In this document: positions 1 to 64,000 of the stretch, one piece after another | How the letters are laid out: each line of letters begins with the position of its first letter | Numbering within the stretch: position 1 is the first letter of the stretch | Translations under genes and position numbers: made by a program | Assembly: GCA_050230475.1 (NCBI GenBank) | Contig: JBFLGF010000031.1 | Coordinates: forward strand, 1-64,000 | Reading direction: 5' to 3' | Source: Ancylonema sp. | Taxonomy: Eukaryota | DNA: 64,000 bases | The notes under the pieces: model-generated | The model's database searches: none | The model's input: the letters and a program-made list of their open reading frames with translations, nothing else | What the model was told of the DNA's origin: nothing

Positions 1-687
1 TCACGTTAGGAGGGCCCTCGTTATAGGGACACCCGGCTACAGGGACATTATTCCCCTCTTTTTTGATATACCTTCACCCCCGTTTTAGTGACACCCGGCT
101 ACATAGGCTCTGCTCCTTTTTTCAGTATTCCTTCACCACGCTTCTAGTGATTGGGTATATAGTGACAAATATCACGGGGGTTGTCTATGTCATCTACGAT
201 TTGTTTGCTTATAATGTATACGTACTTGTGGTGCGAGTTGGGTGTGTGCTATACTCAAGGGGTAGGAATGGAAATTGTGACAAGAAACCTAGAGTTTGCG
301 TAGGTGTGGGACACAAAACTGAAGGAATGTGACAATGTCGAAGTGACAAGGTTTAAGGTTTCTTTTGTGTGTTATGATGTGAAACATATGATCATGATGA
401 TGTTGGTGGGAACAGGTACCACTACTCCCACCCCCCCCTGGTGGAGCGACTCGCGGCTCTCGATGGTGGGGATAAAAAAATGGAGTAGGAAAAGGAAAGA
501 GGAGGCGTTCGTTTTGGGGAAGGGGCATATTCTTTGTGCATGTTCAAATATTATTTGGTGGACAAGTAACCCACGGGGGGGTTGAGCATCTCATGTGTTT
601 CGGAATGGGGATTGGAGTGAAATTTCGTTTGTCATGTGTTTGTTGATGGTGGTGATGATGGAAGTGGTGTTTGAATGACTGTGAGTA

Positions 688-866
688 CACTCATACCTCG
701 ATATAAAAAACAACCTCGTCTTATGAAACTCTTCGCTGAAAGAAACTATTTTGCGATTTTTTTTGCGATTTTACACTCAAAATGTGATATATATATCTAA
801 GAACCATTCGCTGTAAGAAACTTTTTTCCCCGAAAATTTTAGGTTTCTTATATCGGGGTCTGATTG
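688..866. mobile_element. Tc1/pogo-like MITE
   Basis: Imperfect ~24-bp TIRs: CACTCATACCTCGATATAAAAAAC versus reverse-complement CAATCAGACCCCGATATAAGAAAC. Flanked by TA at 686-687 and 867-868. Confidence 0.7.
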
Positions 867-2048
867 TACCAGGGACAAGAAAGGGGGGGACGAAGATGAC
901 TAGACAAAGAATGTATCAATGTCTATCGAGTCGGTTGTGTTTATAAAAAGGGTTGACAAGGGTTAACATGTCCGTCATCAACAAATGGTGCCTAAAAAAC
1001 AATAATTAATTAATTTGTGCCCAAAAAATATGCCCCAAAACCATGGTTGGCCCCGTTCCAATCTTTCGATTTCCGATTCGATTCCAATCCGAAGTCAAAC
1101 CCCGGCTAAATGCCGGCTAAACTCGACACAGATCCGGCTTGTCGGATCGGACATCGGGAATCGGAAATCCGATCAATTGGGTTAGAAAAAAACTTTTAGT
1201 GCACCAAATGTGTCGTCAAAAGATTTTACTCCTGGAAAATAAAAAAAAAAACGTTGGCGTTTAAGAAACGCTCAATTTTTTTCCCCCCATATATTTTATA
1301 TTTGGATGCCCCCATCCGATAAAAATAAATCGGTTCCGATCCGGATTGGAAGTAATCGGGGATCGAGACCCAACTATGCTCAAACGAGTTGAACAATGGT
1401 GAAGGTAGGTCAAAACTAGCAAAGATGTACCTCAAGGTCCGCAGGAAAGATACATTCTTCCTAGAGCACACGGATAAATTTTGGAAAAAACAAATGACTG
1501 ATCTTTCACTTCTTGCTGCACTGATAATGGCAGGTACCAAGCATAGTTGCATCGCAATCACTTTTGTCCGATCACGGTTTACATGAGATTGGGCCCGCGC
1601 ATGGGACCGTAAATGTTTAATTTCCGCTTGATTGGGGCCAACTAGGAGAGTTATGTGCCTATATTACACCTATTTTTTTCTTGTTATTTTTCTTTTTCTC
1701 TCTACAACATTACTATATCCCGCCACGATTTGTCCTACGATTTTTGTGTCGGGGTGGGGGATCCGGGGACTTGGGGTTCGGATTTCTTAGGGTGCAGTTA
1801 CTCACACGGGTGAATTTTGTTTCTTTTGTCCAATGCTCGGATTCCGATTGTACCCCGATTGGCTCCGGGCCCGATCGCGATTGGAGGGCGTCTCCAGATC
1901 TTTCAACCGGATCGGGGACAACTATTATACAGAGTGTGCCACCATGTTCAAGCCGGCTCGTAGTCAACATAGTTCCAATCTGGTTGTCTATGTGGGTGGT
2001 CGATGTGAAATGGTTTGTTGTCAAAAAATGTTCCGTTTGGTTTTCTTT

Positions 2049-2980
2049 TGTCATGCCTGTATGAATCGTCAGCTAGAAACCCCTCTATTTTAAGCAGAAT
2101 ATCAAAATAGCCGCACCGCTATGTTTTTCCGCCTTGTCACGACTCCGCCCCCGCTCATTTCAGTCCGAGCTTCGTCGGTGACCAGCGCCCTTTAACTAAA
2201 GTTTCGAGTAGTCAACCTTTGACTAGCTCCCTTTTGTATTTGAATTGATTAGACTACGTGTCGGACTTGTCATCAATAGCAATCGTGACCGTAGCTCTTT
2301 AGATCAACAGCTCGGAATCAACTAGAGATATATGCAGCCAATTATAGCGTGCGCGCCGAGTTGATTTATATATTTCTTGCCGCGTATCCCAGCGAGCGCG
2401 CGAGTAGATTATTCGAGTTTGACAATAAAGACTCTAAAGACTCTTGTACAACTTTCAATTCTTAGCTTTCGCTGAATTTGACGTTGAAGATATTTTCCTT
2501 GCACACCATTGTTTTCCTCGACACTCTGAATTCTTTGCCTTGCGCAATCTGTGATCTTTTGCTTTCGCAACATCGTGTGTATCGAGCGTTCGCTCATTTG
2601 TGATTAATTTGCATCAAGCTGTCGCTTTGCAATTTTTGAATTACCCTCGTTACCAAAGTTATCGATTGTCTGACCTGCTGCGCAGTCAAAAATCACCTGT
2701 TTGAATTACCGAGCGTTCGCTCATCTGTGCAATCCATTCGTACATCTATTTTGTTGCTATTGACAAGCTTTGCAGAACTGTATCATAATCGATTGCTTGC
2801 TGATCAAGAATCGACGCGCTGTAATCTTGTGTCGCTCTCGTTACTTTTGAGCCGTCAAGTAAGAGCAGCGTGTGATAGCTTGCTAGCAGTGAGTAGTACA
2901 GCGAATAAAGCTCGAAAATTGCCTCGTTTGTGTGATTGTTTACAATCACTGCCGCGATTCAAGCGAGCACTGTACTCTCA
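2049..2980 (+). repeat. Repeat A1 (5' LTR lacking the B segment)
   Basis: Starts TGTCATGCCTGTATG and ends TACTCTCA; roughly 90-95% identical by eye to 9338-10268. Confidence 0.92.
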
Positions 2981-2993
2981 AATTCAGCGAAAG
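2978..2993 (+). promoter_or_regulatory. Putative self-priming primer-binding site
   Basis: TCAAATTCAGCGAAAG is the exact reverse complement of LTR-internal 2466-2481 (CTTTCGCTGAATTTGA). No TGG-initiated tRNA PBS is present. Confidence 0.7.
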
Positions 2994-3969
2994 GGTCTCT
3001 GACCACCAATTACGTGACTTCGACGGCTTTCAGTTCAAGAAAGGTACGTGAAAAGTGCAGATTTTTTTTTCCCCTACCTCTTTGCGTTGGCATAAAATCA
3101 TATATGTGCATCCAGGAGTAGCTGGAATTGATTATTTGTACAATTTGCGTGGTTTATCTGTGAAATTGCTGTGAAATTTGCGTGCTGAATTATCATCGTG
3201 AAAGCTATTTCGTGAAATTGTGAAATTCCTAGCATCTCTGTGATCTGGATTCTTGCAATCTTTGCTTTGGCTACCGTTCGTTACAGGTTGTTACTAGATT
3301 TACCGCTTTGTAACTAAGAGAACCACGAATATACTTTATAGAATTAGTTCCCGAACCTGGATCACGCAGTACCCAGCCTGTCACGCCAGTAAGGGAGGGT
3401 CAATTTCTTGCAAGTTCACTTTGTTGTTCTGTGACTTTTTCAAACACGAGAAGAAAGATTAACTATACCCTGCTCAGAAAAAATTTACCTTGCGACCTTA
3501 CGGTCCTCTCAGACTTGATTCGAATTTACCTGACCGAGCTCAATTTATTCGACATCACAGTATTTACCATTCGTTTACAGACAGTCCTACCAAGATATTA
3601 TTGTTTCGTACCAATCACTCTAGTACGTCACTCTCAAATTCAGAATATAGACACCGTATGTAATTTACTGAACAGTACCGTACTCTCGATTGACTTTCAA
3701 ATACCGTGACTATTATACAGATTGACAGTATACAATCAAGTCTCTACCACTACAAGTTGCTTCCACCGACATTCTTTTGTTGTTGAACGCACTAAGAACT
3801 GCTCACCCGGAACAATTGCACGCCTGAGAAGTATCGACAGCCATTACTCAACCATATAAACACGTTTATTAAAATAAAAAAAATAAAAAAAACCGTACAC
3901 AATCATTATTATACAAGATTTATCACAATTTCATTTAAGTAACATATACACCGTGAATTATCAAAGTTT

Positions 3970-5661
3970 ATGCCGTGGAAACGTATTAACGGAAGACTAA
4001 CGAAAATTGCCAATCTGGAGGATATACAGCAAACGGGACTAGCACTAGACATCCCTCTCGGAACGTTTACTTTAATAAACTTTTTGTTTGACAACAGTGA
4101 TTCTGAAAAGGATGGTATCAGGTTAACCAGACAGTTGTCTCAACCTAATTACTGCAGAAGTTCATATGGAAAAACACACCGAGAATTACCAACAGAAAAA
4201 TCAACCCCATATAATACAGTTCCAGTACGAAGAAATCAAAACAGCGCACCACCGACTGTATATAATTCTCCTGGATTTCGACACAACAACTATCCATCCA
4301 AAAGATTATTTGGATCAGCACCTATTACTAGGGCAACTAGCCTATCCTCAGACATGAGTTCAGATAATCCTAAAAGTCCAGATTTGACTCCGAACAAAGA
4401 AGTACCTACACCAATCCAACTACCGATTCCACCATCAACTACTCAACCGTCGCAATCTCCGCCAACACCACCGCAAGCAGTACCAACTTCTCAAAGAAAG
4501 AGTGTAAATTGGGGAGATAATATAACATCGTTACCACCAATCACACCGTATCACGGAGCACTGGGCACTACTCAAGACGAATTTATTAACTCAGTACTAA
4601 GTCATCACGAAATCCTTAATCGGGAAAAACGGACCGGCTATGTAGAGATGGATTTAGTTCGAAACCTAGGGGCTTATTGTGAAGGAGAAGCTCAACGAGA
4701 ATGGCAAAGTTTTATGACAGACCACGAAGGAGACGCCAACACAAGAGATTTACGTGAAATGCGGCGTGATTACTCTATCGATGAATTGTATTTCAGATAC
4801 TACAGATTTCATGATGGTATGACTGAACCACAGCCACCGAGCCAACCAGAACCACATGAATTACAAGCATTCATCGATGCAATTAAAACAAGATTCCGTA
4901 CCTCGTCTGCAGAATATCTGATTAAACTGAACAATATGGTTTGTTCACCAACGGATACAGTATCATCAATTTACGCAAAATTTAACGATGCACCTTACGT
5001 GATTGAAGGATCTAATGCAATGACTTCCGAACAGCTTGCACTTCGTTTACTACAACTGATTCCGTTACCGATCCAAGATCATCTTAAGAAATGGTATTTT
5101 GACACCAACAATCAACGGTTCTTTGCAAATCCACGAGACGCACCATTAACAAGAAAAGAGAACATGACAGAAGCTAATGAAAGTGAATCGTACAGGGCGA
5201 AACAAGAAGCTGACATGAGAGATGCGGGTGGAACGAGAAATTCATCCAACGCTAACATAACGAAATCGAAAAATGTTTACCAAAAGACTTATACACAGAG
5301 TACTCCAACGTACAGACCTACAGATCGACAAAATATTAATGGTGAAAGACCGCCTCCAACATGTTACAACTGCAACCAAGTCGGCCACTACAAGAAAGAC
5401 TGCAATTTACCAATGAAATCAGCAGCACCTACCGGACCTACGCAACCTTACCGATCTTCGAATCAACAAGCTAGCGGTCAACAACCTCAAGGAAATTACA
5501 AAGGAGACTCTTATGGACAACAACGAATGAATCAAGTTCCCAAACCTCGCCAGTGCGGACCTGAATCCTACACGAAGGGAGCAACATGCACTAACTGTGG
5601 GAAGATGAACCACATAGCGCAACAATGTCAACGACCACGAAACGGCCAACACTTAACGTGA
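3970..5661 (+). CDS. gag: Gag-like protein with two CCHC zinc knuckles
   Basis: 563-aa open frame containing CYNCNQVGHYKKDC and CTNCGKMNHIAQQC. The true start may be the later ATG (MSSDNPK). Confidence 0.85.
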   Translation: MPWKRINGRLTKIANLEDIQQTGLALDIPLGTFTLINFLFDNSDSEKDGIRLTRQLSQPNYCRSSYGKTHRELPTEKSTPYNTVPVRRNQNSAPPTVYNSPGFRHNNYPSKRLFGSAPITRATSLSSDMSSDNPKSPDLTPNKEVPTPIQLPIPPSTTQPSQSPPTPPQAVPTSQRKSVNWGDNITSLPPITPYHGALGTTQDEFINSVLSHHEILNREKRTGYVEMDLVRNLGAYCEGEAQREWQSFMTDHEGDANTRDLREMRRDYSIDELYFRYYRFHDGMTEPQPPSQPEPHELQAFIDAIKTRFRTSSAEYLIKLNNMVCSPTDTVSSIYAKFNDAPYVIEGSNAMTSEQLALRLLQLIPLPIQDHLKKWYFDTNNQRFFANPRDAPLTRKENMTEANESESYRAKQEADMRDAGGTRNSSNANITKSKNVYQKTYTQSTPTYRPTDRQNINGERPPPTCYNCNQVGHYKKDCNLPMKSAAPTGPTQPYRSSNQQASGQQPQGNYKGDSYGQQRMNQVPKPRQCGPESYTKGATCTNCGKMNHIAQQCQRPRNGQHLT

Positions 5662-7104
5662 CCCGTCCCTCCAATTTCATTGGATCTGCCCGCAAGACCA
5701 GATGTGCAACGCATCACGTGGAAGGACCAGCAACAACCTTATCCTAGCCTCACCTTCATGGAGAAAGAACCTGAAAAAGAAGCTGATTCAACGAAGGGGT
5801 CCCTTGACGACGACATTGACGAGTTAACCTATGCGCAGTTCCTTAACGAGGAAATTAAGATCCTTAAAAAAGGATGGCAAGAAGCGGTTAAGGTAAACAT
5901 ACCAAAACAGAAAACACTTACCCCAAGAAGATCCCCAAGAGTTGCTCAATTTGAACTACGTCGACAAACTTCAAGCTTACCAGATTCCTCCATATCACTA
6001 CCTAGACCAACTTTAACATCACCACCACCTGAATGTGACACTCAGGCATCAGAGAAAGCCACAATTACCAATCACCCTGTCACACGCAATGATGTATACC
6101 CACCAGAACATGAGGACAGAGGACGTTTCGATGTAGAAGGACCAGACTATGGAAGAAGACGTGGATATAGCGTTAAAATGCCAGAAACATGGATCCCTGA
6201 ATTCTCTGATAACATCACACGAAGCACGGTTAACATGGATGAACCAACATTCACTGACCCACCACCACCATTACCCCCCCTTCCTCAGGCACATGTAGTT
6301 ACCGACCAACTCAACACGATGCAGAGCGAGCTCCAAAAACTCGTCATCGAACAAAGCAAGGCAATCATCTTGGCACACGACCTCGTCCGCAGGCTGGAGA
6401 ACCCTTCCCCTCAGCTGTCGGCGATCCTCAAGGCCACGAAGGACACCCCGATGGCGAACACCTACAAGCCTCCACACGCAAGAAAAAAAGGTGAGCTTAC
6501 CATGGATACTTATCAAATCACCACGATTGATAATAACACTGGAATTTGTCACATCAATGGAAAAATCCCAATGAAACCGGTCATTGATTCGGGTGCACAA
6601 AATACTATGATTGGTATTACTTACCGAAAGACCCTCAACATTACCGATGAAGATTTACGACCCGGTTCACAATACACTACGGCATCAGGCGACATTCGAA
6701 CAAGCATGGGCAACACACAGGAGAAATTCCCCATTATCCTAGGAGCTGGCACACCAAATCCGACGACGGTGTGGACAGAGCTACACCTTTCCCCATCCAA
6801 AGATGTTGACTTACTTCTAGACACTGTTTTCATTGCCACACTCGGAGGCTGCATTGAAACCCGAGAAAAGAAGTTCGTTTACCGAGCTGATTGGGCTCAC
6901 GAAGGACATTGCCCCACAAGCGTTTCCATTACCGTCCAAGGACCTCCCAAGGTAACCCCACAAATACTCATGGCAGACTTCGAGGTTAAAAATCGCACTA
7001 CAAATGACATGCACCGAAACAAAGTGTACGACAACAACATTCGACAACAACCGTTACCTACTAGTGTGTTGTCCCTGCCCACACCTCAGTTACCCAGCAT
7101 ATGA
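5662..7104 (+). CDS. Polyprotein segment with retropepsin-like aspartic protease, in frame with gag after a TGA
   Basis: ICHINGKIPMKPVIDSGAQNTMI (DSG active site) followed by DVDLLLDTVFI. Same reading frame as gag. Confidence 0.75.
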   Translation, partial: PVPPISLDLPARPDVQRITWKDQQQPYPSLTFMEKEPEKEADSTKGSLDDDIDELTYAQFLNEEIKILKKGWQEAVKVNIPKQKTLTPRRSPRVAQFELRRQTSSLPDSSISLPRPTLTSPPPECDTQASEKATITNHPVTRNDVYPPEHEDRGRFDVEGPDYGRRRGYSVKMPETWIPEFSDNITRSTVNMDEPTFTDPPPPLPPLPQAHVVTDQLNTMQSELQKLVIEQSKAIILAHDLVRRLENPSPQLSAILKATKDTPMANTYKPPHARKKGELTMDTYQITTIDNNTGICHINGKIPMKPVIDSGAQNTMIGITYRKTLNITDEDLRPGSQYTTASGDIRTSMGNTQEKFPIILGAGTPNPTTVWTELHLSPSKDVDLLLDTVFIATLGGCIETREKKFVYRADWAHEGHCPTSVSITVQGPPKVTPQILMADFEVKNRTTNDMHRNKVYDNNIRQQPLPTSVLSLPTPQLPSI

Positions 7105-7378
7105 AAATCAATGAGAAAAATTGCAACATTACACATATTTACACATCAAGACAAAGAATACAAATACCGTGCATGGATGGTTACACCGTGGACTCGCACA
7201 TTCTACAATTTTCTTCAAAAAGACTTTGACGCTGCATCTCTATATATTGCACGCAAGCATGACTACCACGCAAAAAAAATGGCGTTTGACAACCTTATGC
7301 TCAGTCAAGAAAGTGAACGACTTCTAAAAAAGACGATGCTTACCGCGAAAATAGAATCACCATGGAAACCATTTTGGC

Positions 7379-8420
7379 GTGGCATTTCGTAAGACGACTT
7401 CAAATGCATTACCTCACCGGTTCGACTCATTCAACCAATATGGACTTCATGTGTGGCTACCATTTGCAGGTATCGACCTCTCCGGACTCATCATGTTGCT
7501 CAAAGGCGGATTCCGTATCTCTACACTTACCACCCAAGAAGAAGACCCGGAAGCACGTATGTCTCAACGTCGCCAAGTGAAAAGACCTTCAAACACTCTT
7601 TCCTAATCAGTTACCTAACTCTGCAGTGCATGGCTTTGATACACGAAAACAAAACGCATTGGTGAACACGACGACTACCAACATCTCCAACATGATCATG
7701 ACCCATGGACCAATCGACTTCATCTGCGGCAACTGGCACACTGAGGTCATCCGTAATGAGACACCAATTAGCACAATCAAAGATCCTCGAGTGGCAGCCC
7801 TGTTCACATTACTAACACTCGTTCAACAACTTCAAAAGATGCAACCTTTCATTCCGACATACATGTTTTACAATCATTCACGACTAACTGATTATCCTAT
7901 GTGGTCAAGAGAACTAGTGCATGTGGCATCACAATTTCTTGGAAAAATGATAACAGTCAACGCTTTACAGCTTGGTTCTCACTTTTACCGACAAACCCAT
8001 ATCTAGCAAAATACCTTTCCAAATGGACATCTTCGAGCAGCTATTCCCGACTACGGATGGATTTCCAAAATCGAGCGGTTACTCAACCCAGGACACCAGG
8101 AACAAGAAAAAGGTGCCAACACGTATAAGTACGAAAGCAACTATTACCAGTCCCGTGATGAGAGGCAATTCATGCCACCAATCAATCCTTACCAAGACAA
8201 TTCTGACTATGTGTTGACATGGAGACAACATCTACAACAGTACACGTACGGCGAAGGGATGTTGAAGGACAACACCAACAACCACTGGGTGTCACCAACA
8301 GCTGGCGAGCGTGCAAGATTTTTACATTACAGCTTGGACGATGTATCCATTCCTGCACACCCGGATACCAATTACCTGAACAAACGTAACTGCCAACTCC
8401 TGAAGAATAATGGACAATAA
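7379..8420 (+). pseudogene. Cytosine-5 DNA methyltransferase-like domain, frameshifted, catalytic motifs substituted
   Basis: Motifs in canonical order: I VWLPFAGI; II EEDPEAR; IV GPIDFICGNWHTE (no PC); V DPRVAALF; VI YMFYNH (no ENV); VIII NALQLGSHFYRQTHI*QN; IX GEGMLKD...PTAGERARFLHY; X RNCQLLKN. Confidence 0.7.
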
Positions 8421-9180
8421 AATATGTGCTGGGTATGGAGGCTTACTTGGTGCGTTTCATCGACAATCCCCAAATCTGGGGGGGAGCATCGCTACAACAT
8501 CAACAATTACATCTACATCCAGCTCTGTTTCGGACTCGGAGTCTGAAACTTTTTAAACCAGTTCTGAAAACGATTACCCTTTCTCATTCCCAGTACAAGT
8601 GGACCACATGGAGGAAGACACCAATACAATTTCACCTGGTTTCGGCTCCACAATTTCTTCATCCACAAATGCCACTACCATCCACGACGACAATAACAAC
8701 AAGACGCTACCAGATTTACCTTACAACCTTCCGATTGACTTGAAAGATCCCCATCCCCAACACACTGTTCAAATGATACATTACCAAGATGACACTATAC
8801 TACGTTTATGTCCACCACAAGTTACCAAAACTTTCAGCTCTGAAAATACCATCAAAGAAATACCATCAGAGAAATACCATCAAACCCAATCAAGACAACG
8901 TGTGATGGAAAATACTTGTTCATCGAAGGCATTTATGGTTTTGCAAAGCACAAGTTACCTTTAACACGGGAATCTGAATCCAAAAAAAAATCCCATCCAT
9001 TTACTTCTGCTACAATGTCTGCACACCCTGATGCTGTGATGACTACACATCCAACAATATCGACAACTTGTCATTTTTCAGCTTCTGAGAGCAACCCTTG
9101 TGCTACATCATTACTGTGATCCTGATCACTTTACCCTTTTATGTTGATTACCCATATGTGAACGCATAGCTCTTCAATCT

Positions 9181-9192
9181 GGGGGGGGGGAG
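9181..9192 (+). promoter_or_regulatory. Polypurine tract
   Basis: GGGGGGGGGGAG immediately upstream of repeat B1. Confidence 0.7.
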
Positions 9193-10268
9193 TTACGATA
9201 TTCCAGCCTCCTATCTGCACCTCCACTACATCGACAAGACCCCTTTTAGTCGATACTTTGAGTGCGATTACCTCTTCATCGACTGATTCCATCATCGATG
9301 ACCCATTTACCCTACCGATCTCATCCGGCACGTCACCTGTCATGCCTGTATGAATCGTCAACTAGAAACCCCTCTGTTTTTATCAGAATATTAAAATAGC
9401 CGCACCGCTATGTTTTTCCGCCTTGTCACGACTCCGCCCCCGCTCATTTTATTCCGAGCTTCGTTGGTGACCGGCGCCCCTGTTATTAAGTTTCGAGTAG
9501 TCAAACTTTGTCTAGCTCCCCTTTGTATTTGAATTGATTAGACTACGTGTCAGACTTGTCATCAATAACAATCGTGACCGTAGCTCTTTAGATCAACCGC
9601 TCAGAATCAATAGAGATGTCTGCAGCCAATTATAGCGTGCGCGCCGAGTTGATTTCCTTGCCACGCGTATCCCAGCGAGCGCGCGAGTAGAATATTCGAG
9701 TTTGACAATAAAGACTCTTGTAAAACTTTACAATTTTCAAATCTCAGCTTTCGCTAAATTTGACGTTGAAGAGATTTTACTTGCACACCATTGTTTTCCT
9801 CGACATCTGAATTCTTTGCCTTGCGCAATCTGTGATCTTTTGCTTTCGCAACATCGTGTGTATCGAGCGTTCGCTCGATTGTGATTACTTTGCATCAAGC
9901 CGTCGCTTTGTAATTTTTTAATTACCCTCGTTACCCAAGTTATCGATTGTCTGACCTGCTGCGCAGGCAGAAATCACCTGTTTGACTTACCGAGCGTTCG
10001 CTCATCCGTGCAATCCATTCGCACATTTATTTTGCTGCTATTGACAAGCTTTGCAGAACTGTATCATAATCGATTGCTTGCTGATTAAGAATCGACGCAT
10101 CTGTTGCTGTAATCTTGTGTCGCTCTCGTTACTTTTGAGCCGTCAAGTAAGAGCAGCGTGTGATAGCTTGCTAGCAGTGAGTAGTACAGCGAATAAAGCT
10201 CGAAAATTGCCTCGTTTGTGTGATTGTTTACAATCACTTCCGCGATTCAAGCGAGCACCGTACTATCA
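9193..10268 (+). repeat. Complete 3' LTR = B1 (9193-9336) + A2 (9338-10268)
   Basis: B1 matches 10270-10413 and A2 matches 2049-2980. Follows the PPT and ends in CA. Confidence 0.88.
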
Positions 10269-10269
10269 T

Positions 10270-10413
10270 TTACGATATTCCAGCCTCCTATCAGCACCTC
10301 CACTACATCGACAAGACCCCGTTCAGTCGATACTTGGAATGCGATTACCCCTTCATCGACTGATTCCATCATCGATTACCCATTTACCCTACCGATCTCA
10401 TCTGGCACGTCAC
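10270..10413 (+). repeat. Repeat B2 (terminal copy of the LTR 5' segment)
   Basis: TTACGATATTCCAGCCTCC...GGCACGTCAC, a ~144-bp direct repeat of 9193-9336. Confidence 0.9.
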
Positions 10414-11971
10414 TTATGCTCCCAAGGTTTGTTCTATTTTGTCCACGACCTTGGGGTTGTGACCTTGTCGTTTTCGCCCTACTTCTCACAAAGTGATTGT
10501 GAGTCCCATGGGCTTCAATAACCTTCACACAAATCAGGAATGAGATTCCAATTTACTTTGTCCATCATGTAGACACACAATGTGTAGATCTCACGTAACT
10601 ACTTCCAACCGTAGGTGCAAATACCGATAGACGAATGAACAAATCGATTCACATCCACGTATCTCTATTCCGCACGTGTGTTATATCAATTGTGCGCGAG
10701 CCGACTGTGCTGATAATCCATCGGAGTTGCGTCACACCTTCGTCTAATTCTTATAATGATTCTTATCATGTTTCTAGATTTGGTAAGTACTTTGGTGCTT
10801 GTGAGCAAGTAATCTTGTCATCTGCAAAACACGACAAAGACCTACGCACTTCATCGTTTTGCGAGCACGGTCAAAATCGTCGGAGTTGATTTGATATGTT
10901 TCCTTTGTTGTTCGTCTATTTTTTTTGCCACGTGGAGGTGAATAATGTCATGATGAGAAAAGAAACTAGACTAGTAGCCTTTGTACTTCGAGCGAGATAT
11001 GTTAAGAACTTCTAGGTAGGTATAAAGAAGGAAATGTTTCCTGTCGAGGTTGTTAACATTGCCATTGTGAACCTTGGAGTACTTGTGGGACTTGTGTGCC
11101 AACGAGTATGTGCTAACACGACCAAGACTTTTTTATAATAAGCATCAAGGGCAAGGCAACATGTTTCAATGCTTCGATGCAAAATCCAACATGTGGGTAT
11201 TTAGCAATGTTGGGGAAATACAACAATCCCAGTTGTAGTGGGAGGACCAACACCCGATCCATAAAGTTCAAATTTTGTGTCCTCAATATTGCGTTGGCCA
11301 AATCTAGAGGTAGGACCGACTGTGTGTCCGGATTCATATTGTGGCTCCGTGGCTACACGAAACAATTCCTTGACCCATTAGACCACCCACACAAAAATAT
11401 AGTTCTCACTTCCCATAGTGGACACAATTTTGACACGGTACGCACAACGCAATACACAATCAATATGCGGGAGTCACACAATACGCCGTGTTTGGCGTAT
11501 GTACGCCATATATGTCATTTGGGACATTGTATTGTTATACCGAACAAAGTGGAAATTAGAGTCATGGAAATATGTTACAAATATGCGATTGTGGCACGTC
11601 TTTTGATCCATTGTAGCTAGAGGGCACAAAGGAGGCATTGTTAGGAGGAGAGATTGAGGGACAAAAACATCGGTACAATGAACTTTGCGTGCCAAAATTT
11701 CTCGTATGTCCTAACCTAATGTATCTATGTGAATATTTACAGCTGACACTTGTTGTACCATTGAGCTACTCCGTCCAATTCAACCTCAACTTCCATCCCA
11801 CCCAAAAAAAAAACACAAAAATAGGAGATAATCTCGACCAAAGCGTTCACTAATTCATCAAATAAACTACCACCCTTGTATCCTACGTAGCGGCGAAATA
11901 TCCAACCCTCTATAAAAAATCCTACGCTCCGTAAAAAATGTTCAACGCTTGATACGAAACGCGACACTGGC

Positions 11972-14665
11972 TTATGGCAGCTGGCCAATACCTAGAATGG
12001 CTTTGTTGGAGTCTTTGGGTGCGCTCGTGGCAATCGGAACCGCCCCGCTATCGGCGAAGTACTCCGGCTTCTTCACGTGAACCCCGTACTGCGACACCAT
12101 TATATATAAAAAAAAATTTAAAAAAAGGGGGGAGGGGGGGGCTTGGAATCCCAACGTTGGGGGAAAAGAAGACGAACATGAGGAAAAGCTAGTAGATTAT
12201 GTCGGATGTGTAAAATGAAATTCAGATGCACTTTAGAACCCAACCTCGATGTTATACTAACACATCATGAAAATCTTTGTGAGTAGAGTAGGGAAGCCAA
12301 CACGTGCATAGACACACATTGCAATAATACCCATATGCATGCATGCACGCGCGCCCTCATTACAAGCACATTCACACATTGAATACATCATTGTCCCTAT
12401 ACCACGTCGACCCTTGCATTTCCACGCCTTCACCCACTCCCACTTGAATAACCATTTAAGGTTCCCTTTACCTCTTTTAGCGCCTGCGCCAAATCTTCGG
12501 TGGTCAACACAACCCGCTTGTCCTGCGCAACCAATCATCACACGTGTGTGTACACAGTCGACTTCTATGCATCGTTGACTCTTAAGAAAACTAATGCAGC
12601 CATGTGACCCAATTTGAGGCAATGTGTGTATTGAAACAACTCAATTGTATGCGGACGATCTGGAGGAGTGCTTGCAATGATCTTCAGGATTCTTCAGGTT
12701 TCATGATTTCCTTTCATTTCATTTCATTCAATAATAGAACAGACCAACAAACACGAGGGTACACTTTTGGTATCTATTTCGGTGTCTATATTGGCATATA
12801 AGTAATAAGTAGTTATAAGTAAGTAATCTATCAAGTAATCTATTGTAAGTAATATATTTCGGTATATATTTAGGTATATATTTTGGTATGTAGATAGGTA
12901 TACATTTAAGTAACTAATGAGGTATCTATTTAGGTATACATTCAGGTGTACATTTCGGTAGCACAGTAAAATACACACGTGATGTCTTGTCGGGGGGGAG
13001 AATGCATTGCTTGACAAATAAATGTGTGAATTCTTGGGGACAGAATTTTATTGAACCTCGATTGGTGACTGTAAGTGATAAGAGGAAGCTGAATGGGTAT
13101 AGGCACACTTGAAGACCCAAGTTTTTAGATTGATTTGTCGATCACTTGAAGGGATGATTTCGTCCATCCAAACTAATTGTCCAAGAATTGAAGAGTCTTA
13201 ATTCGAGGCAAAGGGGCCGAACCAAGAACTTCATTTCAATAAAAACCGGAATTTATCAATGATTCGGAGTATCCTAAACTAAAATATCATTACTGATATA
13301 CTTTATTATATAGTGTATTGTGTTATATTGTGTTTTACATTAGTTGTTTTTAAAATGATAAAATGGTTGTATGGGGGTTTTCGAATCTTAGAGTGTGTAC
13401 GGTACGGTTATGCTGATTCTATTGCAATGTCTGAAATCGTACACATTCTGACCTTCTACTAGCAAGTGTGTTTGATCATGTGAGTAATAAATAAATTGGA
13501 ATGATGATACATTGTTGACATTGAACATGAAGTCCGATAAAAACTCTCTTATCTCTTAGTCGCTTCATGAGCTTGTAGGAAAAGTATAAAAGTACAAGTA
13601 CAAGTACAAGTACAAGTATGAAAGTATAAAAGTATTTAAGATAATCGAAAAAGTAAAAAGGGATGATAAAACGAACCTTCCCCGTCCGCTTGTCTTGACG
13701 AAGCCGGCAAAATCTGCGGAGGGAAAAGAAGGAAATTGTGAAAAACAAAACAAAAAATGAAGAGCAGAGCAGATGCAGGTGCTAATGTGACCGGCTAGAA
13801 GGAAGGGAGTGGAAAAAGCAAAAGCAAAAAAAAAAAAAAAAAAAAAAAAAAATGAAGGTGGGAGGCCACTCACTGATATGCATCACTCGCAATCTCGCCG
13901 ATGAACTTTTGAGCCGCTAAAGAAATCAGGCGAGTCCTGTTTCCCGTTTCCAGTTCCCAGTTTCCCGTTTCCAGTTCCCAGTTTCCCGTATCCAGGCCCC
14001 CATCAAAACATGCCTGGGAATGTCTGAATTTTGTGTCTTTCGCTTACATGTCAGAAATAGAAAAAAATGGCATTCGGACATATCGGCAAACAGAATCAGA
14101 TGCATAGTCAGAGACTTGGACTGCGGGAAGGCGGGAAGCGGGATTTGGTATATCGATTTGAGTGATGTTAGGTGGCCAGGGGTGAGACCTACATGCGTTT
14201 ATCTGGGCACTGGAAGCCGCTTTTTGCGAGACAGTGCTCCGTGAGCTCATCAGGGATCTGGAGAGAAGCGCGGAGATGAAAACGAGAAGAAGAAAGGAGA
14301 GTTATTGTCAGGACTTCTCCCAAGGACCGGTCAGAATGCAAGGAGAAAAAAAGGTTGGAGACAAAGCTCGGCTCGATCGGTATTTCATTGACGTTGCACA
14401 CGTCCATCCAATCTCTTCTCATTTGCTTTCGTAAGTACCATTTCACTTCAGCATTACTGTAGTCTGAAACATATGTATTAGAATGCTCCCACACAGTATG
14501 ATAGATTTGGACTCGTTTTTTGCCCGATATTCCGTCATGGCTGACCTCAGTAACCGTTACATCGGACACGTATTTCAACGTGCTTCGTCATACCGTAGGG
14601 GTGTATGATTCAAGAGAGGCCAGAAACTCTTCAGTAGCCTGCCAGTTGGTAGACGAATCTCCCAT
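11972..14665 (-). CDS. TAF10: TFIID subunit 10, 6 coding exons
   Basis: GT-AG exons 14665-14594, 14257-14193, 13936-13874, 13713-13677, 12522-12472 and 12088-11972. They join in phase to ...EEFLASLESYTPT|IPDELTEHCLAKSGFQCPDKRM|TRLISLAAQKFIGEIASDAYQ|FCRLRQDKRTGK|DKRVVLTTEDLAQALKE|YGVHVKKPEYFAD. Confidence 0.93.
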
Positions 14666-15316
14666 TGCAGGGACCCAGGAAAATTCAGTGGAATAGAAAA
14701 TATCGAACCGCGATGAACTCCAAATGAGTTCAGCTCAAGGATGTGTTGTCGGCTACAAAAGCAGTGTTCCGTGACAGGCAAAATCTAGCAACCCGTCCGG
14801 AAGTCCATGTCTCCAGTGTGTTAACCGAAAGGGGAAAGAGCTAGGGGAAGAGAGCCTATTATAAGCGCAGAAGGCGGCCTAGTCACGCTCGCGTTTCCTG
14901 ACAGCACCCCCACCAAGCTGACCGAGGGGGCTGACAGCAGGGGTATTATTTTAGGAAATAGCGAAAACTTGTAGGGGCGGCAAAAACTCCCCATCAATTT
15001 ATATCTCGCGGCAAAACAAGTTGTTTGGCCTTGGGGGCAGAACAAATCAAGTTCGGCAAAAATATTCAGATTTTGACTATCCACGTGGGTTTGCAGACGC
15101 TGGTCGGTGACCAATGAGCCCTCTCCGGCCAAACAAGGGCTTTTTGCCAGCAGCTGCGTGGCCATGCCCATGGAAGGTCCACTACTTCTCCTGCTAAGGG
15201 GCATGGATTGATCTCCACAGCCTGTGACCGTCACTGTCCTTCTTGAGCTGAAGGAGGCTTTTAGAGACAACTCTTTCGAGCATTTTTTTTTCAATTAGGG
15301 TGTAAGTTACGATACC

Positions 15317-18300
15317 ATGGCACTCGTACCAGGACGATTCGTTTCCGCTATTTTCCCCCTCGTAGCATTTTGCGCATTGGCGTTCTTGACTTCTTGCACG
15401 TGCACTTCCGATTTCGACGGTCTCTCAAGTGCCTCCTCCGCAGAGGAAGCAGTAGAGGAAGCCACGTGGCCCCCTGGGTCTGTGCTGGAGCTGACGAAGC
15501 ACAACTTTTCGGAGGCTATCGGAGAGCACGAGTATTTACTGGTGGATTTCTACGCCACGTGGTGTGAACACTGCCAAAAACTGGCAGTCGAGGTCAGTAG
15601 TCGAAATCGGTAAAACGGGAATGGGACCCACGGACTATTCCCGTATTTCGAAACCGTGCTCCTGTTGATGAAACAGTAGATATCCGAATCACTGACTGTA
15701 AGCCACGTGCCATATGAAGGGCCACGTGGCCCACTGTATAACGCTCTCTGACACATGTCAAGATTTTAAAAACAATCCCATCTACAGTGCGGACTTCTCC
15801 AAGTGCCTTTTCCCCGTTGCAACTGATAAACCTCACGAAACAGACCCTTTTCAACCCGCATTCCACCCGGTTATCGGTAACCGGAACCATGAACCAGAGA
15901 ACCTCATCAATTCCCACCCTTACACAAATATTCTGTAGCCTCCCTTTCGATGCTTCCCCTTTTCGCATTCCTCGTCACCTCCCCCACCCAGAGTGACGTG
16001 GCTCATTCTCCACTCTCTCTATTTCGCCGCAGCTGGAAATCGCCGCTCCCCTATTGGCCCACGGCAACCCCCCCGTGACAGTGGCAAAAATCGACTCCGA
16101 AAAGTATTCTGCCATCGCCGGCGAACAGTACATCAGGTTAACCCCCTCCCCAAATTCCGCCCCACTCACCCTCCCCGTCCCCCGTTATAACGGGTGTCTG
16201 TTCATGGGTCCAATCACCCCTTCCTCTCAAAACCAGAGCAAACTTATTGACCAACCAACCAACCCCCTGACAAACCAGCCAACCAAATACGCAGCCTGAC
16301 CCCCAGCCTTGCACCCTCCCCCCCAGCCGCCTCCCCACCCTCAAGCTCTTCGTCCACGGGAAGCCCTCCGCCTATAACGGCCCTCTGGAAGCCCTCCTGC
16401 TAGTGCCAGCTGTCCAGCGCCTGCTTGCGCCACCTGTCCTCGCCCTCAGCTCTGACGACGAAGTGCGTGCCTATGTGGAGAGGCGCACGGGAGGGGCGCT
16501 GGGGGTATTCGTGGGTGAGAAGGGGGGGGAATGAAACGAGTACCTCGCTATTCTCGAGTACTTCTCCGTGTCGGAATTCTCGCGTCTTGAATTGCAATGT
16601 ATCCGATCTGAAATGATTGGAGAAGCGTTTCTTATTTCCCATCAGCCGTTTTGCCTCCTACCCCCACCTCCCCACACCCCCTCCCTCAACCCCTCCCCTC
16701 TCCCTCCCCCCCCCCCCCTCCCCCCTCACAATTAAACCTATTTCAGGTCTAGGCCTGACTCCCGCTGAATTAGAACCGGTAGCCACCAACTTTTTGGACC
16801 GTGCTTGGTTTGCCACGTCTCCCACATTCTCGGAGCAGCTCATGGTTGACCTTGACTTCGATAAGGGCCCCGCCCTGCTGGCGATTCACAGCTTGGGAGA
16901 GATAGAGGTGTTCTACGGACCGTTTGAGGGTGGGGGGGGGGGGGGAAGGTGGCATCTGGGGGGCAGGCGAGGTGGTATCGGAATGTATTATTTTGGGGGG
17001 GGAGTATATTGTGCCTAGGAATGTAGGAGGATCATGGCAAGCTGAGATGTTTTTTTCAGCATGGTGCTTAAAAAACGAAAAAAAAATGGACGAAGGGAAG
17101 AATGAGAGGGGAGAAAGTTACCAAATTAGTACCTCACCAAAAAATACTAAATCAGTACCTCACCAAAAAGTACCAAATTAGAACCTCACCAAAAAAGTAC
17201 CTCTCCAACACCCCTCCCCCCCCCTTCTCCCCCCTCCTCCCCTTCCCTCACTTCCATTATTTTCTCCCCAGGCAAAGATTTGTTCCAATTCGTGGGTCAG
17301 AACTACCTCCCCCCCATCGTCCTCTTAACCGAATCCACTTTCTCTCAGGTGGTCTCCACAGGGAGACCCATCGTAATCATGGCGGCAAACTTTGACTTCC
17401 AGGCCCCCCTTAACCTTGGACTAGACAAACCGGATCCCAAGGATGTGGACTCGCCGGCAGGGGAGGCGGTGCGGTTTACGAGGAGGTTGGGGGGGGGTTG
17501 CGGGCGGGAAGGGGGGGGGGGAGGGGGGGGGTGGGGTGGGTGTTTGTTTGGGTGTTGGGCGGGATACGTTTGAGGGTTGGGGGCAGGGGGGGTAGGGTGT
17601 GGGGTGGTAGGAAGTTGGATGTTAGGGTGGTGGCGGAAAAGGGTTTCGGGTTTAGTGGCTGTGGTTTTTTTGTGGTTCTTGGGAGGGAGGACCTGCAGTT
17701 TTTTTGGGGAAATCGTGTGTGACGACGTTTGAACCTTATAGAATTGATGAAGCACATGTACCTCGATTCGCATATTTGTGGAACCAACGGGAAAAATAAT
17801 GAAAATTTTATGTGGAAATTGTAGAATTCACATTTTAGGTCACCATACATTCCGCCCCTCATTCCGCCCTTCTAGTGGTCTCTAATCGTCTCGTTGCTCA
17901 TTCATTTTCTTGGGATTCTCTCCTTTTTCTCCACTTTTCTTTTCATGATCCATGTTTTCCATTATCAGATTGAAACCCGTGGCTCGACGGCATCGCGACA
18001 AGCTCTTTGCTTACATTGACGGTGCGCGCCACAGAACCTTCCTGGAAAGCTTCCACATCAATGTTGCTACCGACCTTCCACATTTTGTGGTGTGGAACGG
18101 GGGAAACGAGTACTACGAGGTGGGGGGGGGAAAAGGGGGGGGGGGGGGGAGATGGGGGGGACGGGTATGGGGTTGGGGGAGGAGATGGGAGAAGAGTATT
18201 CCTTCCTCATATCTCTTGTACATGACAACAACCAATAAATAATAATAAAAATAAAAAAACTCGTTTTCGAAATGAGTACATGGCGGTCTGCTCCTCTCAC

Positions 18301-19857
18301 CTTTGGGGCCTTGTAGTAGGAATTGTTTTTGGGTTTTGGAGGCAATGTGAATTCCATTCACTCTTAGATGTTAGCATATAGTTTGTATACATTGACATAT
18401 GTATTATTACAATGAGTAGTATACATGTAAGTTAATACATGTAAGTTTATGATTATAATGAAGAGTATATGATTTTATATATTGATATTTATAATTAGAA
18501 TGAGTAGTATATGACTTGATACATGGACATTCATGATTATTATGAATAGTATATGATTTCTTGCATTGACATATATAACTATAATGAGTGGTATATAATG
18601 TTATAAATTGACATTCATAAATTTATGAAAAGTGTATGACTTGATACACAAATAGTTATGATGAATATGGATAGTTAATGATATTTCATATATTGAATTT
18701 CAAACCTTGTGTAGTCAAAGACTGTGATTCACGTCTTCAAGGGCAAGTATGATTGAATAAGGGGCTTGTATCAAGTGCCACCCTGGTTTGCGAATTCTTA
18801 AAAAATGGGAAATTGGGAAATTGGGAAATTGGGAAATTGGAAAATCGGGAAATTGGGAAATTGATTTTCGCAACGTATTATGTCATATAAATCACATTAT
18901 GGGCGTAAAATACGCAAGAAAAGGTATCTCACAGCGACAGGCTTTTTATTACGAAATTTCTTATATCGAGGTATTCGAGAGTATTGCACACGTGGCAATG
19001 CGGACCAATGAACAACGTCCTTGTGGTGGGGGCAGCATGAGAATCCGGAGGCTTTGCAAGGCGAGGACATGGAGTTAATGTTGACTCGATTCCTGCAAGT
19101 AAGAGGGGTTTTTTTTATTCAGAGGGGGTTTGTGGGAGAGGTGTTTTCTTTTAGAGGTTTTCTTTTTGTCAAGAGGGGAGAGGGGGAAAGCGGTGCGTCT
19201 TTGTGGAGAGTAGTGGGAAGGGGGCAGTGGGAATCGGGTACGGAATTAGGTACGGAATGAGGTACGGAATGAGGTACGGAATTAGGTACGGAATGAGGTA
19301 CGGAATGCTTCATACAACAAGGAGAAACATCAAGCAAACCATACAACACATGATCGGACAAGTTATCTAACCAACCCACATCACTCCCGTTCCCCCTCTA
19401 GTTTAGGGGACAAGTTCGGAGGAAAAAAGGAAGAATCGGAGGGCACTTACCCACTTCGCGTTTTTTTTTTTTTCTTCTTCTTTGTTCCCCCCCTTCCCCC
19501 CCTCCCCCCCAACTTTTCTAGGACATTGACGCGAAGAAGTACAAAGTGAAATACACAAAGAGACAATCCATACGCGAAACTATCAATGGAGTGATCACCG
19601 CCCCGAACTTCCCCCTACTGCTCGGAGTCATCGCAATCGCATTGGCAGTTACGTTCTCTAAGAAGGGTCCTTCAATCATCCCCAGTATCAGCGGGCGGGG
19701 GTTGGAGGGTTTGAAGGAAAAACTAATGGAGGAGCGAAGGACACGGGAGGAAGATGAAGCAAGGAATGGTGGTGGAGGGGAAAAGGAAGAGGAAGAGGAG
19801 GGGCAAGGGGAGACGGGGGGAGAAGAGAAGGAGGTGGAGGAGAAGAAGAACGACTAG
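15317..19857 (+). CDS. Membrane-anchored protein disulfide isomerase, PDIL5-2/TMX3-like, 8 exons
   Basis: Exons 15317-15592, 16033-16136, 16327-16514, 16747-16929, 17272-17485, 17969-18119, 19036-19098, 19522-19857. Signal peptide, [40 protein letters not shown]-terminal TM helix and KKND. Confidence 0.88.
19237..19307. repeat. 12-bp tandem repeat (GGTACGGAATGA) in a PDI intron
   Basis: About six adjacent units. Confidence 0.9.
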
Positions 19858-21210
19858 TATTTTTTTTGCCTAGCTGTTTCGAATCATTATCTCATTTTCA
19901 ATAGTTGCGACATACGTTGCGGCCATTAGCTTAGAAAAGGCTGTCATTTGTTGCATAATATGTGATGGGTAGGATACGTACTAAGGTAGAATCACATTTT
20001 TCCTTTTTTTTTTTTTTTTTTTTTTATTTAATGTGGTCTTTACGCTGTAAAATTTCATTGAATCCCCAATGGCTCGTAAGCAAGCCGCATGACGTGGTGG
20101 ATTTTTTTTTCATGTTTATGATGCCGGTTTCACGTACCACAACTTTCACAAAATTCTTGTCACAAAATCATATTTTTCGCAAAAAGATTGTATGCACAAT
20201 CAAGAACAATCCACATGCTATAAAAGGTAGGATAGAAAATTCATTTATTCCAAAAAGTGGGAGTAGTATGCACGTCTTTGGGTCGTGAACATTGTCGCTC
20301 CTGATTCGATTGGGGAATTGTTATCAAGAGACAATCTGAATCTGTCCCGATCAGGATGAGAACCGAACCGGAACCCCGATCAATTTTTTCCATATAAACT
20401 ACATATGCACCAAATGTGGAGTAGTGAGTTTTTTTCCTGTTTCTTTTTTTCTCTAGTTGTAACTTGTAACCGACCCGATCGGGAAACTTCGAATCCAGTT
20501 TCGTTACAGATCGGCACCCGACCTAGATGCGAATGTGATCGGGAATGAGCACAAGTATCGTCACGGGGAAATGAATCCAAACACGTTCTATGTATTCCGA
20601 ACATTAGCTTTCCGTGTTCGGAAAGCGTAGTATAAAGCCTCCGAGGGGATAGTACAAGTGAGTGAGTAAGCCTCACGCGAGCAAGTGACACACAGACCGG
20701 TCCTTGTGAACCTCGAACCGGTTCCGATGCTCTTCAAGATGCTAAACACGTTATCAAAGGTTAAAAACCGGCTAGGAACCCTTAGTTTTTTTGGGGTTTA
20801 AATATTCAACTTTGCTTACATATTTGCAAGGACAATCATCTAGATGTGAAGATCATTGTGTTTGGCGATGAGAGCATGGTAAAGTATACAACCGAAATAA
20901 AGTGATCCGGTAAATCAACTCCAATAGGGTTTTGTCGACTTCAAGCCTACACCCCTGAAGGTTTTAAAATCGAGGATCGATCATATTATAGAGAAGCGTG
21001 TGATTCGTCGTTACCAAATGTAAAAGATTCAAGAGTTTTTTTTTTAAATTACCAAATCTATTTTAGTTTTTCGTGTTCCCCCCCCCCCCCCCTAAGTATA
21101 CCTTCTTTTTTTTCCGACGTCATCCCCGCTTCTACGTGGTTCGGAACCACCTTTCGGAGGTTTCCAAGTCCGCTCCAATATCTAATCCTCAACTGCATGT
21201 TCAGGGCCGA

Positions 21211-22060
21211 TACGGTACGCTTCTCCCTCGATATATAGACCCCAATTTAAAAAACAACCTCGATACAAATACATTTCCCCCCCCAATATAATTTCGCCCT
21301 CGATATAAGCATATCGACAAGTCTATATAAAGACAATTTGTGTGAAATTTTGTTGATGAATGTCCACATACCGTGTATATCACACTATTTCTCGAAGATA
21401 GCGATGTATGGAAATCGAAAGAAAACTATAATATAAAAATTACACAATTTTTCGATGCAAATGATGAAAATTATAGGTGCACTCTGATGTTCGACATGTC
21501 TTTCATGCAACTTCGGGTCGAATCATGTCGTTTTTTTTTTTGGTGTCCATTTGTTATGCCATATTGAGGGTTGTTGGTGACAATCTTGTAATCTATTTCC
21601 AATCACGAAAATATACCTAAACAATTTGGATGCATTAGGTTTGTTGAATTGTATGAAATTTCGTGTGTTTTATCCGCGGTTCACAATTCGTAATCAATGT
21701 TATCCTCTTCATGACAAGTATTGGTGTGTCTTGCCTTCCAAAAAATGTCCGTGTTGTACATGACCATCGCGTGTAATCCATGTCCAACAAAATATGTGAG
21801 TACTTTGTTGCTTCGTACGACCTTAATACTTCCCCAATTCTCCTCGTAAAGTTTTTGTAATATATTTGATATTCACCATGTGTTGGTCTCATTACGCACT
21901 TGTGTAGCTTGTTATCAAACACACACGTTGAATTGGAGGATGACAAGGCAACTTACTCTAGGTAGCGTAGGAACAACACATTTGCTTATCCGCTTTGCTT
22001 CATTCACGAAGTCCCTCGACACAAAGACATATATTTTAAAAATTCACCAGTAAATATCGT
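21211..22060. mobile_element. Degenerate pogo-like non-autonomous element related to 54598-55203
   Basis: CCTCGATATA motifs at the left end. Segment ~21790-22030 aligns by eye with ~54850-55095 (shared ACGACCTTAATAC, AAGGCAACTTACTCTAGG, AAGTCCCTCGA). Confidence 0.5.
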
Positions 22061-22069
22061 CATATAGCA

Positions 22070-22241
22070 TATGTTTGGAACCCCCAGATCTGTGTAACTT
22101 CAGAATGAAGGTTGTGTTTCTTTTTTTGCATTAAAGTTGCGTCCCGGACCGTGTGGGGATCTCCGGGCGCGTCCGGGACGCGTCTGGGTCCGGACGCCTC
22201 CCGGACGCGTCCGGGATCCTCGCGTCCGGGACGCAACAATG
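22070..22241. repeat. Dispersed repeat end with CCGGACGCGT subterminal motifs (hAT-MITE-like); related copy at ~44270-44556
   Basis: Colinear similarity with 44383-44556. Both end in a GCAACTATG-like terminus. Confidence 0.6.
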
Positions 22242-22731
22242 GTTTCAGATGTTTACGAACATAACATATTCGGAACGCACAACCCCGGAGCCGTTTGAGG
22301 CAAAATCATGGCGGCTAAGCGATTTAAGATTTTGATGTCGAGGACTAGAAAACATACGAAGTGTACGCATGTTGGACCATGCACGGTGCGGGGCTTTGGC
22401 GAACGCGTTCCGAACCTGTGCGGATGTGAGCACGTATGAAACAAACACGCAGCTAGATTTTGTGCAACCCAACCATAGCGTACAGTGTCATGTGATTGCA
22501 CATGCATGAGCGCTTAGTGCACCATTCACACTCACAACCCGAATTGATGTGTACAAATGTTTAGTGTACATGGATGTTGCCTCTAATGAAACATGCAGCC
22601 ACCGTTTAATGTTTGACCAAGAAAAAACATTACTTCCACAAGATAGCTCCCTCACAAAATACACAACGAATGTGGCCCGCCAAAATAGTTCTACAATACT
22701 ACTACAAACTAAAGCGTAACCGTTTGGATAG

Positions 22732-22824
22732 TGGATCTTGGATCTTGGATCTTGGATCTTGGATCTTGGATCTTGGATCTTGGATCTTGGATCTTTGGAT
22801 CTTTGGATCCTGGATCTTTTGGAT
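22732..22824. repeat. 7-bp tandem repeat (GGATCTT)n
   Basis: Directly visible. Confidence 0.9.
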
Positions 22825-23040
22825 CTCAGCCTCCCTATCGTTAGTATTAAACATCACGACATAAGACGGAATGGAGATATACCAAATGAGGGAGGACATA
22901 TAACATCATACAACACCCTAAAGAATAAGAGAGAGTACCACCTTACGACTAAGCACGTAAAATACAAAGACTGCGTGCCCGCAAGATCAAAACTCCCACA
23001 TTGCGACAATAAAAATCAATCGGGTCGTTTCCCATAATAT

Positions 23041-26000
23041 CTACGCCAGGTTTGCAAGCCCAAACGATCTCCCCACAGCAATCGACCACGAGGCGAGCCT
23101 CTTTTCTCTCTCCTCCTGGCCGATACTTGGCTTGAATTCTCGGTCTCCTTCCTCTTGCACGCCCCCCTTGAACACCTCGTCTTCCGTCCACAACCCCACC
23201 GCCAGCCCTGCTGCGAAAGCGGCCCCTAGAGCCGTGGTTTCCACATAGGAGGGGCGCACCACGGGAGACCCTAGGAGGTCGGCCTGCGGGGGGGAACACA
23301 CACGCATGCACACGAGTCAATATACAAAAATCGGGGAGGGGGGTGGAACTAAATGAAACAAACAATATTAAAAATTAAAAATTAAAAAAAAAATAAAAAA
23401 AACGATGGAAAACCAAATAAACAAGAAAATCCATTTTTATTTTTTTTTTATTTTTTTTTTTTTTAAGAAAAAAAAAAGAAAAAAGAAGGTGCTTGTGCAG
23501 GTGTGTGCAGGTCCCTTGATTGTTGAGATGAAAATGTACAGCTGTCCATGTCTGAGTGATCCTGACCTGCAGCTGCATGAGAAGGTTGTTTACAGTGGCC
23601 CCTCCATCCACCCTGAGAAGAAATCCGTCTTTGGAGTCCATACTGCCGTTGCCCAGGTCAGAGTGCATGGCTTGGAGCACCTCACAGACCTGGAGTCGAA
23701 GGCACAGGAAATAGAGGGGAGAAATAGAAAGGAAATCAGGTGAGGATTTGTCTGTCTTGCGTAGGAACAGGGACTGTTCTAACAGCTGCTAGGTAACCTG
23801 TGGGAGGGGCAGCAGACAACCAACGTCTGCGCGTGTGTTTCTCTTCTTTTTTATTTTTTTCTTTTTATTTGAAACACATTCCTGCAATGTTTTTTTTCTT
23901 TTTGTTTTGGTCCTTGCCTGGAAGCACATGCTTTCCAGCACCGCCCTCGCAATGTGCGCCTTCCCCGTGTAGCGCGTGATCCCCACACACACGCCGCGGG
24001 CATCGTCACGCCACCAAGGGGCAAACAAACCACTGGGGACCAAAACAAAAAAGGAAACAAAAAGGATCAGGAACCTGCTTCACCCACTGCTCCTCACTAC
24101 TATCATGTCTACACCTACTACCACCACTACTGCAACTACAACCATCGCAACTTCTACTACTACTGCTACTACTGCTACCATTGCTACCACTGCTACTACT
24201 GCTACTACTACTGCTACTACTACTACAACTACTGCTACTACGGCTAAAAATACTACTACTATTTCTAATGTTGCTTCTACAAGTCTGCTACAACTTGCTC
24301 TTACTACTAGTGCTACTGCTACAGCTGCAGCTACTGCTACAGCCACAGCTCCAGCTACAGCCACTCCCTCCTAGTGGCCCACTACCTAGTCCACGCCACA
24401 AAAACCGTCGACCAAGTGCCCCAACCAACCCACTCCACATCCTCCATCCTGAGCCCCTTCCCTCTCTGGGCCGCAACCGTTTCCCAACCACACATTCCCC
24501 CCAACAGGAACCCCCCCAGTCCCCAGTCCCCAGTCCCCAGTCCCCTGACCTGAAGGCAGGCACGAAATACACGCCCCCCGTGCTCTCCACCTCCCCCGCC
24601 AGCCCCTCTACCACCCCCGCCGTCTGTATGAGCCCCAACCCGTCCCGCAGCCACTGCACAGCCGCCCCCGCGATCGCGATGGACCCCTCCAGGGCGTACT
24701 GGACAGGGGCCCCAGGGCCCAGCTGGAAGGCCAGGGTGGAGAGGAGGCCGTGGGTGGAGAGGCGGATGCGGGTACCCGTGTTGAGGAGGATGAAGCACCC
24801 GGTTCCGTACGTGGCTTTTGCCTGACCCGGACGGCACTTCTGCCCCAGCATGGCGGCGTGCTGGTCGCCCAGGCAGCCGGCCAATGGGGTGCCAGCCAGG
24901 GGCCAGTTGCCGCAGACGCTGCCCAGGACCTCTGGGGGGGGGGGGAGGGGGGGGGGAGGGGCTTTGAAATTGGATGGGGGATTTGGAGAGGGGTTGGAGG
25001 GTTGCGGGTTCTTGGGGGGGGGTGAGAGGTGGGAGTAGGAGGTGAGGGTGAGGTGGTAGGCAAAGGGGGAACACTACCACCCATAGAACCACACACACGG
25101 CATACATACAACCAAAAAACAGAACCAAAAAAAAAAACAAAAAAAAAAAACAAAAAAAAAAGCGAACTACAAATGCAAAAAAAGAGAATGAAACAAACGA
25201 TGAAAAAAAAAAGTCAAAACCAGAAGCTGCGATGACAACAACCACAACATGAAAATCAACAACGTAACCATCACTATAATTCTATTATAATAATGGGAAA
25301 AAAAAAACAAAAAACAAACAAACAAACAAACAAGAAGCCTTAAAAAAAAATAAAAAAAAAAAATAAAAAAAAAAATAGAGGGAGGTCTGACTTCTTCCCG
25401 GAGCGTTGCTGTTGTTTTCACCTGCGTTGCTCACGATTCTCGGCAGCATGGCGGGGGGAATGCCGAGTGTCTTCAGCGTCGGTTCATGCCACGTCAGCGT
25501 GTTCAGTTCCATCATCATGGTGCGGGACGCATTGGAGCAGTCGGTGACGTGGCGACCACTGGCAGAGGAACAACGACCCACGGCTCGGCTGCCACCTGGA
25601 AGAAAAAAAGAAGAAAAAAAAAGGAAAAAAAAAAAAAAAAGGAAGGAGGGAATGAGGGATGGGTGGGAAGTGCCCCAAGTATTGTGCAACGGGATTTGGC
25701 AGCGGTATGTGTCTGTGGGCGTGTGTGGTGAGTAGGGTACAAAATGAGGAGAAAGGAAATGGGAGGTGATTTCGGGAGAGGAGGGGAGAAAGAAGACGGG
25801 GGGGGGAGATACCGCACAAAACAAAACAACAAAATGAATGGTTGGTTGGTCGGGTTCCGTTTCCTCACTTTTTTTCTCATTTCTAGTCAGGATTGTGTAT
25901 TGACCTTTAGGACATTAATCATTCAGGCCACCAGGGGGGCAAGCCAGCCAGACACATGCAAAGTACCGGTAGCGCCACGTGGCAGCACGACAGTGCAGGT

Positions 26001-27410
26001 GGGGGGGGCCACCTGTCAAGTTCCAGATGAGCCACGTGTCCATTGTCCCAAACAGGGCGTCCCCACTCTCTGCCGCTGCCTTGACAGCTGGCACGTTCTC
26101 CAGGAGCCACAGCAGCTTCACAGCACTGAAATAGGTGCTGATGGGAAGCCCCGTGGTTTTACGGAAATGGTCCTTGCCGCCAGGGAGGGTCTGCTCCAGC
26201 CTCCTGTGGGGCAAACCGGGTAACCGGGTAACCGGGTAATAGTGTAACCGGGTGGCCGGGGGGAGCGAGTGTGGGGATGTGTGAGAGGATGTTGGTGGGG
26301 GGAGGTATGGGATGATAGGTGGAGGGATTTGGATATGCGGTTGTGCTATGGGATTGCGAACGATAAGTGAGTTTTCGACTGAATGTAGGAGATGTGGAGA
26401 ATGCCAGCTGTCACTCAGCTGCTGTCCTAGTCCCCTATAGCAGGGCTCATTGGGCTCATTGGGCTCATTGGGCTTTGTTCTTTCTTGCCCAGGAAACAGC
26501 TGCTTCTGCTGGATATTATCCAGTGGTCTGGCATTCGCTATTTTAGCGTTCGTTATTTTAGCATTTTTTTCCAACAAGGTTACCAACAAGGCGGGACAAA
26601 CGAGCGAGCTGAAGGTAGGTCCCACCTACATATGCTGCTTGTACGGACGTCCATCCAGACGAGGGCATTATAGAGTGGTTGCCCGGTGGACTTGCTCCAT
26701 ACGACGGTTGTCTCTCTCTGGTTCGTGATGCCGATTGCCTTTATCGCGGTTCCTGATAGACGAATGCCTGCAGCTTCGGCTTTCCGTACTGTTTCTGACA
26801 TGCAGGTTCGGGTGACGGCCAGACTGGTGAGGGGGTCATGCTCGACCCATCTGACAGAGAAGAAACATACAAACAGAAACGGGTGGTTCAGTTGAACAGT
26901 TTTATGCATGACCAGGCATGCTTGGAACCATGCGGAAGGGCACACAGCACAGGTACACATCTGTTCTGAAGGCAGACTAAGCTTATTTCAGGAATATGAT
27001 GCTTCGAGCATTAGGGGCATTTGGGATGAATGTGCAAGGCAATGGTAGAGAAGTAGACTCGACATGCTTGAGGAGACATGCTTGGGCAGCAAGTTTTCGG
27101 TTCAGCAAAACCACAATTCACAGAAGTAAAACCGCAAGATGTGCGGGTCCTGAAAGAATCCTCACTGACTGGTCAGTTGTGAAGATTGCAATGTGGTATA
27201 CAAATTATTTGCCCACATCGGTACCACATCAAGTGTATATGCGGGCTTTCAGGCTGAAGTCATAGGGGGAGGAGCCTACCCAGCCTGAGGATGAATCTGC
27301 TCAAATTCAAGTTGATGACTCGCCACTTCCCGAGCATTTTTATCGTATACAATAAACCTAGTGCTGGTCGTCCCTTGGTCGATGGCACCGACATATGACG
27401 GGAAATCCAT
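23041..27410 (-). CDS. GLPK: Glycerol kinase (FGGY family), 8 exons
   Basis: Exons 27410-27280, 26850-26626, 26203-26013, 25595-25422, 24931-24550, 24032-23918, 23689-23567, 23283-23041. Motifs [65 protein letters not shown]. Confidence 0.96.
24097..24362. repeat. (ACT/GCT)n microsatellite in a glycerol kinase intron
   Basis: Directly visible; produces spurious Thr/Leu/Tyr-rich ORFs. Confidence 0.9.
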
Positions 27411-28206
27411 TAACCTTTCGAAATTTCAAACGAAGGAAAGAGATTCCTTTAGCCGGAGCAGACTGAACACCGAATAAGTGTAGACGCGACACAAGCTTTC
27501 ACACATTATATTGTATTTCAGTTTCGAAGAACTGCCGTGGGAAAGTTTGGCAAAAAAATAGGTATCACTTATATGTATGAGGCCGACCGAGTCTGAAAGA
27601 GTTTGTGTAATCTGGACGTAAGCTCGCTGAAAGTTTCACGCGCTGCAGCTCGCTGATAAATCTAGAGGGTGCGCAGCGGTTGTTGGTTGGCGCAGTCGGT
27701 CCTCTTACTAGCAACCTATCGTAATCTATCGGGCAGCATTGTCACGGGGTAGACAAGCTTATTAGAAAAACTGTGTAGCTGCAGTGCTTTTTGCTTGACG
27801 CTGCAGCGTTGTTGGCCCCGCAACGCAAATCCCGCTTCTTGCCCCGAGTGACTGCGCCCCTTGCGCCGTCCCGAGCGAAAAGGAACAAAACATTCGCCCG
27901 GAGCGGATCTTCGATATTAGAAACTCTTCGTTAATCAGAAATTGTTTTGGGTTTTTTGGATTTCTTGGATTTCTTGGATTTCTTGTATTTATTGGATAGT
28001 ATTTCTTGGATTTTTTCTGCGTTTTTTATCGAAATATGGTTTATGTTAAAAAAACACTCGCTAGAAGACACTTTGTTCCCGCTGTTTGTATATTTCTTAT
28101 TTCGGGGTTTGACGGTCAAGTTGAAAACAATTTGGGACATGATGTGATTGTGGGATGTAGTTGGGGATGAGTAGTTTTTTAGTCGGGATCTCTAAACTGT
28201 TGGCAC

Positions 28207-28823
28207 TAGCGTTGTGAAATTACGTTATTTTTGGGTTGGACTGTAGTAATTACCGTTTTTTTACGCGTAACGTATGAATGACGTCTTTTTTTTTTGGTAA
28301 ATTACGGACAGGCGAAACGTGTAGTGTAAGACATGTGTAAATTACACTTACCGGTAATGTCGTTACTTTGGTAAATGGTAATTACGGGTAAGATATTTGA
28401 GCACGTATTTACCGTAAATGACGATTGTGAGGATAAAATCGACCTTAAATTGTCAAATGACGTTTCGCCAGACGTCACATTCTATGAGGTTCGATTCCAT
28501 CGAAGCCATTCACTGTACACAAGTCTTCATGGTGAATGACTATGGACAAAGATTTAGAAAACCCAAGTTTTTTTTTTTTTTTTTTCAAATAAATATATAT
28601 TTTTATATATATATTTATTATTTATTGTATAAATTAATATTTATTAATTCATATGACTGAAATGTACCAGATATTACGTTTACCGGGAATTTTGGCTCTG
28701 TAACGTGTATTTTACTAATTATGCGTAAAACGTAAAAATTACATGTATTTTTACGTTTTACGTTACGTTACACTTTACGTACGAGTGTAAGTGTAAGGTG
28801 TAATCGGTAATTTCACAACGTTA
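28207..28823. mobile_element. hAT-type MITE, family 1
   Basis: TIRs TAGCGTTGTGAAATTAC / GTAATTTCACAACGTTA; perfect 8-bp TSD GTTGGCAC. Second copy at 41927-42570. Confidence 0.9.
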
Positions 28824-29097
28824 GTTGGCACACATATCTCGGGGTAATTTGGGTGATTCATTGTTGTGTGACAAAGTACCTCGCTACTTGCATATTTTTC
28901 TTGTGTTGAGTAACGATTCATATCGATACATCAAAAACATGCCTGAATTTATATTTATGGGACGGTAAATGTTCATCCAGAATGGTTATTGGCTGAGATT
29001 TTTTTCGTCACAAATTTCGTAATATTTACTTTTACGACTGGCTACAAAGTAAGAAAAAACAAACAACCGAATACAGTTTGCGACTTTCCGCATAATA

Positions 29098-29132
<35 letters not shown>

Positions 29133-31467
29133 GTTTACTTTTTTTTCTTCCTGCTACACCCAAAATGTTTTACATTTTTTTGGTAATAATATGTACGAAT
29201 ATGCACCAAATTGAACGGAATCCATTCATATTTAAACCGACACGTAGAGAAGAATATTAGTAAACACGTTAAAGAGGTTTACTAAGAGTTACTACCGTGC
29301 AAGAGTGTATTCGGTCGTGTCGTTGTAGTGCGTGCCTACCACCGCTATAGGAAAGATTGAGTGGTATATGCGATATAGCGGTCGTGTGGGATGTTATAAA
29401 TGGATGTATGTTCTAGGTCCCTGCGTTAAATTTAGGCGACTTTGAAGTTTCCGCGGATACTTCGTTAGTAGTGAATTATGACTCGTGCTCCGGATAACTT
29501 GTTTTCCCATAAGTCGTGAGTTAATATTAGCCAGCATTGGTGTGTGGGAAAAGTTTTCCCGCGTGTGTCCGTCATAACTTTTGGCCCAACGTCGCCCTTC
29601 AAGCTCGTTGGTGCTCCATCCTTAATCGTCTATGTTTGGACTCTTGTCTTTCACTTTTCGGCAACATTTCCCGGGAAAGCTAATCATTATGACACTTGGG
29701 TGTGATGTGATGTTACGAAGTCTGTGATGTATGCATGGAGTAGGAAGTGTGTAACCCTTCCAATTTTGTGCGACTTAGTGTTTTTGTGTAATAGGTTCAA
29801 AATCGATAAAACTTGCACTTTTGGTATGAAATGCGTCGGCATTTGTGCTGGTAGAGGCAACGATGAGTTTCGATACATCAAGCCCCTACGTCTTGGGGGA
29901 GTTTTTATATTATTTTGATAAGACACCAACTTGTACAAAATTGACAAGACATGTTTTAATGTATGGGTGTCTCCTGGTGATGTTTATTGGTTTTTTATAC
30001 GCACCACATATTATTTATTTTCCTAGTTGGTCCCGTGCCGTCCGGCGGACTTCCACAAGAATGTTGTGCGCGAGCGGATCGTAACACGTTCAAAACGCAT
30101 GCGAAACGTTGGTAAAACTCGAACTATAAAATATCTAAACTGTAAATTGATTAAAACTTTGAACCTTTGCAGGTTTAAAGTGGATTTAGTGATAAGTGCG
30201 TATTGTGTACTTGTTGCAATCTACACACATATATGTAACGCATATTCCTACTTTACATCCCACCGTGTATGCCTACTAGGCTAACGTAAACCACGGTGTA
30301 AAACATAATGTATGCGTAGTTGCAAACGCAAGCGGGATTGGTAAACGCCGAACGGCAAACACCAAATTCGAAGAGTGATACCAACGCAAACGTATGCATT
30401 CCCAAACGGCTTAGGAGCCCAGACCGTAAATTTGTACGAACGTTTGCCGAACGGCCCATAAGTACTAGCGTTTGACCCTCGTCCGTACTACTTTCCGGAC
30501 GTTTGCCAAACGGCGCAAATTGGAGAAAAACAACAAACACACAAAAAATGCACCTCGTCTTTTCATCGTCATTACTTTGACAACGGTCATTAGCTAAGCT
30601 ATATCAGGCCGGGTCCTGATCCGGCAATTTTCGGTGGTAAAGAAGTTGAAGTAAACTTTTGGTCATTTGGACGTTTTGCAAACGCCTACGTATGGCAAAC
30701 GGTGTTTGGGACGACTTTTGTCGTTTGGGTGCAATCTAAATATTTGAATTAAGGAAATCTGTGGAAAACAAGATGACTCGATTTTTCTCACAATGTGTAG
30801 CTGGTATGCATGCGGTTCATTGCTTTGGTTGTTACGTTCATAGTGTAAAAATGAACCTTTGGAGGTATATGATCTTCATGAACACCCGGGGTTTCATGAA
30901 AACTGAAAGAGGGGGGGGAAGTCTAATGTCCAAACGGTGCTCGGGATTTTCGAACTTGTTTGTGTGCGTACGGAACCCGCACGCCTCCGACCCAACAAAT
31001 GACATGAAGGCACTCACTCACACCATTATTTTTATGCAGACAAAACCCCGAGATTTTATTCCACTTTGTGCCTCTGCAAGGAATCCTTGGGAATATGCAA
31101 GTATATGCATCAACAAGGGTAAGACTCTTACGGAAGTCCTAAGATGTACTTAAACTTCTATGTATTCCTATCCCCATTTTTTGACGTGGCGAAGTCGAGG
31201 ACATGTCATGTTGGCAAGTGAAAAGAAAGACCCTTCATGTGTAATGGCCTTCATGTGAAAAAATGGAAATTCTATGCCATGCAAATTGATTGGATCAACG
31301 CGTAGTGTTGTATAACTGACAACTACTTGTATTTTCAATACTCTTCTTATCAAAACATGTACTTCCAGGTTCACTTGTCACAGAGAGTGCAACATCATAC
31401 GATGGTGATACCATCTACATATACGGATGTGAAATGATTGGAGGTGCCTAACTTATATCAAAAAGTG

Positions 31468-33488
31468 CTACTGAGCTGCTTGGAAATCTCCAAAATCGCC
31501 GTCATCGGCTGCCACCTCTTCCTTTGCTGATCCAGCTTCATCAGCCGCATCTGAAGCAGATTTGTTGTCCCCTTGTTGCAGATTTGGAACTCCAACCTCA
31601 TCCTCTCCTGAAAAAGATCCAGATCCAGATCCAGACCCAAAACTTGGTCTCAGATCTGACTCGCTTGTGATCCGTAACCTTGCAAAGGCCCCAATGCTGC
31701 CGGATGGCGGGGGAGGGAGGATAGGCAATCCCTTATCTATGGAAGTGGTTCTGAGTGGGTTGACACTAGAGACTGGGGGTGTGATGAGGATAGGCGATGC
31801 TGACGGCTGTGTGAAGAAACTGTCACTCAAACCTGGTTTGGGCCTTGAACTCTGCACAAATGAAGACAATGAAATATAAGAAATATAATCCATTCATCTG
31901 ATTGGCACAAGCTCTTCCTGTTGTAACACCACTTCAGATTCCATCGGAATCTTCAAGCATGCCAACAATAAATGTCATTTTTCTAACCTACCCACCAGAT
32001 GAGCTCCACCCACCAGAGAGTACTCAAGGGAGTCCCACAGTTTCTTCCCACACTTCAAGGCCCAGAATTTCAGAGAGCCGTCCTCTTCTGGACTGCTTTG
32101 CAACTTAAAAGAGATGCCTGATGTGTCACCCCTGCTGTTCCATTTCGTGAAGAAGCATGCCTTATAATGCCAGTGTGCATGCGTACTTATGAATCACATG
32201 CATTGCCGTAGTCGACTTAGTATCCTGGATGCAGAACTCCACCTGGATGACCTCCAGTCTATATGCCTTGTAATCCTATATTAGTGTGATGTGTGAAGAT
32301 AAGTTTACATTAGTTCAGCCGTATGGCGACCTTTCTGAACCTCTATCTAACTCATCAGCTGCCAATTGTGCGCTTGTCTAAAGATCAAGAATTGGAGGTC
32401 GCATACAATATATGGGATTCAACATGTGGCACTGCTACCTTCACTTGTTCTTGTGGTCACTGCAGACAGTCTTACCCGTTTGATATCGAGGTGAATCGTT
32501 TCACCTTCCTTCAAGCTGTAGTCCACTTGAGGCTTGGACTGATACTCCTGTTCCATCTCTGCAGCCTCCTTCTTCTTATTCATATATTTCACGTGGTCAT
32601 ATAGGGCTGCCTGAAAGTCATATGCCTCGGGCCTTTCTCTAAATCCTAAGCCAACGAAGGCATGTCTTCCTGAATTACCCAGAGTATCTTCTATCCTGAG
32701 AACAAAGAATCTGCTACTGTCTATGACAGCCTCCACAGGTAAAGGCTGGTCAGCTTTGATGGCGGACTGAGCATACAGCTCTCCACTTTTTGTATCCTCT
32801 AATCTTATAAGACATTCGTGTCCCTTCGATACAACTTTGAGGGCACCTTCCCACGCCCATTTGTTGATATCCCACTCATCTGCCCTGCAGTGTAACAGAC
32901 TCCAGCGGAGTGGCATCAGTGGTTCGCTGCAGATTCAAGATTCGAGTAACTGCACCTGCTAGAGGGTCATGGCGTGGAGAGACAGTAGCTTCAGAGTACT
33001 TTCTCAATGGCATTTCAATCGAAATGAAGACACTCGATGACGAGATAGGAGCTGGTAAAATTACCTGTAAGAAGCTGCACTCTTGCGTGGCGGAATCTGC
33101 GACACAAAACTCCGACAAATATTGAAAATTTTAGAAAAAAATCTAAAAACAGGACTTCTTTCTGCGAGCATCAGTCAAGTTCAGAAAGAGTTTGAACCTC
33201 GTGTCATGCAGTAGACTTGTTCCCCACCTGACTAATGTGTCCCCTGCTTTATTAGTAGACCACATCGAATACAGTGCGTTATGTTCAAGCTCGGCTGACT
33301 AAATTCTGTGCAGTGAGTTGTGTACCGTGGGGCAAGAATTGTATGAACAATGTTGACAAAAGCTGCTGCCTCACCTTGTAAACGTAGCATTCCGCAACTT
33401 GAAATAGTACCAACTCTGCATAAGACTCCTCTGCCTCCAATTGATCATCTACAGCATTCGGCACAGGTTTTTTTATTGCTGCTGCCAT
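31468..33488 (-). CDS. Adaptin ear-binding coat-associated protein (NECAP-like)
   Basis: Exons 33488-33375, 33096-33065 (IPPRKSAASYR), 32884-32476 and ~31851-31468. Motifs RADEWDINKWAWEG, DSSRFFVLRI, AFVGLGFRER, DYSLKEGETI, C-terminal DFGDFQAA. Confidence 0.92.
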
Positions 33489-34209
33489 CTGTGTCTATCG
33501 CAATCGCATTCCGGAGCAGGTTTGCGAAGAAAAGTGCAAACAGCATTCAACTGCACTGACTGGGACCGACCATGCTAACTTGAGGTTTTCAGAGCTTTTG
33601 AAACCATACGCATATATCTCAGCATCAACACTGTCAGAAAAGCCCGTGTGTACCCCTCCGCATCTTCCTGTTCTCGTCCATCATCCGTAATGCACCCAAC
33701 GGTATTGAATAGCGGTCAGCAAGCTTCTTTCTGAGGTGCGAAAATGGGAGGGATGAGGGATCGCAGAGCCCGGGAGCCCGTGAGCTCGTTTGCCCGCGAT
33801 CCTGTGGAAATCCGAGCCCGTGAGCCCGCATGTCTCTTGACGGGCTCGGAGGCAGGCGAGCTCACGATTTCTGGTATCAATGGGCTCGGGATTCATAAAC
33901 GCTCATGCAATAGGTTCCCTCATGCGGGGCTCAAATGGGCTCATTCGGGCTCATTTACTGGTGGAATACGGTTTGAAGATTCGACATAACGTGTACAAGT
34001 GTCCGTAGAGACTACTAACATATTCCGAACACGTAAATACTGCGAACTAGGTAAGACTCACCCGTAGTCTCACATTTCGTAGGTTTTGTAGATTCTGGAC
34101 GCCCTCACGTAGTGTGAGTCACAAGGCAAACGACCGCCACTGTATATAGGGGGATATGAGGTATGCTTGATACATTGATTAATTTCATTGACTTGCCACC
34201 TCCTTCTTG

Positions 34210-35144
34210 CATAGTTGCACGAACCGGCTGTTTTTTTTTTTGGGAACCGGTTCCGAGATGGAACCGTTTCGGAACCGGACGAACCGGAATATTTTTAGGG
34301 TTATACTCCTTCCCGCGGTAGAACATTTTTTCCCTCCCAAAAAACGTACGCGGGGGAAATAAATCGTTGCAAATGTTCATGTTGGTAACTCCACGTCCAT
34401 TTCAGACGCTAAAATTGTGAAATATTTCATCGGAAAAATATGGCGTGGCCATTGTTAGTTTCAATTTGCTTTATTTCGCGCCATGGCAGGACGTGGTGCA
34501 TTTTCATTGGCAGAAAACAACACGCGACCTTCCACTATGAAAATATTTGGAGAAGCAAGAAACGTGAAAGGTAGGAGAATTGAGTAGGAAGAGAGTGGTT
34601 ATAAATGGAGTGCCGCAACTTTGAGCAGACGATCGAAAATAAAAAATAAATGGAAAGTTAAATCAAATGTCGAGTGGCAATACAAAATGGGTGATAGCAT
34701 CATGTTGCAACATTTTCACATGAAATTAAAACACGGAATGGGAATGAGGAAATATGTATGGAATGAGGGTTACTGGATAATACAAAAAAGAGTGAAACTG
34801 AAATTGGAATTTGTTATATAACTACTATTACATGAACACCAAGAAAGTGTGCAGAGAAGTGAGCAAAACAGAGAAATGCACTGAAAGGTGGCAGATACAT
34901 TCATGAGAAAAATCGTTTTGAGTTTTTTCACTATGTGTATCATTTGTTTGATACTTTTTTTTGGATAGACCATGAAGTGGTACACAAAAATAAACTATTT
35001 GTCGTTTTTTTCCGAGCCATATAGCCCCTCAAAATGCCGTTTAAGTGAAAAAACCCCTAAATCCCGCGGTTCCGAACCGCGGCCACTTTTGTCGGTTCCA
35101 TATAAGATCCGGTTCGGAAACGGTTCGGAGTTCGTGCAACTATG
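34210..35144. mobile_element. hAT-type MITE, family 2
   Basis: TIRs CATAGTTGCACGAAC / GTTCGTGCAACTATG; 8-bp TSD CCTTCTTG/CCTTTTTG (one mismatch). Inverted copy at 42595-43520. Confidence 0.9.
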
Positions 35145-38100
35145 CCTTTTTGTGAGAGACAAACAAATTTATTTTTTGCCATGGCGGATGAGGATAGCCC
35201 ACTCTTTCATTCCGAAACGGATTCACACAAGTGGTGAATTGCACAAAACACGGTGGCAAATTAGATGATGCAAGAGTGAATGAAAGGTGTCTATGGGATC
35301 ATCATTTCCCTCACTGTCCCCATTCCAGATTATGTGGAGGGTCACGCAAAGGCAAAATCGATATCTTAGTAGCAACATGTAAGGAAGTTGGTGTGTATGT
35401 ATGTGTATTGGGGTATGAGGGTGTGTGTACGGAAATGCATTGGATATTGAATTGAATTGAATTGAATTTTGTGTTGAATTGAATCATATTCAATTCAATA
35501 CAAATTACATCCATACGTGACATGTCACATATGGGACATGCGACATGGGACTCGCATATTTATACTCGTACTGAAACAAAGAACATATGGCATTATACAA
35601 ACTTGGGTCCCTGACAAGGTTGGCGGGACGGTTCTCGCATTTGTCCCGGACGCCACTTGTTGAGGACATGTCCCGAGGATCCCGAACATGTCTGGTGCCA
35701 ACTATGAAAAATATCAAACTACATTATTTTTCCATTTAACATTTTTTAGAGACACATGAGTGGGGGTTTTCATGACATGACACTTATATAATATTTGGTA
35801 CGCGCATCGTATCTTGCTCACGTACAACAACGCCACTGCTCGCCTAGGCGATTCACTTAGTCGTTTTCATGGGAGTTGTTTTACAATGTGTCCGGGTCCG
35901 AGACGTGTCCAGGCTAGGACATGTCTCGGACATGTCCGGAGACTTCCAAGGATGTCCCGGTGTTATGATTGCATTCATATGCAAAGAGCGGGGAACTACA
36001 AACCGTTCCATTTTTTCCCATGACCACTTGAATGAAGAAGTAGAGTAATGAGGCCGCTTTCTTTTCCTAGAGAGCCCGTCACGAGCATGAGCCCGTTGTG
36101 AGCCCGTCGTGAGCCTAGAGCCCGTTGTGCCCGAGATAAACGCATTCCAACCATGTCGAGACCGGTAGGATTGTGCTCCGTCAAAATGCATGTGCCGGTC
36201 CATATCTTTGTAGTCACTAATGGTGACTTACTATTGCGAATAACATAAAAACAACAAGTTGCAAAAACATGGTCATGGTTCATAATGAAAAGAAAAAATG
36301 TGTGATAATATCATTATCCATCAACGTAATCCTTGTTAAATGTCATCACTCGCATAAGATAGATTGCGCAACTTGCATGCAAGTTAACCCCTTGTTCAAT
36401 ATATCACGAGTGACTCAATAGTTGGGTTAGTTGGAATAACACATCATACAAGTATCATCAAGCATACTCTCACTACACAATAAAACTATTCGGAGTGAAA
36501 TATGTTGTGGGGCAATTTGCACCCCAATACGTCAAATTGTCTAGTTCCCGTCTTCAAAAACTAAAAAGAAAAACTACCCAAGAATTGGAGAATAGCGACG
36601 GGCACAATGTCTTGGTACACATGTACTCTTTTTATCACCCCGGAGCATCTTGTAGCCATGTAGTATTATGTCAAAAACTCCAAAAACCGACAAAATGGAG
36701 ATACTAACGAATGCAACGAAAACGAACATGAAGTCCACCAAAACATAGGACTTGGATGCTCCCCGACCCAGAATTTCAAGTTCTTACCAATTCTTTAGAA
36801 TTTTATGTGAGGACTATCATAGATCCGAATTCGGGATCATCCAATTTTATCACTCCAGAGGTCCCCAACATTAATTACATGAATTCCCTGATTTGCCGCG
36901 ATAATTTCCGCTCTTTGATACCACGCTAAGCTGACTGCATTCACCACGAATCACAACGAAGAACCTTACATTTGAATCACTATAGCATGAAACAGGTGAT
37001 GTTGATGCTAATGTTGATGCTCATGATGAGTTAAAGCTCGTTACAAGAACAACAAATAATAAGCCTTCCGTGGCCTTGCAAAAAAATAACTACACAGCAA
37101 GAATGACAACGTGTAATTATTTAGATATCATAAAAGTTTTTGGAAACAATCGAAGCCATCAAAAGAGTAAAGCAAGAACATAGATTTCGAGAATAAAGAG
37201 AAATTGCAAATGGTTTATGGAAATCATACCGAATGTTTTGGAGGAGGCTCCACCTCAACTCTGATACGCAATACTTCATGGACTGGTGGCGGCCTCTGTA
37301 CCGTTTTCTTCCGCCCAAACATCTGTCAGCGCGCTCACAGAGTTCATTTTTTAGATTTGTAAAGAAAGGAAATTAGCCGGAGCATGCCATGATGCAACAA
37401 GAGAAGGAATCGAAAATGGATCACACGTTTCTGAACGGTATCATTTGCTACATGGGAATAATAGAAGAACTCGACTAGGTGTTCAGATACACGATACGAC
37501 ACCAAAACCAACACAATTTAATAACATGTATAGTATCGCTGCAGCAATGACATCATTTTATTACTGTATACATGACCGCATGCTCGAAAACGCCTGAAAT
37601 GATTATCATCACATGTCTCCAAATTCAAGTTGATCTTTCTATCATGCTAGATTCTGGCACGAGATTTTTTGTCGACACATGTCGTTTCAGCTAGGGAAAA
37701 GAAAATAGGGATCTGATCCCAGCACGCCGCCGTCTTTATGAAAATAGGCATCACAAGCACCACAAATTCACCGCAGAAGCATAGAAACAGTTGATATCTT
37801 CTTCACCCAAAATAGATGCTTCCCAAAAAAAAAGTCACCCTGGCCATCAAAACTGCCGGCAGGGCAGCCCTGCAGATGAATATAACGCAGCAGTAAACCA
37901 ATGCCCTGTTTTATAGCCACAAGAGGCCCAAACTGTCGAGGATAGAGTACGAGCGTATCAACCTTGCTTAGCGTGGTCTTCAGTCACTCCTTGTGGTCCT
38001 CTGCGGATGCGTTCATAAATTCGTGGAGGTGCTCCTTCATCTTGCCTACAGTGGATGTAGGCTCTGGTCGATCACAACCCTTGGCCCCAGCGTCGGGTTC

Positions 38101-38555
38101 TTCACGAGGGATGGAATTCTCCATGCCTGCGGAAACCGTATGGCCGCCCAGCTCCCAAAAATGTATTCGACTTCACAGAATATATCTGCAGGTTGTGCGG
38201 CAGTGTGGCCATGCCCGCCGTTTGGAAAGTTCTCCGAAGCTCACAGCTCAGGGTGGTGTCGCCTACTGCGGTAGGCGACACTGGCCTACCGCAGTGGCCA
38301 CCGCGGCCCACTCATGCAGTAGCGAGTAGGGAATTGTTACGACTGTACCGGCTGGTGATCTGGCCGTTAAAAACTCGCCGTCGATTACCCGGAACAATGT
38401 CGGTTTATCGTGGCATAATCGCCGCTGTACGTGAACCAGCGTCAACCGACCAGGGAGTCCAACGAAACCCTTTGGGCTCCGGACTCCTCCGGAGCCGACT
38501 CCATGACCTGGTCCAGGATCGCGGCTCCGAGCTCATTTCAGAGATTCAGAATGAG

Positions 38556-38690
38556 CCAGAGCTCCAGAGCTCCAGAGCCGAGAGCGCAGAGCGCAGAGCC
38601 GAGAGCCCGTACCGCAGAGTCCAGAGCTCCAGAGCTCCAGAGCTCCAGAGTTCCAGACCTCCAGGGCTTCAGAGCTCCAGAGCTCCAGAG
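38556..38690. repeat. 8-bp tandem repeat (CCAGAGCT)n, degenerate
   Basis: Directly visible. Confidence 0.85.
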
Positions 38691-39697
38691 CCGGGAGACC
38701 AGACCTCCGGAGTGCCTTTGTAGCGGAGAGAGGAGAGCTGAGTATGCCAGACTAATATGCACTTAAAATAAATGTGGTAAAATGAGCCACGACCTGATCG
38801 AAGTGGACAAGGCGAAAGAATGCTTACGGAGGGCGGTGCCTTAGGCAGAGTCGTCCAACTTATTAGACAAGGCGCGCGAGTTGCGTGTGAAGTCTACAAA
38901 TCTAGCGGAAGTCTACCAGCTCATCGGCAGGGCGTTACTCAGCAATTCCGATGATGACGAAGCGAGATTTGCATCATTGCTTTCCCTCGGAAAAGCAGTG
39001 TGATTTTGCGCAGCATCAATTTACAATCCCGCCCGCTTGACTTCCAATGATATATCTCAAGTAGGTGGGCTGAAGAACGGAACTGTGAGATGTCTTGCGT
39101 TCATGTACCAAAGGAGAACTGGAAAGCGGCCGGGATTGACTTGATTTTGGACCGCGATTTGATTTTTTTTTTACGAAAATGATATATACACGGGTCTGGC
39201 CCTGATCGATGCTTCGTTGCTGAGCATTAGATAGAGCTCTACTGGGAGTGGGACGTGGAAGGAAATGGTGCAAAGGATGCGTGCATTACCACCTAGAAAG
39301 TGCCTTTGATAGCGACAATAGGATATGTAGGATCAAGTTAGAAAAATTAAGATTGGGTAAGCAAACGAAGAAGCTAGACTCCTCCAATGCCTGGTCTCCG
39401 CTACACCAATTGCGCACAGCTAGCTCGGAGTAATCGGAGTCAAGACAAAAGTACCGTACTATAAAATAAAAAATAATGCACCTCATTTCGGACCTCCGAG
39501 CCAAGCTCCGAGCCCGGAGCACTAGATCTGGGCTCGGAGCTTTCCCGGAGTCCGGCTCGGAGCCCAACGCTTTTTTCATGGATTGTGACTTTGGATTGAA
39601 TCATGGACTCCGAGCCCGAATCTGAGCTCGGATCCGAGCCCGGATGTTACGCTCCGACATGGGCTCCGACGTTTAGCTCAGAGCCGGAGGAAAAAGC

Positions 39698-40554
39698 GAG
39701 CTCGTACTGCCAAAACATTGTTCTTAATGCCAAAGAAGATTCCCCCGACAGGACTTACGGGGGACCGTAAATGCAGCTCGAAAGGACTTGGTGGCTTGTG
39801 GGCCGTCGACCTGTAGTACGGCCTACTTTGTCGAGATTCAGTTGTAGATATTCTAGATCTACGGGCCGCATACAAATGTTTTCCGTCCGCCTGTGCGACG
39901 TGGCCCCTTCAGAAGCCTGTACTGTTGTTCCCAGCCCACGTCCTCGAGATGTAGCAATCGGTGAGCCCACGCCCACCCAACTTCTATGGACTGCGGGCTT
40001 TCAGAGCTCGCAGCCCAGATTGCAGGCAACGGCCCAGCTCGGAGCCCGCAGCCCAGCCTTGCAGCATGCAGTCCGCAGCCCAGCTTTCAGGCCGTTATTT
40101 TGCGCCGCAAGCTGGGCTCCACCGAATCTTCAATTCAGGCATAATTCTTTGAGCTCTGGGCTGCATCCGATTATTTGGGCTGTGGTCTGGGCTGCCAGCT
40201 GCATTCTGCGAGGCTGAGTTGCGGCTGCTATCTCGACTGCGGGCTCCCGCTACCCGCAGCCCATAGAATTTGGGTGGGCTCACCAATCGCTAGATCTCGA
40301 GGACTTGGGCCGGGAATTTGAACAACGGTACAGGCTTTTGAAGGGGCCACGTCGCGCACAGGCGGACAGAAAACATTTGTTTGCGGCCCGTAGATCTAGA
40401 ATATCTACAACTGAATCTCGACAAAGTAGGCCGTACTACAGGTCGACGGCCCACAAGCCACCAAGTCCTTTCGAGCTGTATCTACGGTCCCCCGTAAGTC
40501 CTGTCGGGGGAATCTGCTTTGGCATTAAGAACAATGTTTTGGCAGTAGGAGCTC
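39698..40554. mobile_element. Foldback element with ~320-bp terminal inverted repeats
   Basis: TACTGCCAAAACATTGTTCTTAATGCC... at 39705 is mirrored by ...GGCATTAAGAACAATGTTTTGGCAGTA ending at 40547; arms are near-identical. Confidence 0.85.
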
Positions 40555-41926
40555 CCGAGGAAAAACACCCCTTTGGGCTCCGGGCTCAATGAGCCCGGAT
40601 TTTGGGCTCAGTGGGCTCATTGGGCTCCGGGCTCCCCGCACACTAGACCCACGGCCTCTCCCGATTCGCTTTCTTAAACTACCTTCCTTGGCTGCCACGA
40701 TTTATCCGCATGCATACCCCACCTTTCTTCAAAAATTTGCGATGAATATGTTTCTATGATATTCTTCTCTATGCTATGCGGCAAAGCAAAAAAAAAAGGT
40801 TTTTAATCCAACCTCTTTTGATGTTTGCACGTGCTTTCTTGCCATATTATTGTTTCATATACTGTTTTATATTCTGGCGTCATAATTATTTTTCGTTTTT
40901 TTTTTAGCAAGAGAGTTAGAAATTCAGATCACACAGCGTGTCTCCGCTTTCAATTTGGTTGCAAATTCGCTCAAGTCGGATAACTTGAAGGGCTGTAGAT
41001 GACATAGCCCATAGTGAAAGGTCCGCTGGCAGCATCAGGGTGCAGCAGAGGCCGAATTGAGTGGAAAGGGAGGCTTCCAAACCTCATGCTTCGTTTCCCT
41101 CATGTGGCAATATCGTTACACGCGTGCAGTCCGGGCTATCTGATTATTTTTCATGGCAAGTTGTTAACGACCAAATCACCAGCTGGTACGAGAGTGGCCG
41201 ACTGGGTGCGGATAAGGAAAAGTTGATGGTATAGAGATCGATGACGTCACTACACGTGCGGCTAGTAAGGCAACCTCAAACAAGCTAAGGCCACATGCGG
41301 ACACGTGAGGATAGAGATCCGAACACGTTCCGAACAACATAGAAAGAAAGTGCTAACTACTTGCACCACAACACACATAGCATCACACCACACCACAACT
41401 CACATGCCTAGCGAGACTACAAACATGCAGTTTGGTTTTACTACTCTCCAAGGCACTGGAAGCCGTTGGTCGCCTAGGAGCGCCGTGAGATGGCGACCTA
41501 TTGGGCTAATCGGTAGTCCAGCCAACCTCTAAGCACAGAACAGCGCAGCGGTATCAAACACAGAGCAATGCAAGACACGTGTGAGGCGATGATAGAAGTA
41601 CCGGGAAGTTATCAGAAAAGTTAGGGTACAACGCTACTCCTGGCCCTGTTCTAGTGCAGTGGGTGAGGCACCCCCGCACGTGCGAAATCAGCGGCAACTC
41701 TAAGAGCGTAACGTTTACGATGAAATCTACCCTAAACCAATCAGAGGCCACGGCCACCAATCGTGATCTGACTTGCAAGCCCGTGGTACACGGTGAACAT
41801 GTAACTCCTACAGACACATAAAGTAACGCCCGGCTAAGGCGGAGAGCCACTAACCAATCGGCTATAACGGGGGCGTATCCGCTATAAGCAACCGATTCCT
41901 ACCGCTACGACCTAGTGGGTGCGGAT

Positions 41927-42570
41927 TAGCGTTATGAAATTACGGTATTTTTGGGTTAGGTTGTAGTAATTACGGTGCTTTTACGAATAACGTAAGATTA
42001 CATCTTTTTTTTGGTAAATGACCGACAGGCGAAACGTGAAGTGTAAAACATGGGTAAATTACACTTACCAGTAATGTAGATGATATCCATGGTAAATGGT
42101 AATAACGGTAAGATATTTAAGCACGAATTTACCGTAAATGACGATTGCGAGGACATAACATCGACCTTGAATTGACAAATGACGTTTCGCCAGCCGTCAG
42201 ATTTGATGAGGTTCAAGTCCGTTGAAGCCATTCACGGTATATTATCATCCATGGTAACAGACTACTAACACGGTTTTTAAAACCCCCCCTTTTTTTTTCC
42301 TTTCTTTTTTTCGTTTCCCCCCCCCCCCCCCCCCCCCCCCTTTATATTAAATCAATATTTATATATCCATATTTATATATTTAATATTTATTAATTTATA
42401 TTGCTGAGCTTTACCGGATATTTCGTTTTTAGGAATTTTGGCTCTTGTAACGTGTAATTTACCAATTATGCGTAAAACGAAAAAAAAACAGGTATTTTTA
42501 CGTTTTACGTTACGTAACATCTTACATACGAGTGTAAGTGCAAGGTGTAAACGTAACATTCACAACGCTA
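41927..42570. mobile_element. hAT-type MITE, family 1 (second copy)
   Basis: TIRs TAGCGTTATGAA / TTCACAACGCTA; perfect 8-bp TSD GTGCGGAT. Confidence 0.9.
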
Positions 42571-42579
42571 GTGCGGATA

Positions 42580-43791
42580 TACCGTACTGGGCACCATAGT
42601 TGCACGAACTCCGAACCGTTTCCGAACCGGATCTTAGATGGAACCGGTTCCGACAAAAGTGGCCGCGGTTCGGAACCGCGGGATTTAGGGGTTTCACTTA
42701 AACGGCATTTTGACGGGCTATATGGCTCGGAAAAAATCGGCAAACAGTTTTTTTATGTGTACCACTTCATGGTCTATCCAACAAAAATGTCAAACAAATG
42801 ATGCACATTGTAAAAAAACTCAAAACGATTTTTATCATGAGTGTATCCACCTGCTTTTGGTGCATTTCTCTATTTTGCTCACTTCTTTGCACACTTTCTT
42901 GCTATTTATGTAAAAGTAGTTAGACAACCAGTTTCACTCTTTTTTGAATTATAAAACAAATTCCATTCCACATATTTCTCCTCATTCCCATGCCGTGTTT
43001 TAATTCCATATGAAAATGTTGCGACATGATGTTGTCACCAGTTTTGTATTGCCACTCGACATTTGATTTAACTTTCCATGTCTTTGTTCTTTTCAATCGT
43101 ATGCCCAAAGCAGCGGCACTCCATTTATAACCATTCTCTTCCTACTCAATTCTACTACCTGTCACGTCCCTTGCTTCTCCAAATATTATCATAGTGGAAG
43201 GTCGCGTGCTGTTATCTGCCAACGAAAATGCACCACTTTTTACCATGGCGCGAAATAAAGAAAATAGAAACTAACAATGGCCGCGCCATATGTTTCTGAT
43301 GAAATATTTCATAATTTTAGCGTCTCAGAGTGACGTGGAGTCACCAACATGAACATTTTCAACGATTTATTCCCCCCGCGTACGTTTTTTGGGAGGGAAA
43401 AAATGTTATACCGCGGGAAGGAGTATAACCCTAAAAATATTCCGGTTCGTCCGGTTCCGAAACGGTTCCATCTCGGAACCGGTTCCAAAAAAAAAAAATC
43501 AGCCGGTTCGTGCAACTATGCTGGGCACCGTAAATGATTTCTGTTTTTTTCAAAACGAATTAATTTGTTAATGATTTGTAAGAAAGATTCCGGGAATCCG
43601 GTAGTTATTATTGATGATTTTTAGCAATGATTTTTCTGGTAACGTACATACAAAATTCAAAACAAATCCAATAGTGGTATTAATATCAATGATTTTTGGT
43701 TTATGATTCCGACCTCATAGGTATTAATATAAATGATTGATTTCGGGTTTCAATAATTAATTAAAAATCATTTACGGTGCCCAGTACGGTG
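42580..43791. mobile_element. Tc1/mariner-like MITE interrupted in its left TIR
   Basis: After removing 42595-43528, the TIR ACCGTACTGGGCACCGTAAATGATTT matches the right end. TA on both flanks. Confidence 0.8.
42595..43520. mobile_element. hAT-type MITE, family 2 (second copy, inverted)
   Basis: Same TIRs as 34210-35144; perfect 8-bp TSD CTGGGCAC. Confidence 0.92.
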
Positions 43792-44026
43792 TATGTACGT
43801 TTCTTTAGTCTGCGCGTAACATCTCCCGTAGGGAATTCAGCCCAGTCATGGTGGGGTTGGTAGGGGGTAGGGAGGTAGGAATTGGCTGGAAGAAGCCGAA
43901 TATACGGTAGGGAATCGGTAGGGAATATAATAATTTCCGATTTTTATGGTTTTTCCTAACCCGTAAATCAAAGATGTAGGAAATCCTCTTCAAACCTTCA
44001 TGTGTAAATGACGAGGACGATGACGA

Positions 44027-44060
<34 letters not shown>

Positions 44061-44682
44061 ATTATTATTTTTTCCCCCTATCTATGCCATAGATAGGGAA
44101 AACTTCGGGTGCCATAGATTCTATGGCACCCGACGATTCATAGCTTTTTGGAAAAACATGTATGCTAGAGGACCCAACCGCCACGACAAGTTCCGTAAAG
44201 CGTCAGGTTGCTTGAGTAATTGGAATGGACGCGGGAAAAACTTGTGCTGCAAAAAAAACTTGTGCGGAAGCATCCAGGACACAGTCGCGTCCCAGACCGT
44301 CCGGAGATCTCCGGACGCGTCCGGGCCTGGACCTGTCCCGGACGCGTCCTGGATCCGGACGCCTCTGCCAAAATCTGATATCCATATGTTCGAAACCCCC
44401 AGGTTTATGTACCTTCAGAATGACAACCCTTTTTTTTTTTTGAATTTTAGTTGCATTCCGGACCGTCCGGGGATCTCCGGACGCGTTCGGGACGTGTCCG
44501 GAGCCGGACACGTCCCGGACGCATCCAGGATCCTCGTGTTCGGAACGCAATTATGGTCCATGCCGTCCAAGTCCGTTAAATGTGTAGGTGCCACAATGTC
44601 CGAAAATGATGGGGGGACCCACATGCTAACAATTCTAAACATTTCACAATGTGGTTCTCTTCCCAAAATGTTATGGACTTTC

Positions 44683-47600
44683 TGTGAGTGCTTTCTTCTG
44701 CCATCGATGCAAGAATAAAGCACAATTCCCTCAGACAACTCTTGAATCGACAGATCATGTCATTACAAACGTTGACACCACGTTGACACAACAACAGTGC
44801 AAGTTTGAAGTAGAAAAGTCTGATTACAGAATTCAGCATACAAGCAGACCTAGTACAGTCGATTGTTGCCTGGTCAAAGAATGAAACTACTTCGTCAACT
44901 GCCAATCATATCCAAGCATTCTGCCACATCAACTAGTTCTTATCGACACTTGTGCCAGATGGCCAAGCGTAATCATTGAAACAAGGACATCGGCCTGCAG
45001 CCGGCCTGCAGCCTGCATTTGCTGAAAACGACAAAACTAAATCTAAATTCCCCGTATTGCTAAAATCGATATAACGACAAAAGTTCACAGCCCCTAAAAA
45101 CTAACCCCCCCTCCCTGGGTACTTTTGTATTCCCCCTCCAAAAACGATAACCAAACGATATCGATTTTACAAACACAAGTCGACAAAAAACTCACTAAAT
45201 AAACTGATCAATGAACCATCTACAATTATTTTGCATACACCAACCCCCCAGATCACAATTCTTCTTCAACGCCTTGAGAGACAGTGGTTTTGTCAACATA
45301 TCAGCACCTAGTCTTCATTCTTGTAGACTGATCTTTTTCTTGGACACCCTCTCTCGAATGGAATGATACTTGATCTCGATGTGTTTGGAGCGCTTGTGAA
45401 ATTCAGGATTCTCAGCAAGATTCAAAGAACTCTCATTGTCTCCCAGCAATAGCACACCCCCCCCACCAATACCCCACTCCTTCTGCATCTGGCTCAAATA
45501 AATGGCCTCATGTCCAGCAGCACTCAATGCCAAATACTTACTTTCACAGCTTGAGTGTGTGACTGTTTCCAGGAGACCATTTTTCCAGCTCACAGCAGCT
45601 CCTCCAGTAAGAAAGACGTAGCGAGTTCTCCCCTTCCTAGTGTCGACGTCGTCACCATGACTAGCATCTGAGTAACCGATGACTGGCAAATCACCTTTTT
45701 TCTTATACATCAGCCCCAAATTGACAGTTTCCTTGAGATATCGCAAAACTCTCTTTACCCCCTCCCAATGCTTGTCCCCTGGCTGCTGACTGTATCGACA
45801 CAAGTTAACAACAGCTGCCAGATCAGGTCTTGTTCCAGAAGTGAGATACAACAAACTGCCCATTACAGACTTGTAGCCCACACCCTCTATTCCAGCAGAT
45901 TCAGAAGCAGATTCACAGTTTGCAGAAAATTTTACACCCAGCTCAAGAGGGGTAGCATCATCAGGATACCATTCTGGAACAACTTCTAGATGATCTTCGT
46001 CTTCATCGCCTCCACTAGAATTGCTGACAAGTTCTGGAAGATTTGCACTCTGAGGAATAGGGGATCTCGGTAGCTGTGGCAATAGATTTCCCACAGCATC
46101 AGGGATCTCTTCATCGACGGAATTTGGATCGTTATAGGCAGGTTGCCCACCTCTAGAAATGCCCCCTCCGAGACCAACACTACCCCCTCCTGCTCCTTGA
46201 TCAGCTGCATCCAGATCTGGCCGTGACATTTTTGTTTCTGCAACTGGCTCATGCACTCTTGCCTTCTTGCCAATTTTCTGCCCCCTCCACCAGCTTTGCT
46301 TGACAGATTCATCGAAGTCTGCATGACCAGTGCCAACGTTGTGTGCTTTGTTCGTTGCAGGATCCCAGACTCGGTAGCAAGGACTGTCGGGATTCCATCC
46401 AACTAACACACCAAGCCAAGCCAGCGCACTCATTTTCCCAGCCCGATCTTTTTTCAGACGAGGAGCTGCATCATCTTTGGTGCGAAGTATTTCCACCTAG
46501 GATTTTCGGTTGTATTCATCGACGAGCACCATGTTGTACACTCCTTCCCCTATTGATGCTGGATTGAACGGCCGTGCCAAGTCCACCGACACTCTTCCCA
46601 GGCAGACTTGTTCTCCTTCACCAACTTCTCGTCGAGGATGAGGTTTGTCGTGTGCCTTCCCCAACTTGCACCCTTCACCGTTTTGCAGAACTCCTGAGAT
46701 GCCTCCTTCCTGTCCTCGTACAAGATGTTGTCGTGCCACATTTTTGAGCACTCTCTCATTTGCATGCCCAAGTCTTGTGTGGAGGAGGTTGATTTCGACA
46801 GCAGCTACAACAGCTTCCCCTTCCGTAAGTTGCTGATGTCGAACCGGTGTGCAGATTAGAGTTTTTCGACCTCTCGATGTTTCTTGCAGAGTGCAGACTT
46901 GTTGTCCAGATTTGTTGTAAACTGGAATGATGCCACCAGCTTTTCCACTGCAAGTGTAAGACCACCCTGCTTCTCTGGCTTTCTGACCGCTGAACAAATT
47001 AATGCGCATCCCAGGAATACATATCTTGAGTGTTACTCCTCCACACTCTCCCTCAGTATTCAACTCAATTGTTCCCCACTGCTTCACTCGCACACTTCCG
47101 ACCAGATGATGAATGATGATGACCTCGTGTATGTCTTCGAGGATTTTGAAAAAAGATTTTTCTGTCCACAGGAATGGTGACTGGAACCATCGTCGAAAAG
47201 GAAATCTTTCTCTGCATCATCATCATCTGCAACATTTCCTTTCACAGATTTCAGCGAGGACAGCTTCTCCATGACCACAGCTCTTCTCCTCATCGATTTC
47301 GCCAACAAAAGCTGTTTTTCTCCCAGTGCGTACCCCCTTTCTCTGCATTCGTGGAGCTTCGTTTTTCTTGTCGAAACATGTGAATTTCACATGACCAATG
47401 GCTCCACAATATCTGCATTCTTCGTTTTTCTTGGAGCAGTTTCTGCTGTAGTGACCTGTCTCTCCACAAGTATAGAGGAATGTCCTCCACTTGATCCACT
47501 GCCTCCACCTCTGCCTCCACGACCACCTATGATTCCACGATTATCTGCTGAATACCCCCTGAATGTACCCCTGCCTCCACGATTGTCGATACCACCACCT

Positions 47601-48716
47601 CTGCCTTGGCTTGAAAATTTTTGTTGCGCTGACCACTTAGCATAGTTTGCCTCTACAACTAGTGCCTCAGCATCTTTGATCCTTTTCTTTCTCTTGTCGT
47701 CCAACTCATCTATTCCCATCTGCCCCCAGATCCAGCTGATCTCAGGTGCCTCTTTCTGTCTATAGTAAAGCTTCTTCAACATGCCGTATGTTGTTCTTGA
47801 CATGCCAACAAAACAATGCCATCACCTTATCTTCTGCGCTGACTGGAAATTTTTGATGTACACACTCTCTGATGATCGACAGAGAAGTATTCTTGATTTC
47901 TCTGACTGGCATCTTTTCAGATCTTGAAAGAGTTCGGCTTTTCTTTTGCAATCTGTCGAAGTTCTGGAGACACCTTGTCATACTCCTCTGTCAGATAGTC
48001 CCACCGCATCGCCTTTGGATCTCGTTCAAATTGTTCAAGTGATGTAGCGATGTCGTCACTAACAAATTGCATGAGTAGCATGACTGCCTTCTTTGATCTT
48101 TTAAGGAAGCTTTTGACATCAAGTGTATACTGCTCCATTTTTGCTTCATTTGTTGGCCAGTGTTCATCATCATATCTGGCTGTAACCTCAGTTGGAATAG
48201 TCTTTGTTCCTGCAGATCTCAAGACACTCAGCATCATCAAGAGTAGCTGAGGCCTTAGATCTCCATGTTTGAAAGGTAACTTTATCTCCATCCAGAATGC
48301 AGTACTGTGCTCTGATACCACTGTGAGTGCTTTCTTCTGCCATCGATGCAAGAATAAAGCACAATTCTCTTGAATCGACAGATCACGTCATCACAAACGT
48401 TGACACAACAAAAGTGCAAGTTTGAAGTAGAAAAGTCTGATTACAGAATTCAGCATACAAGTTCAGACCTAGTACAGTCAATTGTTGCCTGATCAAAGAA
48501 TCTACTGGTATCGAAACTACTTCGTCAACTGCCAATCATATCTAAGCATTCTGCCACATCAACTAGTTCTTATCGACTCTTGTGCCAGATGGCCAAGTAA
48601 TCATTGAAACAAGGACATCGGCCTGCAGCCGGCATTTGCTGAATAACGACAAAACTAAAGCTAAATTCCCGGTATTGTTAAAAACGACAAAAGTTCACAG
48701 CCCCTAAAAACTAACA
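44683..48716 (-). mobile_element. Ty1/copia LTR retrotransposon, internally deleted
   Basis: LTRs at 44683-45106 and 48322-48716; 5-bp TSD CTTTC; Met-tRNA PBS TGGTATCAGAGC (48320-48309); PPT next to 45107. Domain order gag-PR-INT-RT-RNase H. Confidence 0.96.
45315..48300 (-). pseudogene. Disrupted copia gag-pol
   Basis: Zinc knuckles (YTCGETGHYSRNC, CRYCGAIGHVKFTC), protease-like FDDGSSHH, LHTRLGH...CKLGK, VDL..P, YRVWDP, GSLLYL..TRPDL, GYSDASH, GDNESS, HKRSKHIEIKYH. Contains stops and frameshifts. Confidence 0.9.
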
Positions 48717-49233
48717 CTTTCATCATATAACAACGACCTTCTCACCACCTACCCTCATCACGAACCTACCCGACCAATCCCGGATCACCTTCCAATCCGA
48801 ATAGGCCCAGATCAAACCGATCCAGATTTGTGTAGGATGGGATGATTCCGGACCCAACAAAGACAACTACATGATGATTTCTTCATAAACAAAAAATGAC
48901 ACCTTAAAGCCATGCCACTTGGTACACGTGATTTCTTGCAAATATCCAAACAACCAAGGGTGGACGAAACAACAATCTGAATTAAACTTTACAGCCTCTC
49001 CACCTTCCCTTATGTTGCACACTTGTTAACTCTGTAAACACGAGAAGGAACTCAAAGGACAATCAATTATTTTTTTGCTCTTCAAACGCAAGTAGTCACA
49101 AGAAGAAAAGAATCCCAAAATTAGAATAGCGAGAGTGCCTCTAAACCGACCGCAGGACGTCCATACTTTGCCCCCACTACTTGCACCGCTACACGACCAA
49201 CTCCCCACAAACCTAGACGCCTTGCACACTGAA

Positions 49234-52200
49234 CTACCGCCCCCCACCCCCTCCCCGCCCACGCCCTCTGCCCCGTCCTCTCCCTCTCGCCCCCCGTCCA
49301 GCTGCAGCAGCAGCCGCTCTCCCTGCAACCCCACACACAACCAAGAAAAAAAAAAACCTCAAAATTTGTGGTTATATTACTTCAAAACATATATAACAAG
49401 AAGCGCAAATGTACAGACGGAGGTGGTACGGGATAATTTGTGGCCATCCATGTTGGTTCCATCCAAGTTACCCGTAGTGGCCATACATAATGACCCGGGT
49501 TTTTAAAAACGAATTAATTCAGCTTAAAAATCACCACTTGACCCAACCCGCGCACCCAATAGAAAATTTCCCAAAATCTTGAAAGATGTTTATTATATGG
49601 TGACCCACATTGAAGAATGACCCATTTTATCTGAAAATTGAATTATTTAATTTGACCCGACCCACCCTTGTCATAATTATTGAAGGGTCGTTATGTGTGG
49701 CCAGTACGGTATTGCACCTATTGGTTCACACCGCCAGATCAAAAGGAGTATGTAGGCAGTACAGACCGGCGATTCCCATCCCAGGTGCCGTGGTTTGCGG
49801 TGAGGTGGACACATAGGAGTTAGTGAACTACATAGAAATAAAATCTGAGACCAGATGATACGATGGTAGCATGTGCAGTACTTCTTCGGCAATCAGGCTA
49901 CTCAAAATGAGCCCGGGATGAGCCCAAATGAGCCCAGTACTAGTGTATAGAGCCCTTGCGGCCATGAGAACCTAGGTCCCGATATTTGATTTCTGACCTC
50001 AGCTTCCGATTTTTTTTTTTTTGTTTTGTTTTGTTTTATTCTTGCAACTGGCTTATGTGAGTAGGATTAAGGGAAGGAACACTGCGTCTGCAACGCTTAG
50101 GAGGACAGTGGTCTAGGACGGTTCAGAGGACTGTGGTTCTTTTACACCCGTCACAGACTACCCATGGCAAACAGGAGTTGAGTCGCACTACATTGAATCG
50201 ATTCTCATCCTCATCCCCCAGCTTTAGAGGATTTGATCCGATAAACAGATTTGATCCGTTAAACTGATTTGATCCGATAAACTGATTTGATCCGTTAAAC
50301 TGATTTGATCCGGTAACTTTTAGAGCCACGCAGGTGCAGTGACTATCACGTTCACGCGGAAATGTTTTGGAGAAAATTTCGTGGCACTTTCCTACCGGAG
50401 TAGGTCACCAGGGAACTGACTCGTCAGTTTCAGTCACAGTTTCAGTTTCAGTCATAAAACCCGGATATAAGAAACCTAAAAAATGCTGTGGGAAAATGGT
50501 TCTCATGTAAAAATCACAGTTGAAGTGTAAATAAGTGAACAAAAAAAAGGGAAACAACTTCTCATACAGAAGACTTCTTATAACGAAGTTTATTATATTG
50601 GGGTTTTACTGTCTTCCGCATGTGACTGTGACGGTATTTGACAACTGGGTAACCAGAGACCAGAAAAAGCAGATATAAGAAACCATAAAAATCCCGAGAT
50701 GAAGTTTCTTATGTCGAGTGTAACTTGTGCGCGATATACTTTCGTAGAAACCCCCTAGGTGAAAAAGAAACAAAAGGTTTGTGGAAGTGAATATATTCTA
50801 CGACGAGATTTCTTCCACCGAGAGATTTCCAGTTCTCCAACCCTCAGCCTGTATTCACGCGGACAGTTTGTAGTGTACACACCTGCACTCTCTTTCTTAC
50901 AACGAAGTCCAGTGAATCGGGGTTTTACTGCCCGTACCTACCTCGGGTTCTTATAACGAGGTTTCTTATATCAGGGTTTATATTGTCCATACCTGCACTC
51001 GCTTTCTTCGGTTTCCTCGGCGCGTCTTCCACCAACAACGTGTCCAGATTCAGACTGTCCGGCAAGATGTAGTATCGGATGTTGTTGCCGCGGATGCTCA
51101 GGTGGTCCAGCGTCACCGGGTTCTTATTCCTCAGAGTCAGTTTCACCGTCTTCAGGTGGGTGTTCATACTGATGTCCACACCTGGAAGGGGAAGAGAGCC
51201 ACGGGACACAAAGGAGAGGGAAGAATTTAGAGAACATATTTTATTTCTGATGAGCGCTTGAGGATCACAATCGTACACCCCTGAGGGAGGTGTGCTTATA
51301 AGGCACTTGGAGTGCTGGGATGGTAGGGGTTGATTTTGTGGGTGGCTGTTGAGGCTGAGGAGATGGGATGCGGGAGAGGGAAGAATGAACCGAGAGTAGA
51401 GGACTGGGGACAGCAGACTGTGGGGCAGGAGGGGGGGTTCTACTTTGCAGAACACTGAAGAGGAAGATGGTGCGCATGAGAGTGTTTAGAATGGCAGTCA
51501 GGCCACTGACCAGCGAGTAGCGTTACTGAGAACCCAGAGCCCTCATAACCCCCTCCTCAATTCTTTCTTTGGTGCGAATGTGATCACTTTGCCACAACCT
51601 TGGGTTTTGGGTTCACATTTGTCATCAACAGCCACCGCCATGTTCGCTTTAACAGTCATATATTTGAACGAGTCTTTTTAGCAGTTTAAAAATAAGCACA
51701 CAGGATGCATTACTGTCCTTTATGAGGGGATGAACGAATCGGTCCGAGAGCAGCCCCTGTGGTGGGCCAATATAGAGAGACAGTCTAGCTTCAAAGACAC
51801 ATTCGTCATGGAACTCGACACAGGTGATAACTTCGTGAAGTAACAGCATGGCAGCTGGCTTTGGTTGGATAATAAATAGGTGAAATACGTCACAGGCTTC
51901 GCACTATATGATGCAAATCAGTTCGTGAAGTCATGGATTGAGCACAATTTCATGTGTAATTAAAAGCGTATGCATTGTTGCGGCGAAGGGGCGAACCTGT
52001 TATTGTGCCGTGAACAACCGTGCCATTCTTTAGCTCGATAGACACCGTCTCGTTGTTCAGCTTCATCAAAAACCTGAAGTACGGGGGGAAGGAGCAAGGA
52101 AAGGAATTTGTTACCCCTCGACCTCTACTAAATGACAACACTGCCCCTCCGATACTTTGAGCAGACACTACAAAATGCATGCGGTTCTTCTGTCCACCCT

Positions 52201-52590
52201 AGCCGAGCTTCATTCCAGCCATGTGCGGTGCGGTTGACCAGGAGATGTGCAACCTGACTTCCAATTGCCAGCTGGCACGTCATTATCTTGTGAGGAAAGG
52301 GTTTATGAGGACCTTATCGTCAAGTTCAAAGACGTCAAGCTACGTTCGAGTTTCTGAAACGAAACTTCTGGGCTAATTATGTGACTCATATTCAAAAGAT
52401 ATTACAAAAACAGCAGAAGTTAGTGGCCGGCAGACAGCATCGGGTTGAATTGTCGCCAATGCCAAGACTGAAGCTACTTCCAACCCGAGAGAGTCTTCGA
52501 ACCCCCATCCAATTTCCATTAAAATTCTACGTCCACTTTTGTTCCTTGACCAGCTACAAAATTTGCGGAGACTTACCTGACGAGCTTCAT
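49234..52590 (-). CDS. SmD1: Small nuclear ribonucleoprotein Sm D1, 4 coding exons
   Basis: Exons 52590-52577, 52073-51997, 51181-50993, 49322-49234. Protein reads [23 protein letters not shown]...[21 protein letters not shown]... with a GR-repeat tail. Confidence 0.96.
50231..50311. repeat. 18-bp tandem repeat (ATTTGATCCGWTAAACTG) in an SmD1 intron
   Basis: About 4.5 adjacent units. Confidence 0.85.
50449..50611. mobile_element. pogo-like MITE related to 688-866
   Basis: Imperfect TIRs TAAAACCCGGATATAAGAAAC / GTTTATTATATTGGGGTTTTACTG. Confidence 0.5.
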
Positions 52591-53417
52591 GGCGACAGAA
52601 TCCTGAACTCCCAAGAAAGCTCCTCGCGCAGACGAATAAAAAGTTCAGATTTTTTCCTCTGTGACGTAGCGAACGTCTCCAAAAAGTCGCAAGCTCAATC
52701 AATGGATCGAGATGCTCTTGCCTCACAGGCCCATAACCAGTGTAGACCTGCAGAAAAGCTACAAGCCAAGTCAGAGCAGCAGTGGGTTGGGGTTCTGGCT
52801 GGCCTACAGTAAAACCTGTCTAAATCATTAATGTCATGTAAAATATCCTGTTTGGATTAACGAATAAATTCCCCGACGAACTTTTTTTTCCCCAAAATCA
52901 TTCCATTTGTTTTCCCCCCGTGAGAAACCTGTGGGATTTAATTTAACAAAATAGTTTGATGACTATATCGAGAGCTGCATACCATGCGTGCGTGGTATAA
53001 AATTGCGCTCAATTTGCGCGAATATTTGCGCCCATACTTGGTCGGAGCGGAATGTTCACCAGGTTTCACTGGGGGAAGGGAGCCGTTTTCCCTTCAGAGC
53101 TTGCATGGATGCGGACTAACATGAGTGGGAGTATTGGTGCGCATCTATAGCTCGGTCGGCGTCGGATCTTCCTTATCGTAACCGTTCTTGGAATATAATT
53201 TATTCATTCTATTGCCGTGGCCCTTGCATTGCCAAAGAAACCGAGAGTTTACTTTTGTTGTTTTAACACATGGAAATAAGTGGAAAAGTACCAGCTGCAT
53301 GACCACGAAATTTAGATATGTGATTGAAATGTTTGAGAGTGCTCGGTTCAAGCGATCAGCTGCCCTGGCATCGCGTCCTTTCAGCGCATGTCCTGAGATT
53401 TATGTCCCGCATCGCTC

Positions 53418-56400
53418 ATGAAAATGTGAGTGTGCTCTCACAATCTGTCATATGTGGCATATGTAAAAGGTTTTGGATAAGCCGATCCATACTTGTGCGA
53501 ATTCCCGATTTTCCCCAGCTCAGAAATGATATCTTATCATCGCAGACATCAGACCAAGTAAAGGGGAAATAAAGGAATAAAAATATTTCGAGTGTGTCGT
53601 CCAAATTTGATGAAATTTGATGAATTTGAATCTCTCCAGTCCTTACTCACATCAGAACAATTTGGTAGCTTTGAACTTTGTCACTTTTCGTTGTTCTGCC
53701 ACCATCAGCGCCTATTCTGGCGCTGATGTTGGCAGCATTACATAATCCAATTACAACCATTTTATTATTATTTTAGTTTTTGTGAAACTTCAGACTGATA
53801 TAGGTCTGATGTACAATTTTATTTTGGCACCATTAGGTCCATATCCACTAGTTAACACAATACGCACAGGTCTTGAATGAGCTTCTTTTCGTCTTCATGC
53901 ACTTTTTTTTTCTACGCTTGAGGTATGCATGAAACATGTTCTCTGCTCGCACCAAAAGTGACATAGAAACTACGAACCGAGGCGGGCCTTCTCGTCATCC
54001 ACTGCTTAACAGCACAGAGCATGTCCATGTCATGTCATCTTTATGTCTTCTTGTGTCATCGTAAATTTAGGATTCAGGAATCAGCATTCAGTGCTGATAC
54101 ATGTTTCAAGGAGTGACACCCATCGATGTTTTTTTTTTTTTTTTTTTTTTTGGACTGTAAAAAAGTGAAGCTCACAAGCTCCACTGCCTCACTCGCACTC
54201 GTCACACAGCTCAATTTTCTCTCTTCAGGCCTTACCATTCTATACTTATTTTAAAAAAATGTTAAAAAAAAAGGAAAAAAACAGAAATCCCTCAACTCGT
54301 CCCTGCAGTCTCCCAGGCTCTTCAGGGCTTCTGACTAATTTTGAGGTTTTCGATCTGCTGCGCACACGAGGAGGGGTGGTACCTGGGGTTCAGAACCACG
54401 AGGAGAAGGAGGAGGTGTCCGGACTGCAAGCATCGGAGGTGAAGGTGCGTCGCTGAACAACCGAGGTTATATGTGGAAGACTGAACAGTGGTTAGGTTAC
54501 ACGGTTTAGTTATACGTTTAGGTTACACGAGTATGCGACATTTTATCACAGTTTGCAAAGGCGCCTGTTTCTACATATATATTTTCGAATTTTAGTATAG
54601 TGCCCCCTCGATATAACGACCATCGGTATAACGACATTTTTTTGGAACTTTTTTAAAATCAATATGAAATCGCCCTCAATATAAGCATAACGACTCTCTT
54701 TAAATGACAAATTATCTCAGAGATTTGTTACCGAATGTCGTTATACTGTGTATATAACGCTATTGCTCGTAGATAACGATGTATGGAAGTCGAGAAAAAT
54801 ATAGAACGGCACCTCAAATTCTATATAGAATTCTTATATAGGTCCAATAGAATGTGCGTGTCCGGTGTTGCTTTGTGTAACGACCTTAATACCTCCCCAA
54901 CTCTCGTCGTAAAATTTTGTAGTATATTTAGTCCATCCGCATGTATTGGCATTATGACGCACTTGTATAGCTCGTATATCAATACACACGCTGAATTTAA
55001 TCATCATGCCAAGGCAACTTACTCTAGGAAACACATAATAAACACATTTGCTTTTATTCACTTCTTCATTCGCAAAGTCCCTCGATACAACGACATCGAT
55101 TTCAGATTATAGTAGTAAATGTCGTTATACAGTGTATAACGACACCTCGATATAACGACACTTTTATGGATTTTTTTTGTGTCGATTTATCGAGGGAGCA
55201 CTGTATCGTTTCCCGGAAGTGAAGTGGTTGTGGAATGGAAAGGTAATCCGTAGCCTATTATTTTTCTGGATTCGAGAGTGTGCAAGATATCACTTGAATC
55301 TATTTTTTTCCTCCTCAAAATTCACTTCAGAGTCTGGAATTACTCCTCAAAATTTATATGAGATAGGAGAATATGTCCCCCTCAGACCTCACTATGACCT
55401 GACGAAGACATTGGTGACGATGCACTTTTAAACCCATTCTGTATACAAATAATAAACATAGTATATATTAATATAAATTAACTGTGATATAATACGATAA
55501 ATGTTAAACTAACTATATTGATGTTTTATACATCTAATATATTAGAAACTATTATCGTTTGTATCAAAAAATAACATTAATATTACATTCATATGTCACC
55601 ATGGATGGCTCCTTCATTCTCAATTCTGAATGAAAACGAAATGTATGCACCTTGAGAACCTCACGTCGACTTTTGACACTTCACATCCATTCACATCACT
55701 TTCATGATGTACGAGTTGTGTGGGGTCACATCTCCTACTCAGTTTTATCGATTTCAATGAGTATAAGTTGTGTGTGTACGCAGTCGTTTCAATTCTCTGA
55801 CCCACAAAGGCAGAGCGTTGATCCTTGAGCACTCCACATTTGTTGCTCTTTGGATACACTTATCTCACTAAGCTTCAATTGTCGGATCCGGGTCCTTCGG
55901 TTCTCTTTGATTCAACGGTTGCCTCATTGGTTGGCTACCCGATTATCATCGGTTACCGCCCAACTGTATTGGTTGGTTGCCCTCTCAAACCAGTTGTTTT
56001 GTTGGTAACTCGTGGAATTTGCAGGTTCTCGAGTACCTTCAAACCACTCCCGCGAGTCTGCAATCTCGACAAGTGATCGCAACGTGCTTGTCCGGGTTAG
56101 AGCCCTTCAACTTGCTGAAAGCGGAGAAACTTCAAATCTTAAACTTGAGACCCACGACTGCGGTGGAGGCCCACCTTGTGAGTGTGCCACAACCTCTACT
56201 CTTTTCTTTCCCCTCGGAGGTTTGGGTTCGTTATAACGAGGTTTAGGTTCGTTATAACGAGGTTTGGTTCGTTACAACGAGGTTGGGGTTGTTCATAATA
56301 AGGTTTGGGTTCAACACGACAAGGTCCGGCAATGCTATAGCGAGGTTTGGTTTGGTTTCCCCCATAGATTTGAGTCCAAAAAGCCCTCACTGCGTTCACA

Positions 56401-56774
56401 ACATTCCGACACGTGCATTAGGTTGATTTTGTCAGGGGTATTGTTTACAACTGTCCACGTACATCGTTGATATTGACATTGATATTCATATTCATATTGA
56501 CATTGACATTGATATTCATGTTGATACGAATTATATTTATTGATTCATGCTTTGGCGGTTACAGCTTGTAGAAGAATGCGATGCTCGTTTGTCGGAAGAG
56601 CAAGTGGAGGAGTTGATCGTCGCTGTCACCGTGTCCCTTCCCGCACCGCCTGAGCGGGAGGTGGAGGAGGAGGAGGAGGGAGGAGAGGGGGTTGAAGGAG
56701 GAGGGGAGGAGGGGGAGGGTGGCATGGAGGAGTTGGGAGAGCCGGAGTTGGGACTGGAAGAGGGAGTTGAGTAA
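53418..56774 (+). CDS. RPC9: RNA polymerase III subunit RPC9 (C17/CRCP), 4 exons
   Basis: Exons 53418-53425, 54309-54444, 56025-56177, 56565-56774. Protein reads MKILPGSSGLLTNFEVFDLL...VLEYL...LLKAEKLQILNLRP...VEECDARL. Confidence 0.9.
54598..55203. mobile_element. pogo/Tigger-like MITE in an RPC9 intron
   Basis: TIRs TAGTGCCCCCTCGATATAACGAC / GTCGATTTATCGAGGGAGCACTG; TA on both flanks. Confidence 0.8.
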
Positions 56775-59139
56775 TAAACAAATTATCGATTTTTTTTTTC
56801 CAAGTATTTTCTTATTTTGGTTACCGTGTGATCTCCGTTTTACTGTTATTGAGATAGTGGTAGCCATTCATTTATTTTTTCGATGCTGTGCCACTTTCTC
56901 GCTTCTTTATTTTTTCTCCTATTCACCCTCCTCCAGGTGGGTTATCCACCTCTAATTTGGTTATCCCACCTCCAATTTGGTTATCCCGTTCTAATTTGGT
57001 TATCCCACCTCTAATTGGTAATGTAGCTTCTCCCATCACCACAAGCCTTTCTTTTATAACGAACTTCTCGCTGCCGTCAATGATGTGTCATGCAAACAAA
57101 GTGATGCGGAGATTTGGCATGAAGGTAACTTGACATATGGCAACGAGGACAATGTTATATCATTGTACAACACAATAGAGATTTGAGACATGGGTTCTAG
57201 CTGTAGCGTATTTTTAGTATTTGAGCATTTTGGATTTTGGAGGGCAGTAAGGTATTTGGGAGGAGGAAGGACATCTTTTGAACCGCGAGTTTGTGGGCTC
57301 TCGAAGGGAAAATGAGAAAATAATACAAGGTCACAGATATCAAATCATGCAGTTTGGTCGAACGATGGTTTGATCGATGGTCAAGGTAAAATCGCCCAGC
57401 CACTCGACCTAAGCCAGGGACACCACTATCTTGCTACCACTCATGTTGTGTCAAACTTGGAAAACAGAATCGTGCATGGTAATGTGCGTTATTCCGCGTA
57501 CCTATGTACCGTTGAAAATTGCGCCTGAAAGTTTGGTAGCCGGTCAATATGATGCTAACGCGAATTTCAAAAAACCACGCGCCATGGTACAACAATAGTT
57601 GTGCGTTGATGGGCAAACGGCATTTCTTCGACGAGTTTCATGGTTGATTATCTAATATGGTCTAGGTCGATGCATTTCGGTTTGAGCACTGCATGGCGGA
57701 TCCGTCAAGTGCGAATCCAAAATCACCCCAACCGGCAAAACCAGATTTTGAAACCCGAGGTCACGAGATCGAAGGCCGCCACAGTCCGAGATGCGGACCG
57801 GAACAGACCGCATAGTTCTGAGGTTTCATTTTGGCGGGCAAATTTTTAAGCGAAATTGAACAGACCGTGAAGTTCAACCAACACATTTTCTTGGCATAGT
57901 AATACCATGCACAAAACCCATTTATGTACGAAACAAACGTTCCAGGTAATGTTTTTCCACGGAAAATCTCTCCATATCCCAAAAGAAAATCAGAAGGCAC
58001 CCTACAATCGCTGGTCCAAGGTTTTGGTGTCGGAGTTTGGACCCCAGTCCGAGATGCGGACCTAAAAATACCTTGTTTGGAAGGTTTGTACAACTATGCA
58101 TTTACCTGAATCGTGAATCTGCGTTCTTATGAGGTATTTGAGTCATCGAGTCTGCCATTACGTCCCGTTTGCATTTGCATCATCATATGGTGTGTGGCGG
58201 CACAGTGGGCAACCACTGCATTGTTGGGAATGTGCGCGAAAGCTAAGGTAATTCACGAAATCACGACAATGAAGTTCCGTACGATGTTTGACGATGTAGC
58301 GGGCTTTTTCGGGAGCGAAATGGATGATGTAGTATTGCCCTCGTGTAAAGAATCGCCCTCGTGTATCGTTCAACTGCAAATCAACGATGGGGTGTAAGTA
58401 TGTGCAAATGGAAATGGGGCACAATGGGGAGGTGGGTCGGCTTAAGCCATAGTTGAAAGGAAACCACCCGTGGTCTGAATTTCGTAATGGCAACTTTACA
58501 CGTGGATTGGGATAAAAGGTCCTCGTGTGTGTGCATGTATGGACTAATGCATGTACACAAATCATTGCAAACACGCACAACGCATCATACACCCGGCCAT
58601 GCCCAACTTTTATATTGCGTACACAATTTCCCAAGGAAGCAATTGAGAACGATCTAAACCGATAATTGATCCTGAGAACAATGTTTTGCCTATTGTGTAT
58701 GTTCAAACCTACTCGAAGTCTGTTGTAAAGTTTGAAAACACTTTTTACATGTAAAATATAATCTACACCATGCGTTGACTTACACCTAAACATGATGCAA
58801 TCCACCTCACAATTGATCACAACCAGCTCTGGTGTGTGCACGTAAGCAAAAGACACACATGATTGTCCCCATCTTCCCTTTCTACACTACCTCTACCATA
58901 CAGCATCCGTCAACTCAATACACATATGTCACACACAGCGCCAACTCCCTCTAAAACTAACCACCCCTCGATTTCCGTTTAGCTCCCTACCCAACTCTCT
59001 AGCATGAAAGACCAACTATGGTAACAGTCAAGACGGCTTGAATCCACTCCCTACAATGTACAAAGAGTCACATTCAATGTACAAAGATTTCTACACTATA
59101 CAGAGAACCCTAAACAATGTACAAACTCCATTCAATGGA

Positions 59140-62100
59140 TCAGCTCTCACCCTCTCTCCACTTAACCTCCGGCGAGCGTGCAAAGAGCAGTGCACTCCCC
59201 GTCACCCCGCGGAGAACCATGAACCGCTCATCCAAGAAACTCACGCACGCGATGCACGACACGTCCACCATCTCCTTGGGCACTTGAATCATCATCTCCC
59301 TCAAAATATCGACGGCCACACCCTTGTGCTCCTCGTTGCTCAGCTTGAGCGACACATCCGCTCTCCCCACCGACACTCCCACCACTCTCATTTCGGTTAA
59401 CCGATTCTCGCCCCCGCCCCCATCCATCCGCCCTTCCTCCCTGGCCTTATGAGAAGTTGATGGTGGGGCACTGGAACTTTCACTCCCCTCCCCTTCCCCA
59501 TACATCGTCATGCTTGGACTCCACTCTAAGTTACTACACACCACCTCGAATCGCGCTCTGCTCCCGATTTTGGTGAGGGGCCAATCCGCATCTTTTGGCA
59601 TTACGAGGAAGGGAATGTCCACTCTCAGAGGAATGGGAGAAATAAAAGGAGAAGATGTAGGAGGAGAAGTAGTAGAAGAAAAAGCAGAAGAAGAAGAAGG
59701 AGACAAAGAAGAAGAAGAAGACGAAGAAGAAGAAGACGACAAAGAAGAAGAAGAAGAAAATGAAGAGTTCCCCCCATTTTCTTCTCCTTCTTCTCCTTCT
59801 TCTCCTTCTTCTTCTTTGTTCACCCGCACTGTAATCGTTGCACACCCAATGAGCACAGCCGGCTTCCCCTGCCTCCACGTCCTCCCAATGTGTCTCCCAG
59901 TGGCATACACCAACCTCCACCGTCCGTCCCCCAACCCCTCCACCGTCCGCACCGTGACGCCGCCCCCCCCCCGCTCCATCTGTCCAATTAGACCCCGCAG
60001 ACGGAGGCGCTGGGGGGAGAGGTAGATGTACTCCTCCACGATGCGAACCGCTGCGGACCCCACCGCCCACGAGGGGCACATGACGCGTGGCAGATCCGTA
60101 CGTCGCCAGCGGGGCCCGCATGTGAAGGGGTGGCGGAGGGCTTCTTGGCAACTGCACACATGCACACGAGGTGTGGGATACCCCACCTTGCCTTTCGTAT
60201 ATATGGTATGGTATGGTATGATATGGTATGGTATGGTATGGTATGGTATGGTATGGTATGGTATGGTAGGGTGTGGTATGGTATGGTATGGTATGGTGTC
60301 CTCTCTGCATTGGGCCCTTTTGGCAGTACTCACCCTCTTTGTGGGGGCTGGTTTGGTCCTACATGTAAGGTGTGCCTTTGGAGGGGGGGGGGATGATTAT
60401 ACAGGCTTATATATATTGCCGTTTCGGAGGGGTTGCTGAAAATATTACATCAGGGGGGGAACGATGGAATGCGTGGCCGGTAGTGTTACCCTCCCCTGTC
60501 GTCACCTGATTCGCTGCGAGACATCGGTTTGAAGGAGGGCAGCCAACAGATGCCACCCCGCCCCGCCGTCCCTATCAAGAATCTGAACAGTCACAGAGAC
60601 AAGATCCGCAGAGCATCAATAACCGGTTACCGGTAACCGGTAACCGGTATCCTCCACCCGATTACGGTTACCCGTATACCTGTAGAGTGAGCCCTCCCTG
60701 GGGGCACAACCGGCCCATGATCGGCTTCAGATACTCCCTCAGCCCAGCTGGGGGGTGGCCCTCGTGTAGATAGGCCTTAAGGGCCGGGAAGATGACAGGT
60801 GGCAGCACCATACGCGCCAACAGCACGCCCACACTCCTGCTCAGCGCCCCCCACCCACCTATCAGACAAGTGTCCGACACCCGTCAGGTACCCATGAGGA
60901 TGACTAAGTCCAGCAAGAAAAGGAAGGGGGCGGGTGGGGGGGGTGGCGGGGGTGTGGGGGGTGGGGCCCACTTGATGTCGTGGCCAATCATGCGTTCCCT
61001 CATGTCGACTGTACGGAATCGCACGGCCTGACCGAGGATGGGCGCTTTCACGTGGCGGTCCGCCGCGCTGACGTGGACGTTTTGGAGGCGGAGATCGAGG
61101 TGGGCCATCCCCCGGCGGTGGACCTGGATGAGCCCAATGAGGACGTCGCGGAGGATGAGGCGGAGTAGGCGGCGCTGGCGGTCTGCCATTGGTCCGCCCG
61201 TGTGAGGGTCGCCCACACGCTTGGGGGCCTCATGGGAGAGGTCCAGGCGGGATTCGAGCTGGGGGACCCAATCAGGGCGGAGGAGCCAGAAGAGGAGGGA
61301 GAAATTCCCGTAGTACTGGAAGCAGCAAGGGTACGGAAAATAGAGGGAGTGAGAGATTTTCCGTACGATTCCGTACGATTCTGTACTAGTGGAGGCGGGG
61401 AGGGGGTGCTCACCCCCTGGACGAGGGTGAGGGGGGAGTCGGGGGTGGGGGCGGGGGGGATGAAGCCGTGAAGGTGGGCGCCGTAGGGGCTGCGCTGCTG
61501 CAACCAAGGGGTGGCCTGCAGAGCGCGCCGGCCGCGGCGCTGGGCGCCGACGCCGCGCAATCGGCGGAGGACCACGCGGCGGCCGCGGAGGGGGCTGGTG
61601 GGAGATGGGGGGGAGGGTGGATTTCGGGGGCGGTGGATAGCGGGTACCTATGGGAATCCGTACGGGACCCTGGCCAATCCGTACGGTACCTGGCATTGTT
61701 GCGAACCACTCCTTCGAAGACCAACTCGCCGCTCTGTAACCACCCCGGAGTGTATTTGGAATGTGTTAACTATACGGGTGGGTGGGGAATGTGACAGGAT
61801 GTGAGAAGAAATGGAAGAAAGGCGACGGCTCTTTCTGGTCGATGTCGCTGTCGAAGCGACGATATTTTATGAGAACATTGCTGAGATAACTAGGGATCTG
61901 GACGTCGCAGACAGGGGGCTCACCTTACCATGTAATCCCACGCTGACATGTGGCAAAATGTGGAAATCCGACTCTTGAAATCTCAGAAATGGTTGACAGG
62001 ATCCAGGGCGTTTTGCTGCTCCAGCACAGTGCGTTCGTTCCATTCCGACCCCTGTCCCCTCCGACTGGGAGTGCACATAAGTCGACCGCTTCCGAACTCT

Positions 62101-62277
62101 CTGGTAAATTGCACTCTTCACTTGGCGTGTGAAGGACAAGTGCAGTCTATGAATTTTACTACTTGCCAGAGACATCTGTAAAGTTGCAGAATGTTTATCT
62201 TGAGCCTGGAAACTCATCGCTTCAGTGTAAGTCAGGAAACGCATGTCGTGTACAGGTGCAACTGGCAAAACATTCAT
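59140..62277 (-). CDS. Plastid kinase-like plus fibrillin-domain protein (FBN11/PAP14/ORG1 type), ~7 exons
   Basis: Motifs HVSVGLHGK, ELVFEGVVR, GMAHLDLRLQNVHVS..DRHVK, ILDRDGGAGWHLL, ALRHPFTCGPRWR, GSAAVRIVEEYIY, GRWRLVYATGRHIG. Start codon uncertain (62277, 62244 or 62218). Confidence 0.88.
60201..60297. repeat. (TATGG)n microsatellite in an intron
   Basis: Directly visible. Confidence 0.92.
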
Positions 62278-64000
62278 AATCAATGATCACGCTCCGTACG
62301 CAGGCATCAGTCTGACGTCACCAGCAGCTATTTGTAGAGGGGCTGCCCCACAAAGGTGGCATCCCGTGAAGGCATCTGCATCTGCAGCCTCCTTTTTCGT
62401 TGGCAGGTAAGTCCCGTGCTCGCGTGCTCTACGTCCGACTGGACGACTATGTGGCAGTGCTCTGGTAACTTAACCCACGCGCGGAGGCAAACGGGCGGCA
62501 AATTCGAGGCAGCATTTCGTCAGTGCTGAATCCGTACAGCCTTGAAAACCCGTGCGTAAGATTGAGGCTGCCGGTCATGACGGTTGTATGGTTCTGCGGA
62601 TTAAGCAACGCAGAAATCGAAGGCAGAAATCGGGGGCCAACGAAAGTGTCGGGAAAAAATTGTAAGATAAGAATAGTGGCACATATTGACCCGTTTCCGC
62701 TATTCTGCGCCGAGCAATTTTATTTACCCTGTCGCGAGCGAACGTGACTGAGCTTGTGGCTTACGTGGAACTCATTGCGCTCCTGTCGCAAATGCCATCA
62801 GAAGAGCTCAGCATCTTGATAGTAATCTCCACGCAAGCAATTACGTTGACACCTCGACGTTTATTATGTTACATGCCCATCATATATTTCTGTGTGCGAC
62901 AAACATTGTTGGCGAAATTGACGTCAAACCAACATGCCTTGAAAGTATATGGCGTGAAGCAACATAGAAAGTTTTACTAGGTGAAACCAACCTTTTGGTC
63001 GAGCGACATTTACTCACCTTACACCATGCTGCCTACATAGAATCGAAGCGGCCATGTATATTGTTGTTGCAATTTTTTTGTAGCAAGGTGGTCACGGAGA
63101 CCCATGCTATACAGTATTATGTACGCAACCATCCCTTATTTGATGAAGGGATAAATGGATGTAGAGCAATTAGAACAAGAAAAGAGGGAACAAGGGAGAG
63201 TCGTGGTCGTTTATAAAACTCCTTTGCTGCCCTCTATTTAGCGCTAGGGTGCCATCCACACAATCATGCGCTGGATAATGTGAGTTCCGGGCTAAACATT
63301 GTCACATCGACATTGTGATCATTTCACGCTTACCCCCATCGTCATACACGTGAAAAGTAGAATGCCAATAAGAGCCTCCCTTCCATCTTTCCAAAAATCC
63401 ACCTTTTGCCAATCCTCCAATCACAACGCCACGAATATTGAGAGCAAATACTGTGTTCAAGGTCTAGTAACCTAAGCTTTATCATAGAATCCACTCACCC
63501 TGGAGGGACTTGTGCGAGGTAACACAATCCGATGACGCGATCCCCAGCAAAACGTTTTTTCTGCAGGGTGTTGACGGCCCCTCAACATTTGCACCCCTTG
63601 AACCTGAACAACCTCATGGTTCATTTCACTCATTTGTTAATGAACGTGCATAAATGTATGGCTAGAAAGCTAGACAACCTACGAAACAAGAAGCAATGAA
63701 AGTTAGCTCATCATCCACACCACCATCCATCCATCGTCATCTTCATCACCACTTTTGGCTTGTGTGTTGCAAATGTGTTGAGCGGCGCTCCACAAATTAC
63801 CTAGTATTCTTATATTAAGATTGGACGTGGTCTAGTTGGCCTCACCTATGGCAGATCCGAGTGTCCAGGATCTAAAGGCAAAGCCTTAGACAAAGGAGGT
63901 TCTTGAGGAATTGTAGGAGTGGATTTTTTTTATCCACACGCTCGTCATTTCCTGGTTCTCCCATAATTATCGGTGTTCTATTCCCCTCCACGTCAAAAAA

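Follow-up and report, generated by a model that had tools for sequence, protein, structure and literature searches.

A Gypsy-type retroelement family with split direct repeats and fixed ends that probably inserts from end-joined DNA

The two-LTR circles of LTR elements and retroviruses are usually taken for dead ends or by-products. Split direct repeats of the type A1 ... B1-A2-B2 are known from PAT, Ngaro and VIPER, which carry a tyrosine recombinase (PMC4157794, PMC6681497); VIPER/TATE elements have no protease according to PMC6681497. Among the closest described systems is KnitGypsy-Dnmt3 from Klebsormidium nitens (de Mendoza et al. 2018, PMC5890265), in which Gypsy domains and a Dnmt3-like methyltransferase are combined with DIRS-type repeats in the order A-coding-B-A-B. 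The legend to Fig. 4 of that paper states the layout, and its sections consulted here are silent on end sequences, priming, junction, duplication and mechanism.

The element studied here lies in a stretch of 64,000 nt (the window) and follows the order A1-internal-G-run-B1-A2-B2 (Table 1), with no further copy of A or B in the window. This order and the A coordinates agree with the preliminary description, whereas both B repeats had to be moved by one base, as they end in ...GTCA and not in ...GTCAC. Aligned over 2049-2980 and 9338-10268, the A copies have 872 identities, 45 mismatches and 29 gap columns, and the B copies, with their boundaries as first drawn (9193-9336 and 10270-10413), are identical at 136 of 144 positions; divergence is similar in both repeats (4.9% for A and 6.2% for B). 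The element ends read TG...CA and its termini are imperfect inverted repeats, with matches at 7 of the first 10 bases. At the ends that reverse transcription would define, namely the start of B and the end of A, there is no terminal inverted repeat, the best match being 5 of 12.

Table 1. Coordinates of the features of the element within the window
Feature	Position	Strand	Remarks
Possible 4-bp target duplication, left half (CTTT)	2045..2048	+	3/4 match to 10413-10416, chance 0.057
Repeat A1	2049..2980	+	begins TGTCATG, left integrase-type end; ends CA
Predicted self-primer and RNA 5' end	2466..2481	+	exact reverse complement of 2978-2993
Predicted primer-binding site, self-priming (Tf1) type	2978..2993	+	directly at A1 end; 16-nt complement
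Gag frame	3943..5658	+	Gag core 4627-5106; CCHC knuckles 5359-5403 and 5587-5631; terminated by in-frame stop
Gag frame continued past stop	5662..7101	+	aspartic protease 6511-6885, DSG motif
Decayed C5 cytosine methyltransferase (Dnmt3-like in relatives)	7463..8336	+	stops and frame changes
Second copy of 12 nt around polypurine tract	8473..8484	+	no B after it
Polypurine tract G10A	9181..9191	+	directly before B1; four relatives arranged likewise
Repeat B1	9192..9335	+	starts GTT, ends CACGTCA
Head-to-head junction CACGTCA-CC-TGTCATG	9329..9344	+	2-nt spacer 9336-9337; putative integrase substrate
Repeat A2	9338..10268	+	differs 4.9% from A1
Repeat B2	10269..10412	+	abuts A2 end directly; ends CACGTCA, right integrase-type end
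Possible 4-bp target duplication, right half (CTTA)	10413..10416	+	from flank comparison

Further copies of the family were studied in public contigs, of which sets X1 and X2 come from one sample and X3 and X4 from another study. Unrelated flanks join the first base of A in 40 contigs of X1 and 30 of X2 (agreement 0.35). Exits from B into unrelated flanks lie behind 9335 in 26 contigs of X1 and 28 of X2, and behind 9336 in a further 14 and 13, respectively, with a flank agreement of 0.36-0.42 behind these bases. In X1, 34 contigs have a different nucleotide at base 9336; since this base varies and the larger class of contigs exits B behind 9335, the spacer between B and A measures 2 nt and not the 1 nt first given. 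It is missing from the largest flank classes on the left and on the right. For these comparisons only the step at the borders was used, as sums of contig depth are not copy numbers. The end of A is joined to the start of B in seven contigs of X1, and contigs also cross the B/A junction (9227-9395 and 9279-9394). The family is present in X3 and X4 as well, in sets that do not cover the flanks of the window locus itself; contigs that enter the flanks of this locus include just 27 bases of repeat, fewer than the 31 that the search tool requires for bridging. Copies of the family break at fixed bases, as had been anticipated, with unrelated flanks entering at the first base of A and leaving at the end of B, and the A-internal-B-A-B layout is real and family-wide. 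A one-off rearrangement or assembly error in an ordinary LTR element could be proposed, as no single long read or contig covers the whole window copy and X1 and X2 may be the window's own source sample. Nevertheless, the same start and end bases are shared by dozens of contigs whose flanks differ, the B/A junction and the A|B join are both crossed, and a family without other repeat similarity has this layout too. We give this explanation almost no weight for the locus, and at the level of the family it is refuted by the many-flank contigs and the layout in relatives.

The insertion had initially been described as having no target site duplication. With the corrected end of B, the flanks of the window copy match at three of four positions and CTTT/CTTA may be a worn 4-bp duplication; lengths of 2, 3, 5, 6 and 7 bp fit worse. 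In one relative, L011/L012 (two loci joined by 2,988 bp of identical overlap), TGTG stands on both sides as an exact 4-bp duplication (chance 0.007). This is the one copy with an exact duplication, and its A1 starts with TC, not TG; its A copies differ by 15% and its B copies by 7%.

The reverse-transcribed LTR can be delimited from the priming signals. The match between the predicted self-primer and its binding site spans 16 nt, against a longest match of 11 among 6,175 control positions, and the helix has predicted pair probabilities of 0.97-1.0. Such priming would follow the Tf1 mechanism (as described in PMC4600332), and ARAGORN found no tRNA in the 64,000 nt. The self-complement is weaker in L011/L012/L016, at 10-13 nt (control maximum 11), and no self-priming site was found in L002 and L003, whose A1 is incomplete. 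As the primer site follows A1 and the polypurine tract precedes B1, the LTR defined by reverse transcription would be B+NN+A, in line with the original proposal that the true LTR is B+A. Since the break precedes the predicted start of the RNA, it would fall inside U3, also as proposed. B1 would then represent the first part of U3, and A1 would contain the remainder of U3 together with R and U5.

Gag, with its zinc knuckles, and the aspartic protease were both recovered in the window copy, as first described. Gag matched Pfam PF00098 (E 6.4e-10) and a profile of relatives (E 7.8e-07), and the protease matched PF13975 (E 1.3e-05, under the gathering score) and a profile of relatives (E 7.2e-27). 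The methyltransferase remnant was detected by a profile of three relatives (E 5.5e-12 over 7560-8336 and E 0.13 over 7463-7582), with an Atlas lead of 0.85, and has lost the catalytic PC and ENV motifs. The preliminary description mentions neither this domain nor the self-priming site. Profiles of relatives found no remnant of RT, RNase H or integrase in the window copy, and its 14 frames include no tyrosine recombinase. By the loss of RT, integrase and the methyltransferase catalytic motifs, it differs from KnitGypsy-Dnmt3 as far as the published description of the latter goes. The window copy is a non-autonomous, decayed member of a multi-copy Gypsy-type family that needs enzymes in trans, as had been claimed, and its integrase is likely supplied by an intact partner.

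Relatives in metagenomes encode RT, RNase H and a DDE integrase. The series RT-RNase H-H2C2-rve is encoded by Closterium CAI7758131.1, L002 and L003, and RT, RNase H and integrase stand in Gypsy order in P0106, L002, L003, L012 and L016. Gag, protease and methyltransferase are common to the relatives and the window element. The best PDB match of the relatives is Ty3 Gag-Pol (E 4.4e-98); their methyltransferase matches PF00145 and, in the PDB, DNMT3A; and a PHD finger, not a chromodomain, follows the integrase in L002, L003 and L012. Four of 18 loci extend past the integrase, and all four have CACGACA-NN-TGTCAYG 78-117 nt after a G-run, a pattern that was built on the sequences of the window, L012 and L016 before it was matched in L002 and L003. 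L012 and L016 show the order PPT-B-NN-A-B-flank; the split layout is shared with a family otherwise without repeat similarity to the window element. The KnitGypsy-Dnmt3-type layout together with an integrase occurs in L011/L012 and L016; no K. nitens sequence was among the relatives found in homologue searches. A protease tree without outgroup did not join the window element to L002/L003/L012 with support, and domain order and the junction are what point to this link. Word-indexed homologue searches with the protease region and the methyltransferase remnant gave no matches, which is weak evidence; the B-end DNA pattern had no match in metagenome contigs and the Gag frame no relative in viral contigs.

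These enzymes bear on the question of what cuts the B/A junction. The tyrosine recombinase or HUH enzyme of another element might integrate a circle there, as the A1-B1-A2-B2 order is that published for PAT, Ngaro and VIPER (PMC4157794, PMC6681497) and the window copy has no integrase and an imperfect duplication. We consider this very improbable. The TG...CA ends, the lost spacer, the unrelated flanks and the exact 4-bp duplication of L011/L012 argue against it, and the relatives with the same junction encode a protease and an rve (DDE) integrase. In addition, the HMM scan of relatives that had been suggested, covering 33 of 100 listed ORFs, found RT, RNase H and rve and no recombinase or Rep family match, and L002 has no other ORF longer than 169 aa and therefore no room for a recombinase. 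For the relatives, this route is largely refuted. The assignment to the Gypsy type and not to PAT/Ngaro in the preliminary description stands, whereas its hint at a recombinase-like enzyme is not supported.

We propose, with a probability of about 0.7, that the family inserts from end-joined (two-LTR circle) DNA, with a DDE integrase cutting the internal CA-NN-TG site. The RNA is predicted to start near 2466 in A1 and to self-prime at the site after A1. Given the primer site and the polypurine tract, ordinary LTR reverse transcription would then yield the linear form (B-NN-A)-internal-PPT-(B-NN-A), whose left end (GTT...) would not be an integrase end. Joining of the cDNA ends would create the A|B join found at 10268/10269. 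The integrase would nick after CA on both strands of one CA-NN-TG, with loss of the 2-nt spacer, and strand transfer would give A-internal-PPT-B-NN-A-B and a 4-bp duplication. We observed the layout, fixed ends and spacer loss, as well as the junction and integrase in relatives, and infer from them the circle and its cleavage. Points against this reading are the missing RT, RNase H and integrase of the window copy, the failure of homologue searches with its proteins to turn up a partner, the lack of support in the protease tree for its link to the relatives, its imperfect duplication and the weaker or unseen self-priming sites of relatives.

A circle would contain two equal junctions, and about half of the insertions would be expected to read A-B-A-internal-PPT-B. 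This arrangement was seen in none of five sequences, of which three reach the right flank and two are possibly collapsed contigs. It is possible, although we think it unlikely, that the same integrase and internal site act without a free monomer circle. The A|B join would then arise within a linear molecule, whether RT jumps from one template end to the other, dimers form head to tail, or the internal junction itself serves as a template that is copied through, and the integrase would excise A-internal-B-A-B. Such a route yields identical ends, spacer loss and duplication and would account for the single layout in five of five sequences. In all three copies showing both B1 and B2, the two start with different bases; this could point to an untemplated step, although decay driven by methylation may also be the cause. 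However, the linear route calls for a dimer step, or an activity of RT, beyond what is shown for this group, no extra bases stand at the A|B join in three of three copies, and five sequences are too few for a claim of asymmetry. Insertion from end-joined circular DNA is the reading we favor.

If so, every insertion would carry the mark of joined cDNA and make retroviral-type circle integration directly testable, with a 16-bp substrate set by sequence. The circle model could also account for the layout of KnitGypsy-Dnmt3, which has had no explanation. Split direct repeats are by themselves no mark of a tyrosine-recombinase element. Structure-based LTR finders depend on intact LTR pairs (PMC6317226) and would overlook this group or misplace its boundaries. 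The earlier suggestion of an undescribed group holds for the mechanism and fails for the layout, as Gypsy domains and Dnmt3 with this layout appear in the Fig. 4 legend of PMC5890265. Among the papers listed in our literature search, judged by title and start of abstract and with subscription journals and Repbase outside its range, none dealt with a circle or permuted-LTR integrase mechanism; the supplementary figures of PMC5890265 may bear on novelty.

Among Ty3/Gypsy features, the window copy has Gag with CCHC, an aspartic protease, TG...CA ends, a primer site (with predicted priming) and a polypurine tract, and lacks RT-RNase H-integrase and a whole LTR at each end; the element works like Gypsy and is by structure not a canonical member. 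Tf1/Sushi elements and plant Tcn1 chromoviruses (PMC6317226, PMC4600332) are likewise of Gypsy type, with a primer site that complements their own 5' repeat and not a tRNA, but are described with a complete LTR at each end and, in most cases, a chromodomain, in contrast to the split repeats and the PHD finger of the relatives here. With somewhat less assurance than for the insertion route itself, we lean towards the view that a widespread Gypsy clade moved both integrase attachment sites to mid-LTR as an inherited head-to-head palindrome. The end-joined two-LTR circle would then be an obligatory substrate and the split direct repeats would be of DDE-integrase origin, making the system a parallel, among eukaryotic retroelements, to the paste-in transposition of bacteria. 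Retroviral integrases can cut a palindromic LTR-LTR junction, and the DDE integrases of foamy virus and HIV-1 cut circle junctions of the CA-N-TG type (PMC1180852, PMC4372172). There the cut falls at the join of the cDNA ends and belongs to a side path, as stated for HIV-1, whereas the site described here lies within U3, is inherited there at a distance from the join, and would serve the main route. In the paste-in transposition of IS3, IS30 and IS256 (PMC7780238), a DDE enzyme similarly nicks two head-to-head ends that a short spacer separates within a circle, and a target duplication results; their transposase makes the junction anew from donor DNA, whereas here the junction would be reverse-transcribed within the repeat.

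The layout of the element is real and family-wide. The preliminary description had placed two split direct repeats in the order A1, internal region, B1, A2, B2, and these positions were borne out, both pairs aligning where it had put them: A1 with A2 over 872 identities, 45 mismatches, and 29 gap columns, and B1 with B2 at 136 of 144 bases. Divergence is 4.9% for A1/A2 and 6.2% for B1/B2, indicating about equal age. Because seven contigs of the public set X1 carry the same join of an A end to a B start, this join is not private to the window assembly. The family is present in four public contig sets from three samples and two studies; X1 and X2 come from the same sample, possibly the source of the window. 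Summed depth in X1, which is not copy number, is 120-134 in the outer flanks and rises to 8,000-167,000 within the element. The repeats are covered roughly tenfold more deeply than the coding part.

Features of the window by position
Feature	Positions	Strand	Content
Repeat A1	2049-2980		
Gag-protease frame	from 3943		Gag with two CCHC knuckles, stop at 5659-5661, then aspartic protease
Decayed C5 cytosine methyltransferase	7560-8336		E 5.5e-12, profile of three relatives
Repeat A2	9338-10268		
Copia element, ordinary	44682-48715	minus	two whole LTRs 85% alike; Gag, pre-integrase, and SH3 matches
9.3-kb stretch	34209-43521		bounded by 940-bp inverted repeats (88%); 860-bp palindrome at 39698-40554

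End classes were tallied over 9140-9400, with 131 more loose-end rows beyond the classes counted. Entry at 9338 from unrelated flanks was seen in at least 40 X1 and 30 X2 contigs (flank agreement 0.35), and contigs exit behind 9335 (at least 26 in X1 and 28 in X2) or behind 9336 (at least 14 and 13), with agreement of 0.36-0.42. The 9336 class most plausibly comprises flanks whose first base is C (14/40 and 13/41, versus a C content of 0.23). Bases other than those of the window occur at 9336 in 34 contigs and at 9337 in 11; because both positions vary, 9336-9337 form a spacer, which leaves CA as the end of B. The internal junction reads CACGTCA-NN-TGTCATG, the element termini TGTCATG...CACGTCA form an imperfect inverted repeat (7/10 bases), and the spacer is retained on neither side in the largest flank classes. 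Judging from these contigs, the element ends are fixed and of the integrase type. The preliminary description had seen no target duplication; taking 10412 as the right end gives CTTT and CTTA as flanks, a 3/4 match (chance 0.057), and by calculation a genuine 4-bp duplication carries a mismatch in 19% of cases at 5% divergence. Contigs entering the window locus's own flanks contain only 27 repeat bases, under the bridging criterion. In all four runs, there are also contigs that switch to or from one common foreign sequence, exiting A at 2965 or entering the element at 3401, and further contigs enter at 9150. These classes may be subfamilies with common repeats, one of them possibly an intact partner.

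Among 18 metagenome loci retrieved with the methyltransferase alignment, four extend past the integrase, and all four have CACGACA-NN-TGTCAYG 78-117 nt after a G-run, with the spacers GT, GC, AT, and AC. The pattern was derived from the window and loci L012 and L016, and was afterwards found in L002 and L003; outside the junction, the window repeats hardly align with those of the relatives (scores 23-29). L012 and L016 run on as polypurine tract-B-NN-A-B-flank. Locus L011, which contributes A1, overlaps L012 by 2,988 identical bases, versus about 15% difference between other copies, and the joined copy is flanked by TGTG left and right (chance 0.007), provided that the first bases of its A1 (TC, not TG) are placed by alignment. 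In all three copies that show both (window 9192/10269, L012 7605/8058, L016 4824/5238), B1 and B2 start with different bases, which may reflect either a base added without template at the join or decay at a methylated site.

The 16 nt at 2978-2993 match the reverse complement of A1 positions 2466-2481 exactly (control maximum 11 among 6,175 positions), with a pairing probability of 0.97-1.0 in predicted folding. This pairing fits self-priming of the type described in passages on Tf1 and Tj1 (PMC4600332) and on plant Tcn1 (PMC6317226). In L011, L012, and L016, the complement is weaker (10-13 nt, control maximum 11). A G10A tract directly adjoins the B1 start, and the two putative signals bracket B+NN+A. 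In LTR elements, such a primer site and polypurine tract yield cDNA from the B start to the A end, at both ends. The left cDNA end is GTT..., without TG. B2 lies outside the B+NN+A unit and is therefore not copyable from RNA by the usual route, yet the B pair is about as old as the A pair, so B must be placed after A anew at each insertion, for which the two cDNA ends must be joined. The simplest route would be a circle: after self-primed reverse transcription, blunt cDNA ends would be joined into a two-LTR circle, a DDE integrase would nick after CA on both strands at one internal CA-NN-TG site, and strand transfer would follow, losing the spacer and duplicating 4 bp of target. Here we infer the circle, its cleavage, and a partner in trans. 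Counting against this route, the second layout predicted by a symmetric circle was found in 0 of 5 sequences, and a protease tree (16 rows, without outgroup) groups the window element with fragments. A linear route could lead to the same A|B join, although we consider it rather unlikely.

Other family copies among the public contigs differ from the window copy at the stop between Gag and protease (5659-5661), and the window methyltransferase has lost the catalytic PC and ENV motifs. With a relative's RT-RNase H-integrase part as query, nothing fell below E 1 in all six frames of the window copy, which is non-autonomous. Positions 8473-8484 repeat the polypurine-tract context, and single X1 and X2 contigs jump from 8484 to 8557 or 8571; this may be a scar of the loss of the RT-integrase part.

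A protein search against 1.84 billion representatives yielded 100 matches, including Closterium proteins and a 1,438-aa Gag-protease-methyltransferase protein. Closterium CAI7758131.1, found via an alignment of five Closterium proteins, contains CCHC, methyltransferase, RT, RNase H, H2C2, and rve. In L002, one long frame (1,369 aa) encodes Gag-protease-methyltransferase and a second (1,047 aa) RT-RNase H-integrase-PHD, with no further ORF >169 aa; L003 resembles it, with one frame break. The first L002 frame matches the window in methyltransferase (E 5e-11), protease (E 9e-7), and knuckles (E 3e-4). An in-frame TAG lies between the methyltransferase and RT frames (L002:5083-5091, then CAG TTA; L003:4661-4669, then CAA TCA). 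CARYYA is a stop-codon readthrough context; both TAG contexts fit it, and Pol of these loci is likely made via readthrough. A PHD finger follows the integrase in L002, L003, and L012, at the chromodomain place of chromoviruses, and may guide target choice. The methyltransferase motif is GWEC in the Closterium proteins P0105 and P0106 versus GWPC in P0016 and L002; the domain ranges from intact to decayed in the group. Three loci represent a rearranged subfamily: at L006:1388-2205, L014:773-1582, and L009:3750-4190, the 3' portion of the L012 family adjoins the methyltransferase in inverted orientation.

Elsewhere in the window, exon pieces of glycerol kinase, DUF1681, LSM, and Rpb4 genes indicate an intron-containing eukaryote. 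The 9.3-kb stretch, with no Pfam match in the ORFs scanned, is possibly a non-autonomous DNA transposon.

The A1-B1-A2-B2 layout is common to the window element and PAT, Ngaro, and VIPER, which use a tyrosine recombinase according to passages of PMC4157794 and PMC6681497. A recombinase or Rep family was found in none of the 33 ORFs scanned, out of 100 listed for the metagenome loci, and a recombinase route is very improbable. A figure legend of de Mendoza et al. gives DIRS-type repeats and Gypsy domains for KnitGypsy-Dnmt3 of Klebsormidium nitens; the passages on this element give no mechanism (PMC5890265). In the literature searched, with most subscription journals outside its scope, the name KnitGypsy was found only there, and permuted or split LTRs with an integrase were not reported. 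The structure of this Gypsy element has been noted once previously; its proposed mechanism is apparently absent from print. For the steps of the circle route, the integrases of foamy virus and HIV-1 are able to cleave palindromic circle junctions (PMC1180852, PMC4372172), and circles of IS3, IS30, and IS256 elements integrate by way of a junction whose two ends face each other head to head across a spacer (PMC7780238).

Follow-up and report, generated by a model that had tools for sequence, protein, structure and literature searches.

A probable self-primer in a split-repeat Gypsy-DNMT derivative from Ancylonema sp.

The window analyzed here, 64,000 nucleotides of Ancylonema sp. DNA (positions 1 to 64,000 of contig JBFLGF010000031.1, assembly GCA_050230475.1), carries at 2049-10412 a retrotransposon copy which, judging from its own sequence and those of its relatives, very probably primes reverse transcription in the manner of Tf1, with the 5' end of its own RNA and no tRNA. 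The transcript is inferred to start at 2464-2466. The reading that we favor, and to which we assign a probability of roughly 0.6 as a whole, is that an exact 16-nt complementary pair represents the self-primer and its binding site, that the resulting cDNA is joined end to end, and that the joined product is reopened at an internal att site.

Layout and coding content of the element

The element, all features of which lie on the forward strand, follows the order B1-leader-gag-protease piece-broken region-PPT-A1-CC-B2-T-A2, or, in short, B-internal-PPT-A-B-A. What the sequence-only reading had called an LTR is a real repeat, but a split one: B alone stands at the 5' end, A and B together follow the polypurine tract (PPT), and another A is placed at the very end. 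Repeat B1 (2049-2980), which starts with TGTCA, ends with TCA and would comprise the 3' part of U3 followed by R-U5, matches B2 (9338-10268) in 871 of 916 aligned columns, and A1 (9193-9335), the 5' part of U3, is identical to A2 (10270-10412), the 3' end of the element, in 135 of 143 positions, both copies ending with CGTCA. The PPT, G10AG, occupies 9181-9192. An upstream G-run (8473-8486) has the same AATCTGGGGGGG context, and two G-runs before the att site described below are found both in the window (8473-8486 and 9176-9192) and in the relatives L009 and L013 (in L009 at about 5532 and 5710); of these three, only the window has an evident priming G-run. The 4 bp preceding B1, CTTT (2045-2048), are a weak candidate for the left target-site duplication, with a 3/4 match to CTTA on the right side in this one copy, 4-6 bp being expected with a DDE integrase.

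The coding part begins with a gag carrying two CCHC zinc knuckles (3970-5658; Pfam zf-CCHC, E 6e-10; tblastn to the gag of P0052, E 1e-13), separated by a stop from a second frame piece (5662-7101) with an aspartyl protease domain at about 6547-6714 (Pfam gag-asp_proteas, E 1e-5; supported also by the atlas and by 53 homologues). Both gag and protease match P0052, which has the order gag-PR-DNMT. Several broken pieces further downstream (7412-8357) preserve a decayed C5 cytosine methyltransferase, detected by tblastn (P0057, E 7e-7; P0058, E 2e-5) and by a profile from 11 loci, in which the remnant scored best among the 1410 frame pieces of the window (E 1.7e-7). The remnant had no match in Pfam or PDB, nor with P0052, and the catalytic Cys motif G[WF]xC, present in 11/11 profile loci, is not kept in it. 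Since Pfam, tblastn and profile searches of its pieces found no RT, RNase H or integrase, the element is classified as a non-autonomous derivative of Gypsy-DNMT elements (Ty3/gypsy); being also broken, the copy is regarded as a relic for which a helper was needed. Tyrosine recombinases had no match in the window pieces or in the relatives (13 ORFs). In P0052, P0057 and P0058, the methyltransferase follows the protease in some elements and is flanked by RNase H and integrase in others, so that the domain either changed position or was acquired on two occasions; P0052, like the window element, stops after the methyltransferase.

The B-internal-A-B-A layout is a family trait and not an accident of one copy. 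Contigs of the same family were collected from Logan (four runs, representing at most three samples and two studies), and joints from B to A are present in 4/4 runs. In one run (X1), 36 contigs enter diverse unrelated sequence before 2049, which places the 5' end of the element at this position. Contig depth over B and A is far above that of the internal part; to read solo B/A units into this is only a guess, depth not being copy number.

Elsewhere in the window, a broken Ty1/copia-type fragment with gag, pre-integrase and SH3-like matches lies at 45315-48387 on the reverse strand, and two long inverted repeats, 34231-35144/42595-43498 (about 900 nt, 84-100%) and 39698-39897/40355-40554 (200 nt, 97%), are probably DNA transposons, the one lying within the other. 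Pieces of host genes at 32422-32934, 50928-51485 and 60887-61765, all on the reverse strand, match DUF1681, LSM and, weakly, a kinase; the DUF1681 piece is one which we take to be NECAP-like.

A complementary pair at the repeat end and its counterparts in relatives

The 16 nucleotides at 2466-2481 (CTTTCGCTGAATTTGA) are the exact reverse complement of 2978-2993, with a mismatch at either flank, and the duplex spans 528 nt. The sequence-only reading had described this pair, had noted that its 3' arm consists of the last 3 nt of the repeat (B1 ends at 2980) and 13 nt of the leader, and had found no TGG-type primer-binding site after the repeat; all three statements held, TGG, the site for a tRNA 3' end, being absent from the 50 nt downstream of 2980. 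When the complement was required to start no more than 5 nt from the repeat end, 16 nt were reached in 0/5000 dinucleotide shuffles of the repeat and at least 12 nt in 12/5000; unanchored shuffles across 2049-3969 reached 16 nt in 0/500. Folds predicted from four trial start points gave the 16-pair helix a probability of 0.85-1.0. In the available text of Neumann et al., self-priming is recognized by a stretch of at least 10 nt in the 5' repeat that is perfectly complementary to the bases beside its 3' end, a length exceeded here by the 16 nt of the pair. We regard 2466-2481 as the candidate self-primer, located at the inferred RNA 5' end, and 2978-2993, straddling the end of B1, as its putative binding site. 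A/T-rich words 5' of the primer arm (2424-2440), with AATAAA at -42 and TAAA at -31, form a candidate TATA region weaker than that of the relatives described below. The primer arm as copied in B2 differs by a single change, at 9748. No Rfam match was obtained in 2000-4000, and no tRNA genes were found in the window. A second copy of ACTCTCAAATTCAG, which comprises the end of U5 and part of the binding site, is located in the leader at 3630-3643 and could form 10 base pairs with the primer arm; more TCAAATTCAG-like words are found around 3628-3742 in family contigs.

Within the family, the primer arm is nearly invariant. Of its positions, 2474 alone varies at a level of at least 2% (241, 96, 16 and 6 contigs in the four runs), which agrees with conservation of the pairing but supplies no compensated change. 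A subfamily leaving B at 2965 (loose ends, few contigs) hinted at another binding-site variant; the primer variant predicted from it was not seen at 2% or above among unitigs, which break at variants, so that this is no proof of its absence.

More distant comparisons were provided by a methyltransferase alignment, which led to 25 metagenome loci and, with one more, to a set of 26 (L001-L026, 202 kb). Their domain order is mostly RT-RH-DNMT-IN-PHD, that of P0057 being gag-PR-DNMT-RT-RH-IN; they are distant from the window element, differ from it in domain order and, as collapsed contigs, are unable to show a split layout. An exact 23-nt repeat word had no match in the metagenome collection, the protease region and gag returned nothing in word-based protein searches, and no relative was found among viral contigs. 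In five loci (L002, L009, L011, L012 and L013), non-coding DNA following the att motif or preceding gag can be read; the remaining 21 either have no such DNA or are degraded. The pair is present in 4 of these 5 loci, corresponding to 3 of 4 families. L009 and L012, which belong to one family, share a 15-nt perfect pair (6401-6415/6828-6842, span 442 nt; 0/500 shuffles reach 15), and L013 has another of the same length (8122-8136/8612-8626, span 505 nt; 1/500 shuffles reach 15). In L011, the pair measures 12 nt (9/1000 shuffles) and is preceded, about 30 nt upstream, by TACTTTA. The exception is L002, which has the att motif and no exact pair longer than 10 nt, a length equaled in 395/1000 shuffles. 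Across all 26 loci, exact pairs of at least 14 nt at a spacing of 300-800 nt are confined to L009, L012, L013 and L019, those in L019 being mostly microsatellite.

The pol proteins of L009 and L013 are 81% identical and most of B is unalignable, except for the att region, the TATA-like word and the primer. Three primer positions differ between the two, and 3/3 are compensated in the opposite arm. In both loci, the two arms begin at a T|G step and TATTTA lies at exactly -31, with one further such word in each region. The compensatory changes which the sequence-only reading had proposed to look for were thus found between these relatives; none was seen within the window's own family in the contigs of four runs, and L002 is a miss. 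Overall, the compensated 15-nt pairs and the TATA-like box at -31 support the earlier proposal of an RNA 5' end that is paired to the binding site and primes from it; once this is accepted, the further proposal that the break between B and A lies inside U3 follows. As the binding site is wholly different between families and is matched in each by a cis partner of its own, priming by a tRNA appears unlikely.

The relatives carry some additional domains. An ORF located 5' of the Gypsy-DNMT pol in L008 (3-3878) matches the Rtt106-like histone chaperone middle domain of Pfam (E 7e-15), possibly a captured chromatin domain, and a G-patch domain (E 4e-6) and a weak Tudor-like match were found in one pol each (L003, 6118-11835, and L007, 398-6496, respectively). 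The full Gypsy-DNMT pol of L026 comes from a contig that was assigned to a bacterial MAG, in all likelihood through eukaryotic contamination.

Joints, the internal att site and competing explanations

The joints in family contigs are of two kinds. Those from B to A come in several forms, in which, among the joints listed (15 of 178), B breaks off at 2978-2981 and the sequence resumes at 9190-9195, at times with additional letters, whereas the joint from A to B is, among those listed, one fixed junction. The positions of the former coincide with the cDNA ends expected from primer and PPT; subsequent mutation and the aligner could also account for their raggedness. In the window, the B-to-A joint lies at 10266-10272 and may represent an end-to-end cDNA junction.

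At the junction of A and B, inside U3, GGCACGTCA at the end of A and TGTCATGCC at the start of B stand back to back across a 2-bp spacer (CA-NN-TG). In the window, this candidate internal att site, GGCACGTCA-CC-TGTCATGCC, occupies 9327-9346, presents two CA ends back to back and is identical in 16 of 18 positions to the junction motif of L009. The pattern CG[AT]CA-NN-TGTC, which was chosen after the window and L009 had been seen, occurs on the forward strand of 6/26 loci versus 1.25 expected, 5 times just after pol (L002, L007, L009, L012 and L013) and once in coding DNA; it was not found in more than 1 kb after pol in L001 and L014. L026 ends within the motif and L010 ends 128 nt after a G-run, which is suggestive of graph forks and carries little weight, k being unknown for L010. 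Together, the CA-NN-TG motif and the ragged B-to-A joints suggest, at about even odds, that end-joined cDNA is opened at the internal site.

The route that we propose would run as follows. Transcription would start at about 2464-2466 and the RNA 5' end would pair with 2978-2993; a helper RNase H would cut near base 12-13, leaving a primer of about 12-13 nt within a duplex that extends 3 bp past the cut, and minus-strand DNA would begin at about 2980. We consider these first steps, up to the beginning of minus-strand DNA, highly probable. Plus-strand priming at the PPT, by standard LTR chemistry, would then yield a linear A-B-internal-A-B cDNA, the ends of which are not integrase ends. We slightly favor a subsequent joining of the two ends, from which the ragged B|A joint would result. 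In the last step, for which the odds appear balanced, a helper DDE integrase would make a cut staggered by 2 nt at the CA-NN-TG of the A|B junction, producing both processed ends at once, and insert B-internal-A-B-A. Cutting behind each CA of the A|B site upstream would yield normal 3'-CA ends, and no other opening would preserve R at either end of the RNA transcribed next; from a circle carrying two att sites, however, B-A-B-internal-A would be expected too. The integrases of L012 and L013 (rve) have their D, D and E residues intact.

Self-priming could also operate without a circle, the extra A being acquired through head-to-tail joining of two linear cDNAs, a template jump of RT or a read-through transcript from B2 into A2. 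Any end-to-end joint would produce an identical B|A junction, and in retroviruses, according to the accessible text, the circle-junction precursor model was rejected and linear DNA is the proven precursor (PMC11054761). In the standard scheme, however, a primer at the end of B cannot copy RNA located 3' of B2, so that A2 requires some joint, and intramolecular joining is the simplest one. We consider this explanation unlikely, although it is the strongest competitor of the circular route.

The compensated changes demonstrate pairing and not priming, and the pair could be a structural long-range helix (of U5 type, or serving packaging or translation control), the real primer being a tRNA half or another host RNA; half-tRNA primers are known, from the descriptions available, in plant copia lineages. 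Such a helix would nevertheless have to account for a 3' arm that coincides exactly with the end of the repeat, the point at which the cDNA joints depart from B, and for a perfect cis partner of each arm 30-31 nt after a TATA-like word; the complete divergence of the arm between families is, moreover, what a conserved tRNA would forbid. We judge this explanation improbable.

Equally improbable, in our view, is a route of the PAT/Ngaro type, in which a helper tyrosine recombinase inserts the circle at the A|B junction without an integrase. It would agree with the repeat order, which is the A1-B1-A2-B2 of PAT, Ngaro and VIPER, with the near-palindromic junction and with the unconvincing target-site duplication. 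Against it, all homologues found are Gypsy elements with protease and rve integrase and no recombinase match, and the TG...CA ends, the 2-bp spacer and the PPT are present. Finally, a chance complement combined with a rearrangement of this single copy is a very remote prospect: six chance-like 14-nt inverted pairs exist in the window at similar spacing, but the shuffles, the recurrence of the pair in relatives and the commonness of the joints in the family all speak against it.

Comparison with known elements and implications

Self-priming as proposed here has counterparts. In Tf1/Tf2, Tj1, the Tf1/sushi group and the plant element Tcn1, as far as they are described in the sources available, the RNA 5' end complements a site beside the 5' repeat and a tRNA site is lacking, as in the window element (PMC7175516, PMC4600332, PMC6317226). 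The Tf1 primer consists of 11 nt freed by RNase H, and Tf1 has ordinary LTRs, in contrast to the 16-nt duplex, 528-nt span and split repeats of the window element (PMC7175516). The parallel drawn in the sequence-only reading with Tf1 and chromoviruses stands for the mechanism, whereas none of the features compared places the element in their clade: Tcn1 is described with a chromodomain and 5-bp duplications, whereas the window's relatives have PHD and DNMT domains and no chromodomain match (13 ORFs, P0057 and P0058), and the two full LTRs of Tf1 and Tcn1 are replaced by split repeats. As to the expectation that self-priming would be atypical for plant lineages, it is not rare in plants, being predicted for 12% of elements, but the lineages described there, in the text available, are Tcn1 and TAR and not the Gypsy-DNMT clade. 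For TAR, a plant Ty1/copia lineage including Houba and Osr-1, self-priming is predicted in 89% of 203 elements; TAR belongs to another superfamily than the window element and has ordinary LTRs (PMC6317226).

With respect to repeat structure, the closest published case is KnitGypsy-Dnmt3 of Klebsormidium nitens, in which DIRS-type repeats are combined with Gypsy domains (de Mendoza et al. 2018, PMC5890265). Compared by description only, it resembles the window element's group in its Gypsy domains, its split repeats of DIRS type and a polyprotein that includes a Dnmt3-like methyltransferase (PMC5890265). In the window element itself, a decayed methyltransferase is detectable and split direct repeats are present, while Gypsy RT, RNase H and integrase are absent; KnitGypsy-Dnmt3 is, as described, complete, whereas the window copy is devoid of these enzymes and its methyltransferase is dead (PMC5890265). 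The accessible text on KnitGypsy-Dnmt3 gives no primer, att site or mechanism (PMC5890265). PAT, Ngaro and VIPER have the same repeat order as the window element (A1-ORFs-B1-A2-B2) and form solo A2-B2 units, such as SIRE of VIPER, but encode a recombinase according to the same descriptions, in place of the protease, DDE integrase and PPT of the window's relatives (PMC7192593, PMC6681497). Gypsy-7a_cRei of Chlamydomonas, again compared by description only, is a Gypsy element with PHD and integrase, for which no DNMT is listed in the available text, and 8 bp present at the end of its right LTR are missing from the left one (PMC9940879); it may be a case of a short A. We found no printed account of self-priming or of an internal att site in Gypsy-DNMT elements in the literature outside subscription journals, theses and bioRxiv supplements.

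If the self-priming proposed here is correct, it would extend to a Gypsy clade without a chromodomain, beyond the two plant lineages with predictions. Primer site and PPT would fix the cDNA ends, and the integrated ends of the element would lie elsewhere. A tentative generalization, which we hold at slightly less than even odds, is that a Ty3/gypsy clade has uncoupled the ends on which integrase acts from those made in reverse transcription, through self-priming, a two-repeat circle and a retroviral-type integrase opening a preformed CA-NN-TG in U3. LTR finders that look for twin TG...CA LTRs and a tRNA site would overlook such families or draw their boundaries wrongly. The unexplained combination of DIRS repeats with a Gypsy body in KnitGypsy-Dnmt3 would become testable in terms of an obligatory end-joined intermediate and an integrase cutting an internal double-ended site. 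If true, the uncoupling of the two kinds of ends would exemplify in nature the circle-junction model of integration, which was put forward for retroviruses and later dropped, and would provide a mechanical account of split direct repeats, which may reach PAT and Ngaro elements as well.

Follow-up and report, generated by a model that had tools for sequence, protein, structure and literature searches.

What use could a retrotransposon make of a cytosine methyltransferase domain that has lost the residues required for methylation? The question is raised by positions 7433–8420 (+ strand) of the window, that is, the whole stretch of 64 000 nucleotides that was analysed. A previous reading of the letters alone (the sequence-only reading) had described a retrotransposon-borne C5-methyltransferase domain at this place, 3′ of a protease.

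Identity of the domain and layout of its element

With its two breaks bridged by X, the domain was searched against 1.84 billion representatives, which yielded 44 matches at E ≤ 0.001. Many of these matches carry PF00145, and in several long ones RT, RNase H, integrase and PHD domains are present as well. From this set, P0034 was dropped from the family as an unrelated hydrolase, and P0021 and P0041 were excluded from the family counts; in P0021, a DNMT domain is fused to PHD and PCIF1-type domains. We built a family HMM from 36 relatives only, excluding the window sequence, and found that it matched the window at 7581–8342 (E = 5e-29) and 7331–7582 (E = 1e-11), with nothing else below E = 1 in a six-frame translation of the window. 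The three pieces of the domain scored 38.3, 80.2 and 8.6 bits, compared with maxima of 0.3, 4.1 and 0.3 in 300 shuffles each, and chance resemblance was rejected on these scores. A profile of 19 such relatives matched DNMT3A at 7e-18 and matched the profile of the dead group described below at 99.6% in a profile–profile comparison. Segment 7433–8420 of the window thus encodes a cytosine methyltransferase domain that is Dnmt3-like and of the kind borne by retrotransposons, and the motif order I–X is that of this fold; the HMM and profile comparisons bear out the claim of the sequence-only reading.

The checks proposed in that reading included a comparison with PF00145 and structure prediction. 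Matching to PF00145 failed: Pfam returned 0 families for the pieces and for the read-through, and neither the domain nor the clade profile matched anything in Pfam or among PDB sequences, so that the link runs via the relatives. Because Pfam misses these domains, they are probably under-counted. Structure prediction came out in favour of the assignment, as the model (pLDDT 71), whose alignment included active relatives, best matched DNMT3A/B (Foldseek E = 1e-9; VIA Z = 15.0, rmsd 3.8, 219 aligned); a model from the clade only was poor (pLDDT 54), with no match at E = 0.001. Word-based searches found no longer relatives, which is weak evidence, and no DNA locus was found in the metagenome, viral or genome contigs searched.

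The element lies on the + strand and has split direct repeats in the order A-coding-B-A-B, with TG and CA termini. It begins with the TG of the first repeat A (2049–2980), which is 92% identical to the second copy (9338–10268) with gaps counted; the two copies show 56 differences over 922 positions (K2P 0.063, about 6% diverged). The first repeat B (9193–9335) ends in CA and is 94% identical to the second (10270–10412), which forms the CA end of the element. The sequence-only reading, which had the repeats a few percent apart, missed both the split layout and the absence of RT, RNase H and integrase. A purine tract read from the sequence (9181–9192) stands immediately 5′ of the first repeat B, and a second, similar G-rich tract is located at 8478–8486, shortly 3′ of the dead domain. 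At the junction between the first B and the second A (9181–9339), CA is followed by two bases and TG; the purine tract stands in front of B, not of the end of the element. The layout corresponds to a two-LTR circle opened within one LTR, which may hint at how split-repeat Gypsy elements integrate. No tRNA gene was found in the 64-kb window.

Coding begins with a gag-like frame that contains a pair of CCHC zinc knuckles (3943–5661; PF00098 in two stretches, E = 6e-10), followed in the same frame by a linker and a retroviral-type aspartic protease (5662–7104; core approximately 6547–6717; PF13975 at E = 1e-5, under the curated cut-off). This protease region matches that of P0042, a relative in which a protease is followed by a DNMT. 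A further linker without a Pfam match (7105–7432) contains a stop at 7390–7392 and a frame change. The pseudo-methyltransferase itself consists of motifs I–II (7433–7582; 38.3 bits), a core with motifs III–VIII (7587–8006; 80.2 bits) and a diverged target-recognition region with motif IX (8007–8420; pLDDT below 50 at residues 226–271 of the model). The sequence-only reading had reported motifs I, II, IV, V, VI, VIII, IX and X in three frameshifted segments; the motifs occupy two frames, with the break near 7580. An in-frame stop stands at 8004, and the upstream frame change falls somewhere near 7400–7430. Motif X is not in the 8007–8420 frame; its remnant, R-I-M-D, was found in the next frame, at 8404–8415. 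The Ser/Thr-rich tail (8421–9180) shows no similarity to RT, RNase H or integrase, and its frame gave no Pfam match and no usable Atlas match. A remnant of RT in the tail was considered and rejected, as tblastn and phmmer against RT-bearing relatives gave no match. Likewise, neither Pfam nor these comparisons found RT, RNase H or integrase anywhere in the window element, whose coding content indicates that it very probably needs a helper in trans.

We further examined contigs from four runs (at most 3 samples from 2 studies). The element was matched by 10509, 4487, 995 and 126 contigs, respectively, over a wide range of identity, and where repeat A begins, 29 contigs in run X1 differ in their flanks; these numbers and flanks indicate a multi-copy family. 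At position 5660, a stop in the window copy, the whole contig depth differs in 4/4 runs, and the stop at 8554 also differs. A length difference near 7580 appears in part of the depth (45% in X1 and 84% in X2), with another near 8401, and the stop at 8004 is read through in all three close relatives that cover the site. These differences, together with the read-through, suggest that a single long frame was probably the original state of the family and that the window copy broke later. No single contig in the four runs spans the element, and its RT-less layout is known from the window copy alone. In all four runs, some contigs follow repeat A as far as 2965 and then run into another interior, which is perhaps that of a candidate helper family. 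Other contigs, also in 4/4 runs, share a leader piece (3401–3741) and then continue elsewhere, as would related families sharing cis parts.

Loss of the catalytic residues

The motifs of the domain are located at 7463 (I, F-A-G), 7731–7745 (IV, N-W-H-T-E), 7869–7877 (VI, Y-N-H), 7989–7997 (VIII, R-Q-T) and approximately 8295–8318 (IX). The Cys in motif IV of active C5 methyltransferases is replaced by Thr (7740); this residue is present in 30/33 other relatives covering the column and in 0/7 clade members (window included here and in the next two counts). The Glu of motif VI is replaced by Tyr (7869; 24/25 versus 0/6), and the second Arg of motif VIII by Thr (7995; 21/22 versus 0/4). The reported changes of ENV to YNH and of RxR to RQT are thus confirmed, and the change of PCQ to HTE stands in part. 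Because the usual motif IV of the family is W-E-C-Q (Glu in 61%), the loss of Pro tells little, and the real changes are the replacement of Cys by Thr and of Gln by Glu. Since the catalytic residues are replaced, and since catalysis in C5-methyltransferase chemistry needs the motif residues lost here, the domain, as judged from its residues, is catalytically dead and should be incapable of C5 methylation.

The loss extends in part to the cofactor pocket. The acidic residue preceding F-A-G is gone (motif I acid in 29/32 other relatives versus 0/2 clade members), as is the Asp of motif III (Asp/Asn in 30/36 versus 0/3). However, F-x-G and the acidic residue of motif II are still present in the window copy, as is the remnant of motif X, which matches the G-x-x-M-D found in 14/15 relatives, and binding of the cofactor may persist for this reason.

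To judge the age of these losses, we compared the window protein with its database relatives. Covered catalytic residues are lacking in three close relatives (P0002, P0003 and P0046; 79–85% identical where homologous) and in four distant ones (P0006, P0047, P0009 and P0012). The dead proteins form four lineages, which are 27–48% identical and in which motif IV reads N-W-H-T-E, N-Y-H-T-E, N-W-N-Q-E and N-W-H-T-E. In trees that took seven rows of sufficient length, with 10 short rows left out, they formed one clade (99.9/100; 99.8/100 with the motifs masked; 100/100 under the LG+C20 mixture model). The stem branch of the clade is long (1.35–2.5 changes per site), and its placement varies. The clade members were found by similarity to the window protein, which inflates the motifs they share. 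The distant members are fragments of 95–185 aa on contigs shorter than 1 kb, and thus the elements they come from may be either autonomous or decayed. Another dead Dnmt3-like form is P0041, with neither the Cys nor the Glu and with R-Q-T in motif VIII; the AU test for its monophyly with the dead clade gave P = 0.34.

Because seven other database proteins share the catalytic loss and belong to one clade, it does not represent decay of the window copy. It is well supported by the sequence comparison that the loss long predates this decay and is common to the clade, and the sequence-only reading was correct that the changes exceed what a copy with repeats 6% diverged would accumulate. In addition, 61/71 sites of the hydrophobic core are hydrophobic, compared with 39.5 under neutral drift to 24% identity, and the window protein contains 1 stop in 328 codons, compared with 12.4 under the same drift; the 3% private decay of the window copy predicts 1.1 stops. 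Post-insertion decay was accordingly rejected as the cause, the losses being common to four lineages and the core being kept. These comparisons make it very likely that selection has kept the fold. However, the invariant columns (6/48) are within neutral expectation (P = 0.2–0.5), and the new motif, although it is the most conserved window of five residues, reaches P = 0.008 if preset and P = 0.24 if picked afterwards.

Possible roles of the dead domain

DNMT3L and DNMT3B3 are inactive partners of DNMT3A/B. The window domain resembles them in having a DNMT3 fold without working catalytic motifs, whereas they are mammalian host genes with histone-reader domains and pseudo-enzymes of separate origin. 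The explanation that we favour, and to which the sequence data lend a little less than an even chance, is that a Dnmt3-like domain of an old clade, after losing catalysis, has been selected as a protein-contact module that would dock onto an active methyltransferase domain, as DNMT3L does. The helix after motif VI is identical at 10/17 positions between two lineages that are only 33% identical overall, and the profile alignment pairs it with a DNMT3A helix that we take to be the interface with DNMT3L. Protein contact is favoured because the core and this helix are kept, whereas DNA-facing residues are lost and the cofactor pocket is lost in part. Considered as an analogy, a DNMT3L-like docking role is speculative and is put forward tentatively.

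If so, the element would produce gag particles together with a polyprotein that is cleaved by the protease and has the dead domain at its end. It would borrow RT and integrase from a helper, as has been proposed for TR-GAG elements. The dead domain would dock onto an active methyltransferase domain, for example in the Pol protein of the helper; this docking could draw the RT and integrase of the helper to the particles of the element or tune the methylation of cDNA. A more general form of this idea, in which the domain is a transposon-encoded DNMT3L by which RT-less parasites capture the Pol of a DNMT-bearing helper or jam host de novo methylation, appears doubtful.

We weighed docking against four alternatives, and we infer from the sequences that it is to be preferred to nucleic-acid binding, then to an inert spacer, a host decoy and new chemistry, in this order. 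The dead domain could instead bind the cDNA or RNA of the element, shielding it or guiding integration; DNA binding was, with a decoy and an anti-silencing role, among the options proposed in the sequence-only reading. The fold is indeed kept at full length, including the target-recognition region and motif IX; the first Arg of motif VIII is present in 4/4 clade members, the whole domain is mildly basic (charge +4, inside the family range), and the conserved aromatic residue at the motif VI Glu column (6/6) could stack on a base. However, the Ser/Ala/Gly of the catalytic loop and the target-recognition residues, all conserved in the family, are replaced in the clade, and the target-recognition region is acidic (net charge –3; positive in 16/18 relatives) and modelled with low confidence. 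DNA binding is less likely on these grounds, and we consider this role improbable. That the domain is a relic which binds neither partner nor ligand and serves the polyprotein only as a folded spacer would agree with the relaxed constraint implied by the long stem branch (1.35–2.5 changes per site), and an open frame could persist merely through its joining to gag and protease. Nevertheless, no useful coding follows the domain, so that its truncation by a stop or its deletion would do no harm, and still its length, core and surface motifs are maintained across deep lineages; a spacer therefore seems less probable again.

The same interface evidence that suggests docking would also suit an anti-silencing decoy, which would tie up Dnmt3/DRM enzymes of the host in inactive complexes. 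The family has reached many copies, and repeat A is not depleted in CG (observed/expected 1.34–1.38, compared with 0.51 in a copia remnant of the window). In contrast, the mild CG depletion of the coding parts (0.78–0.79) and the C-to-T differences between the repeats in CG (8/118), CHG (8/69) and CHH (12/217) fit ordinary methylation, and fusion to gag and protease would presumably place the domain in particles and not on chromatin, so that little weight falls on a decoy. Least probable of all is a site rebuilt for new chemistry, with an Asn like that of amino-methyltransferases or a His/Glu metal site. In the former catalytic loop, an Asn and a Glu are found in 4/4 lineages without exception and in 0% of the other relatives at those columns, and the Asn sits where amino-methyltransferases carry N-P-P-Y. 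However, no P-P-aromatic follows this Asn, P0009 lacks both His, P0012 is without the Gly of motif I and the acid of motif II, and the conservation of the motif is not significant when the window is picked afterwards (P = 0.24).

Comparison with known elements and other features of the window

Retrotransposon DNMTs are already known; the clade of catalytically dead forms described here, itself well supported, is a new variation on them. According to the accessible part of one source (PMC5890265), KnitGypsy-Dnmt3 of Klebsormidium nitens combines DIRS-type repeats (A-coding-B-A-B) with Gypsy domains, has a full Pol and conserves the key DNMT residues; the Klebsormidium Dnmt3 domain showed no activity in yeast. 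The window element shares with it the repeat order and a Dnmt3-type domain in the polyprotein region, on the same strand after gag and protease; in contrast, it has substitutions at the catalytic residues and lacks RT, RNase H and integrase. The likeness rests on this layout and on relatives carrying RT, RNase H, integrase and DNMT. A Ka/Ks below 0.2 on the domain further characterizes elements of the KnitGypsy-Dnmt3 type. SymbioDIRS-Dnmt3, described in the same part of that source as a tyrosine-recombinase element whose enzyme is active in yeast (PMC5890265), also has a Dnmt3 domain and A-coding-B-A-B repeats, but no recombinase was found in the window element. Membership in DIRS/PAT was rejected, as the scanned element frames contain no tyrosine recombinase and an aspartic protease is present. 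TR-GAG elements, as far as the accessible text describes them, are non-autonomous LTR retrotransposons with terminal repeats and gag, without RT and mobilized in trans (PMC8704663); unlike these elements, which have ordinary LTRs and gag only, the window element has split repeats, a protease and a pseudo-methyltransferase. Judging by the type of element and by PMC6338049, the host is perhaps an early land plant or a green alga.

The standing idea for retrotransposon DNMTs is self-methylation of cDNA (PMC5890265, accessible part). A clade that has given up catalysis and retained its fold, even in an element devoid of integrase and RT, suggests that the domain has another task besides catalysis, and the active-type and dead relatives form a natural pair for testing such a role. 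The literature covered, which comprised few subscription papers and the accessible part of PMC12344493, contained no inactive retrotransposon DNMT.

Elsewhere in the window, a CG-depleted copia-type remnant lies at 45315–48387 (– strand). Long inverted repeats at 34231–43498 (570 nt, 90% identical, approximately 8 kb apart) enclose an inverted pair of 200 nt at 39698–40554, and these are likely nested DNA transposons. Pieces of host genes, which are split by introns as in eukaryotes, were found at 15299–17600, 24288–26625, 32419–32934 and 50925–51485, and resemble thioredoxin/PDI-like, FGGY kinase, DUF1681 and LSM genes.
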